NCBI GenBank assembly: GCA_965228475.1 | Contig: OZ245817.1 | Location: 3,040,001-3,104,000, forward strand | Direction of reading: 5' to 3' | DNA: 64,000 bases | DNA from: Myxococcota bacterium | GTDB lineage: Bacteria; Myxococcota_A; UBA9160; JAFDDA01 | In this document: one piece after another, positions 1 through 64,000 of the stretch | Position numbering within the stretch: the first letter of the stretch is position 1 | Layout: every line of letters begins with the position of its first letter | Made by a program: the position numbers and the translations under genes | The notes under the pieces: generated by a model | What the model was told of the DNA's origin: nothing | Databases searched by the model: none | Seen by the model: the letters and a program-made list of their open reading frames with translations, nothing else

Positions 1-511
1 CCGGGTGACGGCTCCCGCCGGCGGGCTCGAGCCCGGCCCGCGGCGGCGGCCCGCCGAGCAGGAAGTGCACCGCCTGGTCGAGGCGCAGGGGCACCCCGGC
101 GATGTCGTGGAGCAGCCCCGGGTAGAGCGGGCCGGCGTCGCGAACGTCGTTCACGCTCTCGTGGTAGTCGTAGCGGCCGCGGTCGACCACCAGGATCGCG
201 ACGGTGACCAGGAACGCCTGGATCTCCATCCGCAGCCGCGCGGGACGCGCCACGACGACCTTCTGGTCGAGGCGCTGGGAACCGCTCGGGTCGTAGAGCT
301 TGAGAGAGGCACCCCCGCGCAGCCCTCCCCTCCCGGCGACGGTGTTCTCCCAGCCCGTGACGAGCGTGGCGAGGAGCGGGTCCGATGCATCGAGGGGGAT
401 CGGTGCGCCCGGTTCGGCCGGCGTACCGCGGAGGCTCGCGCACCCCGAGCCGAGGGCGAGCACCCCGGCCAGCAGACACACCCGGCCTGCCCAACGCGCG
501 GCGTCGATCAC
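1..511 (-). CDS. Lipoprotein, LolB/DUF4292-like (runs off the left edge)
   Basis: Not in the ORF track. GTG at 511 overlaps the TPR gene stop (GTGA). Manual translation MIDAARWAGRVCLLAGVLALGSGC-ASLRG...VVARPARLRMEI... shows a lipobox-like signal and no stop before base 1. TPR-lolB adjacency is a common synteny. Confidence 0.6.
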   Translation of the reverse strand, partial: MIDAARWAGRVCLLAGVLALGSGCASLRGTPAEPGAPIPLDASDPLLATLVTGWENTVAGRGGLRGGASLKLYDPSGSQRLDQKVVVARPARLRMEIQAFLVTVAILVVDRGRYDYHESVNDVRDAGPLYPGLLHDIAGVPLRLDQAVHFLLGGPPPRAGLEPAGGSRHP

Positions 512-2355
512 TGGGTCGAGAGCTCTCGCTCGAGGGATTCGAGTTTCTGGCGGAGGTCGGGCTGTTCGTTCTCGCGCGGGTCGAGTTCGATCGCCTCGCG
601 GTAGCGCTCGAGCGCCTTCGGCTTGTCGTCGAGCAGCAGGTAGACGTCGCCGATGTGCTCGGAGATCACGGGGTCTCCGCCGGTCAGCTCGGCCGCGCGC
701 TTGAGCGTCCGTAGGGCCTCGTGAAGGAGCTGGCGCCCCTCGGCCGGGTCGCTGCCTTCGAGCAGGGGCAGCGCCCGCATGTAGTAGACCCAGCCGAGGC
801 TGTCGGTGATGTAGCCGTCGTCGGGCCGGAGATCCCGCGCGCGCGTGATCAGGCTCTCGGCTTCGTCGAGCCGCTCGCCGCGCTCGGCCCAGGTGTACCC
901 GATGTAGTTCAGGGCGCTCGCGTTGTCGGGGTTCTTCTCGATCGAGAGGTGCATGTAGCGGAGCGCGTCGTCGAAACGCCCGGCTTCGCCGTAGAGCATC
1001 CCGATGTTGTAGAGCAGGTCGTCGTCGTCCGGCGTCTCCGCGAGCCGCGCCTCGAGCATGGCGATCGCGCCTTCGAGATCGCCCGTCTTCGAGCGCAGCC
1101 GGGCCACGTAGAATTCGAGCGGGCGCGTCGGCTCCGCTTCGAGGGCGATCTGGGCCTGGGCCAGCGCGCGCTCGAGATCCCCGCGCTGCTCGAAGATCGC
1201 GGCGATCTGGCTGCGCGCGTCGGCGTAGCGCCCGTGGCTCGCCGGAATCTTCTCGAAGGCTCGGAGCGCCTCGTCCACGCGGTCCATGCGCTGGCGCAGG
1301 ACCCCGAGGAAGTAGGCGATCTCGTAGTCCTCGGGGCTGTCCGCCAGGGCCCGCTCGAAGCGGTCCGCGGCGCTCGCGTGGTCGCCGGCGTCGAACTCGA
1401 GCAGCGCCAGGCGGATCGCCGAGCGCGCGTCGGCCGGGTGGTGGCGCACGAGTTCCTCGAGCACCTCCCGGGCTTCGGCGCTGCGGCTCGTGGCGATCAG
1501 CGCATCGGCCAGGGCCGCGAGGGTCGCGCGGTGGTGCGGGTACTCGAGCAGGACGTCGCGGTAGACGCCGATCTCGCCCTCGCGGTCCGAGCGGTCCCGA
1601 TAGAAGCGCGCCAGCGCCGCGTAGACGGAGAGACTGTTCGGAGACTGGTCGAGCGCGACGCGCAGGGCCGCCTCGGCCTCGTCCATCTTCCCGAGCTGCT
1701 CGTAGGCCCGGGCCTGGGCGAAGTAGCCGCGCATGTTCTCGGGGTCTTCGGCGACCAGCCAGTCCGCGATCTCGAGAGAGGCCTCGTGGCGCTCGGAGTC
1801 GGCGAAGATGCCGTAGAGCAGGAGCGCCGCTTCCCGGTTCACCGGGTTCCCGTCCTCGCCCTTCAGGATCTCCTCGGCGGGCGCGAACTGGCGGCGCAGG
1901 CGGTGGATCTTGCCGAGGAAGACGCGGCCCGCCGGATCGTCGGGATCGATCTCGTGGGCTCGCTGCGCGTGTTCGAGGGCCAGGTCGAGCTTCCCGCTGC
2001 GCCAGGCCAGGGCACCGACCTTGCGCTGCAGGTAGGCCGAAGCGGGGTCCTTGGCGGCGGCCCGGCCGTAGGCGGCCAGGGCTTCGTCGAGGCGGCCGGC
2101 GAGCTCGTGGTCGCGGCCGACGAGGAAGTCGTACTCGGCGATGGCGCCCGGCCGGATCTCCGGCCCCGGATCCCGGACCTGACCCGGCGCCTCGGCAGAA
2201 GAACCGCCCGCACTGCCGATCGGCTTGTCGAAGGTCGCGCAGCCGACCGCGAGGGAGGCCGCGGCGACGGCCGCGAGACGAAGCGCCCGCGAGGCGCGAG
2301 CGCTCGGGGCGGGTTCGGTTTCTCCACGGATCCGCGGCGGTGCGGGCAGCGACAT
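508..2355 (-). CDS. Tetratricopeptide-repeat lipoprotein
   Basis: Start trimmed to MSLPAPP. Lipobox LAVGC, many TPR helices, and C-terminal ALNYIGYTWAE...YITDSLGWVYY...EHIGDVY typical of this TPR family. Confidence 0.85.
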   Translation of the reverse strand: MSLPAPPRIRGETEPAPSARASRALRLAAVAAASLAVGCATFDKPIGSAGGSSAEAPGQVRDPGPEIRPGAIAEYDFLVGRDHELAGRLDEALAAYGRAAAKDPASAYLQRKVGALAWRSGKLDLALEHAQRAHEIDPDDPAGRVFLGKIHRLRRQFAPAEEILKGEDGNPVNREAALLLYGIFADSERHEASLEIADWLVAEDPENMRGYFAQARAYEQLGKMDEAEAALRVALDQSPNSLSVYAALARFYRDRSDREGEIGVYRDVLLEYPHHRATLAALADALIATSRSAEAREVLEELVRHHPADARSAIRLALLEFDAGDHASAADRFERALADSPEDYEIAYFLGVLRQRMDRVDEALRAFEKIPASHGRYADARSQIAAIFEQRGDLERALAQAQIALEAEPTRPLEFYVARLRSKTGDLEGAIAMLEARLAETPDDDDLLYNIGMLYGEAGRFDDALRYMHLSIEKNPDNASALNYIGYTWAERGERLDEAESLITRARDLRPDDGYITDSLGWVYYMRALPLLEGSDPAEGRQLLHEALRTLKRAAELTGGDPVISEHIGDVYLLLDDKPKALERYREAIELDPRENEQPDLRQKLESLERELSTQ

Positions 2356-2468
2356 GTTCCCGGACGAGGCTAACACTTCCCGGGGCGTATCGGCCCTTCG
2401 CCCCGGCGAATGGAGGGCGAAGCGATGCCGAAGGCCGGGGCCCGACGGGGCCGGGTGCCCGAGAGGCG

Positions 2469-3080
2469 CTAGCGCGTGAGGTAGCCCTGGTCCCGCAGGA
2501 ACCCGACGAGCTGGGCGACCGATTCGTCGACGCTCTGGGTGTTGGTATCGAGCACCAGCTCGGGCTGCTTCGGCTCCTCGTAGGGCGCCGAGATGCCGGT
2601 GAACTCCGGGATCTCGCCCGCGCGAGCCTTCTTGTAGAGGCCCTTCACGTCGCGGCCCTCGCAGGTCTCGACGCTCGCCGAGACGTAGGCCTCGACGAAG
2701 TCGCCCTGGCCCAGACTCTCCCGGACGGCGTCGCGGTCCGCCCGGTAGGGCGAGATGAAGGAGCTCAGCACGATGATGCCGGCGTCGGTGAAGAGCTTCG
2801 CCACCTCGCCGATGCGGCGGATGTTCTCCGTCCGGTCCTCGGGCGAGAAGCCGAGGTTCGCGTTCAGCCCGTGGCGGATGTTGTCGCCGTCGAGCACGTA
2901 GGCGACCTTGCCCTCGGCCATCAGCGCATTCTCGGCGGCCACGGCGATGGTCGACTTGCCCGAGCCCGAGAGGCCGGTCAGCCAGATCGTGACGCCGCGC
3001 TGGGCGAGGCGCTTTTCGCGGTCCTCGCGGGAGACGGTCCCCTCGTGCCAGGTGATGTTGGTCGCCTTCTGTTCTGCCAT
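2469..3080 (-). CDS. cysC: Adenylyl-sulfate kinase
   Basis: WLTGLSGSGKSTIA, LDGDNIRHGL, GLYKKARAGEIPEFTGISAPYE. Confidence 0.96.
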   Translation of the reverse strand: MAEQKATNITWHEGTVSREDREKRLAQRGVTIWLTGLSGSGKSTIAVAAENALMAEGKVAYVLDGDNIRHGLNANLGFSPEDRTENIRRIGEVAKLFTDAGIIVLSSFISPYRADRDAVRESLGQGDFVEAYVSASVETCEGRDVKGLYKKARAGEIPEFTGISAPYEEPKQPELVLDTNTQSVDESVAQLVGFLRDQGYLTR

Positions 3081-3145
3081 GGGGTCCTCGGGTCGCGCTT
3101 GGGGTTGGGCAGGCCGGAGCCTGCGAGGCGGCGCAGCCTAGCGCA

Positions 3146-4366
3146 TCAGTCCCGACGGCGGCGCCCGGCGCCCGGCCGTGCCTCGCGGGCGCGACGCACC
3201 TCCTCGGCCACACGCCCGGCCACGAAGTCGATTTCGGCCGCGGTGTTGAAGCGGCCGATGCCGAAGCGGACCGAGGCCCGCACGCGCTCCTCGGGCAGGC
3301 CCAGCGCCAGCAGCACGTGGCTCGGCCGGGGGTCCGCCGAGCTGCAGGCGGAGCCGGTGGAGAGCGCGACGTCCCGCAGGCCCAGCAGGAGCGTGTCGGC
3401 ATCGACGCTTTCGAACGCCAGGTTCAGGTTTCCCGGGAGCCGGTGCGCGAGGCCGCCGTTCACGTGGACCCCGTCGAGCTCCTTCTCGAGCGCGAGACGC
3501 AGGCGCTCGCGCAGGGCGCCCACCCGCGCGGCCTCCTCCTCGCGCTCCGCGACCGCCAGCGCTACCGCCTCCGCGAAGCCCGCGATGAGCGGCACGGGCA
3601 GCGTCCCCGAGCGAAGGCCGCGCTCGTGCCCCCCGCCGTGGAGGAGTGGCGCGACGCGGATCCGCGGCCGCCGCCGGCGCACGACCAACGCGCCGACGCC
3701 CTTCGGCCCGTAGAGCTTGTGCGCACAGAACGAGACCAGGTCGACGTCGAGCGCCCCGGCGTCGAAGGGGATCTTGCCGATGGCCTGGGCCGCGTCGGTG
3801 TGAAGGGGGACGCCGCGTTCGTGGGCGATCGCGGCGAGCTCCGCCAGGGGCTGGAGGGATCCGACCTCGCTGTTCGCGGCCATCACGCTCACGAGCCGCG
3901 TGTCCTCGCGAAGGGCTTCGGCGAGCTCCGCGGGGCGGACGAGGCCGTCCGCATCGACCCGGAGCTTCGTCGTCTCGAAGCCTTCCCGCTCGAGGGCCTC
4001 GGCGGGGTCGAGAACGGCGGGATGTTCGATCGCCGACACCACGACGTGTCCCCGCGGCTCGCCCGGGCCTGCGGGGGCCGCCGCCCGGGCCACCCCGAGC
4101 ACGGCGAGGTTGTTCGCCTCGGTGGCGCCGCTCGTGAAGACGACTTCCCGGGCCTCCGCCCCGACCGCCCGGGCCACGGTTTCCCGGGCCTGCTCGACGG
4201 CCGCCTCGGCGCGCCAGCCGAACAGGTGGCCGCGGCTCGCGGCGTTGCCGTAATCCTCGGCCCAATACGGAGCCATCGCCTCCACCACCCGCGGGTCGAC
4301 GCGGGTGGTGGCGTGATTGTCCAGATAGATGGGTGTGGAGGGCGCCGCGTCCGGGCTAGGCGGCAA
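3146..4366 (-). CDS. iscS: Cysteine desulfurase (IscS/NifS group I)
   Basis: IYLDNHATT, FTSGATEANN, PLP lysine in AHKLYGPKGVG, catalytic STGSACSS. Exact start uncertain. Confidence 0.93.
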   Translation of the reverse strand: MPPSPDAAPSTPIYLDNHATTRVDPRVVEAMAPYWAEDYGNAASRGHLFGWRAEAAVEQARETVARAVGAEAREVVFTSGATEANNLAVLGVARAAAPAGPGEPRGHVVVSAIEHPAVLDPAEALEREGFETTKLRVDADGLVRPAELAEALREDTRLVSVMAANSEVGSLQPLAELAAIAHERGVPLHTDAAQAIGKIPFDAGALDVDLVSFCAHKLYGPKGVGALVVRRRRPRIRVAPLLHGGGHERGLRSGTLPVPLIAGFAEAVALAVAEREEEAARVGALRERLRLALEKELDGVHVNGGLAHRLPGNLNLAFESVDADTLLLGLRDVALSTGSACSSADPRPSHVLLALGLPEERVRASVRFGIGRFNTAAEIDFVAGRVAEEVRRAREARPGAGRRRRD

Positions 4367-4682
4367 AAGACTCGCCGCAGCCGCAGGTGGTGCTGGCGTT
4401 CGGGTTGTTGATCTTGAACCCCGTCTCCTGGAGCGTATCGACGAAGTCGAGGCTCACGCCGACGAGGTAGAGCGCGCTCTTCTCGTCCACGAACACGCGA
4501 ACGCCGTGGCCCTCGATGACGTGGTCGTTCTCGCCGGTCTGGTCGTCGAAGGAGAGCTGATACTGGAGGCCCGAGCAGCCGCCGCCCACGACCTTCATGC
4601 GCAGGCCGTGGCTTTCCCCCTTGCCATCGCGCTCGAGGAGCTCCTGGATGCGCGTGGCCGCGGTTTCGGTGACTTCGATCAT
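4356..4682 (-). CDS. iscA: A-type Fe-S carrier (HesB/IscA/ErpA family)
   Basis: GGGCSGLQY and NPNASTTCGCGESF motifs. Confidence 0.92.
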   Translation of the reverse strand: MIEVTETAATRIQELLERDGKGESHGLRMKVVGGGCSGLQYQLSFDDQTGENDHVIEGHGVRVFVDEKSALYLVGVSLDFVDTLQETGFKINNPNASTTCGCGESFAA

Positions 4683-4704
4683 GGCGAACCTCCAACAGGG
4701 CCAA

Positions 4705-4732
4705 AGGGTAGGACCGAGCCCCGGGGCGTCAA
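4705..4732 (-). promoter_or_regulatory. Putative sigma70 promoter for iscA-iscS-cysC
   Basis: Minus strand TTGACG-N16-TACCCT, followed by SD GGAGG before the iscA ATG. Confidence 0.5.
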
Positions 4733-4742
4733 GTTTTTGGGG

Positions 4743-5504
4743 TCAGGCGGGCCCCGCGGCCCCCGGAACGCCATCGGCAGGTCGGAGGTGCAAGAACACT
4801 TCCCGGTTGCCCTTCGGCCCCGGGAGACGGCTCTCGGCCCGGCCGGCTTCGGCCCAGCCGAGCGCGCGCGCGGCCTCGGCGACCCGGGCCACGGCGGCGG
4901 CGCGGTCGGCGTCGTCGCGCACCACCCCGCCCCTCCCGACCCGGTCGCGGCCGACCTCGAACTGCGGCTTCACCATCACCAGGAGTTCGGCGCCCGGGCA
5001 GCGCTCGGCCAGGGCCGGCAGTACGAGGGTCGCCGAGATGAACGACACGTCGACGACGACGAGCGCGACCGGCCCGGGCAGGGCGTCCTCCGGGAGCGCG
5101 CGGGCGTTCGTCCGCTCGAGCACGTGCACGCGCGGGTCGCCGCGGAGCCGGACGTCGAGCTGCCCGTAGCCCACGTCGACGGCGGTGACGTGGACGGCGC
5201 CGTTCTGGAGCAGGCAGTCCGTGAAACCGCCCGTCGAGGCGCCGACGTCGAGGCAGCGCTGGCCCGAGGGGTCGATGCCGAGGTCTTCGAGGGCGCCGGC
5301 GAGCTTCTCGCCGCCGCGCGAGACGAAGCGCCGGGTCTCCCCGCGCACGCGCACGGACGCCCCGGCCGCGACCCGCGTGCCGGGCTTGTCGATCGGGGTG
5401 TCGTCGACGAGGACGCGGCCGGCCCGGATCAGGCCCTGGGCCTGGCTCCGGCTCTCGGCCAGCCCTTCCGCGAGCACCCGTTCGTCGAGGCGCTCGCCCT
5501 TCAG
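4743..5504 (-). CDS. tlyA: TlyA-family rRNA 2'-O-methyltransferase
   Basis: S4 domain RLDERV...SRSQAQGLI, FVSRGGEKL, DVGASTGGFTDCLLQ, VKPQFE, GPKGNRE. Start approximate and overlaps the dxs stop. Confidence 0.92.
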   Translation of the reverse strand: MKGERLDERVLAEGLAESRSQAQGLIRAGRVLVDDTPIDKPGTRVAAGASVRVRGETRRFVSRGGEKLAGALEDLGIDPSGQRCLDVGASTGGFTDCLLQNGAVHVTAVDVGYGQLDVRLRGDPRVHVLERTNARALPEDALPGPVALVVVDVSFISATLVLPALAERCPGAELLVMVKPQFEVGRDRVGRGGVVRDDADRAAAVARVAEAARALGWAEAGRAESRLPGPKGNREVFLHLRPADGVPGAAGPA

Positions 5505-7414
5505 GAGGGTTCGGACCCGGTGCCGCGCGCGGCGAGCTCTCGCACGGCGGCGGCAATGCCCGGCGCATCGAGGCCGAGTTCCCCGCGCAGGTCGTCCGGG
5601 TTTCCGTGTTCGACGAGGCGGTCCGGAATCCCGAGACAGCGCACCGGCCGCTCGACGCCCGCCTCGGCCAGGGCCTCGAGCACCGCGCTGCCGAAGCCGC
5701 CGGCGATGGCGTGCTCCTCGACGGTGACGACCACCTTGGCGCGGCGCGCCTGGGCCACGATCTGCTCGGTGTCGAGGGGCCGCGCGAAGCGGGCGTTCAG
5801 CACCGCGACGTCGAGCCCTTCCCCGGCGAGTTCGTTCGCCGCCTCGAGGGCCGGGTGCACGGGCAGCCCGAAGGCCACGACGAGCGCGTCCGCCCCGTCG
5901 CGCAGGAGCTCGGCGCGCCCGACGGGCAGCGCCTTCACCTCGGCGTCGAGGGGCACCCCGTAGCCGGCACCCCGCGGGTAGCGGATCGCCGCCGGCCCCG
6001 GATGCTCGACGGCCGTGCGCAGCATGTGGCGGAGCTCGTTCTCGTCCTTCGGCGCCATCACCAGGATGTTCGGCAGGTTCCGCAGGTAGGCGATGTCGTA
6101 GAAGCCCTGGTGGGTCGCGCCGTCCGCGCCGACCAGGCCCGCGCGGTCGAGGGCGAAGGTCACGTCGAGGTCCTGCAGGCAGACGTCGTGGACGACCTGG
6201 TCGTAGGCCCGCTGGAGGAACGTCGAGTAGATGGCGGCGACGGGCTTCATGCCCTCGGCGGCGAGGCCCGCGGCGAAGGTCACGGCGTGCTGCTCGGCGA
6301 TCCCGACGTCGTAGCAGCGCTTCGGGAAGACGCGGCCGAACAGGTCGAGGCTCGTCCCGTCGGGCATCGCGGCGGTGATGCCGACGATGCGCTCGTCTTC
6401 CTTGGCCAGCTCGATCAGCGTCTCGGCGAAGACCTTCTGGTACTTGGGCGGCCCGGGGCGCGACGGCGGCATCTTGCCCGAGGCGATCTCGAAGGGCCCG
6501 GGCCCGTGGTACTTCAGCGGGTCGCGCTCGGCGGGCTCGTAGCCGCGCCCCTTGGCGGTGATCGCGTGGATCAGCACCGGCCCGTCGCCGGCGTCCAGCA
6601 TGCGCTTGGCGTTCTCGAGCGTCTCGAGCACGACGTCGACGCGGTGGCCCTGGATCGGCCCGACGTACTTGAACCCGAGCGCCTCGAAGAGCAGGCCCGG
6701 CGAGAAGAAGACCTTGACCGACTCCTCGGCCTTCTGCGCCCAGTGCAGCATGTCGCCGGGCATCGAGGTCAGGAACTCCTTGGTCCAGCGCTTGATGCTC
6801 CGGACCATGGGTGCCGAGAGCTTGCGCGAGAGATAGGACGAGAGCGCGCCGACGTTCGGGAAGATCGACATCTCGTTGTCGTTCAGGACGACGAGCAGGT
6901 TCTTCTGCTGCAGATCCCCGGCGTGGTTCAGGGCCTCGAAGGCCATGCCCGCCGTCATGCCGCCGTCGCCGATCATGGCGATGGCGTGGTTCGGCTTGCC
7001 CTGGTGCTCGAGGGCGCGCGCCATGCCGAGGGCGGCGGAGATCGACGTACCCGCGTGGCCGGCCCCGAAGTGATCGTGCTCGGACTCGCTGCGGCGAAGG
7101 AACTTCCCGATCCCCCCGGCCTTGCCGATCTCGTCGAAGCCCTCGCGCCGGCCCGTCAGCATCTTGTGGGCGTAGCCCTGGTGCCCGACGTCGAGCACGA
7201 GCCGGTCCTCCGGCGTGTCGAAGACGTAGTGGATCCCGGTGATCAGCTCGACGGCGCCGAGGCTCGAAGCGAGGTGTCCGCCCGTCCGGCTGATCCGCTC
7301 GACGATCTCGCTGCGCAGCTCCTCGGCGACCTGGGGGACCTGCTCCCGGGACAGCGCCCGCAGGTCTCCCGGCGCATCGATCTCCGGCAGCAGCTTCTTC
7401 TCGGTTCGGCTCAA
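5501..7414 (-). CDS. dxs: 1-deoxy-D-xylulose-5-phosphate synthase
   Basis: GGHLASSLG, DVGHQGYAHKMLTGR, GDGGMTAG...NDNEMSI, DVGIAEQHAVT, IYSTFLQRAYDQ, DRAGLVGADGATHQG. TTG start overlaps the ispA stop. Confidence 0.97.
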   Translation of the reverse strand: MSRTEKKLLPEIDAPGDLRALSREQVPQVAEELRSEIVERISRTGGHLASSLGAVELITGIHYVFDTPEDRLVLDVGHQGYAHKMLTGRREGFDEIGKAGGIGKFLRRSESEHDHFGAGHAGTSISAALGMARALEHQGKPNHAIAMIGDGGMTAGMAFEALNHAGDLQQKNLLVVLNDNEMSIFPNVGALSSYLSRKLSAPMVRSIKRWTKEFLTSMPGDMLHWAQKAEESVKVFFSPGLLFEALGFKYVGPIQGHRVDVVLETLENAKRMLDAGDGPVLIHAITAKGRGYEPAERDPLKYHGPGPFEIASGKMPPSRPGPPKYQKVFAETLIELAKEDERIVGITAAMPDGTSLDLFGRVFPKRCYDVGIAEQHAVTFAAGLAAEGMKPVAAIYSTFLQRAYDQVVHDVCLQDLDVTFALDRAGLVGADGATHQGFYDIAYLRNLPNILVMAPKDENELRHMLRTAVEHPGPAAIRYPRGAGYGVPLDAEVKALPVGRAELLRDGADALVVAFGLPVHPALEAANELAGEGLDVAVLNARFARPLDTEQIVAQARRAKVVVTVEEHAIAGGFGSAVLEALAEAGVERPVRCLGIPDRLVEHGNPDDLRGELGLDAPGIAAAVRELAARGTGSEPS

Positions 7415-8256
7415 ATCGTTCTCCGGACTGCCATTCTCGCGAGCTCTCGCAGGGGCTCGGCGGGCTCCCCCAGCGCTTCCACCAGGGCCAGGGCTTCGGC
7501 CAGCAGCTGCTCGGCTCGCGCGCGCGCCGCTTCCGCCCCTGCGACCGGGACCAGCGACCCCTGTTCGCCCTCGTCGCCGGCGTCGAGCAGGTCGTCGGCG
7601 ATCTGGAAGGCCAGGCCGACGCGCTCTCCGAACCGGCGCAGCGCCTGCAGTGTAGCCGCCCCGGCCCCGGCGACCTGGGCACCCAGGAGAACCGAGGTGC
7701 GGATCAGGGCGGCGGTCTTGCGCAGATGGATCCACTCGATGTCGTCGGCGCTCGGCGGCGCGGTCGCGCCGGCCGCGAGGTCTTCGGCCTGGCCCCCCAC
7801 GAGCTCCCGGGAGCCGGCGGTCCGGGCCAGCTCGCGGGCGGCGGCGCGCGCGGTCGCGGCGTCGAGGGCGTCGTCCGCGAGGAGCACGCGGAAGGCTTCG
7901 GCGAGGAGCGCGTCGCCGGCGAGCACGGCGGTCGCTTCGTCGAAGGCGACGTGCACCGTGGGCCGGCCGCGGCGGAGGGCGTCGTCGTCCATGCAGGGCA
8001 GATCGTCGTGGACGAGCGAGTAGGTGTGGACCAGCTCGACCGCCGCTGCGGCCGCGGCGGCCCGCTCGGGCTGCCCGCCGGCGGCCTGGCAGGCCGCCAT
8101 CACCAGCGCGGGCCGGAAGCGCTTGCCGCCCGGAAAGAGCAGATGCCGCATCGCCGCGTGCAGCCGCCCGGGGCGCTCGCTCGGCGGCGGGAGCTCGGCC
8201 TCGAGCACGGCATCCACCCGCTCGCTGCACTCGGCGAGATAGCCTTCGACATCCAT
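7411..8256 (-). CDS. ispA: Farnesyl/geranylgeranyl diphosphate synthase
   Basis: GGKRFRP, HTYSLVHDDLPCMDDDALRRGRPT, GLAFQIADDLLD. Confidence 0.95.
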   Translation of the reverse strand: MDVEGYLAECSERVDAVLEAELPPPSERPGRLHAAMRHLLFPGGKRFRPALVMAACQAAGGQPERAAAAAAAVELVHTYSLVHDDLPCMDDDALRRGRPTVHVAFDEATAVLAGDALLAEAFRVLLADDALDAATARAAARELARTAGSRELVGGQAEDLAAGATAPPSADDIEWIHLRKTAALIRTSVLLGAQVAGAGAATLQALRRFGERVGLAFQIADDLLDAGDEGEQGSLVPVAGAEAARARAEQLLAEALALVEALGEPAEPLRELARMAVRRTI

Positions 8257-8534
8257 CAAACGGACCCCTCGACGTCGTCCTCGTCGAAGGGGGTCTCGAT
8301 GGCTTCGCCGTTGCGCTCGACGAGCACGTCGATGCGTTGGCGCGCCTCGGCGAGCTGCGTCGCGCACTGACGCGAGAGGGCGACCCCTTCCTCGAACCGC
8401 GTGAGCGATTCCGCGAGGTCGAGCTCCCCGCCCTCGAGTTCGCCGACGATGGCTTCGAGCCGCTCGAGGGAGGCCTCGAACGGCAGCGGCTCCTCTTGCT
8501 TGGCGTTCTTCGCGCTGCGGGTCCGGGCTGCCAT
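8256..8534 (-). CDS. xseB: Exodeoxyribonuclease VII small subunit
   Basis: FEASLERLEAIVGELEGGELDLAESLTRFEEG; lies between xseA and ispA. Confidence 0.95.
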   Translation of the reverse strand: MAARTRSAKNAKQEEPLPFEASLERLEAIVGELEGGELDLAESLTRFEEGVALSRQCATQLAEARQRIDVLVERNGEAIETPFDEDDVEGSV

Positions 8535-8544
8535 GAGGCGTCGG

Positions 8545-8573
8545 ATGCTACCCACCCGCACTTCGCGAGTCAA
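8545..8573 (-). promoter_or_regulatory. Putative sigma70 promoter for xseB-ispA-dxs-tlyA
   Basis: Minus strand TTGACT-N17-TAGCAT, 10 nt upstream of the xseB ATG. Confidence 0.6.
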
Positions 8574-8612
8574 TTGCGGGCAGCCACACAAGCCTTCGAA
8601 ACCAAAAGGGTT

Positions 8613-10016
8613 TCAGCGTTCCCGGCGGTCCGGCGTTGCGCGCGGAAGGCTGGGCGGGCGCGTGACCTCGGCGCCGATCTCGCCCTCGGCCAGGCGGATC
8701 CGGAGTGCGTCGCCCGGGGCGACGTCACCGGGGCGCCGGACGATCGCCTCGTCCGCCTCGCGCTGGACGAGGGCGTAGCCCCGGCCGAGCACGGCCAGCG
8801 GCGAGAGCCCGTCCAGACGGGCGGCCAGGGATTCGAGACGCGCGGTGGGCGCGGACAGCACGCCGCGGCCCGCGCGCGAGAGCCCGGTGGCGGCGGTCCG
8901 GAAGCGGCCGCGGCGGCCCTCGACGAGGCGCGGCCCTTCCCGCCCGAGGCGGGTGCCGACGGCGACGAAGCGCTCGGCCTGGCTCGCGAAGCGCCGCTCG
9001 ACTTCGCGGGCGAGGCCGCGCTGGAGTGCCGCCAGCCGCTCCGCCTGGAGCGCGAGCCGCGTATGCGGGGCGAGCATGCGGAGGGCCGAACGCTGCTCGC
9101 GAAGCAACGCCGCGCTCTCTTCGACGGAGAGGCGGGCCGCCTGCACGAGCCGGTCCCAGCGCTCGGCGAGCCGTTCGCCGTCGGCGGCGCGGTCCGGCAG
9201 GGCGGCGGCCGCGGCCGCCGAAGGCGTGGGGGCGCGCAGGTCCGCGGCGAGGTCCGCGATCGTCACGTCGATCTCGTGTCCGACGCCGCACACCACGGGC
9301 ACCGGGCAGGCGCGAACGGCGCGGGCGACCGCCTCGTGATTGAAGGCTTGCAGGTCCTCGAGGGAGCCACCGCCCCGCACCAGCAGCACGACGTCGACGT
9401 CCGGGCGCGCGGCCACCGCGGCGAGGGCCGCGGCGATCTCCTCGGCGGCGCCCTCCCCCTGCACCCGGGTCGGTGCGAGAAGGAGCGGCGTGCGTCCGTC
9501 GCGGCCGGCGGCGACGCGCAGCACGTCGTGCAGGGCCGCAGCGGTCTCGGAGGTGACGATGCCCACCCGGCGCGGCCGCTCCGGCAGAGGCCGCTTCAGC
9601 GAAGGATCGAACAGGCCCTCGGCGTCGAGCCGCGCCCGGAGCTGCTCGAAGGCGATCTGCAGAGCGCCCTCGCCGCGCGGTTCGAGGGCGCGCACGATGA
9701 GCTGCAGGTCGCCCCGCGGCTCGTAGATCGTGAGTTCGCCGTAGGCGAGAACGGCCATGCCGTCTTCGGGGTCGAAGGCCAGGCGCCGCGCGTTGCCGCG
9801 GAAGAGGACGGAGCGCAGCTGGGCGTCCTCATCCTTCAGCGTGAAGTAGGCGTGGCCCGAAGCGGGGCGGCGCAGGTTCGAGACCTCGCCCGCGACCCAG
9901 ACGCGGCCGACCGCGCCCTCGAGCAGCTCGCTGAGGCCCGCCATGAGCTCGCCGACGCCGAGCACCTGGCGTCCCGGCTCGGCGAGGCGCGCCGGCTCGT
10001 GGCTCCCGCCGTACAC
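8613..10016 (-). CDS. xseA: Exodeoxyribonuclease VII large subunit
   Basis: GEVSNL...SGHAYFTLKD, RGGGSLEDLQAFN, GVGHEIDVTIADLAADLRAPTPSAAA, LSPLAVLGRGY. Confidence 0.96.
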   Translation of the reverse strand: MYGGSHEPARLAEPGRQVLGVGELMAGLSELLEGAVGRVWVAGEVSNLRRPASGHAYFTLKDEDAQLRSVLFRGNARRLAFDPEDGMAVLAYGELTIYEPRGDLQLIVRALEPRGEGALQIAFEQLRARLDAEGLFDPSLKRPLPERPRRVGIVTSETAAALHDVLRVAAGRDGRTPLLLAPTRVQGEGAAEEIAAALAAVAARPDVDVVLLVRGGGSLEDLQAFNHEAVARAVRACPVPVVCGVGHEIDVTIADLAADLRAPTPSAAAAAALPDRAADGERLAERWDRLVQAARLSVEESAALLREQRSALRMLAPHTRLALQAERLAALQRGLAREVERRFASQAERFVAVGTRLGREGPRLVEGRRGRFRTAATGLSRAGRGVLSAPTARLESLAARLDGLSPLAVLGRGYALVQREADEAIVRRPGDVAPGDALRIRLAEGEIGAEVTRPPSLPRATPDRRER

Positions 10017-10019
10017 CGG

Positions 10020-11468
10020 CTAGGGGGCGGCGGGCGCGGCCGGGCGGGCGACGGTCTGGGGAGCGGGCCCGCCGCGGTCCCGGTTCGCGGCAGAGAGCCG
10101 CTCGAAGTAGCGCCAGCTCTTCAGCACCTCGACGGCCCGGCGGAGCTGGCTGTCCTCGGCTTCGGCCTCGGGTGCCGTTCCGGCGGCCGGTTCGGGTGCG
10201 GCCTCGCCATCGGCTCCGGGCGAGTCCTGGGCCTCCGGCGCATCGCCCGGGTCGGCGTCTTCCTGGGTGAAGTGGCCTTCGAGATCGGCCTCGCGGACCC
10301 GCCGCAGAGCCGAGGCGGCCTTGGCGTCCTCGGCCTCGCGCTCGACCACGATGTCCGGCTCGATGCCGACCTCCTGGATCGAGCGGTCGCCGGGCGTGTA
10401 GTAGAGCGCCGTCGTCAGGCGGAGCCCCGAGCCGTCCTCCAGCGGGATGATGGTCTGCACCGAGCCCTTGCCGAAGGTCTGCGTGCCGAGCACGAGCGCA
10501 CGGTCGTGATCCTGGAGCGCGCCGGCGACGATCTCCGAGGCGCTGGCCGTGCCCGCGTTCACGAGGACCACGATCGGGTAGCCGCCCTCGGTCTCCTCGG
10601 CGTTGGCCTTGAACTCGTGGCGCTGGCTCTCGATGCGGCCCTTCGTGTAGACGACCAGCCCGTCCGAGAGCCACACGTCGGCCACCTCGACGGCCTGGTC
10701 GAGCAGACCGCCCGGGTTGTCGCGCAGGTCGAGCACCAGGCCCGCCAGGTCGCCGCCGTTCTCTTCGCGCAGGGCCTCGAGGCTCTCGCGCAGGTCCCGC
10801 CCGGTCCGCTCCTGGAAGGCGCGCAGGCGCACGAGGCCGTAGCCCTCCTCGAGCAGGTCGTGGTCGACGGAGACGATCTTCACGGTGTCGCGCACGATCG
10901 AATAGGGCTGGGGCAGCTCGAAGCCTTCGCGGTCGATCTGGATCGTGATGCGCGTGCCCTTGCGCCCGCGCATGAGCTTCACCGCCTCGACCAGGGTCAT
11001 GCCCTTGGTGGGCCGGCAGGGCTCGCTCCAATCCGCGGGCTTCCGCGTCGGGCAGATGCCGACGATGCGGTCGCGCGCCTTGATGCCGGCGCGCGCCGCG
11101 GGCGTGCCCTCGATCGGCGAGATCACCTCGATGAAGCCGTCGCGCCGCTTCGCGATCTCGATGCCGAGGCCCGCGAACTCGCCCTTGGTATCGATCTGCA
11201 TCTCCTTGTAGACGTCCGGCGCCAGGTAGGAGGAGTGCGGATCGAGGGTCTCGAGCATCCCGCGTACGGCCCCTTCGATCAGGTCCGATTCGTTCACGGG
11301 CTCGACGTAGTTCTTGCGCACGAGGTTCAGGACGCTCGTGAAGAGGTTCAGGTCTTCGTAGCGGGTGGCCGCGAGGGACTGGACGCTGCCCGAGAGGCCG
11401 AGGAAGAAGGCGGCCGCCGCCACCCCGGAAGCGAAGGGTACGACGTAGCGGAATCGTTGGCGGCCCAT
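10020..11468 (-). CDS. ctpA: Carboxy-terminal processing protease (S41A, PDZ domain)
   Basis: LDPHSSY, DLRDNPGGLL, TASASEIVAGALQD, TFGKGSVQ. Start trimmed to MGRQRFRY. Confidence 0.93.
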   Translation of the reverse strand: MGRQRFRYVVPFASGVAAAAFFLGLSGSVQSLAATRYEDLNLFTSVLNLVRKNYVEPVNESDLIEGAVRGMLETLDPHSSYLAPDVYKEMQIDTKGEFAGLGIEIAKRRDGFIEVISPIEGTPAARAGIKARDRIVGICPTRKPADWSEPCRPTKGMTLVEAVKLMRGRKGTRITIQIDREGFELPQPYSIVRDTVKIVSVDHDLLEEGYGLVRLRAFQERTGRDLRESLEALREENGGDLAGLVLDLRDNPGGLLDQAVEVADVWLSDGLVVYTKGRIESQRHEFKANAEETEGGYPIVVLVNAGTASASEIVAGALQDHDRALVLGTQTFGKGSVQTIIPLEDGSGLRLTTALYYTPGDRSIQEVGIEPDIVVEREAEDAKAASALRRVREADLEGHFTQEDADPGDAPEAQDSPGADGEAAPEPAAGTAPEAEAEDSQLRRAVEVLKSWRYFERLSAANRDRGGPAPQTVARPAAPAAP

Positions 11469-11538
11469 GCGGATCTCCTCGGCGGAAAGCCGTCCTTGCT
11501 TGACGGCCCGTCTTCCGGCGGGTGAGGGATTCGGGAGT

Positions 11539-12672
11539 CTAGCCCCCTCCCCCGCCCGCGAGCCAGCCGCCGGGGTCGAGGGCCTCGGCGCCGCGGCGCA
11601 CTTCGAAGTAGAGAACCGGCCCCCGAAGCGATCCACTTTCGCCGGCCGTTCCCAGGACGTCGCCCGCTGCGAGGTTCTCGCCCACGGCGACCGCGACCTC
11701 TTCCAGGTGGGCCGAGACGGTGAAGTAGTCGTCGCCGTGATCGAGGATCACGAGGTTCCCGTAGCCGCGGAAACGTCCGGCGAAACGGACGGTGCCGCCC
11801 GCGACCGAGCGCACGGTGGTGCCCCGCCGCACGCCGAAGTCGATGCCCTTGTGGAAGGTCTCGGTGCCGAACTCGTCATCGACCTCGAGGCCGAAGGAGC
11901 GGACGATCCGGGCCTCCACCGGGGGCGGCAGCTCGCCGCGCAGGCTCGCGAAGGAGCCCAAGGGCCCGCGCGAGCGGAGGGAGGCGAGCTTGTCTTCGAG
12001 GGCGCGGGCGGCGCGCTCGAGCTCGACCAGGGCGGCGCGCTCCCGTTCGCGGTCGGACTGGACCGCCGCGAGCAGGCGCCGGCGCTCCTGGCGTTCGGCG
12101 CGCAGCGCCCGTTCGCGCTCGGCCAGCTCGGCCAGCGCGACGTCGCGCCGCGCGGTGGCCTCCTGGGTCGCGGTCCGCGCGGCGACGAGCGCCTCCGCCT
12201 CCGCGCGGTGACGGTCGAGCATGACGCGGTCGTGGGCGAGGAGCCGGCGGAGGGCCCGCGAGCGGGCCAGGAACTCGCGCAGCGAGCCCGCGGAGAAGAG
12301 CAGCCGGACCGGCCCGAGCTCGCCGGCCTTGTAGAGCGAGACGGCGCGGGCCGAGAGCGCCTTGCGCGTGTTCGCGAGGTCCCGCTCGATGCGGCGTTCG
12401 TCCCGGGCGAGGGTCTTCGCGCGCTCCCGCGCCACGACGACGGCCTCGCGCGCCTCGCGCTCCGCCTGGGCGATCAGGGCCGCGCTCTCGTCGAGCGCCT
12501 CGAGCGCGTCGAGCAGGCCGTGCTCCTTCGCCTCGTAGCGCTCGACCTGCGCGCGGCGCTTCTCGATCGCCGCGTTCAGGCGTTCGAGTTCGTCCTCGCC
12601 GTCGCGCGCCAGCGCGGGCGAGCTGAAGGCCAGGGCTAGCCCGCACCCGAGCGTGATCGCCGCCGCCCTCAC
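11539..12672 (-). CDS. envC: EnvC-like murein hydrolase activator (coiled coil plus M23 domain)
   Basis: Signal peptide, long coiled coil, HKGIDF...GYGNLVILDHG...SAHL...LYFEVR. GTG start overlaps the ftsX stop. Confidence 0.85.
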   Translation of the reverse strand: MRAAAITLGCGLALAFSSPALARDGEDELERLNAAIEKRRAQVERYEAKEHGLLDALEALDESAALIAQAEREAREAVVVARERAKTLARDERRIERDLANTRKALSARAVSLYKAGELGPVRLLFSAGSLREFLARSRALRRLLAHDRVMLDRHRAEAEALVAARTATQEATARRDVALAELAERERALRAERQERRRLLAAVQSDRERERAALVELERAARALEDKLASLRSRGPLGSFASLRGELPPPVEARIVRSFGLEVDDEFGTETFHKGIDFGVRRGTTVRSVAGGTVRFAGRFRGYGNLVILDHGDDYFTVSAHLEEVAVAVGENLAAGDVLGTAGESGSLRGPVLYFEVRRGAEALDPGGWLAGGGGG

Positions 12673-13574
12673 CGGTCCGTCCGGACCGAGGCCATGGCCG
12701 AGAGCGAACCGACCAGGCCGAGCACCGAGCCGAGCACCAGGACGGCCAGGATCTCCGGCGCGGAGAAGAAGACCGGCTCCGCGCTGCCGATCAGGAAGGC
12801 CAGGGAGCTCGCGAGCAGCGCCGACGCCGCCCGGAAGAAGAGCCAGAGCAGCCCCACCGCGAGGAGCGCGCCGACGAGACCCTGGAGCAGGCCCTCGAGC
12901 AGGAACGGGGTCGCGATGAAGCCGCGGCTCGCTCCGACCAGGGCGAGGATCTCCACTTCGTCGCGCCGCGCGTAGACCGCCAGCCGGATCGTGTTCGCGA
13001 CGATCAGGAAGGCCGCGAGCGAGAGCACCGCCCCGAGCGCGACGGCGACCCAGCGGAGCGCCGAGAAGACCCGGCCGTACGTCTCGACCCACTCCTCGCC
13101 GTGGCCGACCTCGGCGACGCCGGGCATCCCCGCGAGCGCCTCGGCCAGGCGCGCGACGCCGCCGGCCGTGCGTTCGCCGGGTTCGAGGGCCACGTCGAGC
13201 GAGGCCGGCAGCGGGTTCTCCTCGAGGCCGTCGAGCAGCCCGGCGCGGCCCCCCGCCGCACTCTCGAAGCGGCGCAGAGCTTCGTCCCGCGTCACGACTT
13301 CGACGCTCGCCACGCCGTCGAGGCCGCTCGCGCGGGTCGCCAGGGCGCGGGTGGCGCGATCGTCGAGGCCGTCCTCGAGGTAGGCCGTCACGGTCAGGTC
13401 GTCGCCCACGTGTTCGACGAGGCCGGCCATCTGCTTCAGCACGAGGCCGAACACGCACGAGACGAGCAGCATGGTCGCGATCGTTCCGACGGCGACGGCG
13501 CTCGTCACCGGACTCGAGCGCAGACCCGAGACGGCCTCGCGCAGGAAGTAGAAGCCCCGCCACAGGCGCGTCAT
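12669..13574 (-). CDS. ftsX: Cell division permease FtsX
   Basis: ENPLPASL, IVANTIRLAVYARRDEVEILALVGAS, PFLLEG. Confidence 0.93.
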   Translation of the reverse strand: MTRLWRGFYFLREAVSGLRSSPVTSAVAVGTIATMLLVSCVFGLVLKQMAGLVEHVGDDLTVTAYLEDGLDDRATRALATRASGLDGVASVEVVTRDEALRRFESAAGGRAGLLDGLEENPLPASLDVALEPGERTAGGVARLAEALAGMPGVAEVGHGEEWVETYGRVFSALRWVAVALGAVLSLAAFLIVANTIRLAVYARRDEVEILALVGASRGFIATPFLLEGLLQGLVGALLAVGLLWLFFRAASALLASSLAFLIGSAEPVFFSAPEILAVLVLGSVLGLVGSLSAMASVRTDR

Positions 13575-13596
13575 GGTGCGAGCCGCCGCGGGCGCT

Positions 13597-14316
13597 TCAC
13601 GGGGCCGCCTCGGGAGGCGGGGGGCCGGCGCTGTCCGAGAGCCGGCCTTCGACCAGATGCAGCACGCGGTGGCCGTAGCGCTCGACCAGGCCGAGGTCAT
13701 GGGTCGCCACCACCACCGTCGTCCCCCGCGCGGCGGCCGCCACGAGCAGGTCCATGATCTCGATCGTCAGCTCGGGGTCGAGGTTCCCCGTCGGCTCGTC
13801 GGCCAGGAGCAGCTCGGGCTCCCCGACCAGCGCCCGCGCGATCGCGACGCGCTGCTGCTCCCCGCCCGAGAGCGCGAGCGGCGGCGAGTGCCGGCGGTGC
13901 TGCAGCCCGACCTGTTTCAGCATGCGGAAGGCCCGGCCCTTCACCTGCCGCGCCGGCTCCCCGCGCACCGCGAGAGTCAGGCCGACGTTCTCCTCGACGG
14001 TGCGCCGCGAGAGCAGCTTGAAGTCCTGGAAGACCACGCCGATCCGCCGGCGCAGGGTCGGGACGGCCGAGTCCGAGAGGCGCGCGATGTTGCGGCCGCC
14101 GATGATGATGCTGCCCTCGCTCGGCTGCTCCTCGGCGAACAGGAGCTTCAGGAGCGTGGTCTTCCCGGCCCCGCTCGGGCCCGTCAGGAAGACGAACTCG
14201 CCCTTCCCGATGCTGAGGTTCACGTCGCGCAGGGCAAAGGCGCCGGGCAGGTACGACTTCGAGACGTGGAAGAACCGGACGAGCGCCTCGCGGCCGGCTT
14301 CGTCGGTGAGGCTCAC
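13597..14316 (-). CDS. ftsE: Cell division ATP-binding protein FtsE
   Basis: GPSGAGKTT, RRRIGVVFQDFKLL, LSGGEQQRVAIARA, LLADEPTGNLDP. GTG start overlaps the upstream stop. Confidence 0.94.
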   Translation of the reverse strand: MSLTDEAGREALVRFFHVSKSYLPGAFALRDVNLSIGKGEFVFLTGPSGAGKTTLLKLLFAEEQPSEGSIIIGGRNIARLSDSAVPTLRRRIGVVFQDFKLLSRRTVEENVGLTLAVRGEPARQVKGRAFRMLKQVGLQHRRHSPPLALSGGEQQRVAIARALVGEPELLLADEPTGNLDPELTIEIMDLLVAAAARGTTVVVATHDLGLVERYGHRVLHLVEGRLSDSAGPPPPEAAP

Positions 14317-14873
14317 CGCTTGCTGCGGTGTCGCGCGGACTCCAGCAGATAGTCCAGCACCACCTCGTCGAGGGGGCGCTGGCCGCCTTCGGCCGCCGCG
14401 CCCTCGTCGCTCGGGCTGGCCTCCGGTGCCGGGGCCGGCTCGGGCGCGGCCGGAGCGCTCTTCGCACGCACCGCGCTCTTCGCACCCACCGGACTCGGCG
14501 GTGCGGGCTCGGGCTTCGCGATCTCCTCGGCGGCCACGCGCTGGATCGGCGTCGGCGCCTCGGGCTCCTGCGAAGCCTTCGAACCTCCGCCCTTGCCGGA
14601 GCCGAGCCGCTCGCGGATGACGGCGTTCAGCTGCCCGCTCTTCAGCTTCTCGACCATGGCGCCGTGCTGCTCTTCCATCAACGCCTTCACGGCGGTCGGC
14701 AGGTCCGCGTCTTCCTGCAGCAGGTGCTCGTAGCTCCGCTTCTCGGAGGCGAGAATGTTCCCGCCATGGAACAGGTGGGTGATGACGTGCGGATGCGCGC
14801 GCCCACTGTCCTCGGTCTGGACGTGGAACACGACACCCTTGTGCCGCACGTTCGTATTGAACCCCGAGAGCAT
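14313..14873 (-). CDS. romY: RomY-like conserved protein (putative MglB GAP activator family)
   Basis: N-terminal GFNTNVRHKGVVFHVQTEDSG...HLFHGGNILAS, Pro/Ala linker, C-terminal LDEVVLDYL. Architecture and position upstream of ftsE match my recollection of Myxococcus RomY. Confidence 0.6.
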   Translation of the reverse strand: MLSGFNTNVRHKGVVFHVQTEDSGRAHPHVITHLFHGGNILASEKRSYEHLLQEDADLPTAVKALMEEQHGAMVEKLKSGQLNAVIRERLGSGKGGGSKASQEPEAPTPIQRVAAEEIAKPEPAPPSPVGAKSAVRAKSAPAAPEPAPAPEASPSDEGAAAEGGQRPLDEVVLDYLLESARHRSKR

Positions 14874-15127
14874 CGCGGGCCAGACCCCCCAACGGCCACA
14901 CAACTGCCGGGCGCGAAGACGCTTCGATCGCCCGAACCCTGTGTAACCAAACCCCGCCCAAGCAGGCAAACCCCGACGCCGAGCGCCCGGATCCACCCCG
15001 CTCTTGCATCGGCTGCCCCTGTCCAATGCTGAAACTCGAGTATCATCCGCCGGCCCCAAGGAGCCGGGGCGCGCTCGATCAGACCGGCTCCGTCAAGCCC
15101 GGGCACGCCCGTGCCGTTGAGGACGAC

Positions 15128-15889
15128 ATGACTCGGACCCGTCGAACGTTGTGGTGCCTGGCCCTCGCTGCCCTGGCCGTCGGACTGGCCGGCTCGCCGG
15201 CCGCGGCCCAGGACGCCCCCCTCGTCACCCAGGACGACGTTACCCAGAGCGATTCCTGGCTCGACTCCATGAACCGCGGCAGCCGCGAGTTCAACTTCTG
15301 GATGTTCGACCACGTCCTGGAGCCGACCGCGCGTGGCTACAACTACGTCATGCCCAAATGGGGCCAGCAGCGGGTCCAGAACTTCTTCGAGAACCTGAGC
15401 CGGCCGCGCGACATCGTGAACAGCCTGCTCCAGGCCAAGGGACGGCGCGCCGGGAACCACCTGGCCGCGTTCCTCGTGAACTCGACGGTGGGCATCGCGG
15501 GCCTCTTCACCGTTTCGGAGCGGCTGACCTTCCTCGACGTCGAGCCGCCCGAGACCACCAACGAGACCCTCGGCGTCTACGCGATCCCGCCCGGCCCGTA
15601 TCTCGTGCTGCCGTTCCTCGGCGAGTCCTGCCCGCGCTGTCTCGTGGGCATGGTCGGCGACGCCGCCCTGAACCCGATCTTCTGGATCCCGGGCAACGCC
15701 GGCATCTACGCGGGCGTCGGCGCCCGGACGCTGACGGCCTTGAACCTCGTGGCCAAGCAGATGCCCTCGGCCTACAGCGGCAGCGACTCGGAGTGGGACG
15801 CCTACCGCGAGCGGATCAGCGAGCGCACGGCCTACGACGAGTCCAAGCGCCTCTTCTTCGAGAACCTGGAACTCGACGTCCTCGACTGA
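15128..15889 (+). CDS. mlaA: VacJ/MlaA family protein
   Basis: MNR...FN...D..LEPTARGY, NFFENL, NSLLQ, NSTVGIAGLF, TLGVYAIPPGPYLVLPFLG. Confidence 0.85.
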   Translation: MTRTRRTLWCLALAALAVGLAGSPAAAQDAPLVTQDDVTQSDSWLDSMNRGSREFNFWMFDHVLEPTARGYNYVMPKWGQQRVQNFFENLSRPRDIVNSLLQAKGRRAGNHLAAFLVNSTVGIAGLFTVSERLTFLDVEPPETTNETLGVYAIPPGPYLVLPFLGESCPRCLVGMVGDAALNPIFWIPGNAGIYAGVGARTLTALNLVAKQMPSAYSGSDSEWDAYRERISERTAYDESKRLFFENLELDVLD

Positions 15890-15954
15890 TCCCGGGTACG
15901 GGGATCCCGAGGGCGAAGGCCGGGCCTCCGCCCCCGGGCCGGCGGGCGCACCCC

Positions 15955-16614
15955 TCATGCGAAGAGGTGAGCCCGCCCTCCCTGGTGTTGCCTCGCGAGC
16001 GCGAACGCCGCGAAGCCCATGAGCAGCAGCGCGGCCGGCTCCGGCACCGCGAGCGGGGCGCTCCCCGGGGTCGGCGACGCCAGCACGATGAAGTCCGCCG
16101 CGTTGTCGCCGGTGTCGACGTTGGCGAAGCGGCGCGCGAGGCTCGATCCGGCGGCCGGATCGGGCGCGGCGCTGCCTTCTCCGGCGAAGATCTCTCCGGC
16201 TCCGAAGACGCCGTAGCCGAGGGCATCGAGCACCGAGGTCTCGCTCCGGAGCACCACCGAATCCGGACCGTTCTGGAAATCGAAGTTCGCGAGCAGGTCG
16301 GCCCCCGGCACCGCGGTGCCCCCGCCGCTCGCCGTGTCGGCGACGACGAAGACGCCGTCGGGCCCGATCGTGCCCGAGAGCGCGATCACCGGGCCGGCGG
16401 CGCCGTTCGAGCCGTTGATGCCCTCGAGAAAGAGCCCGTCGAGCGACGTCCCCGCAGCGCCGTAGAGCTCGACGAAGCCGAGGCCGTCGTCGCTCCCGGG
16501 GGCGTCGTAGAGGACTTCGGAAATCACGGGCATGGCCGCTGCGGGCAGGGGAAGGAGCCAGGCCAGGGCGAGCAGCGCGCGCGCTCCCGACCGGCCCATC
16601 GAGTGGAGGATCAT
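15955..16614 (-). CDS. Lamin-tail-domain (LTD) protein with PEP-CTERM sorting signal
   Basis: Signal peptide, ISEVLYDAPGSDDG..FVELYG, FQNGPDSV, DTGDNAADF...PTPG, then VPEPAALLLMGFAAFALAR. Confidence 0.82.
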   Translation of the reverse strand: MILHSMGRSGARALLALAWLLPLPAAAMPVISEVLYDAPGSDDGLGFVELYGAAGTSLDGLFLEGINGSNGAAGPVIALSGTIGPDGVFVVADTASGGGTAVPGADLLANFDFQNGPDSVVLRSETSVLDALGYGVFGAGEIFAGEGSAAPDPAAGSSLARRFANVDTGDNAADFIVLASPTPGSAPLAVPEPAALLLMGFAAFALARQHQGGRAHLFA

Positions 16615-16649
16615 GTCGTTCTCCCGGGACACGGGGCGGGGTGAGCGAG

Positions 16650-18233
16650 TCACTTCGGAGGGCCTCCGGACCAGCGCTCGGCGGTGCGTTCGCCGAACCA
16701 GCCGCCGGTCCAGGCATCGATGCCCGCGCCGAGCTCGTCGGCGCGCAGCCGCAGGCGCGCCGCTTCGAGGGGCCGGCCCTCGGGCAGGGCGAGGAGTTCG
16801 AGCTGCACGCGGCGGCGCTCGAAATAGAGATGACGGAGTTCGTCGAGGACGTCGTCGCGGAGTTCGAGGAGCTCTCGAACCTCCCGGGAAACGTCCACGG
16901 ATTCGGGGTGATGCAGCACATCCCCGAAGTCCCAGCTGAGGGCGAGGGAAGCCTCGAAGCCCGCCTGCCGTTCTCGCTCAAAGTCGAGCAGGCGGCGGGT
17001 GTCTCCCGAGAGGAAGGCCTCGTCGCGGTCGTCCGTGACGCTCGTGCCGTGATCGCGCTCGAGGCGGAGGGAGAGCGTCGGCAGCCAGCCGCGCCGCTCG
17101 GCCCCCCGCCGCAGCCGGCGCAGGCGCCCGGGCTCGAGTTCGAGGTAGGCCAGCGCCGCGCGGCGCACCTCCTCGATGGACGGCTCGCGCCGCTCGCCGA
17201 GAAGCCGCACCGGCAGATCCGTGATGGCGCCCGCCGCCGGCGCCAGGGCCGGACGCTCCGCCGGCTCGGGTGAGGCCGGCGCAGCATCGGCGTGCTCGAA
17301 CGCCCTGCGATGCAGCCCGCGGTCCGTCGCCGCGAACCAGGCGCCGGCGCCCCCTGCGAGGCCATGGACCGCCAGGGTGTCGAGCGGCGGATGCGCGCGC
17401 TGCCACGGGCCCTCCGGACCGGTGGCGAAGTACGTGCCCCGCTGCGAGGTCAGCCAGACTCCCCGGTCGCTCACGAACAGCCGTTCTGCGCGCGCTCCCG
17501 CCGGGAGCGTCGCGCAGGCCCGGCGATCCGAGACGGCGCGGCCGTCTTCCGAGACGACGCGGCCGTCTTCGGAGACGACGCAGCCGTCTTCGAGCAGCGT
17601 GAGCCGGGCGAGTCCCTCCGGCGCGAACGCCACGTCGACGGCGCGCGCGAGCGGGGCTTCTGCGCCCGGAACGAAGGCACCGGCCCCGAGGTCGAACTCG
17701 CCCCAGTACGCGCGCCCGTCGACCACGAGCCCGAGCGCGATCCGACCCGAGTCGCTCGAAGCGTCCGCGCGGGCGGCCAGCGCCGTCGCCTCGCCCGGCG
17801 GAAGACCGCCCCCGACGCGCAGCCAATCCCCGCCCGGTGCCAGCCGGCGCAGGCCATCCGCCGTGGCGGCGAGCCAGGCGTCGCCCGCCCGCGCGAGACG
17901 AAAGGCCGGCGGCACCCCGGCGCCGCGCGTGGCCACCCGGCTCCGCGCGCCGACGTAGTGCAGGCCGGCCTCCCCGGCGGCCCAGAGCCCGCCGTCGCCG
18001 TCGAAGGCGAGGTCCCGGATGCCGGGCACCTTCAGCGGGTGGAAGAGTTCGGCCGGCTCGGCGCTCCCGAGCCGGAGGCCCTCCGCGTCGGCGACCGCGA
18101 GGGCACCCCCGGCAGCGACCGCCACCGCGCGCGCGGGCCCGGGGTGAACCGGCTCGCTCCGCCACGGAGCCGCCGCGATGCCGGAAGCGGCGACGGCCAG
18201 GGCGAAGACGAGAAGCGTCGGAAGAACCTGCAC
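16650..18233 (-). CDS. Secreted protein with beta-propeller-like repeats and a C-terminal OEP/TolC-like helical region
   Basis: Signal-like N-terminus, repeated W-x-A-T-x-x-G-L blade motifs, C-terminal WLPTLSL...LSWDF...LYFERRR...IDAWTGGWF. Stop overlaps the 5' region of the LTD ORF. Start uncertain. Confidence 0.65.
   Translation of the reverse strand: MQVLPTLLVFALAVAASGIAAAPWRSEPVHPGPARAVAVAAGGALAVADAEGLRLGSAEPAELFHPLKVPGIRDLAFDGDGGLWAAGEAGLHYVGARSRVATRGAGVPPAFRLARAGDAWLAATADGLRRLAPGGDWLRVGGGLPPGEATALAARADASSDSGRIALGLVVDGRAYWGEFDLGAGAFVPGAEAPLARAVDVAFAPEGLARLTLLEDGCVVSEDGRVVSEDGRAVSDRRACATLPAGARAERLFVSDRGVWLTSQRGTYFATGPEGPWQRAHPPLDTLAVHGLAGGAGAWFAATDRGLHRRAFEHADAAPASPEPAERPALAPAAGAITDLPVRLLGERREPSIEEVRRAALAYLELEPGRLRRLRRGAERRGWLPTLSLRLERDHGTSVTDDRDEAFLSGDTRRLLDFERERQAGFEASLALSWDFGDVLHHPESVDVSREVRELLELRDDVLDELRHLYFERRRVQLELLALPEGRPLEAARLRLRADELGAGIDAWTGGWFGERTAERWSGGPPK
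17530..17592. repeat. In-frame 21-bp tandem repeat, three copies
   Basis: gagacggcgcggccgtcttcc / gagacgacgcggccgtcttcg / gagacgacgcagccgtcttcg; encodes EDGCVVS-EDGRVVS-EDGRAVS. Confidence 0.85.
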
Positions 18234-18385
18234 GGGGCGCCGGGAGAGCAATCGCCATGCCAGCGCCCGGTCCCCTGAAGCGCCGCCCCGCCGCGGCGCG
18301 ACCGGGAGGCTTCGCGCTCGGCGTCGCCCGCCGTTCGCGCGGACATCGCCCGGCGCGCCCCACCCCCCTGCAATTCTTCTTGCGG

Positions 18386-18414
18386 TTGACGCGGAGGGGA
18401 CCCTTCCGAAGAAT
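18386..18414 (+). promoter_or_regulatory. Putative sigma70 promoter for DUF4124-cofDCE
   Basis: TTGACG-N17-AAGAAT, 7 nt before ATG 18422. Confidence 0.45.
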
Positions 18415-18421
18415 CCCGGCC

Positions 18422-19189
18422 ATGCGCCCCGCGAACCTGCTCCCGCCGCCCCGCTCGTGGCTCCTGGTCCTGGCCGCGAGCCTGACTCTCGCGGCCGCCC
18501 CCGCCGGCGCCGCCGAGAAGCCCCGCATCTACAAGTGGGTCGATTCGAACGGCATCGCCCACTACACGACGGACCCGGAGCGGATCCCGAAGGCCCTGCG
18601 CAACCGGATCGAATCCCTCGATCGCGCCGAGACGCGCAGCGAGCCGACCTTCGCGGCCCCGGCGCCCGTCGAGCCCGCGCCGATGCGGGAGCCCGAGCCC
18701 CTGCGTTCGCCGACGCCCGCCCCGGCCCCCGAACCCTCGCTCGCCGCGCCCGCGCCGAGCGCCGACGCGGTGCCGAGCGCCCCCGTCGCACCGAGCCCGG
18801 CGACCGCCGCGAGTGCACCGCCCCCGGCTCCCTCCGCCCGGCCCCTGGACGAACCGGCCGCGCTGCAGGGCAGCGGCACCGAGGAGTGGGCCACGCGCAA
18901 CGCCCTCCCCCGCCGCTCCGCCGCCGCCGACGCCGATCCGAACTCCCCCGAAGGCCGCGCCGCCCTGGCCCGGGAACGCGAAGCCCTCGACGCGCGAATC
19001 GCCGAGGTCGAAGCCGCGATCACCGCCGACGAGAACGTGCTGAAGGATCTCATCACCGACCCGCAGCTCGACGAGGACACGCCGCTGTTCGACCGCCCCG
19101 AGTTCCTCGAGGTCTCGCGGCGTCTCCCCGAGCTCCAGGCCCAACTCGACGAGCTGCGCGGGCGCCGCGACCAGCTCGCCACCCCCTAG
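18422..19189 (+). CDS. DUF4124 domain secreted protein with Pro/Ala linker and coiled coil
   Basis: Signal peptide followed by IYKWVDSNGIAHYT. Confidence 0.8.
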   Translation: MRPANLLPPPRSWLLVLAASLTLAAAPAGAAEKPRIYKWVDSNGIAHYTTDPERIPKALRNRIESLDRAETRSEPTFAAPAPVEPAPMREPEPLRSPTPAPAPEPSLAAPAPSADAVPSAPVAPSPATAASAPPPAPSARPLDEPAALQGSGTEEWATRNALPRRSAAADADPNSPEGRAALAREREALDARIAEVEAAITADENVLKDLITDPQLDEDTPLFDRPEFLEVSRRLPELQAQLDELRGRRDQLATP

Positions 19190-19198
19190 GCCCGAACC

Positions 19199-20155
19199 GT
19201 GCCCCCCGCCGACGCCGCACCCTGGGTCGCCCTCGCCGGGGGCGTCGGGGCCGCGCGCTTCCTGCGAGGGCTGGTCCGCGCGGTGCCTCCGGCCGAGGTC
19301 ACGGCCATCGTGAACACCGGGGACGACGCGGAGTTCTACGGTGTCCACGTCGCGCCGGACTGCGACATCGTCACCTACACCCTGGCCGGGCGGATCGACC
19401 GCACGCGCGGCTTCGGCCTCGAGGGCGACACCCACATCCTCGTCGACTCCCTCGAGCGCCTCGGCCACGAAGCCTGGTTCCGGCTCGGCGACCGCGACTT
19501 CGCGAACTGCCTGCACCGCACGCTCCGGCTCCGCGACGGCGCCGGGCTCGCCGAGGTCGCCGACGAGCTGCGCCGCCGCTTCCGCGTGGAGACCCGTATC
19601 CTCCCCATGTCCGAGGACCCGTGCCCGACCTACGTCGACCTCGAGGACGGCCGCCGCCTGCACTTCGAGGAGTACCTGATCCGCGAGGGCTCGCCGGACA
19701 GCGTGACCGGCGTGGACCTCACGGCCGCGGAGCGAGCGCGCCCGGCGCCCGGCGTGCTCGACGCCCTTGCCGGCGCCCGCGCCGTGCTGGTCTGCCCGAG
19801 CAACCCGGTGGTCTCGATTGGGCCGATCCTGGCGGTGCCCGGCGTGCTCGATGCCCTGCGCGAACGCCATGCGGCCGGCCGCCCGATCGTCGCCGTCTCG
19901 CCGATCGTCGGCGGGCAGCCCATCAAGGGCCCGGCCGCCCAGCTCCTGCGCGGCGTCGGCTGCGAGGTCTCGGCGCGCGGCGTCGCGCGCCACTACCGCG
20001 AGTGGATCCACGGCATCGTGATCGACGAGCGGGATGCGGAGCAGGCCCCCGAGATCGAAGCGCTCGGTCTCGGCGTGCGGGTCGTCGACACGATCATGCG
20101 CGACGCCGGAGCCGCCGAAGGGGTGGCCCGCGCCGCCCTCGAGCTCTGCGCGTGA
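19199..20155 (+). CDS. cofD: 2-phospho-L-lactate/phosphoenolpyruvate transferase (F420 biosynthesis)
   Basis: LAGGVGAARFLRGL, VNTGDD, WFRLGDRD, PMSED, HFEEY, PSNPVVSIGPIL, VSPIVGGQPIKGPA. Confidence 0.95.
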   Translation: MPPADAAPWVALAGGVGAARFLRGLVRAVPPAEVTAIVNTGDDAEFYGVHVAPDCDIVTYTLAGRIDRTRGFGLEGDTHILVDSLERLGHEAWFRLGDRDFANCLHRTLRLRDGAGLAEVADELRRRFRVETRILPMSEDPCPTYVDLEDGRRLHFEEYLIREGSPDSVTGVDLTAAERARPAPGVLDALAGARAVLVCPSNPVVSIGPILAVPGVLDALRERHAAGRPIVAVSPIVGGQPIKGPAAQLLRGVGCEVSARGVARHYREWIHGIVIDERDAEQAPEIEALGLGVRVVDTIMRDAGAAEGVARAALELCA

Positions 20156-20820
20156 GCGCCGCACCGCCGAGGGCTGGCTTCGATGCCCTGGTCCCCGTGA
20201 AACGGCTCGTCGCCGCGAAGTCACGCCTGCTCCCGGGACCCGACCGCAGCGCCGCCGGGCGGCTCACCCTGGCGATGCTCGAAGACGTGCTCGCCGCGCT
20301 GTTCGCTGCCGAGAGCATCCGGCGCGTGGCCGTGGTCACCCCCGACGAGGAGGTCGCCGCGCGGGCCGAGGAGCTCGGCGCGCTCGCCCTGCTGCGCACG
20401 GACCCGGGCCTGAACCCTTCCCTCGACGCCGGCGCGGCCGAGCTCGCGGGCCCCGAGCAGGACGGCCTGGTCGTCATCCTCGGCGACGTCGCCGGAGCGA
20501 CCGCCGAGGACATCGACGCGGCCTGCGCGGCCTTGGCGGAACTCGAACGCCCCGGGGCCGTCCTCTGCCCGGCGAAGGACGGCGGCACCGCGGCGCTCGC
20601 CCGGGCCCCCCACGACGCCATCGCCGCCCGCTTCGGCGAGGCCAGCGCGGCCCGGCACCGGGCGGCCGCGGCGGAGGCCGGGATCGCCTTCCGGGAACTC
20701 CCCCTGCCCTCCCTCGCCATCGACCTCGACGAGGAGGAAGACGTCCGCGCCTTCCTGCGGACCGACGCGGGCGGCCGCTGCACGCGGCCCCTCCTGCGCG
20801 AGCTCGGCTGGCGCCCGTGA
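20152..20820 (+). CDS. cofC: 2-phospho-L-lactate/PEP guanylyltransferase (F420 biosynthesis)
   Basis: LVPVKRLVAAKSRL, AMLEDV, GLN, DGGTAAL, RFGEASAARH, LAIDLD. Coupled to cofD and cofE by GTGA overlaps. Confidence 0.92.
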   Translation: MSAAPPRAGFDALVPVKRLVAAKSRLLPGPDRSAAGRLTLAMLEDVLAALFAAESIRRVAVVTPDEEVAARAEELGALALLRTDPGLNPSLDAGAAELAGPEQDGLVVILGDVAGATAEDIDAACAALAELERPGAVLCPAKDGGTAALARAPHDAIAARFGEASAARHRAAAAEAGIAFRELPLPSLAIDLDEEEDVRAFLRTDAGGRCTRPLLRELGWRP

Positions 20821-21560
20821 CGGTGGCGCCGATTACGCTCCACCCCCTGCCCGGGATTCCCGAGGTCCGCCCCGGCGACGACCTGGCGGCTCTGCTGCGC
20901 GCCGCCGCCGGGGCGGCCGGCGTGACGCTCGCGGACGGCGCGCTGGTCGTCGCCCAGAAGATCGTTTCGAAGGCCGAGGGCCGCCTCGTCGCGCTCGCGG
21001 ACGTCGAGCCTTCGGAGGAAGCCCGGCGCATCGCCGCCGAGGATGAAAAGGACCCGCGCCACGTCGAGGTCGTCCTGCGCGAGACGCGGCGCATCGTCCG
21101 GCGCGGGCACCGGGTGCTGATCAGCGAGACCCATCATGGCTTCGTCTGCGCGAATGCCGGCGTCGACCTCTCGAACGCCCCGGGCGAGGAGATCGCCGTG
21201 CTGCTGCCCGAGGACCCGGACGCCTCGGCGCGCCGCCTCCACGAGGCGCTCGGCGGCGGCCCGGCCGTCGTCGTCTGCGACACCTTCGGGCGGCCCTGGC
21301 GCGAAGGGCTCGTCGACGTCGCCATCGGTTCGGCGGGCATCGCGCCGATCCAGGACCAGCGCGGCAGCCGCGACCGTGCGGGGCGCGAGCTCCTCGTCAC
21401 CACGATGGCCACGGTCGACCAGCTCGCGGCGGCGGCGGGCCTGCTGATGGAGAAGAGCGCCGGCGTCCCGGCCGTGTGGATCGCGGGCGTTGCCCCGACG
21501 GGCGACGGGTCGGTCCGCGAAGGGATACTGCGCGACGCCGAGACCGACCTCTTCCGCTAG
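20817..21560 (+). CDS. cofE: Coenzyme F420-0:L-glutamate ligase (no nitroreductase domain)
   Basis: PEVRPGDDL, QKIVSKAEG, ANAGVDLSN, DTFGRPWREG, terminal DLFR. Confidence 0.95.
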   Translation: MTVAPITLHPLPGIPEVRPGDDLAALLRAAAGAAGVTLADGALVVAQKIVSKAEGRLVALADVEPSEEARRIAAEDEKDPRHVEVVLRETRRIVRRGHRVLISETHHGFVCANAGVDLSNAPGEEIAVLLPEDPDASARRLHEALGGGPAVVVCDTFGRPWREGLVDVAIGSAGIAPIQDQRGSRDRAGRELLVTTMATVDQLAAAAGLLMEKSAGVPAVWIAGVAPTGDGSVREGILRDAETDLFR

Positions 21561-21569
21561 CGCCCGGCG

Positions 21570-22349
21570 CTAGCCCGCCGAGAGCGAGAGCGGCAGCTCC
21601 AGGAACTCCTCGTAGACGAAGTCGCGGTGCTCGATCAGGATCGGATCGAGCGCCTTCCGGGTCGCCTCGTCCGCGGCCTCGAAGGCGGCGCGCATCAACT
21701 CGGGCATGGGGCAGTGCTCCGGCGGCAGCGGCCGCACGAGCGCCATGAACGTCGCGCTGTAGATGTCGAGGGCGGAGAGCGCCTCGCCGACGTAGAAGCG
21801 GCTCCCGGCCTCGCGCTGGGCCTGCAGGCGTCGCGCCAGGGAGGCGAGGATCGCGACCACCCGCTCTCCGTAGTGCGCGGCCTCCTCGGGCCGGTAGCCG
21901 TACTTCGGGGCGAGGTAGGCGGCGACGCCCTTCGGGAACCCCCCGCGCTCGTTCAAGCCATCGTCGACGCCCTGGTTGCGGCGGCACCAGCCGAGGCCCA
22001 TCTCCCCGCAGATCTCGTGGGACCAGCCGACGACGAGCGCGCGTTCCTCCGCGTCCGCGGGCAGGAGGGCCGGCGCCGGCGCCAGCCGCTCGGCCAGGAG
22101 CAGGATCTCGGCCCAGCCCTTCCGCGGCGCCTCGTCCTCGTACATCGCCACGGGGCCGCTGCGCTCGCCGGTCCACTCGGCCATGGCCGGGTTCGCCTGA
22201 TCGAGGGCCACGGCCTTCCACGGGATGCCCTTCACGTGGAGGATGCCCTTGGCCGCCTCGCCCCAGGGGCTCGGCACCCCGGTCACGACCACCATGCGCA
22301 GCCCGCTCGCGCGCTGCGCCTCTTCCAGCTCGACGTACTCGATCGGCAA
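21570..22349 (-). CDS. GST-like hypothetical protein
   Basis: N-terminal PSPWGEAAK and C-terminal FYVGEALSALDIY resemble the GST N- and C-domains. Confidence 0.6.
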   Translation of the reverse strand: MPIEYVELEEAQRASGLRMVVVTGVPSPWGEAAKGILHVKGIPWKAVALDQANPAMAEWTGERSGPVAMYEDEAPRKGWAEILLLAERLAPAPALLPADAEERALVVGWSHEICGEMGLGWCRRNQGVDDGLNERGGFPKGVAAYLAPKYGYRPEEAAHYGERVVAILASLARRLQAQREAGSRFYVGEALSALDIYSATFMALVRPLPPEHCPMPELMRAAFEAADEATRKALDPILIEHRDFVYEEFLELPLSLSAG

Positions 22350-22394
22350 TGGGAACTCCTGGTTGGTTCGGGCCGGCGTGCTAGCGCTGGCGCC

Positions 22395-22994
22395 CTAATC
22401 GGCGAGCGCCGCGTCCACCGCGCCCCAGATCTCGGCGATGCCGAGGCCCTTGGCCGCGGAGGTCGGGACGACCGCGTCCGCGGGCATGTCGAAGACGCGA
22501 CAGATCTCGCGAAGGCGCTTGTTGCGCTGGTTGGCACTCAGCTTGTCACACTTCGTGACCGCCACGAGTACCGGGATCTCCTGCTCGACGAGCCAGTCGA
22601 CGAGGTCCGTCTCGTCGTCCTTCGGATCGCGGCGCACGTCCTGCAGGAGCACCGCCATCCGCAGCGGCTCCCGCCCGGCGAGGTAGCCCTCGACGAGGCT
22701 CTTCCACTTTTTCCGCTCCCCGAGCGAGACCTTCGCGTAGCCGTAGCCCGGGAGGTCGACGAAGAGCAGCGAACCGCGCTCCCGGCGCGCTTCGAAGAAG
22801 TGGACCAGGCGCGTCTTGCCCGGCGTCGCGCTCGTGCGGGCGAGCTTCTTGCGCGCGACGAGCTTGTTCAGGAGGCTCGACTTGCCGACGTTCGAGCGCC
22901 CGAGGAAGGCGACCTCGGGCAGCCCGTCCTTCGGGAACCCCTCGGGCCCGGCGGCGGTCGCCACGATCTTCGCGTCGAGAACCCGGCCCTTCAT
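22395..22994 (-). CDS. engB: Ribosome biogenesis GTPase YihA/EngB
   Basis: GRSNVGKSSL, TSATPGKT, DLPGYGYA, TKCDKL. Confidence 0.96.
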   Translation of the reverse strand: MKGRVLDAKIVATAAGPEGFPKDGLPEVAFLGRSNVGKSSLLNKLVARKKLARTSATPGKTRLVHFFEARRERGSLLFVDLPGYGYAKVSLGERKKWKSLVEGYLAGREPLRMAVLLQDVRRDPKDDETDLVDWLVEQEIPVLVAVTKCDKLSANQRNKRLREICRVFDMPADAVVPTSAAKGLGIAEIWGAVDAALAD

Positions 22995-23007
22995 CGCCTC
23001 CGCCCCC

Positions 23008-24156
23008 TCATCGGGCTAGGAACTCCTCGAGACGCTCCAGGGCCTCGGCGATCACGGACTCGCTGGCCGCGCAGGAGAAGCGGAGCCAGCCTTCGCCGGC
23101 CTCGCCGAAGTCGATGCCGGGGATCACCGCCACGTGGGCCCCCTCGAGGATCTCGAAGGCGAGCTTGCGCGAATCGGCGCCGAAGCGGCGGGCGTCGGCG
23201 AAGACGTAGAAGGCGCCGGCCGGCTCCGTCGGAACGCCGAAGCCGAGGGCCCGGAGGCCGTCGACGAGCAGCCTGCGGCGCCCGCCGTAGGCTTCGCGCA
23301 TCCGGGCGACGGTGGCGGCGCCGTGCTCGAGCGCCGCGATCCCCGCGCGCTGCACGAAGTGGTTCGCGGAGATGAAGAGACTCTGCTGGAGCACCTGGAG
23401 CGGCCGCAGGGCCGGCTCGGGCACGATGGCGTAGCCGAGCCGGAAGCCCGTCATGGCGTAGCGCTTCGAGAAGCCGTCGAGGACGAAGGCGTCGCCCCCC
23501 GTCGCGAGCGCCGAGGTCACCTGGGCGTCGTCGTAGACCAGGCCGTCGTAGATCTCGTCGGAGATGAGCGGGAGGCCGAGCCCGGCCAGTTCGTGGACGA
23601 CCTCGGGGGGCTGGATCGCGCCGGTCGGGTTGGCCGGCGAGCTCGTGACGATCGCCCGTGTGCGCGGCCCGAGGACCGCGCGGACCTTCGCCGGATCGAG
23701 CCGGTAGCCGTCTTCGGCGACCGTCGGCACGAAGACCGGCGTCCCGCCGCAGAAGCGGATGAAGTTCGGGTAGCAGGCGTAGTGCGGCGTCCCGACGACG
23801 ACCTCGTCCCCCGGGTCCACGAGCAGCGAGAAGACCAGGAGCATCGCGGGCGAGGTGCCGCTCGTGACGATCACCCGGTTCGGGTCGAAGTCGACGCCCG
23901 CTCGGGCGCCCTTGTCCCGGGCGATGGCCTCGCGCAGCTCGGAGAGGCCGCGGCTGTCCGTGTAGCGGGTCTCGCCCGCGGCGATCGCCTCGCCGCAGGC
24001 GGCCTCGACCTCGGGCGGCGGCGGGAAGCCGGGCTCCCCGATCCCGAGGTGCAGCACGCGGGCGCCGCCGCGCTCGAGGGCGAAGGCGCGCTCCATGACC
24101 TCCATGGCGAGGAAGGGCTCGAAGGCCCGGCTGCGAGCGGCGAAGTGGAGCGCCAT
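23008..24156 (-). CDS. Class I/II PLP aminotransferase (aspartate aminotransferase-like)
   Basis: IGEP, SPANPTG, SDEIYDGL, FSKRYAMTGFRLG. Confidence 0.93.
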   Translation of the reverse strand: MALHFAARSRAFEPFLAMEVMERAFALERGGARVLHLGIGEPGFPPPPEVEAACGEAIAAGETRYTDSRGLSELREAIARDKGARAGVDFDPNRVIVTSGTSPAMLLVFSLLVDPGDEVVVGTPHYACYPNFIRFCGGTPVFVPTVAEDGYRLDPAKVRAVLGPRTRAIVTSSPANPTGAIQPPEVVHELAGLGLPLISDEIYDGLVYDDAQVTSALATGGDAFVLDGFSKRYAMTGFRLGYAIVPEPALRPLQVLQQSLFISANHFVQRAGIAALEHGAATVARMREAYGGRRRLLVDGLRALGFGVPTEPAGAFYVFADARRFGADSRKLAFEILEGAHVAVIPGIDFGEAGEGWLRFSCAASESVIAEALERLEEFLAR

Positions 24157-24228
24157 CGAGTCCGGGTAGCCGAGCGCTCCCCGCGGCGCAAGTGCCCCGA
24201 ATCGTTCGGCTTTCCCCCACGGCGCCGT

Positions 24229-24257
24229 TTGACGCTCCGCACCCGACCGATTACCCT
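24229..24257 (+). promoter_or_regulatory. Putative sigma70 promoter for the ccm operon
   Basis: TTGACG-N17-TACCCT, the same hexamers as the iscA promoter. Confidence 0.55.
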
Positions 24258-24290
24258 CCCGGCTCCTCTCGTGCCAACCAAGGGTCCTCG

Positions 24291-24764
24291 ATGTCCAAGG
24301 GAACGCAGATGATTCTCGGCGCGACGGCGATCGCGCTGCTGGTCGCCTGGTACGCCACCGCGAACCTCGGCGGCCTCGCGTCCTTCCGCTACTACGAGAC
24401 GCTCGACGAGTTCATCGCCGCGGGCGCGCCCTCCGAGCCCGCCCGCGTGCACGGCTACGTCGCCGACGGCACGATCGAGCGCGACGTGGCCGGCAAGACG
24501 GTCCGCTTCCGCGTCCAGACCCTGCCGCCCCACGCCGGCGGCCCGGCGAGCGAGACCTTGCCCGTCCTCTTCTCCTCGCTCGACGTCCCGGACCTTTTCC
24601 AGGACGGCGCGGAGGTCGTGGTCGAAGGGCGCATGGACCCCGGCGCCCAGGTCTTCGTCGCGGACCTCGTGCTCGCGAAGTGCCCCTCGAAATTCCAGGC
24701 GGACCCCGATGCCGCCGAAGCCGCAGCGGCTCCGAGCGGCGACGCTCGGCCGACCCCCCTCTAG
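24291..24764 (+). CDS. ccmE: Heme chaperone CcmE, Cys-type variant
   Basis: N-terminal TM, YYET, PDLFQDGAEVVVEG, LAKCPSKF. Confidence 0.92.
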   Translation: MSKGTQMILGATAIALLVAWYATANLGGLASFRYYETLDEFIAAGAPSEPARVHGYVADGTIERDVAGKTVRFRVQTLPPHAGGPASETLPVLFSSLDVPDLFQDGAEVVVEGRMDPGAQVFVADLVLAKCPSKFQADPDAAEAAAAPSGDARPTPL

Positions 24765-24766
24765 CG

Positions 24767-26733
<1,967 letters not shown>

Positions 26734-26734
<1 letters not shown>

Positions 26735-28599
26735 TGCGCCGAGCCCTCCTCACGTCCGCGTTGCTGCTCGGCCTGCTGCACGGGGCCGGGCCGGGCGCTT
26801 TCGCGCAAACGCCGGGGGAACCCGCGGGCGAAAGCGCCGGCGCTCCGCTCGAAGCGCCCGACGTTCCGGCGGGCGAAGCGACCCTGCGCGGCCAGGTCAT
26901 CCACTCGGACCGGACGGACTCCGCGGCGGCCGGAATCGACGTCGTGCTCTACGCCCTCTCGAGCGGCCAGCAGCCCGGCGTGCGCCGCACGACGACCGAC
27001 GCGGAAGGCCGCTTCCGCTTCGAAGGCATCGCCGCCCGGCCCGACGTCGCGTACCTGCTCGGCGCGCGCTACGCCGGCCTGCCCTTTCCGGGCGACCGCA
27101 TCCTCTTCGAAGCGGGCGAGACCGAGCGGGTGGCCGAGATCCGCATCTCGGAGCCGACCGCCGACGCCTCCCAGGTCGAAGTGCTCCAGTCGAGCCTGCG
27201 GGTCGAGTGGCTCGGCGACCGGCTCGCCATCGGCGAAGTGCACCGCCTGAACAACCGGGCGAGCCGGGTCTACCACGTGCCCGAGGGCGAACGGGCCGGG
27301 CGCACGCCGCCCCTGCACGCCGAGCTGCCCGAGGGCGCCACGGGCTTCGCGATGCCCATGGGCCTGGTGCCCGAAGGCGCGCTGCGCGACGGCCGCGACT
27401 TCCGCTTCTGGGGGCCGCTCTACCCCGGCCAGCAGGAGATCTCCTTCCGCTACGAGCTGCCGATCGAGTCCGGCCTGGTGGGCCTCGAGAAGCGCTTCCC
27501 CTCGGCGGCGGGGCGGATCCGGGTGTTCGGGCGCGAGGGCGGCCCGCTCGAGGGCGCCGAAGGGCTCGAGCCGAAGGATGCCGTCGAGGACGAGGGCCAG
27601 CGCTTCGAGCCCTGGGAGCGCGAGAACGCACCGGCGGGCTTCGCGACGATCCTGCGCCTGCGCGTGCCGGAGTCGACCGCGGACCGCGAGGCGGTCGCGC
27701 TGGTCGAAAGCCAGATGATCCTCGAGTTCGACGACGTCGCCCTCTCGGTGAAGGAGCAGCACCAGCTCGAGGTCCCGGGAGAGGCCGCCGCACGCGCCAC
27801 CGGGAACGACCCGATCGTGGAGATCGCGCTGCCGGCGGCCGCCGAGGACGTGCGCTTCTCCGGGGACGCCGCGGCCCTCGGCCTCGTGCGCACGGACACG
27901 GGGATCGGCCTGCTCGGCCCCCTCGCGCCGGGCACCCACGCCGTCGGCCTCGCGTACACGCTCCGCAACGACGCGGGCAGCGTCGCCTTCTCGCGGCGTT
28001 TCGACCGGCGGCTCCCGCTGATGCGCGTGTACGTCGCCGACTCCGGCGTGGCCGTCGAAACGAACCGCCTGCACCGGCGGCGCCCCGTGCGCGACGCCGA
28101 CCGTACCTACCTGCTCTTCGAGGCCTTCGAGGTCGAGGGCGACGAGCTTCTCGAGTTCTCCCTGCGGCCGCTGCCGCCCCGCGCGAAGTCGCGGACGCCG
28201 GCCCTGGCGCTGGCCCTCCTGGCCGGCGTGGCGGGTGCGCTCTTCCTGGCGCGGCCCCTCGGCGCGGCCGTCGGCGCCGAGGACGAAGAAGACGCCGAAG
28301 CGGACGTCACCGCCCGGGAAGAACGCGAAGCGCTCTACGAATCGATCCGGGATCTCGAGCACGATCACGAGACCGGGAAGCTCGAGGAGGCCGACTACGA
28401 GGGGCTGCGGCGCGACCTCCGGGCCCGCGCCGCCGCGCTGCTGGCCCGCGAACGCGCCGCCCAGCCCGTAGCGGACGCCGCAGCCGGCGAGGGCCCGGCG
28501 GCCACCGTGACGTGCCACGCCTGCGGCGCCGAGATCGCCGCGACCGACCGCTTCTGCTCCCACTGCGGCGCAGCCCAGGCGCAGTCCCACTCGGCGTGA
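26734..28599 (+). CDS. Ccm-operon accessory protein: carboxypeptidase-regulatory-like domain, duplicated beta domains, TM, CcmI-N-like helix and zinc ribbon
   Basis: Signal peptide, TTTDAEGRFRF, TM near the C-terminus, EREALYESIRDLEHDHETGKLEEADY, CHAC...FCSHC. Overlaps ccmF and ccmA. Confidence 0.75.
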
Positions 28600-29327
28600 C
28601 CGGCTGGCCCATCGAAGCGCGCGGCCTCGAGAAGCGCTTCGGTCCGGTGCGGGCCCTGCGCGGCCTCGATTGCCGCGTCGAGGCCGGGAGTTCGATCGCC
28701 GTGGTGGGCCCGAACGGCGCCGGCAAGACGACGCTCCTGCGCATGCTGGCGGGGCTCTCCCGCCCGAGCGCCGGCACGCTCGAGGTCGGCCCTCCGGGCA
28801 ACGATCGGCGGCGGGCCCGCGCCGGCATCGGCTACGTCGGCCACGCCACCCTGCTCTACCCGGAGCTCACGGCCCGCGAGAACCTCGCCTTCGCGGCGCG
28901 GCTGCAGGGCATCGCCGAGCCCTTCGCGCGCGCGGACGAGCGGATCACCGAGCACGGCCTCGGGGGCTTCGCGGACCGGCCGGCGGGCACCTACTCCCGC
29001 GGCATGGCCCAGCGCACGGCCATCGCGCGCGCCCTCGTCCACGACCCGGCGCTCGTCCTGCTCGACGAGCCGTTCACCGGGCTCGACCCGGAGGCGAGCG
29101 AGCGGCTCGCCGCGCGTCTGGCGGACCTGCACGGCGCGGCGCGCACGGTGCTCCTCGTCACCCACGACCTCTCGCGCGCGGCCCGCTTCGCCGAGCGCGT
29201 GATCGTGCTCGAGCGCGGACGGATCGCCGTCGACCTGCCGCGCGGCGCGGCGCCACCCGACGTCTTCGAAGCGAACCTTCGCGAGACCCTCGGGTCCCGG
29301 TCGAACGCCCCGGAGCTCCGGCCTTGA
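28596..29327 (+). CDS. ccmA: Heme exporter ATP-binding protein CcmA
   Basis: GPNGAGKTT, YVGH..LLYPELTARENL, YSRGMAQR, LLDEPFTGLD. Confidence 0.92.
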   Translation: MTGWPIEARGLEKRFGPVRALRGLDCRVEAGSSIAVVGPNGAGKTTLLRMLAGLSRPSAGTLEVGPPGNDRRRARAGIGYVGHATLLYPELTARENLAFAARLQGIAEPFARADERITEHGLGGFADRPAGTYSRGMAQRTAIARALVHDPALVLLDEPFTGLDPEASERLAARLADLHGAARTVLLVTHDLSRAARFAERVIVLERGRIAVDLPRGAAPPDVFEANLRETLGSRSNAPELRP

Positions 29328-29980
29328 ACGTACTCCGCGCCGTGCTCTGGAAGGATCTCCTTGCCGAGTGGCGAAGCCGCGACCGCCTGCCCGCCATGCT
29401 GGTCTTCGCCCTGCTGACGGTCCTCGTGCTGCGCTTCTCCCAGCCCCCGGGTGAGGGCGCCGGCGCGGCGCCGGGCCTCCTGTGGGTCGCCTACGTCTTC
29501 GCCGCCGTGCTCGGCATGAACCGCGGCTTCGCCCTCGAACTCGAGAACGAGGCGCTCGCCGGCCTCGCCCTGGCCCCCGTCGACCGCGGCTGGATCTACC
29601 TCGGCAAGTTCCTCGCGAACGTCCTCCTGCTCGGCATCGCCCAGGCGACGACCGCGGTCTTCTTCGCCGTGCTGTTCGACGTCGATCTGCTCGGCGTCGC
29701 GGCGCCCTTCCTCGGCGTGGCCCTGCTCGGCGCCATCGGGCTCTCGGCAGCCGGCACCCTGTTCGCCGGCATCGCCGTCCGCACCCGCTACCGCGAGGTC
29801 ATGCTCCCCCTCCTGCTCTTTCCGCTGCTCGTCCCGCTGCTCGTCGGCGCGGTCCAGGCGACGGCCTCGCTGCTCGAGGGCGAGGGGGTCGACGGCAGCG
29901 CGCTCCAGCTCCTGGCCGTCTACGACGCCGTGTTTCTGATAGCCTCCACCATTCTCTTCGAGTACGTGCTGGACGAATGA
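29324..29980 (+). CDS. ccmB: Heme exporter protein CcmB
   Basis: WKDLLAEWRSR, PGLLW, REVMLPLLLFPL. Confidence 0.92.
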   Translation: MNVLRAVLWKDLLAEWRSRDRLPAMLVFALLTVLVLRFSQPPGEGAGAAPGLLWVAYVFAAVLGMNRGFALELENEALAGLALAPVDRGWIYLGKFLANVLLLGIAQATTAVFFAVLFDVDLLGVAAPFLGVALLGAIGLSAAGTLFAGIAVRTRYREVMLPLLLFPLLVPLLVGAVQATASLLEGEGVDGSALQLLAVYDAVFLIASTILFEYVLDE

Positions 29981-30708
29981 CGCCTTCGACCCCTCCGATC
30001 GACGCCTCCGACAACGCCGTGGAACGGCTCGCCCGCGCCGCACAGCGCCCGACCGGCGTCGTGCTGGCGATGCTCGTCGTGTGGATGAGCTGGGTCGTCT
30101 GGAACGCGCCCGCCGACGTCACCCAGGGCGTCGTCTACAAGATCCTGTTCGTGCACGCGCCGGCCGCCTTCGCCGCCTACCTGGGCTTCATCCTCACCGC
30201 GATCGGCGGCGCGCTCTACCTCTGGAAGAACGACGAGCAGTGGGACCGCCTGGCGGTCGCCGCCGCGGAGGTGGGCGTCCTCTTCTGCACGATCAACATC
30301 GTGACCGGGCCGATCTGGGCCAAGGCGATCTGGGGCAAGCCCTGGGTCTGGGATCCGCGGCTGGTCGTGACCGCGCTGCTGTGGGTGACCTACCTCGCCT
30401 ACACCCTGCTGCGCGGCTTCTCGGAAGAAGGGCCGCGGGCGGCGCGCTTCGCCGCGGTCTACGGCCTGGCCGGCGTGCTGCTGATTCCGCTCAACTATTT
30501 CGCCATCGATCTGTTCCAGGGTCGCGGAATGCACCCGGAGAACCTCGAGCGCGGCAGCCTCGGCGTGGGGATCGGCCTCCCCTTTCTCGCCGGCACCCTC
30601 ACGACGCTCACGGCGTTCCTCTTCCTGCTCTGGCTGCGGCTCGACGTCGGTGGCCTGCGCGCGCGTGCGGACCAGCTCGACCGCGAGCGGTGGGAGGCGG
30701 AGGCGTGA
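29977..30708 (+). CDS. ccmC: Heme exporter protein CcmC
   Basis: QG..YKILFVHAP, TGPIWAKAIWGKPWVWDPRL (WWD motif), MHP. Confidence 0.94.
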   Translation: MTPSTPPIDASDNAVERLARAAQRPTGVVLAMLVVWMSWVVWNAPADVTQGVVYKILFVHAPAAFAAYLGFILTAIGGALYLWKNDEQWDRLAVAAAEVGVLFCTINIVTGPIWAKAIWGKPWVWDPRLVVTALLWVTYLAYTLLRGFSEEGPRAARFAAVYGLAGVLLIPLNYFAIDLFQGRGMHPENLERGSLGVGIGLPFLAGTLTTLTAFLFLLWLRLDVGGLRARADQLDRERWEAEA

Positions 30709-30833
30709 CCTGGGTCGTTGCTGCGTACGCGGTCGCCTTCGGCGGCGCCGCGCTCTACGGATTGCACCTCGTCCGCTCCCGATCGGCGCTCCGTAAGGCC
30801 TTGAGAGACGGGCGGAATCGAGATGGCAGTTGA
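30705..30833 (+). CDS. ccmD: Heme exporter protein CcmD (42 aa)
   Basis: GTGA overlap with ccmC. MTWVVAAYAVAFGGAALYGLHL followed by a basic tail is typical CcmD topology. Confidence 0.75.
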   Translation: MTWVVAAYAVAFGGAALYGLHLVRSRSALRKALRDGRNRDGS

Positions 30834-30859
30834 CAGCCACGGGCGGGGCTCGGTATAAC
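30830..30859 (+). promoter_or_regulatory. Near-consensus sigma70 promoter
   Basis: TTGACA (30830-35)-N18-TATAAC (30854-59), the closest match to consensus I found in the window. Confidence 0.72.
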
Positions 30860-30864
30860 GGCAG

Positions 30865-31347
30865 AATCTCGTAAGCTGTGGCTCTAGCTGGTTTTTTCAG
30901 CTCTCGATCGACGCGGTCGGCCCTCGCGAAAGTGGGGCTCGATCGTCGGAACGCAAGGCTTCTGGTATCCGCCCCCCACGGCGCTGCCCTGATCGCCAAC
31001 CGTGCCACCCGCGCCCTGCGCAGGAGGCCGGCCCGGGGGACGGCTCGCAGAAGCAAGGACTGTGAAAGTTCTTGCGCAAGCGATGGCCATCGCACCGGGT
31101 GAGGGTAGTTTGGTTCTCGATTCAAGCCTTCCGGATTCCCAACACACCCGCACGGCGGGACGTAACCTGTGTGTAACGGGGCCGCAGGGGCTCGAGGCAA
31201 CGGCGCGGAACGAGGGTGGTGCTCGTCCGGCCGGGGTGCCGTGGCACGGGGCTTGCCTTAGTACGGTCTGAATTCGCGAGGCCGAGCCCCCACCCACCAC
31301 CGGGGCGGACGTCGGGCTCGACCAGCCGGGAGGCATCCAAGAGGATG
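30865..31347 (+). ncRNA. Candidate large structured non-coding RNA or 5' leader of unknown class
   Basis: About 480 nt with no credible ORF directly behind the promoter. Contains many hairpins (one GAAA-capped) and nested long-range helices; see findings. Confidence 0.5.
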
Positions 31348-31845
31348 GCCAGCATGAAACGTGGCGTCGGATACTGCGAGAACACGGACTGCGAGGACTA
31401 CGCCAAGGGCGTGTTCCTGCTGAACCACGGCGACACCTTCTATTGCCCGCGCTGTCGCCAGCTCGGCAAGGTCGAGAAGGAGCGCGGGTTCTACACCGGC
31501 AACTCCGACGTCTTCAAGGAAGTCCGCGTCGAGTACAACTTCGACCCGATCAACGGCATCTACCGCGAGATCGCGATCGTGCGCGACGAGAGCCTCTGGG
31601 GCCGCAACAACGTCTACACGCTGCAGTCGCCGCTCATCAAGACCGAGAAGCGCGCCCTCAAGGTCGCCGAAGCGATCCTCGCCAACCTGAACCGCTACCG
31701 CGGCCTGCTGAACGGCGACGACATCCCGCGCACCACCGAAATCATCTTGTCCTTCGACGAGCCTTTCGACGAGTTCTCGCGGAAGCTCACCCAGCTCTCG
31801 AAGGAATGGGAGGCCAGCGGCCTGCGAGAGCAGCAGCAGCGCTAG
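31345..31845 (+). CDS. Hypothetical Zn-ribbon protein (C-x4-C...C-x2-C), 163-166 aa
   Basis: Strong GC3 codon bias and normal amino-acid composition. SD-like GGGAGG/GAGG precede ATG 31345/31354. Confidence 0.85.
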   Translation: MASMKRGVGYCENTDCEDYAKGVFLLNHGDTFYCPRCRQLGKVEKERGFYTGNSDVFKEVRVEYNFDPINGIYREIAIVRDESLWGRNNVYTLQSPLIKTEKRALKVAEAILANLNRYRGLLNGDDIPRTTEIILSFDEPFDEFSRKLTQLSKEWEASGLREQQQR

Positions 31846-31896
31846 CCCCCACCGAACGCTTTCTCTCCTTGCCTTCGCCTCGCTGGATGGTCCAGC

Positions 31897-31931
31897 GGGG
31901 CGTTGGTGTTTCTGGGGGGCGTTGGTGTTTC
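31897..31931. repeat. 16-bp direct repeat, two copies (GGGGCGTTGGTGTTTC), period 19
   Basis: Copies at 31897-31912 and 31916-31931, right after hairpin CGCTGGA-TGG-TCCAGCG (31881-31897). Confidence 0.85.
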
Positions 31932-31946
31932 GCGGGCCTTTCAGCG

Positions 31947-32501
31947 CTAGCGGCCGCGGCCGGCGCGCGTCGCGAGGTCGATCCGCATGGTCTCGAGGAT
32001 CGCGCGCGCGCCCTGGTGCTCGGTGCGCTCCACCGGGGCCCCCTCGCGCTCCGCATCCGCGAGCGGCGTCCGGCACCAGGGCAGGAGCGTATCCGGGAGC
32101 GCGTCGCGGGCGAACCAGGAAGCCGCCAGCGACTCCCGCGTCGCGCGCGGGCTGCCGGAGACGACCCGCGCACGGTAGACGCGCACCTCGTGGGGCTTGA
32201 AGCCGGTCCGCACGTAGGTGCCGACGAGCGAGGCCACTTCGATCTCGACGCCGATCTCCTCCCGGACCTCGCGGGCGAGGGCCTCGGCATCCGCTTCGCC
32301 GCGCTCGACGTGGCCCCCCGGGAGTTCCCAGCCGTTCAGGTCGTGGCGCAGCGAGAGCAGGACGCCCTCCGGCCCCTCGATCACGGCCTGGACGATCGAG
32401 AGGGGACGCCCGCCGGGCTTCCGCCCGAGCTTGGCGGCGAGGAAGACCTGGGCCCAGACGATGGGCGCCGTCACCGCGGCGAACAGGCCGCGTAGCGTCA
32501 T
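31947..32501 (-). CDS. NUDIX hydrolase
   Basis: WELPGGHVERGEADAEALAREVREEIG Nudix box. Confidence 0.92.
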   Translation of the reverse strand: MTLRGLFAAVTAPIVWAQVFLAAKLGRKPGGRPLSIVQAVIEGPEGVLLSLRHDLNGWELPGGHVERGEADAEALAREVREEIGVEIEVASLVGTYVRTGFKPHEVRVYRARVVSGSPRATRESLAASWFARDALPDTLLPWCRTPLADAEREGAPVERTEHQGARAILETMRIDLATRAGRGR

Positions 32502-32531
32502 GGCAGGCTCAACCGGGGCCGACGACGGCGA

Positions 32532-33413
32532 TCAATCGATGATCTTGTTGAGCGGGAACTCGACGATGCCCTTGGCGCCGGCTTCGGAGAGCTGCGGGAG
32601 CAGCTCGCGCACGAGGCGCTCCTCGATCACCGTCGTCACCGCGACCCAGGTGTCGTCGGCCAGGGGCGCGATGGTCGGCTTCACGAGGGCCGGGAGCAGC
32701 GCGAGCACCTTCTCGAGGTTCGCGCGCGGCGTATCCATCATCAGGCCGACCCGGTCCGCCGCCGCGATGGCACCGCGCACCAGCATGAGGATCCGCTCCA
32801 TCTTCTGCCGCTTCCACGGGTCCGCTGCGGCCTCTTTGTTGGCGATGAACCGGGGCGTCGAGACCAGCACCGTATCGAGCACGGCCAGGTTGTTCGCGCG
32901 AAGGCTCGATCCCGTCTCGGAGACGTCGACGATGGCGTCGGCGAGCTTCGGGGGCTTCACCTCCGTCGCGCCCCAGGAGAACTCGATCTCGGCGTTCACG
33001 CCGTGCTTCTCGAGGTAGCGGCGGGTCATTCCAACGGCCTCGGTGGCAATCCGCTTGCCCTCGAGGTCCTCGACCTTCGTGATGGGCGAGCCTTCCTTCA
33101 CGGCCAGCACCCAGCGCACCGGGCGATAGTTCGACCACGGGGCGCGCAGGTCGGCGAGCTCGTCGACGTCGGCGCCGTTCTCGAGCACCCAGTCGATGCC
33201 GGTGATCCCCGCGTCCATCGTGCCGTTCTCGACGTAGCGCGCCATCTCCTGCGCACGGATCAGGATGCACTCGATGTCGGGGTCGTCGATGTTCGGGTAG
33301 TAGGAACGCCCGGAGACGTCGATCCGGAAGCCGGCCTTCGCGAAGAGCGAGACCGTCGTGTCCTGGAGGCTTCCCTTCGGAATGCCGAGCTTGAGCTTCT
33401 TGGCTTCGCTCAC
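32532..33413 (-). CDS. hisG: ATP phosphoribosyltransferase (long form)
   Basis: [51 protein letters not shown], plus C-terminal regulatory domain. Confidence 0.95.
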
Positions 33414-33796
33414 TTTCCGTAGACCTCCTTCGGGTCGAACACCTGCTCGCCGTCGTCGACCCAGCCGCCGTCGCTCTCGTAACGGTAGAAGCACGAGCGC
33501 TTGCCGGTGTGGCACGCGGCCCGGCCCTTCTGCTCCACCTTCAGCAGCACCGCGTCGCCGTCGCAGTCGACCCGGAGCTCCTTCAGGATCTGCACGTTCC
33601 CGCTGCTCTCGCCCTTGTGCCAGAGCTCGTTGCGGGACGTGCTCCAGTAGACGACCTCGCCGCGGGCGAGGGTCTCGTGCACGGCCTTCTCGTTCATGTA
33701 GGCCACCATCAGGATTTCACCGGTGGCGTGATCCTGGGCGATTGCCGTCACGAGGCCACCGCGTTTTTCGAAGTCGAGAGCGGACAGGGCAGTCAT
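33410..33796 (-). CDS. hisI: Phosphoribosyl-AMP cyclohydrolase
   Basis: [30 protein letters not shown]. Confidence 0.96.
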
Positions 33797-33859
33797 GGGG
33801 GCGGGAAGCTACCGCGGGCCGGGCGCGGCAGCCAGCGACGCGTTGGCGCGGCTCGGGAC

Positions 33860-36481
33860 CTAGCGGCGCCGCAGGGCCGAAGCGAGACGCTGGCGGAGCC
33901 CCTCGAGCTCCTCGAAGCGCGGTCCCCGCGCGAAGTACGGCTCGCGCCGCCGCTCGCGGCCCTCGGCGGGCGGCCGCTCGAGGACCCCCCGGTCGAGGAG
34001 CAGGGTGAACGCGTTCCCGAACGTCACGGGGTTCGACGCCTCGCGCCGGTCGAGCTCGCCGAGGAGCTGGCCGCGCTCGAACTGCGCCTCGGCCGCCTTC
34101 ACGAGCGCCTTGCGCCCGATCGGCTCCTCGATCGTCGCCGCCGCACCGAACCCCGCCGTGTAGGCCTCGAGCATGCCCCGGGTCTGCTCCGCCAGGAACT
34201 CGAAGTAGTCCCGCGACTTGTCGACGGGGACGTAGCGGTCGCCCTCCCGCGTGAGCCGCCCGGTGCGCTCGAAGTGGTCGAGGAAGGCCTCGAGGTGGGC
34301 CGCCATGACCTCCCCGCGCGGGACGAAGTACTCGGCGTAGAACAGGTCGAGCCAGGAGGCGAGGTCTTCCCGGAGCTCGGCCAGGGTCGCCCCCGGAAGC
34401 AGCCGCCGCGCCAGGAAGCTCGGCGCGGCGAGGTAGTGCACGATCGCGTTGCGGTAGAGCTCGAGGGCGCGGCGGTGCGATTCCTCGAAGTAGAGGACGT
34501 CGCCCCGCGGGTCGTCCGCATGCTTCACGAGATCCGCCTTCAGCAGGAACTCGATCGCCTCTTCGAGGTCGTCCGGTCCGGTGAGTGCGTCGGTCAGCTT
34601 CACGTCCTGGAGCTGGAGGAGCTCGACGACCTGCTGCATGCGGGTCACGAGCTCGGCGCGCAGATGCCCGCGACGCCCGGCGCCGAGCAGGGCGCAGGCG
34701 GACACGGAGGTCGCGTTGGCGGCCGTCGCCCAGTTGATCCGTTCCACCACGCGGAAGCCGACGGTCTCGACCACGTCGCGCAGGCCCTCCGCCGCTTGCG
34801 GCGAATGGTCGAAGTCCACCAGGCTCTCGCGCCGGTCGCCCATGGTCTCGGCCAGCGAGAGCGGCTCCCCGAAGTTCACCCAGACCGTTCCGAAGCGGCG
34901 CTTCAGGAACTTCCGCGCCCGGACCAGGCCGAGGACGCTCTCTTCCTTCTTCTCCCCGCCCTCCTGCTCCTCGATCATCGAGCCCTCTTCGACGAGGCGT
35001 TCGTAGGTGATCGAGATCGGCACGAAGAACAGGTCGCGGCGCTTCGTGCGCAGGAAGGCTTCGGCGTTCCAGGCGATCATGCCGAAACGCGGTGCCAGCA
35101 TCTTCCCGGTGCGGGAGCGGCCGCCCTCGATGAAGAACTCCTGGGTGAACCCCTCCGAGACCAGATAGCCGAGATAGGCGCGGAAGATCTCCTTGTAGAG
35201 CGGGTCGTCGAAGCTCTTACGCAGGAAGAAGGCACCGGCCCGGCGGAAGATGAAGCCGAAGGGGCCGAAGGCCATGTTCTCCCGCGCGCCGATGTGGGGC
35301 GGGACGAGACGCCGGTGGTAGAAGAGCCAGGAGAGGATCAGGAAGTCGAAGTAGGAGCGGTGGCTCGGCATGAGCACGATCGGGTGGTTGCGCGCGTACT
35401 CCGTGACCTTCTCGAGGCCCGTCACCTGGATGCCGGCGAACATGCGATTGAAGATCGTCGTGACGACGACGTTCAGGATGGAGAGCGCGCCCGAACTCAT
35501 GCGCGCGGCGATCTCGCCGAGCATCTTCTCAGCCTGGGCCATGGCCCGGTCCGTCGAGATTCCCTTCTCCTGGGCGCGGGCGGCGATGGCCCGCTGCACC
35601 TCCGGCCGCGTGAGCACCTCCTCCTGGACGCGCTGGAGCGAGCGGACCGGCGGCCCGACCACCACCTTCTCCTCGCGATACAGGAAGATCATGATCGAGC
35701 GGCGCACCTTGCGCGCGAGGGTGGCGACGCCCTCGGAGCGGCGCTTCTCGACGAAACGGTGGAGCTCGATCGGCTCGCCCGTCTTCACGTAGAGGCCGCG
35801 GTAGTTGGTCAGGAACGAGGTCACCTTGGCGAGGTCCGAGGGCCGGGTGCGGGCCCCGTAGCCGAGGTTCAGGAAGCGGCGCTCGTTGCGGGGCCCCTTC
35901 CGCCAGAAGAGCGCGAGGGGCACGACGTAGACCGGCCGGTCGGCCGTGCCGGTGGCGCGGACGGTCTCTTCGAGAAAGTCGAGCTCCTCCCGCCCCTGCT
36001 CGACGGCCCGCTTGCGGGACCAGAGCTGGCTGCGGACCCGCTTCGTGCGCAGGAACAGGAAGAGGGAGCGGCCCGACTCCACCAGGGACGAGACGGTGCG
36101 GAGCTGCTCCGCGTGGAGGCCGCTCGCGAGCAGGTGACGGCGCTCGCGCCAGCTGCGGACCGCGGTGCGCAGCGCGCGCCAGACCGGCCCGTAGTAGAAG
36201 AAGTGGATCCCGTTCGCGAACTCCGACGTCCGCAGCCCGAAGCGCAGGAAGAGCGTGTTGAAGAGCATGTAGTCGAGCCGGCTCGCGTAGCGCATGACGT
36301 ACACGACGGAGCCGCGGCTCTCGAGCTCACGCAGGCGCTCGACGGACTCCGGATCGATCTCGATGTGCTGGAAGAAGCGCCGCGCGAACCAGCGGAAGAA
36401 CCAGTTGTAGCGGTCGGTCATCGCCGAGAGCGGGTCGGCGCGCTCCGAGGTGGGCTCGGTCTGGGCTCGTTGGCTGAGCAT
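33860..36481 (-). CDS. plsB: Glycerol-3-phosphate acyltransferase PlsB-like
   Basis: HxxxxD motif PSHRSYFDF, GAFFLRKSF, EFFIEGGRSRTGK. Confidence 0.88.
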   Translation of the reverse strand: MLSQRAQTEPTSERADPLSAMTDRYNWFFRWFARRFFQHIEIDPESVERLRELESRGSVVYVMRYASRLDYMLFNTLFLRFGLRTSEFANGIHFFYYGPVWRALRTAVRSWRERRHLLASGLHAEQLRTVSSLVESGRSLFLFLRTKRVRSQLWSRKRAVEQGREELDFLEETVRATGTADRPVYVVPLALFWRKGPRNERRFLNLGYGARTRPSDLAKVTSFLTNYRGLYVKTGEPIELHRFVEKRRSEGVATLARKVRRSIMIFLYREEKVVVGPPVRSLQRVQEEVLTRPEVQRAIAARAQEKGISTDRAMAQAEKMLGEIAARMSSGALSILNVVVTTIFNRMFAGIQVTGLEKVTEYARNHPIVLMPSHRSYFDFLILSWLFYHRRLVPPHIGARENMAFGPFGFIFRRAGAFFLRKSFDDPLYKEIFRAYLGYLVSEGFTQEFFIEGGRSRTGKMLAPRFGMIAWNAEAFLRTKRRDLFFVPISITYERLVEEGSMIEEQEGGEKKEESVLGLVRARKFLKRRFGTVWVNFGEPLSLAETMGDRRESLVDFDHSPQAAEGLRDVVETVGFRVVERINWATAANATSVSACALLGAGRRGHLRAELVTRMQQVVELLQLQDVKLTDALTGPDDLEEAIEFLLKADLVKHADDPRGDVLYFEESHRRALELYRNAIVHYLAAPSFLARRLLPGATLAELREDLASWLDLFYAEYFVPRGEVMAAHLEAFLDHFERTGRLTREGDRYVPVDKSRDYFEFLAEQTRGMLEAYTAGFGAAATIEEPIGRKALVKAAEAQFERGQLLGELDRREASNPVTFGNAFTLLLDRGVLERPPAEGRERRREPYFARGPRFEELEGLRQRLASALRRR

Positions 36482-36643
36482 CGGCGAGAAGGTACACCGC
36501 GGCCGCGTTCGCCGCTCCCACCGCGCGTTCAGGGGCGTGCGACGGACGAGCGCCCGTCGTCGGATGGGGCGTGCCGCGCGGCTCCCGCCGAAGGCCGACG
36601 GGAGCCGCGCGCAACCCCTTGGTTACGCCGGAATCTCGCCCGG

Positions 36644-37495
36644 CTAGGCGAGGATCTCGTCGATGCGGGCCGCGATCTCTTCGGGGTCCCAGCGGCCGCC
36701 GTCTTCGGTCTTGGTGACACCCTGGGTCCGCACCATGCGCATCTCGGAGATCGTGCCGCCCCCGACGAAGAAGATGCGCTTGGTGATCTCCTTCGAGAGG
36801 TCGCTGCCGAGGTAGCAGATGAGCGGCGAGATGAGCGCCGGGTCCATGCGCTCCTTGATGTCGTCCTTCTGGAACATCGCGAGGTCTTCGGTCATGCGCG
36901 TGAGCGCGACCGGCGCGATGCCGTTCACGCGGATCCCCGCGCGCTGGCCCTCGATGGCGAGGCAGCGGGTCAGCCCGGCGATGCCCGCCTTCGCCGCGCC
37001 GTAGTTCGTCTGGCCGAAGTTTCCTTCGAGGCCCGAGGTCGAGGACGTGTTGATGATCGAGCCGCCCTCGCCGCGCTCCTTCATGTGGTTGAAGACCGGC
37101 TGGGTCACGCAGTACGCGCCGCGCAGGTGCACGGCGACGACGCTGTCCCACAGGTCTTCGGTCATCTTCGCGAAGGTCTTGTCGCGCAGGATGCCGGCGT
37201 TGTTCACGAGGATGTCGACCTGGCCGAAGGCGTCGAGGGCGGACTTCAGGATGCCCTGGCCGCCGTCCACGGTCGCCACGTTGTCGTAGTTCGGCGCGGC
37301 TTCGCCGCCCGCCTCCTGGATCTCCTTCACGACCTGATCGGCCATGGCGGAGCCGCCGCCGCTGCCGTCCCGCGTGCCGCCGAGGTCGTTCACCACGACC
37401 TTCGCGCCTTCCTTCGACAGCGCGAGCGCGTGCTCGCGTCCGATGCCGCCACCCGAGCCGGTGACGATCGCGACCTTTCCATCCAGCAAACCCAT
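36644..37495 (-). CDS. Short-chain dehydrogenase/reductase (MFE-2/3-hydroxyacyl-CoA DH-like)
   Basis: TGSGGGIG, VVVNDLG, NNAGILRD, NFGQTNYGAAKAG. Confidence 0.92.
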   Translation of the reverse strand: MGLLDGKVAIVTGSGGGIGREHALALSKEGAKVVVNDLGGTRDGSGGGSAMADQVVKEIQEAGGEAAPNYDNVATVDGGQGILKSALDAFGQVDILVNNAGILRDKTFAKMTEDLWDSVVAVHLRGAYCVTQPVFNHMKERGEGGSIINTSSTSGLEGNFGQTNYGAAKAGIAGLTRCLAIEGQRAGIRVNGIAPVALTRMTEDLAMFQKDDIKERMDPALISPLICYLGSDLSKEITKRIFFVGGGTISEMRMVRTQGVTKTEDGGRWDPEEIAARIDEILA

Positions 37496-37598
37496 GGGGA
37501 TTCTCCTCGCTTGATTGGGGGAGGCCTAGCCTAGCCGAAGCCGGGCGGCCGCGTGGCGCGGCTTCCGGCCGGTGGGGTTCCCACCGGGGCCGACGGTC

Positions 37599-38459
37599 TC
37601 ACTGGAAGAGGATGGTTCGCAGGTCCGCGAAGGGTTCGAAGCCGAGGCTCGCGTAGAGGCGCTCGGCCGGGGCGTTGCCCTCGACCACCGCGAGCTGCAC
37701 GTGGTCGGCGCGGGCGTCGGCCGCGCGGCGGCACAGGCCCGCGATCCCGCTCCGTGCGAATCCGCGGCGGCGCCGGTCCGGCCAGGTGTAGACGCCCTGG
37801 AGGAGCCAGCCCTCCTCCCGCTGCACGTCGGCGTAGGCCACGAAGACGAGCCGGCCGCCCTCTTCGATCACGTGCGCCCGGGACATGCGGCCCTTCACCC
37901 AGCTCCGGAACCCCTCGGGATCTCCGTGGAAGGGGTCGGGCCGGCCCTCTTCCCGCAGGCTCGCGCGCGCGGCGATGACCAGCTCGTCGAGGTCTTCGGT
38001 GACCGCCAGCCGGAGCTCCGGACTCCCCGGCGAACCCTCGACGGGATTCGCGCCGAGCGCCACGCGGTGGGCGATCTCGCGGCGGTCGACCACCGCCCGG
38101 CGGCCGCGGGTGAGCAGCGCCTGCCAGAGCAGATCCACCCCGCCGGACGGGCTGCGGATCAGGCCCGCCGCCACGTTGTCGAGCTGCGGAACGAGGGCCT
38201 CGATGGCCGCGGGCGTCGCCGCCGCGTCGAGCAGCACGCTCGGCCGCACCGAGAGGATCCCGCAGATGGCATCGCCCTCGTAGGCGGCCGCGAGGGAGCC
38301 CGCGGGCGGGCGGCTCGAGCGCAGCCCGCCGAGGCCCGATCCCAGGCCGCCCAGACGGGAGGCCGCATCGAGCAGCATCAGGTTCGTGGCCGCGTCTTTC
38401 GCGAGATACGAGAGCGCCGCGCTGCGATCGCGCCAACGCAGCCTTCGGACGACGGCCAT
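37599..38459 (-). CDS. GNAT acetyltransferase (DUF4081/FR47-like)
   Basis: C-terminal QGVYTWPDRRRRGFA...N.PAERLYASLGF. Confidence 0.85.
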   Translation of the reverse strand: MAVVRRLRWRDRSAALSYLAKDAATNLMLLDAASRLGGLGSGLGGLRSSRPPAGSLAAAYEGDAICGILSVRPSVLLDAAATPAAIEALVPQLDNVAAGLIRSPSGGVDLLWQALLTRGRRAVVDRREIAHRVALGANPVEGSPGSPELRLAVTEDLDELVIAARASLREEGRPDPFHGDPEGFRSWVKGRMSRAHVIEEGGRLVFVAYADVQREEGWLLQGVYTWPDRRRRGFARSGIAGLCRRAADARADHVQLAVVEGNAPAERLYASLGFEPFADLRTILFQ

Positions 38460-38471
38460 GCGCTGCCCGGG

Positions 38472-38687
38472 TCAGTCCAGGACGAGGAGGACGGCACCTT
38501 CTTCGATGCTGTCGCCCTCGTTGACCCGGATTTCGGTGACGTTGCCCGCCGCCGGGGCCTCGACCGGGATCTCCATCTTCATGGACTCGAGGATCACGAG
38601 CTCCTCGCCCTCGGCGACGCCCTGCCCCACCGAGACCTGGATCTTCCAGACGTTCCCCGTGATCTGCGCTTCCACTTCGGTCGCCAT
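38472..38687 (-). CDS. Stand-alone biotin/lipoyl carrier protein
   Basis: ILESMKMEIPVEAP biotinylation motif; 71 aa. Confidence 0.9.
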   Translation of the reverse strand: MATEVEAQITGNVWKIQVSVGQGVAEGEELVILESMKMEIPVEAPAAGNVTEIRVNEGDSIEEGAVLLVLD

Positions 38688-38862
38688 GCGAGTCTCCGGC
38701 TGCGAGCGGCGCGAGCCGCTGCGGCCCGGTCGCTTCGGGGGACGAGGAATACACGGGCGGAGCCGCCCGTTCAAGCGTCGCGAAGCGAATGCCCTGCCCC
38801 GAGGGCTTCCCCACCGCGTGATGAGCTATCGTGCCGTCCTTCCATCGACCGGCGGAGGATCC

Positions 38863-40386
38863 ATGCTCGAGACCCTGTCCCGGGGCTTCGAGAGCGCTCG
38901 CGAACGGCTCAAGGGCGTCCAGAAGCTCAGCGAAGACAACGTCGACGAGGCCCTGCGCGACGTCCGCAGCTCGCTGCTCGAGGCGGACGTCGACCTCGGC
39001 GTGGTGAAGGACTTCCTCGCCCGCGTGAAGGAGCGCGCCCTCGGCGAGAAGGTCGCGACGCGCGTGCGCGACGCCCAGGGCCGGACCCACCGCATCACCG
39101 CCGGCCAGCACTTCGTGAAGGTCTGCCAGGAAGAGCTCGAGGGCCTGATGGGCCCGGTCGACAGCTCGCTGGCCCGCGGCAAGAACGGCGTCACCTCCGT
39201 GATGCTGATCGGCCTCCAGGGCGTCGGCAAGACGACCGTCGCCGCGAAGCTCGCCCACTACATGAAGACGCGGCAGCAGAAGCGGCCGCTGCTCGTCGCC
39301 GCGGACGTCCACCGCCCCGCCGCCGTGCTCCAGCTCAAGCGCCTCGGCGAGCGCATCGGCGTCCCGGTCCACGCCGGCGTCGAGGGCGCGACCCCGGCCG
39401 GCATCTGCCAGGCCGCGGTACAGCGCGCCCGCACCGAGCGCTGCGACGCGATCATCTTCGACACCGCCGGCCGTCTCGCCATCGACGAAGAGCTGATGGA
39501 AGAGCTCGACGAGATCGAGCGCACCACCCAGCCGGCCAACCGCATCCTCGTGTGCGACGCGCTCATGGGCCGCGACGCCGTGAACGTCGCCAAGGCCTTC
39601 CGCGAGCGCCTCGACCTCGACGGCGTGATCCTGACCAAGCTCGACGGCGACGCCCGCGGCGGTGCGGCCCTCGCCGTGAAGGCCGTGACGGGCGTGCCGA
39701 TCAAGTTCCTCGGGACCGGCGAGGACGTCGAGCGCCTCGAGGCCTTCCGCCCGGAAGGGCTCGCCTCCCGCATCCTCGGCATGGGCGACATCGTCGGCCT
39801 CGTCGAGGACTTCGAGCACGTCGTCGACGAGAAGACCGCCGAAGAGGACGCCGAACGCCTGCTGGCCGGCAAATTCGGCATGGACGACCTGCTGACCCAG
39901 CTGCGCACGATCCAGAAGATGGGTCCGCTGAAGGAAGTCTTCTCGAAGATGCCGATGTTCGGCGGCATGGCCGACCAGGCCGACGACCGCGAACTCGTGC
40001 GCGTCGAGGCGATGATCCAGTCCATGACCAAGGCCGAGCGCAAGCAGCCCGACATCATCGACAAGAGCCGCGCCGGCCGCATCGCCCGGGGGAGCGGCAT
40101 GCAGACCAGCCAGGTCCGCGACCTCGTGAAGCGCTTCGGCCAGATGCGCGACATGATGTCGGCCCTCGGCAGCGGCAAGGGCGGCGGCATGCTCTCGCGC
40201 ATCCCGGGCATGGGGGATCTCGCGGGCGCCGGCGCCGGCGGCATGGACCCGGCGGCGCTGCTCGGCGGTCTTCCCGGCCAGGGGAGCCCCGGCCCGAGCC
40301 GCGCCCAGCAAGCCAAGAGCCGCGCCCGGAACAAGAAGAAGCGCAAGCAGGCCCGGAAGTCCCGCAAGCGGGGGCGCAAGAAGTAG
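38863..40386 (+). CDS. ffh: Signal recognition particle protein
   Basis: LLEADV, GLQGVGKTT, DTAGR, TKLDGDARGGAAL, M-domain, basic C-terminal tail. SD GGAGG. Confidence 0.97.
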   Translation: MLETLSRGFESARERLKGVQKLSEDNVDEALRDVRSSLLEADVDLGVVKDFLARVKERALGEKVATRVRDAQGRTHRITAGQHFVKVCQEELEGLMGPVDSSLARGKNGVTSVMLIGLQGVGKTTVAAKLAHYMKTRQQKRPLLVAADVHRPAAVLQLKRLGERIGVPVHAGVEGATPAGICQAAVQRARTERCDAIIFDTAGRLAIDEELMEELDEIERTTQPANRILVCDALMGRDAVNVAKAFRERLDLDGVILTKLDGDARGGAALAVKAVTGVPIKFLGTGEDVERLEAFRPEGLASRILGMGDIVGLVEDFEHVVDEKTAEEDAERLLAGKFGMDDLLTQLRTIQKMGPLKEVFSKMPMFGGMADQADDRELVRVEAMIQSMTKAERKQPDIIDKSRAGRIARGSGMQTSQVRDLVKRFGQMRDMMSALGSGKGGGMLSRIPGMGDLAGAGAGGMDPAALLGGLPGQGSPGPSRAQQAKSRARNKKKRKQARKSRKRGRKK

Positions 40387-40431
40387 CCCCCGCCGGCGCC
40401 GACGGGAAAAGCCCACGAACTCACGCCGCCC

Positions 40432-40459
40432 TTGCAGGCCTCGCGTGGGTCCATACAAT
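40432..40459 (+). promoter_or_regulatory. Putative sigma70 promoter for the mltD-like gene
   Basis: TTGCAG-N16-TACAAT, about 175 nt upstream of the start codon. Confidence 0.45.
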
Positions 40460-40633
40460 CGAAGTTGCGAGGCGTTCGCGGTGCCTTCCCCCCAAACCCG
40501 CGCTTCGTGCCGTCGGCCCCCACCGAAGGCGGATCCGAAAAACGTCGAGACGAGCGTCACCCCGAAAGGCCGCATCGCGGCTTGAGCGGAGGCGCCGAGT
40601 TGCCGATCCGGGGGGCGTCCCATGGGGCGTTTT

Positions 40634-43276
40634 ATGTCGCACCGTCACCTTCTCCTCTTCCTCTTCCTCTTCGGGGTCTTCTGGGCCCTGGTTCCTGCCG
40701 CCGCTCACGCGGAAGACGCAGCGAATCCCTTCCCCGTACCGGAGGCGATCCGCCCCCAGGTCGCGTTCTGGACGCGGATCTACTCCGAAGTCACGACGCG
40801 CGGCGGGCTGCTGCACGACTCGCGGATGATGAGCGTCGTCTACGAGAAGATGAAGTTCGGCGCGAAGGACTCGCGGCGTACGCGCAGCCGCAAGATCGAC
40901 GCGCGCCGCGACCACTACAAGCGCGTGCTCGGGACCCTGGCGGGCGGCAAGCGCACGGGCCTCACCGCTGAGGAGCAGCGCGTCCTCGCCCTCTTCCCGG
41001 AAGGCGTCTCGAACCAGACCCTGCGCGCGGCGCAGAAGCGCATCCGGTTCCAGCTCGGGCAGGCGAACCGCTTCCGCGAAGGCATCATCCGCTCGGGACG
41101 CTGGGAGCCGCACATCGCCAAGGTGCTGGCCGAGCACGGCGTGCCCTACGAACTCTCCGCCCTGCCCCACGTCGAGTCGTCCTACAACCCCGAGGCCTAC
41201 TCCCACGCAGGCGCGGCCGGCCTGTGGCAGTTCACCCGTTCGACGGGGCGCATCTTCATGCGCGTCGACCACGTCGTCGACGAGCGCATGGACCCCTACC
41301 TCGCGAGCGTGGCGGCGGCGAAGCTCCTGCTCTCGAACCACCGCCGCACCGGGACGTGGCCGCTGGCCATCACCTCCTACAACCACGGGACGGCGGGCAT
41401 GGAGCGCGCCATCCGCAAGCTCGGCACCCGGCGCATCGACCGCGTCATCGCGGAGTACAAGAGCCGCACCTTCGGCTTCGCCTCGCGCAACTTCTACACG
41501 AGCTTCGTCGCGGCCTGGGACGTGAGCTCGAACGCGCCGCACTTCTTCGGCGAGCTGACGATCGATCCGGCCGAGGACCTCGAGGTGGTCCTCACGGACC
41601 ACTACTACGCGACGTCGACCCTCACCCGCGTCTTCGGCGTCCCGACGAAGACCCTGCGCAAGTACAACGGCGCGCTGCGGGGACCGGTCTGGAACGGGCA
41701 GAAGTACGTGCCGAAGGGCTACGCCCTGCGCATCCCGCGACGGAACAAGGGCCCGGAGCCCGAGCTCGTGCTGGCCCAGATCCCCGCCAGCGAGACGATC
41801 CTGCGGCAGAAGGCCGACCGCACCTACCGCGTGCGGCGCGGCGACACGCTCTCGGGCATCGCGCGGCGCTACGGCGTGAAGACGCGGGACCTCGTCGCCC
41901 TGAACGGTCTGCGCAGCCAGAACCGCATCCGCATCGGCCAGAAGCTCCGCCTCCCGACCCACGACGGGCCGACGACCGTCGCCATGGTGCGCGACCACGA
42001 CCGCAACGCCCGCAAGCGCCTCGAGCGCCCGGCGGACGGCATCCACCGCGTCCGGCGCGGCGACACGCTCTCGGGCATTGCCGAGACCTTCGGCGTCTCG
42101 CTGCAGGAGCTGATCGCGGTGAACGGCCTGCGCAACAAGAACCGGCTCGTGATCGGTCAGAAGATCAAGATCCCGGGCGAGCCCATCGAGGCGCGCACGA
42201 CCTACGTCGTCCAGCGCGGCGACAGCCTCGAACGCATCGCTCGGAAGCACGGGGTCTCCCTCCGCTCGCTCCAGGACGCGAACCACATCCGCAACCGGAA
42301 CCGGATTCATCCCGGGCAGGTGCTCTCGATCCCCGGCAGCGGGGGCGCCGTCGCCCGCACCGAACTCGCACGCACCGAACCCGCGCGCCATACGGTGCGT
42401 CGCGGAGAGACCCTCGCGGGGATCGCCGCGAAGTACGGCGTCGGCGTGAGCGCGCTCCAGGCCCACAACGGACTGCGCAACAAGAACCGGATCCACCCGG
42501 GCCAGGAACTCGAAATCCCCGGCCGGACCCAACCGAAGAAGAAGGTGCAGACGGCCGCGCAGCCGCCGCCGGCAAAGCCCGTCCCCGTGGCCAAGCCCGC
42601 CGTGGCGAAGGAGCCTGCGACGCCGGCCGAGGCCGTCGCGGTCGCCCGGGTCGAAGCCACGCCGCCGCCCGAACCCGCGACGCCGCCCGCCGCTCCGGGG
42701 TCCGGCCTCGTCGAGCCGGTCGTGGTCGCCCCGGACCTCACGCCCGAAGACCTCGCCATCACGCCCGCCGACGCCGCGACGCCCGCGCCGAGCGCGCCGA
42801 GCGCAACCGCCGGCCGGACGCCTTCGGCCCTGCCCTGGGCGCCGGACCGCTACGCCGTGGCCGCCGACGGCTCGATCGTGGCCCGCCCCGGCGAGACGCT
42901 CGGGCACTACGCCGAGTGGCTCGACGTGAAGACCCAGCGCCTGCGCGACCTCAACCACATGGCCTACAAGCGCCCGCTGACGATCGGCAAGCGCATCCGC
43001 CTCGACTTCTCGAAGACCGGGCGGGAGGTCTTCGAGAACCGCCGTCTCGAGCACCATCGCGGTCTCCAGGCCGCGTTCTTCGACGACTTCGCCGTCGCCG
43101 GCACCGAGGACCACGTGCTGCGCCGGGGCGACACGCTCTGGAAGCTTTCGCACCGGAAGTACGAAGTCCCGGTCTGGCTGATCCAGCAGTACAACCCCGA
43201 ACTCGACATGAATGCGCTGCGGCCGGGGATGCGGATCGCCATTCCCGTCGTCCAGCCCAAGAAGGGCAACGTCTAG
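40634..43276 (+). CDS. mltD: MltD-like lytic transglycosylase with multiple LysM domains
   Basis: Signal peptide, SLT motifs PHVESSYNP..AGAAGLWQF and TSYNHG, four clear LysM repeats (V-R/Q-RG-D/E-T/S-L), Pro/Ala linker, further C-terminal LysM. Confidence 0.88.
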   Translation: MSHRHLLLFLFLFGVFWALVPAAAHAEDAANPFPVPEAIRPQVAFWTRIYSEVTTRGGLLHDSRMMSVVYEKMKFGAKDSRRTRSRKIDARRDHYKRVLGTLAGGKRTGLTAEEQRVLALFPEGVSNQTLRAAQKRIRFQLGQANRFREGIIRSGRWEPHIAKVLAEHGVPYELSALPHVESSYNPEAYSHAGAAGLWQFTRSTGRIFMRVDHVVDERMDPYLASVAAAKLLLSNHRRTGTWPLAITSYNHGTAGMERAIRKLGTRRIDRVIAEYKSRTFGFASRNFYTSFVAAWDVSSNAPHFFGELTIDPAEDLEVVLTDHYYATSTLTRVFGVPTKTLRKYNGALRGPVWNGQKYVPKGYALRIPRRNKGPEPELVLAQIPASETILRQKADRTYRVRRGDTLSGIARRYGVKTRDLVALNGLRSQNRIRIGQKLRLPTHDGPTTVAMVRDHDRNARKRLERPADGIHRVRRGDTLSGIAETFGVSLQELIAVNGLRNKNRLVIGQKIKIPGEPIEARTTYVVQRGDSLERIARKHGVSLRSLQDANHIRNRNRIHPGQVLSIPGSGGAVARTELARTEPARHTVRRGETLAGIAAKYGVGVSALQAHNGLRNKNRIHPGQELEIPGRTQPKKKVQTAAQPPPAKPVPVAKPAVAKEPATPAEAVAVARVEATPPPEPATPPAAPGSGLVEPVVVAPDLTPEDLAITPADAATPAPSAPSATAGRTPSALPWAPDRYAVAADGSIVARPGETLGHYAEWLDVKTQRLRDLNHMAYKRPLTIGKRIRLDFSKTGREVFENRRLEHHRGLQAAFFDDFAVAGTEDHVLRRGDTLWKLSHRKYEVPVWLIQQYNPELDMNALRPGMRIAIPVVQPKKGNV

Positions 43277-43303
43277 GCGAACGTTCCGGGTTTCTGGCTC
43301 GGG

Positions 43304-43993
43304 CTAGCCGTCCGCGCCGGCCTGGAACACCCGCTCGCTCGGGAGCGCGATGGCCGTGAGCGGCCCGCCGTAGGTCGCGCCCGTGTCGATGCCGATGCTG
43401 AAGGGCGGATTCCAGCGCACGCGGAAGTCGCGCTTGGGCGAGTGGCCGTACACGAGCGTCGCGCCCAGGGCGTGGCGCAGGTCCCCGGCCATCCGGTTCC
43501 AGAGGAGGTCCTCCGGCGGGCAGCGTTCGAGCGCCTGGTCGATGTCCGAGAGGCCGAGCTCCGGCAGGCCGAGCCCGGCATGGACGAAGGCGTAGTCCCC
43601 CTCGCGGTGGTAGGGAACCAGGTTGCGGAAGAACGCCTCGTGGTCCGGGGGCAGCGCGAAGCCCCCCTGCGCGGCGGCGTCGAAATCGCGAACGCCGTAG
43701 GAGAGCAGGGTCTCGATGCCGCCGTTCGCGAGGTAGTACTCGCTGTTGTCGTAGAGCGGTCCACGCCACCCGATGTAGTGCAGGAACATCGATTCGTGGT
43801 TCCCGATCAGGAATACGCAGTCGCGCTCCCTTCCGAGCGCGATCAGGCGGTCGACCACGCCGCGCGAGTCCGGGCCGCGGTCGACGTAGTCGCCGACGAA
43901 CACGAGCCGGTCGCCGTCTTCGAGCGGGAGCTGCTCGAGCACGCCTTCGAGCTTCGCGAGCTGCCCGTGGATGTCGCCGACGGCGTAGATCAA
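43304..43993 (-). CDS. Calcineurin-like metallophosphoesterase (PPP/ApaH-like)
   Basis: GDIHG, GDYVDRGPDS, GNHE, FVHAG, GHS, IDTG. Confidence 0.92.
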   Translation of the reverse strand: MIYAVGDIHGQLAKLEGVLEQLPLEDGDRLVFVGDYVDRGPDSRGVVDRLIALGRERDCVFLIGNHESMFLHYIGWRGPLYDNSEYYLANGGIETLLSYGVRDFDAAAQGGFALPPDHEAFFRNLVPYHREGDYAFVHAGLGLPELGLSDIDQALERCPPEDLLWNRMAGDLRHALGATLVYGHSPKRDFRVRWNPPFSIGIDTGATYGGPLTAIALPSERVFQAGADG

Positions 43994-44011
43994 CGGGAAC
44001 CCTCTGCGCCG

Positions 44012-45045
<1,034 letters not shown>

Positions 45046-45049
<4 letters not shown>

Positions 45050-45717
45050 TCGACTCGCTCGGGTGGCCCGGCGGGGGTCTCCGGCCGCCGGTACGTCCAG
45101 AAGTAGGGGATCCGGCCCTGCTCGCGCCACTCCTGCTCGTAGGCCGTCTCCATCCGCCCGGGCACGGCCCGCCGGTGGGGCTCCGGCGCCAGGGCGTTCT
45201 CGAGCCCCGCCACCCCCGGAAGGATCCCATCGATCCAGGCCGCGTAGGTCGGGTCGTCCGTCGCCACCTCGAGACGGCCTCCGGGCCGGAGCCGGAGCGC
45301 GAGATCGCGAACGAGGGCCGTCTGCACGAGACGCCGGTCGGCGTGCCGCCGCTTCGGCCACGGGTCCGAGAAGTTGATCCACACGACGTCCACGCTGCCG
45401 GGCGCGAGCAGCTCGCCCGCGACGTCCTCTCCCCGGGCTTCGATCACGCGGACGTTGCGCACGCCGAGGCGGGAGAGCCGGCGCGCCATCTTGACGAAGC
45501 GCTTGTGCGAGAGCTCGACGCCGAGGAAGGCGACCTCCGGCGCGGCCTCGGCCTGGTCGAGCAGGAACTCGCCGCGCCCGAAGCCGATCTCGACGACGAA
45601 GGCCTCGGGCTCCGGCACGTCCGGCGCGAAGAGCTCCCGCCAGCCGCGCTCGCGCAGGTCTTCGGCGGTCACGCGCGGGTCCGCGCCGACCAGGTCCGTC
45701 TTGAGCTTGCGTCCCAT
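45046..45717 (-). CDS. trmB: tRNA (guanine-N7)-methyltransferase
   Basis: EIGFGRGEFL, NFSDPWPKRRH..RRL, ATDD, T.YE. Confidence 0.92.
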
Positions 45718-45743
45718 GGGGCTATCCGGGATCTCGCATGGCG

Positions 45744-47375
45744 CTACCCGAGGTCCCGCACGTTCCGGCCGAGCGCCGCGCCGAACGCGCTGCGCAGGCC
45801 TTCGAACCGGGGGACCCGCGGGTGGGCTTCGATGCGCACCCGCTCGCCCGGCACCAGCCCGGCGCGGTGCCGCACCTCGGCGACGGCCTCGAGCGGCCCG
45901 CCGAGCGCATCGACGAGGCCGTGCTCCTTCGCGCGGTCGCCGCTGTAGACGCGGCCCTGGGCAAGGCGTGCGACCTCTTCCCGCGGGAGGCCGCGGCCTT
46001 CGCTCACGCGGTCGAGGAAGAGGTCGTAGATCGCGCGCATCTCCTCGCGCATGGCGCCGCGTTCGTCGGGCGAGAAGCCGCGGTCCTCGGCATGGATGCC
46101 GGCGCGCGCGCCACGCTCGATGGAATCGCGCCCGACCCCGAGCCGTTCGTAGAGCCCGGAGAGATCGATCTTTCCGCCGACGACGCCGATCGAACCCGTG
46201 ATCGAGGTCGCCTCGGCGAGCACCGCATCGCCCGCGGCGGCCAGGTAGTAGCCCCCCGAAGCCGCCACGTCGCCCAGCGAGACGACGACGGGCTTCTCCT
46301 CGCGGACCCGCATGACCGAGTGCCAGAGGAGATCGGAGGCGAGCGCATCCCCGCCCGGGCTGTCGATGCGCAGGACCACGCCGCGGATCCCCTCGTCGCG
46401 CCGGAGCCGCTCGAAGAGCCCGCGGTAGACGTCGCTCGCGACGCCGCGCAGACCGTGACCCCGGCGGATCGGACCCGTCGCCACCACGTAGGCGATGCGC
46501 GGAAGGTCCGCGAGGAGCGGACGCCAGCCCGGATCCCCCGCCCGCATGGCGTAGTAGCCGGGCGCGTCCACGACGCGCAGGTCCTCGAGCTTCTCCGCCC
46601 CGGGCGAGCGCTCGACGATCTGCTCCTGGAGCTCTTCGGGATAGAGGCAGCCGTCGAGGTAGCCGTCCTCCTTCGCCGTCGCGGCGCGGTGCGGCCCGCG
46701 ATCGATCCAGTCACGAACCTCTTCGGGCTTCTTCCCGCGCCCCGCAGCGACCCCCGCCACGAGCTGGCCGTACCAGTCGTCGAGGAGCGCCTCCATCTGC
46801 TCGCGCTGCTCGGGCGACATGCCCTGGCGCGTGAAGGTCTCGGCCGCGGTCTTGTGGCTCCCGACGCGCAGCACGTCGGGCCGGATGCCGACGCGGTCGA
46901 ACAGGTCGCGCAGGAAGAAGGCGTCCATGCGCAGCCCGACGAGCCCGAGCGAACCCGCTGGCGGCACGAAGAGCTCGGACGCCGCGCTTCCGATGAAGAC
47001 GTCCCCCGCCGAGAGGCTCTCGCCGAAGGCGACCACAGTCTTGCGCGTGGCGGCATCGGCGACGGCCCGCCGCACCGCCAGGGCCCGGCCCCAGCCGATG
47101 GGCGCCCCGTCGAGGCGCAGCAGGATGCCCGTGACGTCCGGATCGCGCGACGCGGCGTCGAGGGTCGTGAGCAGCTCGAGCAGGCTCGGGCCCGGCGGCC
47201 GCCCCATCGGAAGCGCCGGGGCGCGCAGCTCCGTGACCGGCTGTGCCATGCGCACGCGGACCCAGACCGGCCGCTCCCGGGAGAGCACCGCGCGCGCCAC
47301 GCCCCGGCGAGCCAGCCCCGCAAGGTTCGCTCCGAGCCGCCGCACCACCTCCGTGGGTTGGGCACTCACCCGCAC
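45744..47375 (-). CDS. sppA: Signal peptide peptidase SppA (two S49 domains)
   Basis: GSHKTAAE, LRIDSPGG, DVAASGGYY, TGSIGV, AQGRVYSG. Confidence 0.9.
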   Translation of the reverse strand: MRVSAQPTEVVRRLGANLAGLARRGVARAVLSRERPVWVRVRMAQPVTELRAPALPMGRPPGPSLLELLTTLDAASRDPDVTGILLRLDGAPIGWGRALAVRRAVADAATRKTVVAFGESLSAGDVFIGSAASELFVPPAGSLGLVGLRMDAFFLRDLFDRVGIRPDVLRVGSHKTAAETFTRQGMSPEQREQMEALLDDWYGQLVAGVAAGRGKKPEEVRDWIDRGPHRAATAKEDGYLDGCLYPEELQEQIVERSPGAEKLEDLRVVDAPGYYAMRAGDPGWRPLLADLPRIAYVVATGPIRRGHGLRGVASDVYRGLFERLRRDEGIRGVVLRIDSPGGDALASDLLWHSVMRVREEKPVVVSLGDVAASGGYYLAAAGDAVLAEATSITGSIGVVGGKIDLSGLYERLGVGRDSIERGARAGIHAEDRGFSPDERGAMREEMRAIYDLFLDRVSEGRGLPREEVARLAQGRVYSGDRAKEHGLVDALGGPLEAVAEVRHRAGLVPGERVRIEAHPRVPRFEGLRSAFGAALGRNVRDLG

Positions 47376-47400
47376 TCTCCCTTCGTTGCGCGGGCGTTCA

Positions 47401-49038
47401 TCAGCGGCGCGCCTGCTTCCGGTGGCTCAGGTAATCGACCATCAGGTAGGAGCCGAGCTGGTCCGGGCTCGAGTAGAAGACCCGTCCCCGGTTGATCTGG
47501 GTCATGCGCGCGACGAAGTTCACGAGCTCGGGCGCCGAGTCGAGCATGAAGGTGTTGATGGTGATGCCCTGCGCCGTCACCTTGCGAACTTCCTTCAGGG
47601 TCTCGTCGGCGGCGCGCGGCGAGACGCCGCTCACGCCCATCGGCCACTCGACGCGCAGCTCCGGCCCGACGAAGTAGGCCGTCGGCTGACCGTCGGTGAT
47701 CACCAGGATCTGCGGCGCGGAGCTCGGGTGCCGGGCGATCAGCCGCTGCGCGACGCGCAGGCCGTCCTGGAGGTTCGTGAAGGGGTCGCCCATGTTCCAG
47801 ACGACCTCGGGCAGGCGCGGGATCGGGATCTCCTCGGCGCGCGTGTAGAAGCCGACCACGAAGAAGTGATCGCGCGGGAAGCGGGTGCGGATGAGGTGAT
47901 CCATGGCGAGCGCCACGCGCTTGGCCGCGCCGAAGCGCCCTTCCCACGACATCGACCAGCTCATGTCGAGGAGCAGGACCGTGGTCGCCTGCGTACTGGT
48001 ATCGCGTTCGCGCACCTGGAAGTCGTCGAGGCCGAGCGGGACGGGCAGCGGCTGCGCCTGCCCGGGGTGGGAGAGCGCGTGGCGCTTCACGCCGCCGAGG
48101 ACGGTCTTCACGACGTCGAGGTCGAGCGGGTCGCCGAACTCGAAGGGCCGCGTCTCGTCCGGGCGCGGCAGGGCGACGCCCCGGGTATCGACGTCGTGGG
48201 CGCCCGGCCGCCCCTTGCGCAGCGCGCCATAGACCTCCGCGAGCGCCCCGGCGCCGAGCCGGCGGATGGCGCGCGGCGTGAGCTCGTTCTCCCCTTCCCG
48301 CAGGTAGCCGGCCCGTTCGAGAGAGGGGGACAGGTCGCGCAGCAGGATGAGGGACTCCGCCGCGTCGTCGCCGAGCAGGTCCCGGAGGGTCTCGGCATCG
48401 ATGCCTTCGAAGTTTCCCTGTGCGAGGTCGCGCGCGAGCTGCTCCATGCCCTCGACCCGCTCGCGGATCTCCTGGGCCGTCTCGTAGTCCGCGGCTTCGG
48501 GGCCCTGGAAGCGCTGGCCCTGCTGCTGCTGGAACTGTTCGAGCGCCTTCAGCCGATCGAGCTCCTCGAGGAGCTCCCGGAAGGCGTCGCCGGCCTCTTC
48601 GTCCTCGAAGTCCCAGTCGCGGAACCGCTCGATCGTCTCCGAGACCGGCGGAGCGGCCTCGGCCTCGTGACCGTGGCGCCGGGTCATGAAGTCGTTGTGG
48701 CGCGCGGACTCGTGGCCGCTCGCGCCGCGCACGGCGGTCTGCTCGCGATCGAGGATCTCGTCGAGCTGCTGCTGCAGCTCGTCCGTCGCCTCCCGCAGGT
48801 GGTACTGCTCGGCCAGCGACTCCGCCTCGCGCCGAAGCTCACGCAGGAGGTCCTCGACGCCCATCACGCGCATCTCGCGCCCGGCGAGCTCGAAGCCGTA
48901 CTGGCGCATGAAGTCGAGTGCTTCGCCGAGGGACATGCCCTCCATCAGGAGGTCCGAGACGGCGTCGAGCACCGTGTCGGCATCGAGCGTGAAGCTCTCC
49001 TGGGTGCCATCCCAGCGCTGGTAGCGGTAGACGCGCAT
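47401..49038 (-). CDS. VWA-domain protein (partner of the adjacent AAA+ ATPase)
   Basis: YRYQRWDGTQ N-terminus, MIDAS DMSWSM, TNLQDGL, ITDGQPTA. Confidence 0.88.
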   Translation of the reverse strand: MRVYRYQRWDGTQESFTLDADTVLDAVSDLLMEGMSLGEALDFMRQYGFELAGREMRVMGVEDLLRELRREAESLAEQYHLREATDELQQQLDEILDREQTAVRGASGHESARHNDFMTRRHGHEAEAAPPVSETIERFRDWDFEDEEAGDAFRELLEELDRLKALEQFQQQQGQRFQGPEAADYETAQEIRERVEGMEQLARDLAQGNFEGIDAETLRDLLGDDAAESLILLRDLSPSLERAGYLREGENELTPRAIRRLGAGALAEVYGALRKGRPGAHDVDTRGVALPRPDETRPFEFGDPLDLDVVKTVLGGVKRHALSHPGQAQPLPVPLGLDDFQVRERDTSTQATTVLLLDMSWSMSWEGRFGAAKRVALAMDHLIRTRFPRDHFFVVGFYTRAEEIPIPRLPEVVWNMGDPFTNLQDGLRVAQRLIARHPSSAPQILVITDGQPTAYFVGPELRVEWPMGVSGVSPRAADETLKEVRKVTAQGITINTFMLDSAPELVNFVARMTQINRGRVFYSSPDQLGSYLMVDYLSHRKQARR

Positions 49039-49046
49039 GCCCTGGG

Positions 49047-50456
49047 CTAGCCCTGCCCGTAGCGGACCGTGCCTTCGCGCTCGGTCTTGTTGAGGCGGTT
49101 CGCCAGGTGGAGGCCCTCCAGGATGAACTCGATGGCCGAGGCCAGCCGCGGCGGCGAATCGCCTTCGGCGAGCGAGCGCGCACCCTCGCGCAGGCCCGGG
49201 ATCTCGTCGAGCCCCTCGAGGTACTCCCCCGAAGGCATGGCCTCGGACACCTCGACCCGCCAGCCCTGTTCGAAGGCCTCGACGACCGGCGCCAGGCCCT
49301 CCCCCGCCGCGCGCTCCTCGAAGACGACGTGGATGGCGCGCTTCAGGAGTTCGCCGAGCACCTCGGCTTCGGAGCGCTCGCTGCCGGCGTACTCGAGCTC
49401 GATCTTGCCGGTGGTCGAAGCCTCGAGGGCCGGAAGGTCCGAGATGCGCGGGACCGCCTCGCTCTCCCCGAGCCGCAGGGCCCGACGCGCGGCGTTCGCG
49501 AGCAGGGTCTCGTAGTTCGCGAGGGTCATGCGGACGGAGACGCCCGAGCTCTGGTTCACGTCGGGGCTCCGCCGCGCCTGGTGGGTCAGCTCGACGACGA
49601 TCTCCTCGAGGAAGGGCGGCACGTGGACCTCGACGCCGGGAATCTCCGGCCGGACGGCCTCCTGCCGCACGATGTCGAGCTCGAGCGCGCGCGTCTTCGG
49701 GTAGTGCGTGCGGATCTGGGCCGCGTAGCGGTCCTTGAGCGGCGTGATGATGCGGCCCCGGCTCGTGTAGTCCTCGGGGTTCGCGCTCGCGACGACCAGC
49801 ACGTCGAGAGGCAGGCGGACCTGGTACCCCTTCACCTGGACGTCGCGCTCCTCCATCACGTTGAACATCCCGACCTGGACCTTCTCCGTCAGGTCCGGGA
49901 GCTCGTTGATGCAGAAGATTCCCCGGTGGGTCCTCGGCAGCAGGCCGAAGTGGATCGTGAGCTCGTCGTCGAGGGTCCGGCCCTGGGCGACCTTGATCGG
50001 GTCGACGTCGCCGATCAGGTCCGCGATCGAGACGTCCGGCGTGGCGAGCTTCTCGACGTAGCGCGCGTCACGGTGGACCCAGGCGATGTCGGTCTCCGGC
50101 CCCGCTTCGGCGATGCGGTCGATCGCGTAGCGCGAGACCGGAGCGAAGGGGTCGTCGTGGATCTCGCTGCCGGCAACCTCCGGCACCCACTCGTCGAGCA
50201 GGTCCACGAGCGCGCGGATCATGCGGGACTTCGCCTGGCCGCGTTCGCCCAGGAAGATCACGTCGTGCCCGGCCAGGAGCGCGTTCTCGACGGCGGGGAT
50301 CACGGTGTCGTCGTAGCCGAGCACGCCGGGAAAGAGCGGCTCGCCGGAAGCGAGACGCGCAAGCAGGTTGGCGCGCAGCTCCTCGCGCAGGCTGCGGGTC
50401 CGGTAGCCCGCTTTCTCGAGCTCTCCCAGGGTCTGGTACGGCGGCGGCGACGGCAT
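49047..50456 (-). CDS. Magnesium-chelatase-I-like AAA+ ATPase
   Basis: GERGQAKS, EKLATPD..IADLIGDVDPIK, INELPDL, SANPEDYTSRGRIITPLKDR. Confidence 0.88.
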   Translation of the reverse strand: MPSPPPYQTLGELEKAGYRTRSLREELRANLLARLASGEPLFPGVLGYDDTVIPAVENALLAGHDVIFLGERGQAKSRMIRALVDLLDEWVPEVAGSEIHDDPFAPVSRYAIDRIAEAGPETDIAWVHRDARYVEKLATPDVSIADLIGDVDPIKVAQGRTLDDELTIHFGLLPRTHRGIFCINELPDLTEKVQVGMFNVMEERDVQVKGYQVRLPLDVLVVASANPEDYTSRGRIITPLKDRYAAQIRTHYPKTRALELDIVRQEAVRPEIPGVEVHVPPFLEEIVVELTHQARRSPDVNQSSGVSVRMTLANYETLLANAARRALRLGESEAVPRISDLPALEASTTGKIELEYAGSERSEAEVLGELLKRAIHVVFEERAAGEGLAPVVEAFEQGWRVEVSEAMPSGEYLEGLDEIPGLREGARSLAEGDSPPRLASAIEFILEGLHLANRLNKTEREGTVRYGQG

Positions 50457-50511
50457 GGGCCCTCCGGGTGCCCGTGCAGTCTAGGTCAGATCCGGCGCCC
50501 CGCTGCTTCGC

Positions 50512-51693
50512 CTAGAGCAGGTCCGAGGCGCCGAGGCCGTGGCGCTGCTTCAGGGTCTTCACGACGTATCGGATGACCGCCTGGACCGAGGCCTCGAAGT
50601 CGTCGTTGTCGATGATGGGAATGTCGTCGGACTCCTCGGCCAGCTCGAGCAGGTGTTCCTGGATCTTGAGGATGGCATCGAGGTTGTCGACGTAGTCGTG
50701 CGGTCCGTGCTTCGGGCCGCGCCGCCGCTTCTTGAAGCGCTTCCCGTAGGACTTCGCGTTCAGGTTCACGACCATGAGCAGCAGGATGTCGGCGCGGTCC
50801 GCATAGTTGGCGCGGCCGACGAGCCCGGGCACCAGGGAGACGCCGTCGAGAACGAGGCTCGTGCTCTCCTGGATGGCCCGGTCGATCAAGCCCCGGACGC
50901 CCACGGCGACCGCCTGGGCCTGATCCCGGAACGCCTCGACCACCGGCTCCTCGTAGGCCTCGGCGCCGGGCACGGACCGCCAGGCGTCGTAGCTCGACGC
51001 GTGCAGCGCCGGGGCCAGCTCCGCGGAGAGCATGATGCGCATGACCTGACGGATGGCGTCGGTCGACATCACGCGCGGGATGCCGAGACGGTGGGCGACC
51101 TCGACGGCCAGGGCCGTCTTGCCCGCGCCGGTCGGCCCGCCGAGCAGGAGGATCACCGGCCGCTCGGGGTCCTGGAACTTCCGCCAGATGAGATACCGCT
51201 CCCCGACCTCTTCCCCGTGCGCCTGGGACAGGGCATCGAAGACCGTCTTGCGAAGCGTCGCGCGATCGATCTCGATCTGCCCCCGCTGCCGCAGGCCGTT
51301 CTCGATCTGCAGGGCGACCGCCGAGGCCTCGGCCGGATCGATCGCCGCGGCGAGCAGCGACTGGGCCAGCACGCCCTTCGAGAACGGGACCTCCGGGTCG
51401 AGATCGGTGATGCGGATCGGGTCGACGAGGGCCGGAGGCGGCGGGGGGAGCCCCTCGGTCAGGGAGCCCTCGACGAGCTCCGCGAGCTCGGCGCGTGAAA
51501 CCGACTCCCGCCCCTTGATCTGGTCCCGCACGGCCTGGGCCGCCGCGAAGGCCTCCTCGTAGGGGACACCCCGTCGTGTCAGGGCGTGGATCATGATCCC
51601 GCGCATGAAGGGGCGCTCGCCGTCGGCGTCCTTGACCACCGGACGGGAGGTGGAACCGCTCTTGCCGGCTCGGCTTTCCTTTTCGCGGGCCAT
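50512..51693 (-). CDS. 2-phosphoglycerate kinase-like protein with two N-terminal ATP-cone-like domains
   Basis: RPFMRGI and PFSKGVLAQSL cones, P-loop GGPTGAGKT, STDAIRQVMR, LHASSY. Confidence 0.8.
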   Translation of the reverse strand: MAREKESRAGKSGSTSRPVVKDADGERPFMRGIMIHALTRRGVPYEEAFAAAQAVRDQIKGRESVSRAELAELVEGSLTEGLPPPPPALVDPIRITDLDPEVPFSKGVLAQSLLAAAIDPAEASAVALQIENGLRQRGQIEIDRATLRKTVFDALSQAHGEEVGERYLIWRKFQDPERPVILLLGGPTGAGKTALAVEVAHRLGIPRVMSTDAIRQVMRIMLSAELAPALHASSYDAWRSVPGAEAYEEPVVEAFRDQAQAVAVGVRGLIDRAIQESTSLVLDGVSLVPGLVGRANYADRADILLLMVVNLNAKSYGKRFKKRRRGPKHGPHDYVDNLDAILKIQEHLLELAEESDDIPIIDNDDFEASVQAVIRYVVKTLKQRHGLGASDLL

Positions 51694-51838
51694 TTCACCA
51701 CGCTAACCGAGTGACCGGCGCATCGCGAGTTCGGCGCCCGGATCGCAGCGAGTACGGACCGGAGAGGCGCGCTAGCGGTTCGTGCGCGCGTCGCGCCAGG
51801 GGCGAATCCGAACGACACAGGAATTGACCCTTTTTGGG

Positions 51839-51888
51839 TTGACTGATTTGCGAACCAGTCTCTACCGTTCTGCAACACCGTGGTTACA
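51839..51888 (+). promoter_or_regulatory. Putative promoter/operator of the merR-parA operon
   Basis: TTGACT-N18-TACCGT. Dyad GACTGATT-TGCG-AACCAGTC (51841-60) covers the -35 and spacer; second imperfect dyad TGCAAC-N6-GTTACA (51871-88). Confidence 0.5.
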
Positions 51889-51928
51889 CCGGGGGGTGAT
51901 CGTGGCCGCGGACCATCGAAGTGGAGCG

Positions 51929-52405
51929 GTGGCGACACCGGACCACGTTGGACCCGAACATCAGCCGTCGCCCGCCGCGCAGCGGGCCCGGGAGCACTTT
52001 CGCAGCAGCGAGGCCGCCTCCCTGCTCGGACTTTCCCGCCGTCAGCTCCTGTATTGGGCGCAGACGGGTCTCGTCCGCCCCTCGCACACGACGCCGGGCG
52101 GGCACCTGCGATACGGCTTCCGGGACCTCGTCGCCCTGAAGGCGGCCAAACGGCTGATCGACGCCGGCATCTCCGTGCAGCGGATCCGTTCGAGCCTGCG
52201 CGCGCTCGAGCTCGCGCTTCCGCACGTCCGATCGCCCCTCGCCGAGCTCGTCCTGGTCGCCACGGGCGACGTCGTGCTCGCCATCCATCGCGGCGAGGCC
52301 TTCGAGGCGCTCTCGGGCCAGGAATGGGTCCTCGACGTCGCAGAGTTCCAGCGCGAATTCGACCACTGGCGGGCGAGCCACGCGGCCGAGCGCTCGTGCA
52401 ACTGA
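51929..52405 (+). CDS. MerR-family transcriptional regulator
   Basis: FRSSEAASLLGLSRRQLLYWAQTGLVRPS...RYGFRDLVALK..KRLIDAGISVQRIR. Start uncertain. Confidence 0.85.
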   Translation: MATPDHVGPEHQPSPAAQRAREHFRSSEAASLLGLSRRQLLYWAQTGLVRPSHTTPGGHLRYGFRDLVALKAAKRLIDAGISVQRIRSSLRALELALPHVRSPLAELVLVATGDVVLAIHRGEAFEALSGQEWVLDVAEFQREFDHWRASHAAERSCN

Positions 52406-52440
52406 CTTCGGCACCAGAAGCGGGACCGGAGGAGACGGCC

Positions 52441-53529
52441 ATGCGAACCATCGCGATCATGAACCAGAAAGGCGGCTGCGGGAAGACGACCACCACCGTG
52501 AACCTGGCGGGCTGCCTCGCCGCGGACGGCGAACGCGTGCTCGTGATCGACATGGACCCGCAGGCCCACGCCACCCTGGCCCTCGGCGTGGACCCGGATG
52601 CCGTCGACGAGAACCTCTTCGACGTGCTGGTGGACGCCGAGGGCGGCGAGCCGCTCGAGCGCGTGCTGCTCGAGGTCGCGCCCCGGATCGACCTCGCCCC
52701 TTCCGGGATCGTGCTCTCGGCCCTCGAGCAGAAGCTCGTCGCCGACAACGCCGAATCGCGGACGGAGCGCCTCGCGAACGCGCTGTTCGGCCTCGAGGAT
52801 CGCTACGACTACGTCCTCGTCGACTGCCCGCCGAACGTCGGGCTGCTGACGTTCAACGCCCTGCGCGCCGCCGGCGAAGTGATCATCCCGCTCGAGACGA
52901 GCTTCTTCGCCATCCAGGGCGTGCAGAAGCTCCTCGAGACGATCGGCCTGCTCTCGGACCGGATCGCCCACGACCTCTCGGTGCGGATCCTCCCGACCCT
53001 CTTCGACGGCCGGACGCGCTACGCGCGCGAGACGCTCGCCGAGATCCGGGAGCTCTTCAAGGAGCTGTGCTTCGACACCGTGATCCGCCAGAACGTGAAG
53101 CTGCGCGAGGCGGCTCGGCGCGGCACGCCGATCATCCAGTTCGCGCGCACCGCCAACGGCGCGCTCGACTACGCCTCCCTCGCCATGGAGCTCGCGGCCG
53201 AGGCGCCGGCCCTCGACGCTCCGGCGGATGCCCAGAACGCCGCCGCCGAGGCCGGAGAGCCCCGCGAGGTCGTGATCCAGTTCCGCGACGACGCGGCCAG
53301 CGACGTCCGCATCGCCGGCGACTTCAACGGCTGGGTCCCCGACAAGGGCGTCGTCTCCCGCACCGAGGAGCAGGGCCGGCAGCGCGTCTGGACGAAGACG
53401 CTGGCCCTGCCGCCGGGCACCTACCAGTACCGCTACGTGGTCGACGGCGACTGGTGCGAGGACCCCGAGAACCCGGAGAAGTCCCCGGGCCGGGTCGGTG
53501 AGCGCAACTCCGTGCTCGTGGTCCGCTGA
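52441..53529 (+). CDS. ParA/Soj-family ATPase fused to a C-terminal glycogen-binding (CBM48/AMPK-beta-like) domain
   Basis: KGGCGKTT, IDMDPQ, VDCPP. C-terminal V.IAGDFNGW...W...LALPPGTYQYRYVVDGDW..DPENP. Confidence 0.9.
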   Translation: MRTIAIMNQKGGCGKTTTTVNLAGCLAADGERVLVIDMDPQAHATLALGVDPDAVDENLFDVLVDAEGGEPLERVLLEVAPRIDLAPSGIVLSALEQKLVADNAESRTERLANALFGLEDRYDYVLVDCPPNVGLLTFNALRAAGEVIIPLETSFFAIQGVQKLLETIGLLSDRIAHDLSVRILPTLFDGRTRYARETLAEIRELFKELCFDTVIRQNVKLREAARRGTPIIQFARTANGALDYASLAMELAAEAPALDAPADAQNAAAEAGEPREVVIQFRDDAASDVRIAGDFNGWVPDKGVVSRTEEQGRQRVWTKTLALPPGTYQYRYVVDGDWCEDPENPEKSPGRVGERNSVLVVR

Positions 53530-53537
53530 AGAGAACC

Positions 53538-54356
53538 GTGCCCCGCGACCTCGGCGACGTCCTCCACTACTTCATGCCGGAGATCGAATCGGCGGACGAG
53601 CCGGCGGCCGCGCCGGCGCGGCGCGCGCCGGGCGCCGGGCGTGGCGCGGGAACGGACCCGGCCGGCGCGCTCGGGCTCGTCGGCGTCCCGCTCGGGCATC
53701 GGGACGTGCTGCGCGCCACCTTCGTCTGGAACCTCGCGGTCGAAACCACCGCCCAGGGTGCCCCGACCACCGTCGTGGTTCCGGCGCGCATGTCGCCGCC
53801 GGTCTGGCCGGAGCCCGGGCGAACGCCCATGGGCGCGGAGATCCTGCCGGTCTTCGCCGAGGGGCTCGCGGAGTTGACCCAGGCCGCCCTCGACGTGGCC
53901 GCCACGCGCGCCGCCGAGGTCGCGCCGGAAGCCCTCGTGCTCGTGTGCATCCCGCCCTCCTGGCTCGCCAAGGCAGCCGACGGTGCGGCGCTGCTCCGCC
54001 AGGTCCTGCTCTTCTCCTCGCCCGAATCCGCGGACATCATCGAGACCTACGCCCTGGCCAAGCACCTGCTCACGGCGGCGCCCGAGGCGCGGGTCGGGGT
54101 CACGGTCTTCGGCGTGCAATCCGTCGCCGCCGCGGCGCGGACCTTCGACCAGCTCACCCAGACCGCCCAGCGCCACCTCGGCTGCGACCTCACGAGCTAC
54201 GGCCTCCTGATCGACGAACTCCAGATCTACCGGGCGATCGTCGATCGGCGGCCGATCGGGATCTCCCAGCCCCAGTCCCGCGCGGCCCGAAGCTTGCGGG
54301 ACGTGGCACGCCTTCTCCTCGACGACGTCACCGCCCTGGTCGATGACGCCCCCTGA
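53538..54356 (+). CDS. Degenerate MinD/FlhG-like protein lacking Walker A
   Basis: C-terminal half IIETYALAKHL...AQRHLG...RAIVDRRP...P.SRAARSL resembles FlhG/FleN. The P-loop position reads GHRDVLRAT. Confidence 0.6.
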   Translation: MPRDLGDVLHYFMPEIESADEPAAAPARRAPGAGRGAGTDPAGALGLVGVPLGHRDVLRATFVWNLAVETTAQGAPTTVVVPARMSPPVWPEPGRTPMGAEILPVFAEGLAELTQAALDVAATRAAEVAPEALVLVCIPPSWLAKAADGAALLRQVLLFSSPESADIIETYALAKHLLTAAPEARVGVTVFGVQSVAAAARTFDQLTQTAQRHLGCDLTSYGLLIDELQIYRAIVDRRPIGISQPQSRAARSLRDVARLLLDDVTALVDDAP

Positions 54357-54398
54357 ATGCTCGACGGCGCCGATGCAATGCTCGATGATCCACGGTGA

Positions 54399-55040
54399 AT
54401 GAGCGACTTCACCTGGACCGAGCCGCCGCCCCGCAAGGAGCTCCTGGCCGGCCTGCGGGCCGAGATCAGCCGGCTGCCGGGCTCCCTGCGCGTGGTCGCC
54501 GAGAACCTGCTCGGCGCCGACGCCCGGATCGACTGGCTCGCGGCGGACGCCGACGGCCGCGTCCACGTCGTCCTCGTCTCGACCGACGCCGATGACCTCG
54601 CCCTCGTCACACTCGGTCTCGCCCAGCGCGCCTGGGTCGAGGCGCGGCTGCCGGACTGGGCCCAGCTCGCCCCGCAGCAGGGACTGCGCAGCGAGGATGG
54701 CGTCCGCCTCGTCCTGCTGGCGCCGGACTTCTCGGCGACGGCGGAGGCCGCGGTCCGGGCGGTGGGCGAAGAAGACGTCGACCTCGTGCGCTACCGCTGC
54801 GTGCGATCCGGGCCACCGGGTGGCCCCACGGGGGTCGTGATCGAGCCGAGCGGGCGCCGGGAAGAGCGGGCACGGCCGGGCCCCGTGGCCGCCCCAGCCG
54901 CCGATTCCCGTTTCCGGACGGGCCTCTCCGATGCAGACCTGCTCGTGTCGACCGCTGAGCGCCGGGCCCTCGAAATCGAGGCCGAAGTCCCCGAGGGGAC
55001 CGAGCGGACGAAAAAAGTCACCGCCGGTGACAAACTTTGA
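54399..55040 (+). CDS. Hypothetical protein, NucS/PD-(D/E)XK-like fold with degenerate active site
   Basis: VVAENL...RIDWLAADADGRVHVVLV...VRLVLLAPDF; the E-x-K residues are absent. Confidence 0.55.
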   Translation: MSDFTWTEPPPRKELLAGLRAEISRLPGSLRVVAENLLGADARIDWLAADADGRVHVVLVSTDADDLALVTLGLAQRAWVEARLPDWAQLAPQQGLRSEDGVRLVLLAPDFSATAEAAVRAVGEEDVDLVRYRCVRSGPPGGPTGVVIEPSGRREERARPGPVAAPAADSRFRTGLSDADLLVSTAERRALEIEAEVPEGTERTKKVTAGDKL

Positions 55041-55154
55041 CACCACCCGCCCCCTGCCAGCCACTTCAAGGTCGAGGGGGTGAGGGTCCGGTCCGGGAAG
55101 GGCCGGAGCCGGCTCGGGAGGCTTCGCCGAACGAGCTTATCTGGGAAGGTGCCG

Positions 55155-55751
55155 ATGGCTGCTCCGCAACCTGTTGTCTCTGTTTCTCCGCAACCGACCG
55201 TCCTGCAGGAAGACCCGGACCGCGAACTCGTCCGCCGCGTGATCGCTGGCGACGAGGCGGCGTTCCAGATCTTGTACGACCGCTATTTCCCGCGCGTCTA
55301 CGACTTCGTCCAGCGCCGCTTACGCAACCGCGCGGACGCCGAAGAGACGGTCCAGGAGGTCTTCATCAACCTGCTGGGCTCGATCGAATCGTTCCGCGGC
55401 GAAGCGCCCTTCGGCGCCTGGGTGTTCGGCGTGACCCGCCGCACCGTGGCGAGCCGCTTCAAGCGCAAGCAGCACACGATGGTGCCGCTCGCGGACGACG
55501 ACACGTCCGAGCCGGTCCACCACGGCGCACCCCAGGCCGTGGGCCCGCACGAGGCGTACGAATGCCAGGAACGCCTGGACCGCCTCGCCGAGACCGCCAT
55601 GAACGATCTCACCGCCGACCAGCGCGAGCTGTTCCGGCTCCATCACCTGCAGCACCACTCGATCCAGAACATCGCGCGGTTGCTGAACAAGAGTGAGGAT
55701 GCGGTGAAGTCGAATCTCTACCGGGCGCGCAAGGTTCTACTCGCTCGCTAG
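55155..55751 (+). CDS. ECF-type RNA polymerase sigma factor
   Basis: GDEAAFQILYDRY, DAEETVQEVF, FRGEAPFGAWV, IARLLNKSEDAVKSNLYRAR. Confidence 0.93.
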   Translation: MAAPQPVVSVSPQPTVLQEDPDRELVRRVIAGDEAAFQILYDRYFPRVYDFVQRRLRNRADAEETVQEVFINLLGSIESFRGEAPFGAWVFGVTRRTVASRFKRKQHTMVPLADDDTSEPVHHGAPQAVGPHEAYECQERLDRLAETAMNDLTADQRELFRLHHLQHHSIQNIARLLNKSEDAVKSNLYRARKVLLAR

Positions 55752-55933
55752 CCCGCTCTTGCGGGGGGCCGCGCGGGAGGCCGAGGTTGCCTCCGGCTCA
55801 TGGCTCGCCCTGGCGGGCTGCCGGGATGTCTGGACATCCGAGTGCGGGCTGCGCTTTTACTTCGCCGGAGGCAACCTCGGCCTCCCGCGCTCCTCGGCGG
55901 CTCGCGGGCCAGTGGGCTCGCTATTGTGGTTGG

Positions 55934-56671
55934 ATGGGCACCGAGTACGACTGTTCCGCGTCCTTTAGGCGATGGGCTCGCGACGAGGGCGAGCCGCTCG
56001 CGCTGCGGCGTCGGGAAGCGGGCGACGCGGCAGGGGCCTTCCACTACGAGTTCACTTCGCGGGGCGACCGTGTGGCCGCTCGGCTCGAGGGGGCGGCGGC
56101 GGGACGGCCGCTCGCGGTGGTGCTGACGGCGGACGCGGAAGGCGTTCCGGCCCTCGGAGGCGTCGCGGTCGCGACGCTCGCCCTCCCCCTCCACGGGAAC
56201 CGGCACCATCCGAAGTGGAGCGCGCGCCTCGCCGGGCTGCTGCGGGACGGCGCGGAAGGCGCCCTCGACCGCGGCCTCGTCGAGGAGTTCCTGCGCCAGG
56301 CGGTCTGCGACGTCCAGACGCTGCTGCACGTCTGCGGCCAGGAGGCGGACGTCGACCTCTCGAAGACCCTTCTGCTCGGCCACGGTCCCGGAGCCTTGGC
56401 GGCCGCCGCCGTGCGCGCGGCGACGCCGGGCGTGCTCGCCACGGCACTCGCGCCGGGGGAGCTCGCGTCCGACCTCGACCCGGCCGCCGCGCTGGAAGCG
56501 CCCGGGAGCCCGTGCACGGTCCTCGGCGAGGGGCGCGGCCCGGCCTGGGCCGGCCGGCTCGACCAGGCAGTGCTCCCGCTGGCGCCCGATGGGCCGCTCG
56601 CCGGCCTGCTTCAGGCCGCGCTGTCTGAGGCGGCGGTACCGGCCGGCGACTCCGGTGGGAGCTGCGGGTAG
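55934..56671 (+). CDS. Hypothetical protein, possible degenerate alpha/beta-hydrolase
   Basis: EFTSRGDRV, LPLHG.R, and LLGHGPGA at the nucleophile-elbow position. 3' end overlaps the convergent EI24 gene by 61 nt. Confidence 0.5.
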   Translation: MGTEYDCSASFRRWARDEGEPLALRRREAGDAAGAFHYEFTSRGDRVAARLEGAAAGRPLAVVLTADAEGVPALGGVAVATLALPLHGNRHHPKWSARLAGLLRDGAEGALDRGLVEEFLRQAVCDVQTLLHVCGQEADVDLSKTLLLGHGPGALAAAAVRAATPGVLATALAPGELASDLDPAAALEAPGSPCTVLGEGRGPAWAGRLDQAVLPLAPDGPLAGLLQAALSEAAVPAGDSGGSCG

Positions 56672-57489
56672 CGCAGCGCGAGCAGCGTGCCCGAAACGAC
56701 GAGCGCGGGCATCGCCAGGAAGTTGAGCCCCGGAACGAGCAGCGTCGCGAAGGCGCCGACCCCGAAGCCGAGCATGGCAAGCCGGTGCCCGAGGATCCAA
56801 CGACGCTTCTCCCGGAAACGCACGCGGCGCCGGTCGAGGGTGTAGCTCGCGTAGTCGAGGGGCAGGAAGAGCACCGTGAGCGCCACCATCACGAAGGGCG
56901 CCACGAGCTGGCCGCCCGGAATGAGGAAGCCGAGCGTCGCGACGATGGCCTGGAGCAGCAGGAAGAAGAACAGGCGGCGAAGCTCCTCGCTCATGGCGCG
57001 GCCGCCTTCCCGCAGCAGGGCGCCGAAGCCCGACTCCTGGATCTCCTCCACGCGGCCGGCGATCAGGGCTTCGACCCGTTTGGAGAGCGCGTCGAGGAAC
57101 GGCGAGGAGACGACGTTCGCGACGAGGAACGCGGCCACCAGGGCCAGACCCGAGAGCGCGGCCGTCAGCACGATGCCGAGCACGAAGAAGAGGGCACGCC
57201 CGGGGCCGACCCAGAGCCACTGGTACCAGGCGTTCGCCTCGAGGGCGGGCAGACCCGAGAGCACCCAGCCGTGGATCTCGCCGAGGTAGGCGACGAGGAA
57301 GACGCCCGTCGTCCCGCACAGGAAGAGCGCGATCAGGAACGGGATCAGGGCGAGCTTCCAGAGCGAGGTCTCGCGCCGCAGCAAGCGCAGGCCCTCGACG
57401 TGCACGGACAGGCCGTCGACGGCGTGGGCCAGGTTCCGGCCCGGCGGCGGCGCCTGGGGGCGCGACGGCGGGGAGCCGGGCGAACTCAC
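56611..57489 (-). CDS. EI24/CysZ-family membrane protein
   Basis: Several TMs, ANVVSSPFLDALSKRVE, LDY, LVPGLNFLAMP..V.SGT. GTGA overlap with manB. Confidence 0.82.
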   Translation of the reverse strand: MSSPGSPPSRPQAPPPGRNLAHAVDGLSVHVEGLRLLRRETSLWKLALIPFLIALFLCGTTGVFLVAYLGEIHGWVLSGLPALEANAWYQWLWVGPGRALFFVLGIVLTAALSGLALVAAFLVANVVSSPFLDALSKRVEALIAGRVEEIQESGFGALLREGGRAMSEELRRLFFFLLLQAIVATLGFLIPGGQLVAPFVMVALTVLFLPLDYASYTLDRRRVRFREKRRWILGHRLAMLGFGVGAFATLLVPGLNFLAMPALVVSGTLLALRYPQLPPESPAGTAASDSAA

Positions 57490-58826
57490 GCCGCGGCCTC
57501 GATGCGGGCGAGCAGCGCGTCGCGGTGCCGGACCATCGAGGCCTCGTCTTCGGCCTCGAGGTTCAGGCGGACCACCGGCTCGGTGTTCGAGCAGCGGAGG
57601 TTGAACCACCAGTCCGGGTAGCGGACGAGCAATCCGTCGAGGTGCGAGATCTCGCTCGCGCCGGCGTGCTCGGCGGCCAGGGCTTCGAGCAGCGCGGCCG
57701 GGTCCCCGACGCGCCGGTTGATCTCGCCCGAGGCGGAGTAGCGCAGCAGCGGCGCGACGAGCTCGGAGAGCGGCTTGCCGCTCTCGGCGAGGACGTCGAG
57801 CAGCGCCACGAAGGCGGCGATGCCGTCGTCGGCCACGAGCGTCGGCGAGAAGCGGAAGTAGAAGTGGCCCGAGAGCTCGCCGGCGAAGATGGCGTTCTGC
57901 TCGCGCATGTCGGCCTTGATGAAGGAGTGGCCGACGCGGCACATGCCGGGGCGGCCGCCCGCCTCGGCGATCGCCTCGGCCGTGGCCCGGCTCGAGCGCA
58001 GGTCGTAGAGCACCGCCGCACCGGGATTCTCGCGCAGCCGCACTTCGGCGAGCAGCGCCGTCACGAGATCGGCGCGCACGATGGCCCCGTTCTCGTCGAC
58101 GAACATCGCGCGGTCCGCGTCGCCGTCGAAGGCCACACCGAGGGGGTGACCTCCCCTCCGGACGGCGGCGACGAGATCCGTGAGCGTGCTCTCGTCGAGC
58201 GGGTTCGCCTCGTGGTTCGGGAAGGTCCCGTCCGGCTCGAAGTAGAGGCGCTCGACGCGCAGGGGCAGCCGTTCGAGAAGCGGCTCGAGACCGGCGGCGG
58301 CCATGCCGTTGCCGCAGTCGATGGCGACGGAGATCTCGGGGCAGGCGCCGCCCACCGAGAGCGCTTGCTCGACGTAGCTCTCGCGGACGTCGGCCCGCTC
58401 GAGCGCGCCGCGCGGCTCGATGACGGCCGCCGATTCCCGTTCGGCGGCCAGGCGCTCGATGTCCTTCAGGCCGGAGTCGCCGCCAATCGGCACGGCGTGG
58501 GCCCGGCACACCTTGAACCCGTTGTACTGCCCCGGGTTGTGGGAGGCCGTCACCATCACGCCGCCCCCGAGCCCCAGGTGGTCGACCGCGTGGTAGAGCA
58601 TGGGCGTGGCGGCGAGCCCGAGGTCGACGACGTCGGTGCCCTCGTCGCGGATTCCGCGGCACAGCGCCTCGGTGAGCTCGGGCGAATGGGTCCGGGCATC
58701 GCGGCCGACGGCCAAGCGCGCGGCCCCGATGAAGTGGGCGACGCCCCGGCCCACGCGGTAGGCCATCGCGGCATCGAGCTGATCCGGGACGGTTCCCCGG
58801 ATGTCGTAGGCCTTGAAGATCGACAC
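57486..58826 (-). CDS. manB: Phosphomannomutase/phosphoglucomutase
   Basis: IFKAYDIRG, VTASHNP, FDGDADR, GELSGHFY, SNTEP. Confidence 0.93.
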   Translation of the reverse strand: MSIFKAYDIRGTVPDQLDAAMAYRVGRGVAHFIGAARLAVGRDARTHSPELTEALCRGIRDEGTDVVDLGLAATPMLYHAVDHLGLGGGVMVTASHNPGQYNGFKVCRAHAVPIGGDSGLKDIERLAAERESAAVIEPRGALERADVRESYVEQALSVGGACPEISVAIDCGNGMAAAGLEPLLERLPLRVERLYFEPDGTFPNHEANPLDESTLTDLVAAVRRGGHPLGVAFDGDADRAMFVDENGAIVRADLVTALLAEVRLRENPGAAVLYDLRSSRATAEAIAEAGGRPGMCRVGHSFIKADMREQNAIFAGELSGHFYFRFSPTLVADDGIAAFVALLDVLAESGKPLSELVAPLLRYSASGEINRRVGDPAALLEALAAEHAGASEISHLDGLLVRYPDWWFNLRCSNTEPVVRLNLEAEDEASMVRHRDALLARIEAAA

Positions 58827-58843
58827 GGCCGGGAGCTTAGCGT

Positions 58844-58920
58844 CCGCTCCGGGCGCCGCTTCGGCCGCTCCGGGTGCGGCTTAAACCGCTCCGGGTGCGG
58901 CAGGAGGCGCTCGGGGTGCC
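58844..58920. repeat. Four intergenic direct repeats with 21-bp period (core CCGCTCCGGGTGCGGC)
   Basis: Units start at 58844, 58865, 58886 and 58907, between divergent manB and tatA. Confidence 0.85.
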
Positions 58921-58924
58921 ACGC

Positions 58925-58953
58925 TTGACCGACCTGCCGAGCGGCGTCACCCT
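58925..58953 (+). promoter_or_regulatory. Putative promoter for a leaderless tatA transcript
   Basis: TTGACC-N17-CACCCT, 6 nt before ATG 58960; no SD present. Confidence 0.4.
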
Positions 58954-58959
58954 ATCGCC

Positions 58960-59163
58960 ATGTTCGGTCTGGGCTTCACGGAAATCTTGATCATCGGTCT
59001 GATCATCGCTCTCCTGTTCGGCGCGCGTCGCCTGCCGGAGCTCGGGAGCGGTCTCGGCAAGGCCATCAAGAACTTCAAGGCCGGCGTCTCGGGCAACGAG
59101 ATCGACGTCACGCCCGAAGACAAGGAAGAGAAGGTGGAGGAGAAGTCCTCCGCTTCGTCCTAG
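58960..59163 (+). CDS. tatA: Twin-arginine translocase subunit TatA/E
   Basis: MFGLGFTEILII...LLFGARRLPELGSGLGKAIKNFK. Confidence 0.95.
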   Translation: MFGLGFTEILIIGLIIALLFGARRLPELGSGLGKAIKNFKAGVSGNEIDVTPEDKEEKVEEKSSASS

Positions 59164-59196
59164 CCCTCACCCCGCCAGAGCCGCGGCGTCCGGCCG

Positions 59197-60696
59197 CTAG
59201 GAACCGACGCGCTCGATGCGGAACCGCGCCGGCGCGCCCGTGCCCGGGTTGCGCTCGAGCACCGCATCGAACCCGCGGCGTTCGCCCGGGGGAAGCGGCG
59301 CCGCGGCGGTCTCGGCCGCAGCCTGCTCCTGGCGACGCGTCAGGGCACCCACCGGAAGCTCTCGAAGATCCGCCTCCGAGAGGGAGGGCCCGGCGATGGC
59401 CGGCCGGGAGATCACCTGGCCCGCTTCGTCGAGCAGGACGACCCGCAGCCGGCCCGCTGCAGCGGCGGCCTCGCCTCCCCCTGGAACGAGCTCCCCGGAG
59501 ACCACGAACAGCGTGCCGGAACGAGCGTTGTCGATGAAGCGTCCGCGGACGTTCTCCGCGCGCATGCCCTCCCAGGAGGCGCTTCCGGCGGGCGCCGGCG
59601 GCGCAGCGGGTTCGACCTGGACGCTCCCGTGGAGGACGGCGAGCAATGCCACCGCCGGCGCGATCCAGCCGACGTTCTGCCAGAGCCCGGAGCGGGCCCG
59701 CGGCGAGACCGAGACCGGGGCCTCCGGAGGCGTGGTCCCGACGTCGGGCCAGTCCGGGTCGGGGCGTTCGCCGTCGCCCGCGTCGTCGTCGTCGTCGTCG
59801 TCGTCCAGGTCGAAGCCATCGAAGGTGGCTTCGCCGTAGGCGTCGAGCCCTTCGCCGTCGATGTCGGCGACGGGCGGCTCGCTCGGCGCGGGAGCCTCCT
59901 GCGGTGCGGCGTCGTCCGCGGGCGCGGCGGGCTCGGCCTCGAGGGCGGCGGGCGAGGTCATTCCGGGCGGATGCGCGGCTTCGGGCTCGTCGAGCTCGAG
60001 GGGATCGCCGTCACCCCCGTCGTCGGTCATCTCGAACATCGCCGATTCGGCGCCCGCGACGGGGGCGATCGGACGCAAGGTCGTATCGTCGGGCAGCTCG
60101 CTCTCGTCCGGCGCGGGCATCGCGACGGCCGGAGCCGGCTCTTCGGCGGCGGGCGGCTCCTCCGGTTCGTCGGGCAGCGCGTCGAGGGCCGCCTGGGCGG
60201 ACTCCGGCTCGGCCGGGTCCCCGGGCTCCGGCTCGGAAGCGGACGCCGCACCCTCGGGCGCTTCGGCTTCCGGCGCGGTGGAGCGCGAAGCCTTCGAGCT
60301 CCGCTTCGAGTTCCGGTTGGCCTCGACCGCCGCATCGAGCGCCAGGTTGGAATCCCCGAACTCCCAGGGCCCCTCGGCGATGGCCTCGTCCGGGGGCGGA
60401 AGCTCGGGGTCTTCGTCGTCGGCTTCGGGCTCGGGCGGCGCGGCCTCGGCGGAAGCGTCCTCGGCCGGGGCCTCGTTCACGAAGCGCAGCTCGTCGGCCG
60501 TTCCGGGTTGGGTGAGTCCGCCGAGGGTCTGGCCGTCGGCCGTCTCGTCCCCATCGCTCGGGGCGCCGACGGAGCCGTCGGGATTCACGTGGAAGCGGTG
60601 CTGGCAGCGCTTGCAGCGAACCCGTGCACCGCGCGGCGGGATGCGTGCCGCGTCGACCTGGAAGCGCCGCTCGCAGCCTTCGCACGTGATGACCAT
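59197..60696 (-). CDS. Zinc-ribbon (MJ0042-type) protein with acidic linker, TM and DUF3426-like C-terminus
   Basis: MVITCEGCERRFQVDAARIP..GARVRCKRCQHRF, Asp/Glu/Pro-rich linker, LFVVSGEL...LPPGERRGF. Confidence 0.8.
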   Translation of the reverse strand: MVITCEGCERRFQVDAARIPPRGARVRCKRCQHRFHVNPDGSVGAPSDGDETADGQTLGGLTQPGTADELRFVNEAPAEDASAEAAPPEPEADDEDPELPPPDEAIAEGPWEFGDSNLALDAAVEANRNSKRSSKASRSTAPEAEAPEGAASASEPEPGDPAEPESAQAALDALPDEPEEPPAAEEPAPAVAMPAPDESELPDDTTLRPIAPVAGAESAMFEMTDDGGDGDPLELDEPEAAHPPGMTSPAALEAEPAAPADDAAPQEAPAPSEPPVADIDGEGLDAYGEATFDGFDLDDDDDDDDAGDGERPDPDWPDVGTTPPEAPVSVSPRARSGLWQNVGWIAPAVALLAVLHGSVQVEPAAPPAPAGSASWEGMRAENVRGRFIDNARSGTLFVVSGELVPGGGEAAAAAGRLRVVLLDEAGQVISRPAIAGPSLSEADLRELPVGALTRRQEQAAAETAAAPLPPGERRGFDAVLERNPGTGAPARFRIERVGS

Positions 60697-60872
60697 TGCG
60701 CCCGCCTCCCCTTCCGGCCCGATCCGTGACGGCACCGTGAAAGCGCGGTGCGGCAGCTCGACGCCGCAAGCGTGCGAGATGCGTGTGCTACCTTGCCTCC
60801 GAACGCGGCGCCGGGTTCTCCCCTCTCTTTTCGGAGTGTGCCGGAGACCGCTTGAGCCACCGCCGGAGCCCC

Positions 60873-61847
60873 GTGGCGAGCCCCCTCCCGAAATCCCTCC
60901 TCGACCGCCGCCTGATCTTCGTGACCGGCAAGGGCGGCACCGGAAAGACCAGCGTCGTCGGCGCCTTGGCCCAGGCGGCTGCGCGCGCGGGAAAGCGCGT
61001 CCTGGTCGCCGAGACCGGCCGCGACGAGGCCGTCTCCCGGCTGCTCGCGCCCGGCGAGCCGGAGGTCGGCTACCGCGGCCGGGAGGTGCAGCCCGGCCTC
61101 TTCGTCCTGCGCGTCGCCCCCTACGAAGCCCTCGCCGAATACATCGGCCTCCAGTTCGGCGTCCGTACGATGACGGACCTCGTCTTCCGCAACACCGCCT
61201 TCCGGCAGCTGATGGACGCGTCCCCCGGATGGCGGGAACTCATCACGCTCGGGAAGATCTGGCACCTGACCCAGGAGGAGGACGCGGAGGGCCGTCCCCG
61301 CCACGAGCTGTTGATCGTGGACGCACCGGCGACGGGCCACGGGATCACCTTCCTCGACGTCCCGCGCGTGGCCGCGGCGGCCGTCCGCGCCGGCCCCCTC
61401 GCGCGGCACGCCGGCTGGGTCGAGGACATGGTGAAGGATCCGGAGCACACGCGGCTCCTGCCCGTCGCGCTGGCCGAAGAACTCCCGGCCCGGGAGACGG
61501 CGGAGCTCGTCGGACGGCTGCAGACGGACGTCGGGGTCACGGTCGACCGCGTCGTGGTGAACGGGATCGCCCGATCGCCCGTTCCGCCCGAGGTGCCGGA
61601 CCTCGCCTCCCGGCTCGACGCCCTCCCCGACGATCTCGAACTCCCGGGCCTCCCGAGCCCGGCCGTGCTCGCGGCCTGCGTGCGGCACGGCGACGCCCGC
61701 GCCGCCCTGAACCGTCACTACGCCGAGGAGATCGAGCGCAGCATCGGTCTTCCCACCGTCGAGCTGCCCTTCCTCGAAGGCGGCATCAGCGGCCCCGACG
61801 ACCTGGCGCTCCTGGCCGAGTCGCTGCTCCCGGAGGGCGCGTCGTGA
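60873..61847 (+). CDS. ArsA/Get3-like ATPase, first of a pair
   Basis: FVTGKGGTGKTS, SPGWRELITLGKIW, IVDAPATGHG, AEELPARET. Confidence 0.88.
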   Translation: MASPLPKSLLDRRLIFVTGKGGTGKTSVVGALAQAAARAGKRVLVAETGRDEAVSRLLAPGEPEVGYRGREVQPGLFVLRVAPYEALAEYIGLQFGVRTMTDLVFRNTAFRQLMDASPGWRELITLGKIWHLTQEEDAEGRPRHELLIVDAPATGHGITFLDVPRVAAAAVRAGPLARHAGWVEDMVKDPEHTRLLPVALAEELPARETAELVGRLQTDVGVTVDRVVVNGIARSPVPPEVPDLASRLDALPDDLELPGLPSPAVLAACVRHGDARAALNRHYAEEIERSIGLPTVELPFLEGGISGPDDLALLAESLLPEGAS

Positions 61848-63049
61848 AGCCGGCCACCCCGGCCGCCCTGCTCGAATCGCGCCGCATCCTCGTCTGCGTC
61901 GGCAGCGGCGGGGTCGGCAAGACGACCGTCTCCGCGGCGATCGCCCTCGAGGCCGCCCGGCGCGGCCGCCGGACGCTGGTCCTCACGATCGACCCGGCGC
62001 GCCGGCTCGCGGACGCCCTCGGCCTGGCGAGTCTGACCGGCGAGCCGCGCGAGATCCCGCGCAACCTGCTCGCGCCGCTCGGCGTCCCCGAGGACGGCGC
62101 GCTCTACGCGATGATGCTCGACGTGAAGGGCACCCTCGACGGTCTCGTCGAGCGCTTCGCCGAAGACGAGGCCGCCCGCCGCCGCATCCTCGACAACCGG
62201 ATCTACCAGCACGTCTCCGACGCCCTCGCGGGCAGCGCCGAATACTCGGCCATGGAGAAGGTCTACGAGCTGTTCGAGCGCCACGACTTCGACCTGATCG
62301 TCGTCGACACGCCGCCCTCCCAGCACGCGCTCGACTTCCTCGAAGCGCCGCGCCGCCTGCTCGAGTTCATCGACAGCCGCATCGTGAAGCTCCTGCTGCA
62401 CCCGGCCTTCTCCGCCGGACGCTTCGGCTTCCGCCTCTTCCAGCGAAGCGCCTTCCGCGTCTTCCAGCTGATCGAGCGGGTCTCGGGCTTCGGCTTTCTC
62501 GAGGAGATCTCCGAGTTCCTGCTCGCCTTCGAAGGCATGGCCGAGGGATTTCGCGAACGGGCCCTGCGGGTCGAGTCCCTGCTCCTCGGCCCCGAGGCGG
62601 GCTTCATCCTCGCCGCTGGCGCCGCCGGAGAATCGGTGCACCACGGCCAGGCGCTGCTCGGACGGCTGGCCGAGGCCCGGGTACCGCTCTCGGGGATCGT
62701 GATGAACCGCGTGCGCACCTGGCCGGGCTCCGGGCCGCCGCCGGAGACCTTGCCGACCGACGGGGACGAGGCGAGCGCCGTCGCGGCCCTGGCCGAGGCC
62801 CTGGCGCGGGGCGCGGATTCCGAGGACTTCCCCGCCGAAACTGCAGCCCGGGCCGCCCTGCAGGCGGCGCGCGGACACGCCCGGGTGGTGGGCCGACAGC
62901 GCGCGGCGTGCGAGGATCTGCGCAAGGAAGCGCGGCAGCGAGGCCTCTTCTGGCGCACCGTTCCCGAGCTGCCGCGGGACGTCCACGACCTCGCCGGGCT
63001 GTCCCGCGTGGCCGAGCACGTCTTCGACGCAGCCGGAGAAAGCGCATGA
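61844..63049 (+). CDS. ArsA/Get3-like ATPase, second of a pair
   Basis: CVGSGGVGKTT, LTIDPARRLADALG, EYSAMEK, VDTPPSQHALDFLEAP, DVHDL. GTGA coupling to the first gene. Confidence 0.9.
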   Translation: MKPATPAALLESRRILVCVGSGGVGKTTVSAAIALEAARRGRRTLVLTIDPARRLADALGLASLTGEPREIPRNLLAPLGVPEDGALYAMMLDVKGTLDGLVERFAEDEAARRRILDNRIYQHVSDALAGSAEYSAMEKVYELFERHDFDLIVVDTPPSQHALDFLEAPRRLLEFIDSRIVKLLLHPAFSAGRFGFRLFQRSAFRVFQLIERVSGFGFLEEISEFLLAFEGMAEGFRERALRVESLLLGPEAGFILAAGAAGESVHHGQALLGRLAEARVPLSGIVMNRVRTWPGSGPPPETLPTDGDEASAVAALAEALARGADSEDFPAETAARAALQAARGHARVVGRQRAACEDLRKEARQRGLFWRTVPELPRDVHDLAGLSRVAEHVFDAAGESA

Positions 63050-63666
63050 GCGAACGCAAGAGACCGGGCCGCGCGGGAGACGAAGCCGCGATAAAGGAAG
63101 AACCCAGCCGGCGAAGCAGCGGACGTGCGCGCCGCGATGCGAGCCACGAGCGGGCAACCGAGACCGTCGAGCAGGCCCTCGCCCGTGCCGCAGACCACGG
63201 ACGCCGAGCCGCCTCCGAAGCGCTCCTCGCCGCGCGCGCGCTCCTCGACGCGCTTTCCCTCGCGCTCCACGGCGCGGGCGCGGACGAGCGCCGGATCCTC
63301 GGGCTCGCTGCCCGGAGTCTCGATGAACTGGCCGAAGGCCTCGCGGGCGGCCCCTCCCGGGCGGGCCTGCTCGATGCCGTCAGCGCCGCCCTCGACGCGG
63401 AGATCGCACGCTGGGAGGCCCGGGCGCGCAACGACGTCGACGCACGCGCCATCCTGCGCGCCTACCTCGGTCTGCGCGAGATCCTCTGGGAGTTCGGCGT
63501 GCGGCGGGCCTCGCCGCGCAAGCGAGACGAGGCGCCCCCGGAAGCCGCAGGCGCGACCCGACCCGGCCGGCCCGCCCCGGAGAAGGCGCCCTCGAGCCCG
63601 CGTCCCCGGCGCAGCCCGCCGGGCGGCCGCAGCGGCCGTATGAAGCGCGTCCCGGTCGAAAACTGA
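63046..63666 (+). CDS. Hypothetical helical protein
   Basis: ATGA overlap with the second ArsA gene. Helical core ALDAEIARWE...RAILRAYLGLREILWEFG, basic tail ending RVPVEN. Confidence 0.7.
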   Translation: MSERKRPGRAGDEAAIKEEPSRRSSGRARRDASHERATETVEQALARAADHGRRAASEALLAARALLDALSLALHGAGADERRILGLAARSLDELAEGLAGGPSRAGLLDAVSAALDAEIARWEARARNDVDARAILRAYLGLREILWEFGVRRASPRKRDEAPPEAAGATRPGRPAPEKAPSSPRPRRSPPGGRSGRMKRVPVEN

Positions 63667-63723
63667 CGGCTTTGGGCCGGGGCCTGACGGCCGTTCCGGC
63701 CGTGTGCTAGGAGTCCGGGCGAG

Positions 63724-64000
63724 ATGGCCATCCTCATCAAGCGCTACGCGAACCGCAAGCTCTACAACACCGAGACGAGTCGGTACATCACGTTGAAGGG
63801 CATCGCCGAGCTCATCGAGAGCGGCGACGAAGTTCGCGTCGTGGACAACGAGACGGGCGAGGACATCACGTCCATCGCGCTCTCGCAGATCCTCGTCGAC
63901 AACGAGCGCACGAAGGGGGGCGCCTCGGGCTCCGTCCTGACCGAGCTGATCCAGCGCGGCGGGGACGCCCTCTACGGGGCCCTGCGGCGCGGCGTCGGCG
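63724..64000 (+). CDS. phaR: PHA synthesis regulator PhaR-type DNA-binding protein (runs off the right edge)
   Basis: Manual translation MAILIKRYANRKLYNTETSRYITLKGIAELI..G..VRVVDNETGEDIT..LSQI matches the PHB_acc_N pattern. Confidence 0.85.
   Translation, partial: MAILIKRYANRKLYNTETSRYITLKGIAELIESGDEVRVVDNETGEDITSIALSQILVDNERTKGGASGSVLTELIQRGGDALYGALRRGVG

Follow-up and report, generated by a model that had tools for sequence, protein, structure and literature searches.

The E. coli glnA gene has two promoters about 115 bp apart, with the sigma-70 promoter glnAp1 lying upstream of the sigma-54 promoter glnAp2, together with enhancer sites for NtrC, whose typical site reads TGCACC-N5-GGTGCA. 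Sigma-54 enhancers that depend on the face of the DNA helix are known from the NifA UAS of nif promoters and from the XylR/IHF complex at Pu. Here we describe a locus in a 64,000-nt stretch of a Myxococcota genome (the window) in which, as at glnA, a sigma-70-type promoter and, further downstream, a sigma-54 promoter both precede a single gene. An earlier note, made from the letters of the window, had proposed that the ~510-nt gap containing these elements encodes a novel large structured non-coding RNA or a cis-regulatory leader. We consider it probable that the gap is instead a composite DNA-level control region with two tandem promoters, serving the zinc-ribbon protein gene downstream. We read it as DNA-level control because its motifs are conserved and strand-specific, because the spacing between them changes in steps of 11 bp and because we found no signal of RNA structure.

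The gap extends from the stop codon of a ccmD-like small ORF (42 aa; 30705 to 30833, plus strand), which the ORF list places last in a ccmB/ccmC gene row, to the ATG at 31345. The ORF upstream of the ccmD-like ORF corresponds to PF01578, and tblastn located ccmC and ccmD upstream of the zinc-ribbon orthologues in many loci. The TGA stop (30831-30833) falls within the -35 hexamer of the upstream promoter, P1. Over the last 47 nt of the ccmD-like ORF, 45 positions are identical in G001, the same-genus relative that we used for pairwise comparison; the encoded protein is only 52% identical. The earlier description of a TTGACA-N18-TATAAC element followed by a long gap with no credible ORF was borne out by the sequence, the ORF list and the alignment to G001. 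No conserved ORF was found in the gap; a 74-aa frame at 30878-31102 was considered as a small gene and set aside, as it stops after seven codons in G001.

P1 (30830 to 30859, plus strand) consists of TTGACA at 30830-35 and TATAAC at 30854-59, separated by an 18-nt spacer, and its hexamers fit the sigma-70-type consensus at 11 of 12 positions. It is the sole occurrence of TTGACA-N16-18-TATAAN in the 5,006,157-bp genome. An alignment of 22 loci from many families showed conservation of GGTTGACA-N17/18-AGTATAAG at this position, and a relaxed P1 pattern occurred on the plus strand of 41 of 76 orthologous loci and on the minus strand of none; in a second set of loci the counts were 17/42 and 0/42. 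The promoter of the earlier note looks genuine, P1 being near-consensus, conserved and unique in the genome. A consensus promoter scan listed no site within 29500-33000, P1 having been omitted because its -10 element lacks the final T. P1 lies directly behind ccmD and most probably gives rise to a long-leader mRNA of the zinc-ribbon gene; judging from the position of the hexamers, transcription would begin near 30866, and a leader transcribed from P1 is likely. In four loci with no sigma-54 motif (L054, L058, L060 and L073), a sigma-70-type promoter stands ~165-195 nt before the ATG, which ties this kind of promoter to the zinc-ribbon gene. At 80% likeness, contigs from four metatranscriptome runs cover only 31305-31960; since the relatives diverge upstream and contigs cannot show transcript ends, this coverage is uninformative on whether the gap is transcribed. 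Loose contig ends, which have no placement, extend up to ~255 nt before the ATG.

The second promoter, P2, matches the sigma-54 motif as TGGCACGGGGCTTGC (31242 to 31256, plus strand), with the GG of the -24 element at 31243-44 and the GC of the -12 element at 31255-56, and was identified by this motif and by its conservation. It stands 103 nt before the ATG of the zinc-ribbon gene. The strict motif (TGGCAC-N5-TTGC arrangement) occurs twice in the 64-kb window, against 0.03 occurrences expected, and the sigma-54 motif has 40 matches genome-wide, against ~13 expected. Between positions -340 and -40 the strict motif was present on the plus strand of 44 of 76 loci, with none on the minus strand and none further upstream (0/76 each). 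When any letter was allowed at the three outer positions (NGGCAY-N5-NTGN), 67 of the 76 loci matched, compared with three on the other strand and four further upstream. The second locus set gave 26/42 strict and 38/42 relaxed matches, versus 0/42 on the other strand. All six loci of the sister order keep TGGCAC-N5-TTGG. The -12 element of that order is TTGG and not TTGC, an observation that counts against the sigma-54 reading.

The genome encodes the proteins that such a promoter would require: a single PF04552 match (214.7 bits, in an open frame of 498 aa) represents rpoN, and there are 27 matches to the activator domain PF00158 (Sigma54_activat), 21 of them above 150 bits, with none inside the 64-kb window. 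P2 would act as an enhancer-dependent sigma-54 promoter of the zinc-ribbon gene, with a transcription start, dependent on rpoN and an activator, predicted near 31267 from the motif position, ~12 nt past the GC of the -12 element. The putative 5' UTR of its transcript (31268 to 31344, plus strand) contains the Shine-Dalgarno sequence GGGAGG at 31328-31333, and GGGAGGCATCCG is conserved adjoining the ATG.

Three further conserved boxes lie upstream of P2. Box C (31060 to 31077, plus strand; CTGTGAAAGTTCTTGCGC, consensus CTGCGAC-N5-TTGCG) comprises two YTGCG copies 12 nt apart; its profile matched 40 of 70 loci at E<=0.05, and the TGC was invariant in all 40. Box D (31101 to 31118, plus strand; GAGGGTAGTTTGGTTCTC) is an inverted repeat with the consensus GGGAAG-N4-6-CTTCCCAA. 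A similar repeat, GGAAR-N2-8-YTTCC, was located upstream of six of the 40 other sigma-54 motifs in the genome, against 0.45 expected, and a close copy of box D lies ~170 bp upstream of the sigma-54 motif at genome position 4080229. Box E (31183 to 31201, plus strand; CGCAG-N8-GGCAAC) contains copies of a GCAG/GGCAR motif that follow one another at ~11 nt and keep a constant distance to P2; among 67 loci, the positions of GGCAR/GCCAR copies, counted from the GG of the -24 element, show peaks at -59, -70 and -77 to -80.

Spacing between boxes C, D and E, and from them to P2, shifts only in steps of ~11 bp, the length of one DNA helical turn. The C-to-D spacing was 29-31, 39-43 or 51 in 36 of 36 loci, with none at 32-38 or 44-50, and the distance from box C to P2 clustered at 148, 157-159, 167-171 and 178-180. 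The Rayleigh test gave a best period of 11.25 (R 0.67), and the same period was recovered in 23 new loci (R 0.66). Neither the P2-to-ATG distances (R 0.35) nor the P1-to-C distances (R 0.30) showed such a period, and P1 stands anywhere from 60 to 355 nt away from the conserved boxes. Because the compared loci are related, p-values from the Rayleigh test overstate the significance; what carries the case for phasing is that the spacing class changed independently at least four times across families. The ~11-bp steps suggest that the boxes act as enhancer DNA to which proteins bind, and not as RNA. The three boxes (31060-31201), 40-185 bp upstream of P2, may bind an enhancer-binding activator, with box C a candidate activator site and box D a candidate protein-binding site, and perhaps also a bending protein; proteins bound there would need to keep a fixed helix face relative to P2.

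The expectation of a large structured RNA was not supported by any of the structural comparisons. Rfam returned no match in the window at the gathering score; at E<=10 the gap region matched just one model, that of a eukaryotic lncRNA, on the opposite strand and at chance level (E 2.6), and there were no matches at E<=1 over 20 orthologous loci. The minimum free energy of 30865-31347 was -224.3 kcal/mol, compared with -221.6 +/- 6.7 for dinucleotide shuffles (z -0.41), and 34 of 100 shuffles were at least as stable; the minus strand gave z -1.29. Folding energy thus showed no excess over the shuffled controls that the earlier note had recommended. Across 29 orthologues the mean z was -0.45 and the median -0.18; six of the 29 regions folded better than their shuffles (z < -2). 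Perfect stems of 6, 7, 8 and 9 bp numbered 57, 20, 7 and 2, whereas shuffles averaged 50.0, 14.2, 3.9 and 1.0, and the observed counts were reached in 71, 45, 50 and 75 of 300 shuffles, respectively. The earlier caution that GC-rich DNA forms short helices by chance applies here.

Covariation upstream of the orthologues was absent in the three hairpins tested: paired states made up 71.9% for boxes C and D (71.7% in shuffles) and 54.0% for box B (52.8% in shuffles). RNAalifold consensus structures contained four and zero pairs in two alignments of orthologous loci. The column pairs that scored highest as covarying were Y/R columns without stacking and were rejected. An alignment of 30 loci, from which 11 loci that were too long or aberrant, all with P1, had been left out (L015, L060, L073, L036, L038, L049, L046, L061, L066, L051 and L056), yielded no long-range helices beyond four 4-bp matches of TTGC/TGCG with GCAG, both of them conserved motifs; its minus strand and five column shuffles yielded no helices. 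The MAFFT alignments were poor in the variable parts, where structure could be missed.

All ten of the proposed helices that we checked pair fully in this genome, but they occur in chance-level numbers and are mostly broken in G001, which keeps 0-6 of their 5-9 pairs and has three compensatory changes in all. One arm of the 9-bp cross-domain pseudoknot, GTGGCACGG at 31241-49, is the -24 box of the sigma-54 promoter. The GAGGCAA/TTGCCTT helix that was to close a second domain likewise dissolves into control motifs, TTGCCTT (31253-59) being the -12 box and GAGGCAA the right half of box E, to which the -12 box happens to be complementary. The CGAGCCC/GGGCTCG stem keeps three of seven pairs in G001. 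A CATCC/GGATG hairpin said to bury the Shine-Dalgarno sequence and the ATG has 5/5 pairs in only 19 of 76 loci and is uncompensated where the context of the ATG differs, and it was rejected. The many helices of this GC-rich gap arise from chance pairing, in some cases of promoter with enhancer motifs. Of the cis-regulatory leader idea, the structured-RNA part fell away; what stands is that the gap is cis-regulatory and stays with the zinc-ribbon gene across the whole clade, and that a leader from P1 is likely.

Two conserved elements immediately behind P1 bear on what its transcript may be. Box A, in the early transcribed region (30860 to 30900, plus strand), was recognized in alignments by CGTAAG, a GTTCG-like element and a T-run at 30892-30897. 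It has no conserved hairpin (mean z -0.11, n=33; zero RNAalifold pairs). Stability lends no support to a terminator at box A. The GAAA-capped stem of the earlier note (30913 to 30946, plus strand) lies where relatives have box B, an element of C-rich and G-rich sequence (CCCCACCCC..GGGG..GTGTGCGCG in alignments), although homology between the two is uncertain and most of 30913-30946 is deleted or unaligned in G001. Boxes A and B are conserved in sequence and have no assigned DNA-level role in the two-promoter reading.

An unlikely alternative is that the P1 transcript functions as a regulatory RNA, a ~480-nt leader in which boxes A and B, and perhaps C-E, are read by a protein, for example by the zinc-ribbon protein in feedback control of its own mRNA, and that the sigma-54 promoter is merely embedded in it. 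Of all sites in the genome, P1 comes closest to the sigma-70-type consensus, boxes A and B are conserved behind it across families, P1, A and B remain with the gene where the sigma-54 module is missing (L060), and several pairings in boxes D and C use G-U, which would fit the plus strand only. These points are set against the lack of covariation in boxes B, C and D, the near-empty RNAalifold consensus, mean folding z-scores close to zero in the orthologues and in the 5' domain, and alignment-wide "helices" that are all 4-bp matches between conserved motifs; moreover, spacing quantised at ~11 nt has no obvious rationale in RNA, and boxes C and D are retained in a genus without P1. We regard as distinctly unlikely the bolder combination in which the P1 leader (~400-480 nt) is a new kind of regulatory RNA, with boxes A and B read by a protein, possibly the zinc-ribbon protein, and the same DNA doubles as a helically phased sigma-54 enhancer. 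If true, one sequence would carry two superimposed codes coupling both promoters.

P1 might also make a separate short RNA, whose end would be the T-run ~30-35 nt downstream or else the hairpin of box D, from an sRNA gene that merely neighbours the zinc-ribbon gene. The T-run does begin at a nearly fixed distance from the -10 element (32-36 nt in 21 of the 24 loci that have one), a hairpin abuts it in some relatives (e.g., L019, L037, L041, L075 and L079), and several loci have a T-rich stretch after box D. Yet the sequence preceding the T-run has no excess stability over shuffles, the hairpin there is weak in this genome (-6.0 kcal/mol) compared with the gene's own 12-bp GC-rich terminator, a profile of P1 plus box A has a single match in the genome, and the shift of the sigma-70-type promoter toward the gene in lineages with no sigma-54 motif is what would be expected of the gene's own promoter. 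We therefore hold a short RNA to be very improbable. A divergent 6S RNA, or another large stable RNA missed by the Rfam models, is scarcely credible. RF00013 finds nothing in this closed, 96%-complete genome, in which RNase P, tmRNA and SRP RNA were found elsewhere, and so strong a promoter is typical of stable RNA genes; against this, the stretch downstream with which the 5' end pairs best differs in position among 24 orthologues, neither a rod nor a bubble shows up in the consensus, folding energy has no excess here or in the orthologues, and the distance from P1 to the boxes is variable. On these grounds 6S RNA was rejected. The composite control region with two tandem promoters remains our preferred reading.

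The presumed target of both promoters, recognized as a conserved ORF, encodes a zinc-ribbon protein of 166 aa (31345 to 31845, plus strand) and is followed by an intrinsic terminator at 31876-31902. A match to the protein is present in 146 of 151 genomes from the order, most often at 91-97% identity, and in 48 of 251 genomes of the phylum, all in one class; this class consists of uncultured, mostly marine Myxococcota. Hundreds of contigs in marine-sediment RNA libraries match the gene. No Pfam or NCBIfam family scored above its cut-off, the match to an S27a-type zinc ribbon being weak and below it. The AlphaFold2 model (mean pLDDT 59.0) was too poor for a fold search, and the ESM Atlas returned only unnamed Myxococcota clusters. 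In titles and the opening lines of abstracts, we found nothing on this gene or locus. A gene with the best sigma-70-type promoter of its genome and a sigma-54 promoter upstream is worth study. The locus also removes a false lead, showing how GC-rich intergenic DNA yields convincing helices, two of the best of which are here promoter motifs.

Set beside described systems, the locus resembles autoregulatory ribosomal-protein leaders and cspA-type leaders in that a strong promoter stands a long way before a small gene that is highly conserved and seems to be strongly expressed, and in that the leader begins with conserved sequence, but it differs from them in having no covarying helix, excess stability or Rfam match. 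With 6S RNA (RF00013) it shares a strong sigma-70-type promoter and the lack of an ORF, in a genome with no match to the 6S model; unlike 6S RNA, it has no conserved closing stem or central bubble. The likeness to glnA extends to candidate activator sites that precede the sigma-54 promoter and so stand in the path of transcription from the sigma-70-type promoter. However, the promoters are ~410 bp apart here, the boxes lie downstream of P1 and not over it, the target is an uncharacterised zinc-ribbon protein, and the locus is known from sequence alone. The box sequences that we set beside glnA are CTGCGAC-N5-TTGCG, GGGAAG-N4-6-CTTCCC and GCAG-N7-GGCAG. As at the NifA UAS and Pu, the sites stand 60-190 bp upstream of a -24/-12 promoter at distances that change by whole helical turns, the difference being that phasing is seen here in natural variation among 36 + 23 loci and not in spacing mutants. 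Indels among ~60 uncultured genomes make the locus a clean, naturally occurring case of helical phasing in a candidate sigma-54 enhancer.

The gap (30834-31344) lies between a row of cytochrome c maturation genes, which closes with ccmC (PF01578) and a 42-aa ccmD-like ORF ending at 30833, and a plus-strand gene (31345-31845) for a 166-aa protein that carries a four-cysteine zinc ribbon at its N terminus. The DNA of the window is GC-rich and comes from an uncultured-type Myxococcota whose genome has 70.5% G+C. The zinc-ribbon protein had no above-cut-off match in Pfam or NCBIfam, its AlphaFold2 model was poor (pLDDT 59), and its database relatives were all MAG records labeled Myxococcota or Deltaproteobacteria. 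We found it in 146 of the 151 genomes of the order, including all 91 high-quality ones, with identities mostly of 91-97%. It was also present in 48 of 251 genomes sampled across the phylum; apart from members of the order, these came only from one sister family within its class (6/6), and no other class of that sample had it. Four RNA libraries made from marine sediment in separate studies yielded contigs that cover the coding region at 80-100% likeness (361-678 contigs per run, which show neither level nor ends); these hundreds of matches indicate that many relatives of the gene are present in the libraries. Directly behind the gene, a GC-rich 12-bp hairpin and its interrupted T-run (31876-31902, plus strand) make up the likely terminator of the unit, and the next gene, encoding a NUDIX protein (31947-32501), is on the opposite strand. 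The gap is much less conserved than the protein. When 30800-31360 was searched as DNA, a same-genus relative (G001) alone aligned past the last ~40 nt, and did so in blocks.

Alignment of the 160 nt preceding the ATG in 31 loci revealed a common TGGCAC-N5-TTGC, the -24/-12 consensus of sigma-54 promoters. This motif lies at 31242-31256 (P2). Only 0.03 matches were expected in the 64 kb, and there are two. The other, at 18248-18262 on the minus strand (TGGCATGGCGATTGC, then TCTC), is probably another sigma-54 promoter. Of the loci from 76 genomes, our own included, 44 had the strict motif on the coding strand between 40 and 340 nt ahead of the ATG, and none had it on the other strand or further upstream. 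The relaxed form NGGCAY-N5-NTGN was found in 67 of the 76, compared to three on the other strand and four further upstream; of the nine loci lacking it, four showed GGCGC or, at -12, TCGC as recognisable variants, and the remaining five showed none. A second set of 42 loci, left from 80 fetched after removal of 37 duplicates of earlier loci and one that was too short, gave 26 strict and 38 relaxed matches and none on the other strand, and all six loci of the sister order carried TGGCAC-N5-TTGG. The genome has one rpoN and ~21 strong activator genes. It contains 40 strict motifs, compared to ~13 expected from composition, most of which go on as the usual TTGCT or TTGCA.

A second promoter stands at the head of the gap. 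The earlier note had singled out TTGACA (30830-30835), an 18-nt spacer and TATAAC (30854-30859), here called P1, as the strongest-looking promoter, followed by DNA without a credible ORF. The hexamers are present as described, and no ORF in the gap is conserved. A profile of the block around these hexamers in our genome and G001 matched 22 of 70 loci (E<=0.011), whose alignment reads GAAATC..GGTTGACA-N17/18-AGTATAAG, followed by a conserved early transcribed box (box A) and a T-run. Strict TTGACA-N16-18-TATAA occurred on the coding strand in 30 of 76 loci and a relaxed pattern in 41, compared to none on the other strand for either, and TTGACA-N16-18-TATAAN occurs once in the whole 5.0-Mb genome, at P1. 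Because the pattern is strand-specific among loci and single in the genome, P1 is real-looking, unique and conserved. The stop codon of the ccmD-like ORF falls inside its TTGACA, and the last 47 nt of this ORF (window 30794-30835) are identical to G001 at 45 of 47 positions, while identity at the protein level is just 52%; this 3' end is kept as DNA, as the upstream part and -35 element of P1. In L054, L058, L060 and L073, which have no sigma-54 motif, a sigma-70-type promoter lies ~165-195 nt ahead of the ATG, and one genus without P1 has a TTGACA box downstream of its sigma-54 motif, indicating that the sigma-70-type promoter belongs with the zinc-ribbon gene and not with some separate RNA gene. 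In that genus, which belongs to another family (L021-L027), no P1 follows ccmC/ccmD; the box lies ~150 nt before the ATG within a conserved GAGTTGACAGTCGAGGGTCGACCGTCGCAGGATCC, with a palindrome in the spacer, which could be a sigma-70-type promoter in a new place, accompanied by an operator.

Three conserved stretches lie upstream of P2: box C (31060-31077, consensus CTGCGAC-N5-TTGCG), box D (31101-31118, GGGAAG-N4-6-CTTCCCAA) and box E (31183-31201, GCAG/GGCAR copies ~11 nt apart). No element of the gap is more widespread than boxes C and D together, which had profile matches in 40 of 70 loci, the P1-less genus included. C and D were 29-31, 39-43 or 51 nt apart in all 36 loci, and the distance from C to the -24 GG clustered at 148, 157-159, 167-171 and 178-180 nt and further on. 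By the Rayleigh statistic the strongest period was 11.25 (R 0.67 from C to P2 and 0.91 from C to D), although p-values for this phasing are only indicative because related genomes are not independent; 23 new loci again gave 11.25 as the best period (R 0.66). No such period was seen from P2 to the ATG (R 0.35) or from P1 to C (R 0.30-0.35). When loci were matched to families, the C-D spacing was short in three families and long in a fourth lineage, and this spread of spacing classes points to several independent indels, all in whole turns. Relative to the GG, GGCAR/GCCAR copies were most frequent at -59, -70 and -77 to -80. In the sister order, locus L086 carries an enlarged version of box E: four consecutive CGCAGGA copies (GTGCAGGACGCGCGCAGGACCCACGCAGGACCCACGCAGGAGG) some 120-165 nt ahead of the sigma-54 motif, with an 11-nt spacing between the last three. 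Elsewhere in our genome, box-D-like GGAAR-N2-8-YTTCC repeats were found 99-179 nt upstream of six of the 40 strict sigma-54 motifs, compared to 0.45 expected (motifs at 963998, 1511012, 1746498, 2698165, 4080229 (+) and 4417624 (-)). One of the six is a near copy of the relatives' box D, and a bending protein or a shared activator may use such repeats as a common site.

The earlier note had read the DNA behind this promoter (within 30830-31347) as a structured non-coding RNA of ~480 nt or a cis-regulatory leader. All ten of its helices that we checked do pair fully in this genome, but they are no more than chance would give: perfect 6- to 9-bp stems were within the shuffle range, and the folding energy of 30865-31347 was unexceptional against dinucleotide shuffles, 34 of 100 of which were at least as stable (z -0.41; other strand, z -1.29). 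In G001 the helices were mostly broken, with 2/5, 2/9, 4/5, 3/7, 0/7, 4/8, 4/6, 6/7, 5/9 and 2/5 pairs kept and three compensatory changes in all. One arm of the supposed 9-bp pseudoknot, GTGGCACGG, is the -24 box of P2, and the arm TTGCCTT of a helix said to close a second domain is its -12 box. Rfam 15 gave no match in the window at gathering score, nothing credible in the region at E<=10 and no match in 20 orthologous loci at E<=1. RNase P, tmRNA and SRP RNA were found elsewhere in this closed, 96%-complete genome, and 6S RNA (RF00013) gave no match across it at E<=1; the best pairing of the 5' end fell at inconsistent places among orthologues, which also argues against a 6S-like rod.

A leader RNA made from P1 could nevertheless act at the RNA level, and the main reason to keep this alternative lies in boxes A and B and in the T-run that stands at a fixed distance behind P1. 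Against it, we found no conserved structure between P1 and P2. Among 29 orthologues of this stretch (from 41 P1 loci, leaving out those longer than ~380 nt and three aberrant ones), z averaged -0.45 (median -0.18; six below -2), and the first ~55 nt averaged -0.11 (n=33). RNAalifold yielded one 4-bp hairpin with no compensatory change for 15 whole stretches and no pair for the first 110 nt of 28 loci. Among all column pairs of a 30-sequence alignment there were four 4-bp matches only, between conserved TTGC/TGCG and GCAG motifs, and none of this type on the other strand or after column shuffling. Candidate hairpins were paired as often when partners were shuffled among sequences (boxes C and D, 71.9% vs. 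71.7%; box B, 54.0% vs. 52.8%). An RNA-level role for the leader seems unlikely to us.

In the NtrC, NifA and XylR systems, enhancer sites are spaced by the helical repeat of DNA, stand at a set position from a sigma-54 promoter and occur again at other promoters of this type; RNA helices would be expected to do none of this. From the sequence comparisons, we lean toward reading the gap as a tandem sigma-70/sigma-54 control region with an enhancer rather than as a structured RNA. Such a region is an ordinary kind of element, new as a member and nicely phased, and it fronts an unusually conserved protein of no assigned family. Judging by the motifs, sigma-54 holoenzyme would fire P2, and an activator on boxes E and/or C and D would contact it by looping, so that the sites must face the promoter. 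P1 would provide sigma-70-dependent transcription of the zinc-ribbon gene via a long leader, and proteins bound to boxes C-E could also impede transcripts coming from P1, as in the glnAp1/glnAp2 region of E. coli.

Follow-up and report, generated by a model that had tools for sequence, protein, structure and literature searches.

A conserved gene cluster of Myxococcota with a ParA–carbohydrate-binding fusion at its center: most likely a system that handles or senses stored glycogen

Orphan ParA ATPases, which act on the nucleoid without a ParB, are exemplified by the McdA/McdB system of the carboxysome and by PomXYZ of Myxococcus xanthus. In both, as told in the sections of PMC7993993 that deal with them, a fast-evolving partner activates the ParA through a short basic N-terminal peptide; the Pom system employs two activators. 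Cargo binding resides in the partner and is not fused to the ParA, the partners have neither pseudo-ParA nor pseudo-nuclease folds, and the cargo is proteinaceous. Storage granules are connected to the chromosome by devices of another kind: PhaM of Cupriavidus and PhaF of Pseudomonas anchor PHA granules to the nucleoid, which ensures that granules pass to both daughters, and also influence transcription (PMC9049629, in its account of these proteins). They resemble the system considered below in linking a store to the chromosome, but they work as passive, bifunctional tethers that lack an ATPase cycle, are non-homologous to it and serve another polymer. Glycogen in E. coli gathers at old cell poles, where it can keep the chromosome out (PMC4836754, in the pertinent part). 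The closest described relative is itself a computational prediction of October 2026, the second variant of the ConB5 clade (bioRxiv 10.64898/2026.10.19.760177), whose ParA-CBM passages describe a ParA fused to an AMPK1_CBM domain, followed by an inactive ParA and an inactive protein of restriction-endonuclease fold. An immune function is proposed there: the CBM lectin would detect carbohydrates linked to infection, or the depletion of polysaccharide, the ParA would limit infection by multimerising, and the inactive restriction endonuclease would sense DNA.

The stretch of DNA analysed here (the window: 64,000 nucleotides of contig OZ245817.1 from a Myxococcota bacterium) contains the same set, a ParA-CBM fusion, an inactive ParA (P3) and an inactive restriction endonuclease (P4), between the genes of a MerR-family regulator and an ECF-type sigma factor. 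The five genes are co-oriented, separated by gaps of 35, 8, 42 and 114 nt, and, with GC3 values of 0.86-0.96, are all borne out as coding frames; the initial annotation had arrived at this layout, and the open reading frames yield the same coordinates and gaps. Its five domain assignments were also right, as judged by Pfam/NCBIfam for MerR, ParA-CBM and the ECF sigma and by AF2 models with Foldseek for P3 and P4, and its opinion that no characterised system has this composition stands, although the triad itself has already been published as a predicted immune system. Pfam/NCBIfam searches reveal no ParB domain in the five proteins or their neighbors, in agreement with what had been read from the sequence, and by adjacency this is not a ParABS locus. 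What, then, is the cluster for? Most likely, this conserved cluster handles or senses stored glycogen, a task for which no characterised system of its kind is known.

The ParA-CBM gene (52441..53529, forward strand) specifies a ParA/Soj-type ATPase (residues 1-255), an Ala-rich linker (residues ~253-276, already noticed at the outset and plain in the translation) and a CBM48/AMPK-beta-type module (residues 277-362). The ATPase half matches AAA_31 over residues 1-180 (Pfam, E 2.1e-51) and, among solved structures, ParA 8ray (E 1.5e-48) and HpSoj 6iub (E 8.5e-44). Its deviant Walker A (KGGCGKT, with the signature lysine K10), A' (D37/D39) and B (D128) motifs had been called intact, and the family bears this out: across 45 orthologues, K10, G11, G12, K15, T17, D37, D39 and D128 vary little or not at all. 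The segments FDGRT and RQNVK, proposed as equivalents of the basic DNA-binding sites of Soj, do align with FDSRA and PRNVR of 8ray; within them R191, R193 and R216 are invariant, K220 is conserved in at least 90% of sequences, and all four have basic counterparts in the alignment with 8ray and HpSoj. These positions, which we take to be the DNA-contact sites of Soj, are predicted by alignment to serve the same purpose here.

The other half of the protein matches AMPK1_CBM (PF16561) over residues 277-360 with E 3.6e-11 (Pfam; 43.5 bits against a cutoff of 26.8); its PDB matches include AMPK beta CBMs (beta2 CBM 4y0g, E 4.3e-7) and the starch phosphatases SEX4 and LSF1. It shares its domain family and glycan-contact residues with the CBM of AMPK beta and the CBM48 of SEX4/LSF, but there the partner is a kinase scaffold or a phosphatase, not a P-loop ATPase. 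FNGW, QYRY and DGDW align with FNNW, QYKF and DGQWV of AMPK beta2, and the motifs FNxW, Y[RK] and DGxW are invariant in all 65 ParA-CBM fusions, which sustains the original description of a CBM48-like domain with its tryptophans retained. These motifs map to W100, K126 and W133 of AMPK beta1, and glycogen binding is lost or weakened when these residues are mutated (PMC6274970, in the portion concerned with the AMPK-beta CBM). The three residues on which AMPK-beta depends to bind glycogen (Trp, Lys/Arg and Trp) are present in the module, for which glucan binding is predicted. Over 95 residues the CBM also shares 34% identity with that of a GH13 alpha-glucan hydrolase. In three of the four Effluviviacota-type loci a CBM-GH13 gene of this sort stands 3-5 kb upstream of the module; at L055 the CBM-GH13 gene is on the same strand as the module, with short gaps.

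Could the module bind something else (an exopolysaccharide, a cell-wall precursor or a protein), with ParA positioning another cargo such as P3/P4 on DNA? The beta-sandwich CBM fold is versatile and CBM48-type modules can also make protein contacts; a scan of 53 ORFs in the window found no glg genes; and the four Effluviviacota-type fusions (L055, L057, L058 and L059) lack the otherwise conserved C-terminal NS motif. Against this stand the invariance of the three glycogen-contact residues in every fusion and the fact that its nearest relatives, among solved structures as well as by sequence, all bind alpha-glucans. We regard this alternative as rather unlikely.

Neither P3 nor P4 has a match in Pfam or NCBIfam. 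P3 (53538..54356, forward strand) consists of an N-terminal peptide (residues 1-15), a disordered linker reaching to about residue 40, and a MinD/FlhG-fold domain devoid of Walker A/B. Foldseek matches its AF2 model (pLDDT 86.8) to FlhG 4rz3 (E 2.5e-12), MinD 1hyq (E 3.1e-10) and FleN 5j1j (E 3.7e-10), and to Soj; the Atlas lead is MinD/ParA (score 0.94). The model puts P3 among the SIMIBI alpha/beta folds of MinD/FlhG/ParA type. In alignments, GHRDVLRAT replaces KGGCGKTT of ParA, and VCIPP replaces VDCPP: with the P-loop lysines and the Walker B aspartate gone, P3 is a predicted pseudo-ATPase, and the name pseudo-FlhG that it had been given was apt. FlhG, which carries a functional N-terminal activator peptide, and FleN are its best structural matches, but the Myxococcota P3 proteins have no P-loop or Walker B and no flagellar context surrounds them here; the distant P3-like proteins of L055, L057, L058 and L059 keep GxxGxGKST. 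The N-terminal peptide of P3, [KR]xLxDVxH[YL]F, is held on the disordered linker, is conserved across phyla and is present in 57 of 65 loci; at L029 it is fused directly to a P4-like domain. By analogy, this basic peptide resembles those that activate ParA: the proteins that activate ParA/MinD ATPases do so with a short basic peptide at their N-terminus (PMC7993993, same sections).

P4 (54399..55040, forward strand) is made up of a NucS-like PD-(D/E)xK fold (residues 1-151), a disordered linker, and a conserved F[RK][TS]G[LV] motif with a helix (residues ~172-195). Its AF2 model (pLDDT 87.0) most closely matches NucS 2vld (E 4.9e-5) and EndoMS 5gke (E 6.3e-5), with R2 RLE, SfsA, Shedu and Card1 next (Foldseek), and its Atlas lead is NucS_C (score 0.93); the modeled fold is that of a restriction endonuclease. 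At least 90% of sequences retain D45; strand 3 (residues 55-60) reads V-V-L-V, and none of 39 aligned sequences has a (D/E)xK there. P4 is accordingly predicted to be a pseudo-enzyme that has lost its catalytic (D/E)xK, the pseudo-nuclease of the first description. In 36 of 40 loci the P3 and P4 reading frames share 4 or 8 nt at the P3 stop and P4 start; in the window a 42-nt gap separates the two genes.

How might these parts work together? The reading that we favor, as a real but tentative possibility, is of a vertically inherited housekeeping module that handles the cell's own glycogen by nucleoid-linked tethering or distribution. The initial annotation had suggested a tether of this sort, or a coupling of carbon storage to an ECF response, and its interpretation finds partial support here. 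An ATP-bound ParA-CBM dimer would bind the nucleoid while its two CBMs, on their Ala-rich linkers, grip glycogen granules and so tether them to the chromosome; the P3 peptide would trigger ATP hydrolysis and release, and the P4 motif might provide a second activator, as in PomX/PomY. Cycles of binding and release would then spread granules over the nucleoid and divide them between daughter cells; in a cell deprived of such a system, glycogen would gather at the poles. The adjacent ECF sigma, together with MerR where it is present, may make transcription responsive to the state of the store. Known ParA systems have the activator on the cargo and not on ParA, and a ParA that itself binds cargo consequently needs a different geometry. 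Several observations count against glycogen tethering: the lack of glg genes among the 53 ORFs scanned in the window, the patchiness of the triad and the rapid evolution of P3 and P4, as well as the capacity of CBM48 for protein contacts, the clade-wide synteny that in part explains the MerR and ECF genes, and the lack of specific similarity between the ECF sigmas. A more ambitious version, which we consider doubtful, would make the cluster the first dedicated ATP-driven partitioner of a polysaccharide store: a ParA that binds its own cargo, reset by pseudo-ParA and pseudo-nuclease peptide scaffolds and read out by an ECF sigma. Were it true, glycogen inheritance would be coupled to a transcriptional programme through that sigma factor.

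The genomic distribution bears on the immune proposal. The triad is found in 54 syntenic Myxococcota genomes (counted at species level) and in at least 6 loci of other lineages. Among the 54 close loci, tblastn detects P3 in 50, P4 in 44, the ECF gene in 45 and MerR in 44 (most misses are contig ends); the gene order on whose conservation the initial annotation had staked its reading is indeed conserved. A flank of ~20 kb is common to these loci wherever contigs reach, and housekeeping genes flank the module in every lineage examined; in the window a PMM/PGM gene lies 1.7 kb downstream. ParA-CBM evolves at the pace of its neighbors (median identity 68%, vs 67% for PMM and 72% for the MoxR-like AAA+ protein), and the CBM barely faster than the ParA domain (67% vs 71%); P3 and P4 evolve fast (median identity 43% and 40%).

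An anti-phage or anti-plasmid function can appeal to this divergence of P3 and P4, since the ParA-CBM passages of the preprint take such divergence as a sign of conflict and describe exactly this triad; it can appeal also to the patchy spread across phyla (P3 and P4 are missing at 4 of 11 distant fusions, in differing contexts) and to the variable gene content 3' of ParA-CBM, which may be a short P3 or a P3-P4 fusion, or may lack P4. However, the preprint portrays the system as sporadic and its CBM as rapidly diverging, while here it is syntenic, slow-evolving and set among housekeeping genes: its chromosomal position is fixed in 54 species-level genomes, and ParA and CBM are as conserved as adjacent core enzymes. 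The Myxococcota loci thus show neither the fast-diverging sensor nor the variable or defence-island context that are hallmarks of conflict systems. An effector domain is absent; no defence or mobile genes were found near the module in the window or at other loci; PADLOC returned nothing beyond matches at the P-loop and HTH level, and no defence system; and the fusion occurs in 0 of at least 5000 plasmid records and 0 of 233 phage records. The constant gene neighborhood, the slow change of ParA and CBM, the housekeeping genes on either side and the lack of plasmid and phage copies argue against an immune role here, and we hold it to be quite improbable. MerR, sigma and Myxococcota do not occur in the main text of the preprint, and its ParA-CBM passages make no mention of P3/P4 peptide motifs, the P3-P4 start/stop overlap, promoters or a GH13 neighbor. 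New here are the P3 peptide, the P4 motif, the P3-P4 overlap, the ECF promoter/operator, and the GH13 and ECF-type neighbors in Effluviviacota-type loci.

One operon or two? A single five-gene operon had been proposed. That probably holds for MerR, ParA-CBM, P3 and P4 and not for the ECF gene: because the latter has its own conserved promoter, the five genes probably form two transcription units, as far as predicted promoters can tell. For the first unit, a strict consensus scan upstream of MerR found no promoter; a sigma-70-like candidate at 51839..51868 (forward strand; TTGACT, 18-nt spacer, TACCGT) is predicted from sequence: of 41 orthologous upstream regions, 28 contain TTGACT, with TAnnnT-type hexamers after it. 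The conserved promoter/operator of the ECF gene (55026..55065, forward strand) reads GGTGACA-N5-TGACACC, ~16 nt, GCCACT, and overlaps the P4 stop codon; TGACACC is present in 30 and TTGACAC in 25 of 46 orthologous regions, and the motif is unique within the window (1 match vs 0.05 expected). MerR-family regulators act at an operator within an over-long promoter spacer; both promoter spacers here are 18 nt long and variable in sequence, with no conserved palindrome inside.

The ECF-type sigma factor (55155..55751, forward strand) has regions 2 and 4 only (Sigma70_r2, E 3.4e-15; Sigma70_r4_2, E 4e-15; Pfam) and matches TIGR02937 with E 3.1e-28 (NCBIfam; 98.5 bits vs a cutoff of 42.9). A conserved CTGGGAAGG Shine-Dalgarno-like element precedes it, and conservation in orthologous upstream regions supports its start codon. 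Might ParA-CBM, then, be a carbon-store sensor that reports glycogen or maltodextrin status and, through P3/P4, controls the ECF sigma and/or MerR, with positioning secondary or absent? Models are at hand in the AMPK-beta CBM, in MinD-type FleN controlling FleQ, and in granule-bound PhaR controlling its promoters. An ECF-type sigma adjoins the triad in two unrelated lineages, Myxococcota (45/54) and the Effluviviacota-type loci (4/4; TIGR02937 E 1e-10 to 1e-13), the ECF promoter/operator is strongly conserved, FleN bound to FleQ is among the best Foldseek matches of P3, and PhaR and PhaF offer a precedent for coupling transcription to granules (PMC9049629, same account). But clade-wide synteny accounts in part for the MerR and ECF neighborhood, and the ECF sigmas of the two lineages show no specific similarity. 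Four loci (L064, L071, L062 and L015) carry the module without an adjacent sigma; Pfam/NCBIfam show no anti-sigma domain or sigma-binding feature in P3 and P4, and domain searches of P4 and the downstream 245-aa protein show no adjacent cognate anti-sigma. The full Soj-like DNA-binding and ATPase equipment that ParA appears to keep would be superfluous for a simple sensor. We judge this explanation unlikely.

The MerR regulator (51902..52405, forward strand; MerR_1, E 7.3e-15, Pfam) has the N-terminal HTH of its family. In about 8 close loci where the upstream sequence is available no MerR gene was detected, and for that reason MerR appears dispensable to the module. Its start had been placed at 51929, and the longest ORF begins at 51782; the GTG at 51902 is likelier, with a G-rich Shine-Dalgarno sequence at 51891-51899, 3' of the predicted promoter, and with the Shine-Dalgarno conserved and the start position common to L001 and others.

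The locus finding is real. Five open reading frames of coding character (GC3 0.86-0.96) lie on the + strand between 51.8 and 55.8 kb of the window, and ORF and GC3 analysis confirmed the positions, the common orientation and the gaps of 35, 8, 42 and 114 nt assigned to them in the initial annotation. Pfam recognizes MerR_1 in the first gene (E 7.3e-15); a ParA P-loop domain (AAA_31, E 2.1e-51, residues 1-180) and AMPK1_CBM (E 3.6e-11; 43.5 bits, cutoff 26.8; residues 277-360) in the second, referred to here as ParA-CBM; and Sigma70_r2 and r4_2 in the last, the ECF sigma gene. The third and fourth genes, P3 (272 aa) and P4 (213 aa), have no match in Pfam or NCBIfam. Taken together, Pfam, AF2 models with their structure matches, and alignments bear out the anatomy first proposed for the module. 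The window, at 72% G+C, looks like housekeeping chromosome (dxs, xseAB, ftsEX, ccm genes, ffh, hisG, plsB, tatA and others); Rfam and tRNA scans over its whole length returned nothing. Genes for cofD, cofC and F420-0:gamma-glutamyl ligase stand in a row at 19199-21560 and imply that the organism makes coenzyme F420.

Over its N-terminal 255 residues ParA-CBM closely resembles chromosomal ParA/Soj, with E-values of 1.5e-48 for PDB 8ray, 8.5e-44 for H. pylori Soj and 3.3e-39 for Thermus Soj. The deviant Walker A, A' and B motifs had been described as intact, and so they are: their conserved residues, the Walker A signature lysine among them, vary little or not at all across 45 orthologues. The basic residues of FDGRT and RQNVK, singled out earlier as likely equivalents of the Soj DNA-binding sites, pair in the alignment with basic residues of solved ParA/Soj proteins; R191, R193 and R216 are invariant in the 45 orthologues and K220 is at least 90% conserved. 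In Soj, the equivalent basic positions presumably contact DNA. Among PDB entries, the last 86 residues match AMPK beta CBMs (E 4e-7), the SEX4 and LSF1 starch phosphatases and pullulanase CBMs. FNGW, QYRY and DGDW of the window align with FNNW, QYKF and DGQWV of beta2; the AMPK beta numbering is fixed by residue 134, which is Val in beta2 according to a review (PMC6274970). By the same account, the AMPK beta1 CBM no longer binds glycogen when it carries W100G or K126Q and binds it more weakly with W133L (PMC6274970). None of the three glycogen-contact positions varies in the 65 aligned fusions, apart from K/R exchange at the second. By domain, identity is 71% for ParA, 67% for the CBM and 24-30% for the linker; a GH13 alpha-glucan hydrolase from another phylum has an N-terminal CBM that shares 34% identity with this one over 95 residues. 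Judged by its sequence, the CBM should be competent for glycan binding.

How widely is the module kept? In a protein search, all of the matches listed (at least 120) are at least 69% identical over at least 99% coverage and all have AMPK1_CBM; the named proteins among them come from Myxococcota/Myxococcales MAGs. A genome scan with ParA-CBM kept 80 loci: 54 close ones (L001-L054; full-length fusions, 62-77% identical to the window), 11 distant full-length fusions (L055-L059, L062, L064, L070, L071, L074 and L078; 38-45% identity) and 15 plain ParA genes. The 54 close loci share one neighbourhood as far as their contigs extend, in the order SppA, VWA, AAA+, ATP-cone kinase, MerR, ParA-CBM, P3, P4, ECF, a 245-aa protein, CysZ, PMM, TatA, a zinc-ribbon protein and two ArsA-like genes. 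Conservation of gene order thus withstood checking, with MerR detected in 44, P3 in 50, P4 in 44 and ECF in 45 of the 54 by tblastn (P3 in 51 and P4 in 43 by profile HMMs). Most misses of module genes are contig ends; MerR is truly missing in about eight close loci and ECF only in L015. Median identity to the window is graded: 72% for the MoxR-like AAA+ protein, 68% for ParA-CBM, 67% for PMM, 63% for MerR, 57% for ECF, 43% for P3 and 40% for P4. (A dozen of the close loci - L006, L014, L018, L023, L025, L032, L040, L044, L046-L048 and L050 - come from records titled Spirochaetales or Spirochaetaceae; the titles are probably taxonomic mislabels, because the loci carry the same syntenic Myxococcota-type arrangement at 64-74% identity.)

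P3 and P4 had been called a pseudo-FlhG and a pseudo-nuclease. The AF2 model of P3 (pLDDT 86.8, pTM 0.81; residues 1-40 disordered) matches FlhG (4rz3, E 2.5e-12), and also MinD, FleN and Soj; GHRDVLRAT replaces the KGGCGKTT P-loop of ParA and the Walker B aspartate is lost, which justifies the term "pseudo-FlhG". For P4, the AF2 model (pLDDT 87.0, pTM 0.72) has a folded core, residues 1-151, whose match is the NucS/EndoMS nuclease domain (E about 5e-5), with weaker matches to R2 RLE, SfsA, Shedu and Card1; acidic residue D45 is kept and strand 3 is without (D/E)xK, in agreement with the second designation. An Atlas feature search leads to MinD/ParA for P3 and to NucS_C for P4. Alignments were made of the window with 44 of 48 delimited P3 ORFs (L022, L034, L045 and L054 being dropped for doubtful starts or frameshifts) and with 38 of 41 P4 ORFs (L001, L016 and L045 being dropped as over-long or read-through). 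P3 begins with MPRDLxDVLHYFLPE and a linker of variable length, outside the folded domain; P4 ends in a disordered linker followed by F-R-T-G-L-x-D-x-D-L and a short helix. The P3 peptide has the cross-lineage consensus [KR]-x-L-x-[DEQS]-[VI]-x-[HR]-[YLF]-[FY] and a regular expression locates it in 57 of the 65 loci, in the ORF that follows ParA-CBM; variants occur in L009, L043 and L044 and a partial form in L054, and it is absent from the distant loci L056, L070, L074 and L078. The P4 motif, as F[RK][TSC]G[LV], is also kept in distant P4-like proteins. The start of P4 overlaps the stop of P3 by 4 or 8 nt in 36 of 40 loci. Three loci (L024, 1132-1683; L031, 11091-11708; L043, 11085-11561) have a shortened, peptide-bearing P3 of 158-205 aa and no P4, and in L029 (11114-11602) the peptide is joined straight to a P4-like domain in a single 162-aa protein. 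Together, these arrangements mark the peptide as the constant element and argue that P3 and P4 work together. A complex prediction with two copies of ParA residues 1-262 and P3 scored 0.01, which is no answer and bears neither way on interaction. (In L001, the closest relative, the P4 frame runs on into the ECF gene without a stop at 11947-13350; this 467-aa ORF may be a natural fusion of P4 to the sigma factor, or else reflect an error of assembly.)

Is this a defence system? The gene triad ParA-CBM/P3/P4 is itself already published: one section of a preprint dated 22 October 2026 treats a "CBM-containing system", which is read there as immune sensing of carbohydrates (10.64898/2026.10.19.760177). 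MerR, sigma and Myxococcota have no occurrence in the main text of that preprint (10.64898/2026.10.19.760177), besides which a literature search found nothing linking ParA to AMPK1_CBM/CBM48 or to glycogen granules. Anti-phage or anti-plasmid immunity would suit the fast evolution of P3 and P4 and the patchy spread over phyla, but we regard it as quite improbable: the 54 species-level genomes of this clade all have the module at one fixed place among housekeeping genes, ParA and CBM are conserved at the level of core enzymes, and the module is without an effector domain. PADLOC gives no system match, its hits being at P-loop/HTH level only (PDC-M28B, E 1.5e-6, ParA residues 3-39; mad1, E 7.3e-7, the MerR HTH); the flanks are housekeeping in other phyla as well; and the fusion is covered by no plasmid record (none of at least 5000) and no phage record (none of 233). 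The locus is a concrete test of housekeeping versus immunity for one gene triad, and it has a bearing on the trust that guilt by fast evolution deserves in predicting defence systems.

Regulatory DNA suggests how the module is divided. A consensus promoter scan of 51500-56100 found no sigma-70 site, the same stretch has two terminator-like sites against 1.4 expected, and a search for short inverted repeats in two intergenic regions gave nothing convincing; promoters emerged only from a comparison of the regions upstream of orthologues. The one ahead of MerR, at 51839-51868, is sigma-70-like (TTGACT, 18 nt, TAnnnT; TTGACT in 28 of 41 orthologous regions) and is followed by a conserved G-rich SD and start codon, which place the MerR start in the window at GTG 51902. 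(Activation of the MerR type, which uses an over-long spacer, was considered and dropped, as the spacers measure 18 nt with no conserved palindrome inside them.) The motif upstream of the ECF gene, at 55026-55065 over the P4 stop, consists of GGTGACA-N5-TGACACC, about 16 nt, and GGCCACT (TGACACC in 30 of 46 regions); it occurs once in the window, is often preceded by palindromes of the type GTGAC-N7-GTCAC, and is followed, ahead of the ATG at 55155, by a conserved SD-like CTGGGAAGG. With two conserved promoter-type elements, the five genes most likely form two transcription units.

Other lineages offer independent context. Profile searches downstream of the distant fusions found both P3-like and P4-like proteins in L058 (E 5.7e-7 and 5.8e-9), L059 (1.6e-5 and 2.4e-9), L064 (7.2e-6 and 3.3e-4) and L071 (6.7e-11 and 9.3e-6), and a P4-like protein in L055 (1.5e-13) and L057 (1.5e-10). 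L055, L057, L058 and L059, here called Effluviviacota-type (L059 is Candidatus Effluviviaceae, phylum Effluviviacota), have a second ParA-like protein by Pfam. Three of them encode, 3-5 kb upstream of the module and followed by TldD/PmbA genes, an 803-842-aa protein with an N-terminal AMPK1_CBM and a maltodextrin-glucosidase-like GH13 catalytic domain (E 3.9e-93; L055:1657-4068, L057:2163-4610, L059:2007-4535); the L055 gene is on the module's strand, with short gaps and the TldD/PmbA pair in between. In the window, the sole sugar-phosphate gene near the module is PMM/PGM (57486-58826). Some other ligand or cargo for the module seems rather unlikely. An ECF-type sigma (TIGR02937, E 1e-10 to 1e-13) adjoins the P4-like gene, on the opposite strand, in all four Effluviviacota-type loci; BLASTP of the window ECF against that of L057 gives no significant similarity (E 0.09). 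The recurrence of a sigma gene beside the triad would fit a sensor feeding transcription, which we nevertheless think rather unlikely; a signalling role toward the ECF sigma is compatible with a cargo or tether function.

To our knowledge, the organisation and inheritance of bacterial glycogen are essentially unknown. Nucleoid-linked tethering or distribution of glycogen by ParA-CBM, the mechanism originally proposed, appears plausible and is partly backed by independent context; our tentative estimate falls somewhat short of an even chance. A cargo or tether function of the ParA type is supported by retention of the full Soj equipment, by a CBM competent on sequence grounds, and by a partner, P3, with a basic N-terminal peptide like that which ParB, MinE, ParG, PomX, McdB and TlpT have in common (PMC7993993). 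PhaM and PhaF are precedents for tethering storage granules to the nucleoid (PMC9049629), and untethered E. coli glycogen piles up at old poles, where it can exclude the chromosome (PMC4836754). If glycogen tethering is true, a ParA with its own glycogen-binding module would extend ParA/MinD positioning from DNA and protein bodies to polysaccharide, and two dead enzymes would act as peptide-bearing partners.

The flanking genes have features of their own. Divergent from the MerR promoter, on the - strand at 47401-51693, are genes for an ATP-cone/P-loop kinase, a MoxR/ChlI-like AAA+ protein and a VWA protein, detected in 48, 31 and 29 of the 54 close loci, respectively; in the first, the ATP-cone is fused to a 2-phosphoglycerate-kinase-like P-loop kinase (NF003259, E 1.2e-87, below cutoff). 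MoxR-vWA pairs figure as a predicted immunity/apoptosis system in the preprint (10.64898/2026.10.19.760177). The 245-aa protein downstream of the ECF gene (55934-56671) has no Pfam match even at E 0.01 and is found in 35 of the 54 close loci at approximately 30-46% identity. Farther on, a 499-aa protein (59197-60696, - strand) combines an N-terminal zinc ribbon (Zn_ribbon_4, E 5.1e-12) with a long acidic Ala/Pro/Glu/Asp-rich low-complexity region, and two tandem genes for ArsA/Get3-like ATPases (354 and 401 aa; 60783-63049) are detected in 27 of the 54.
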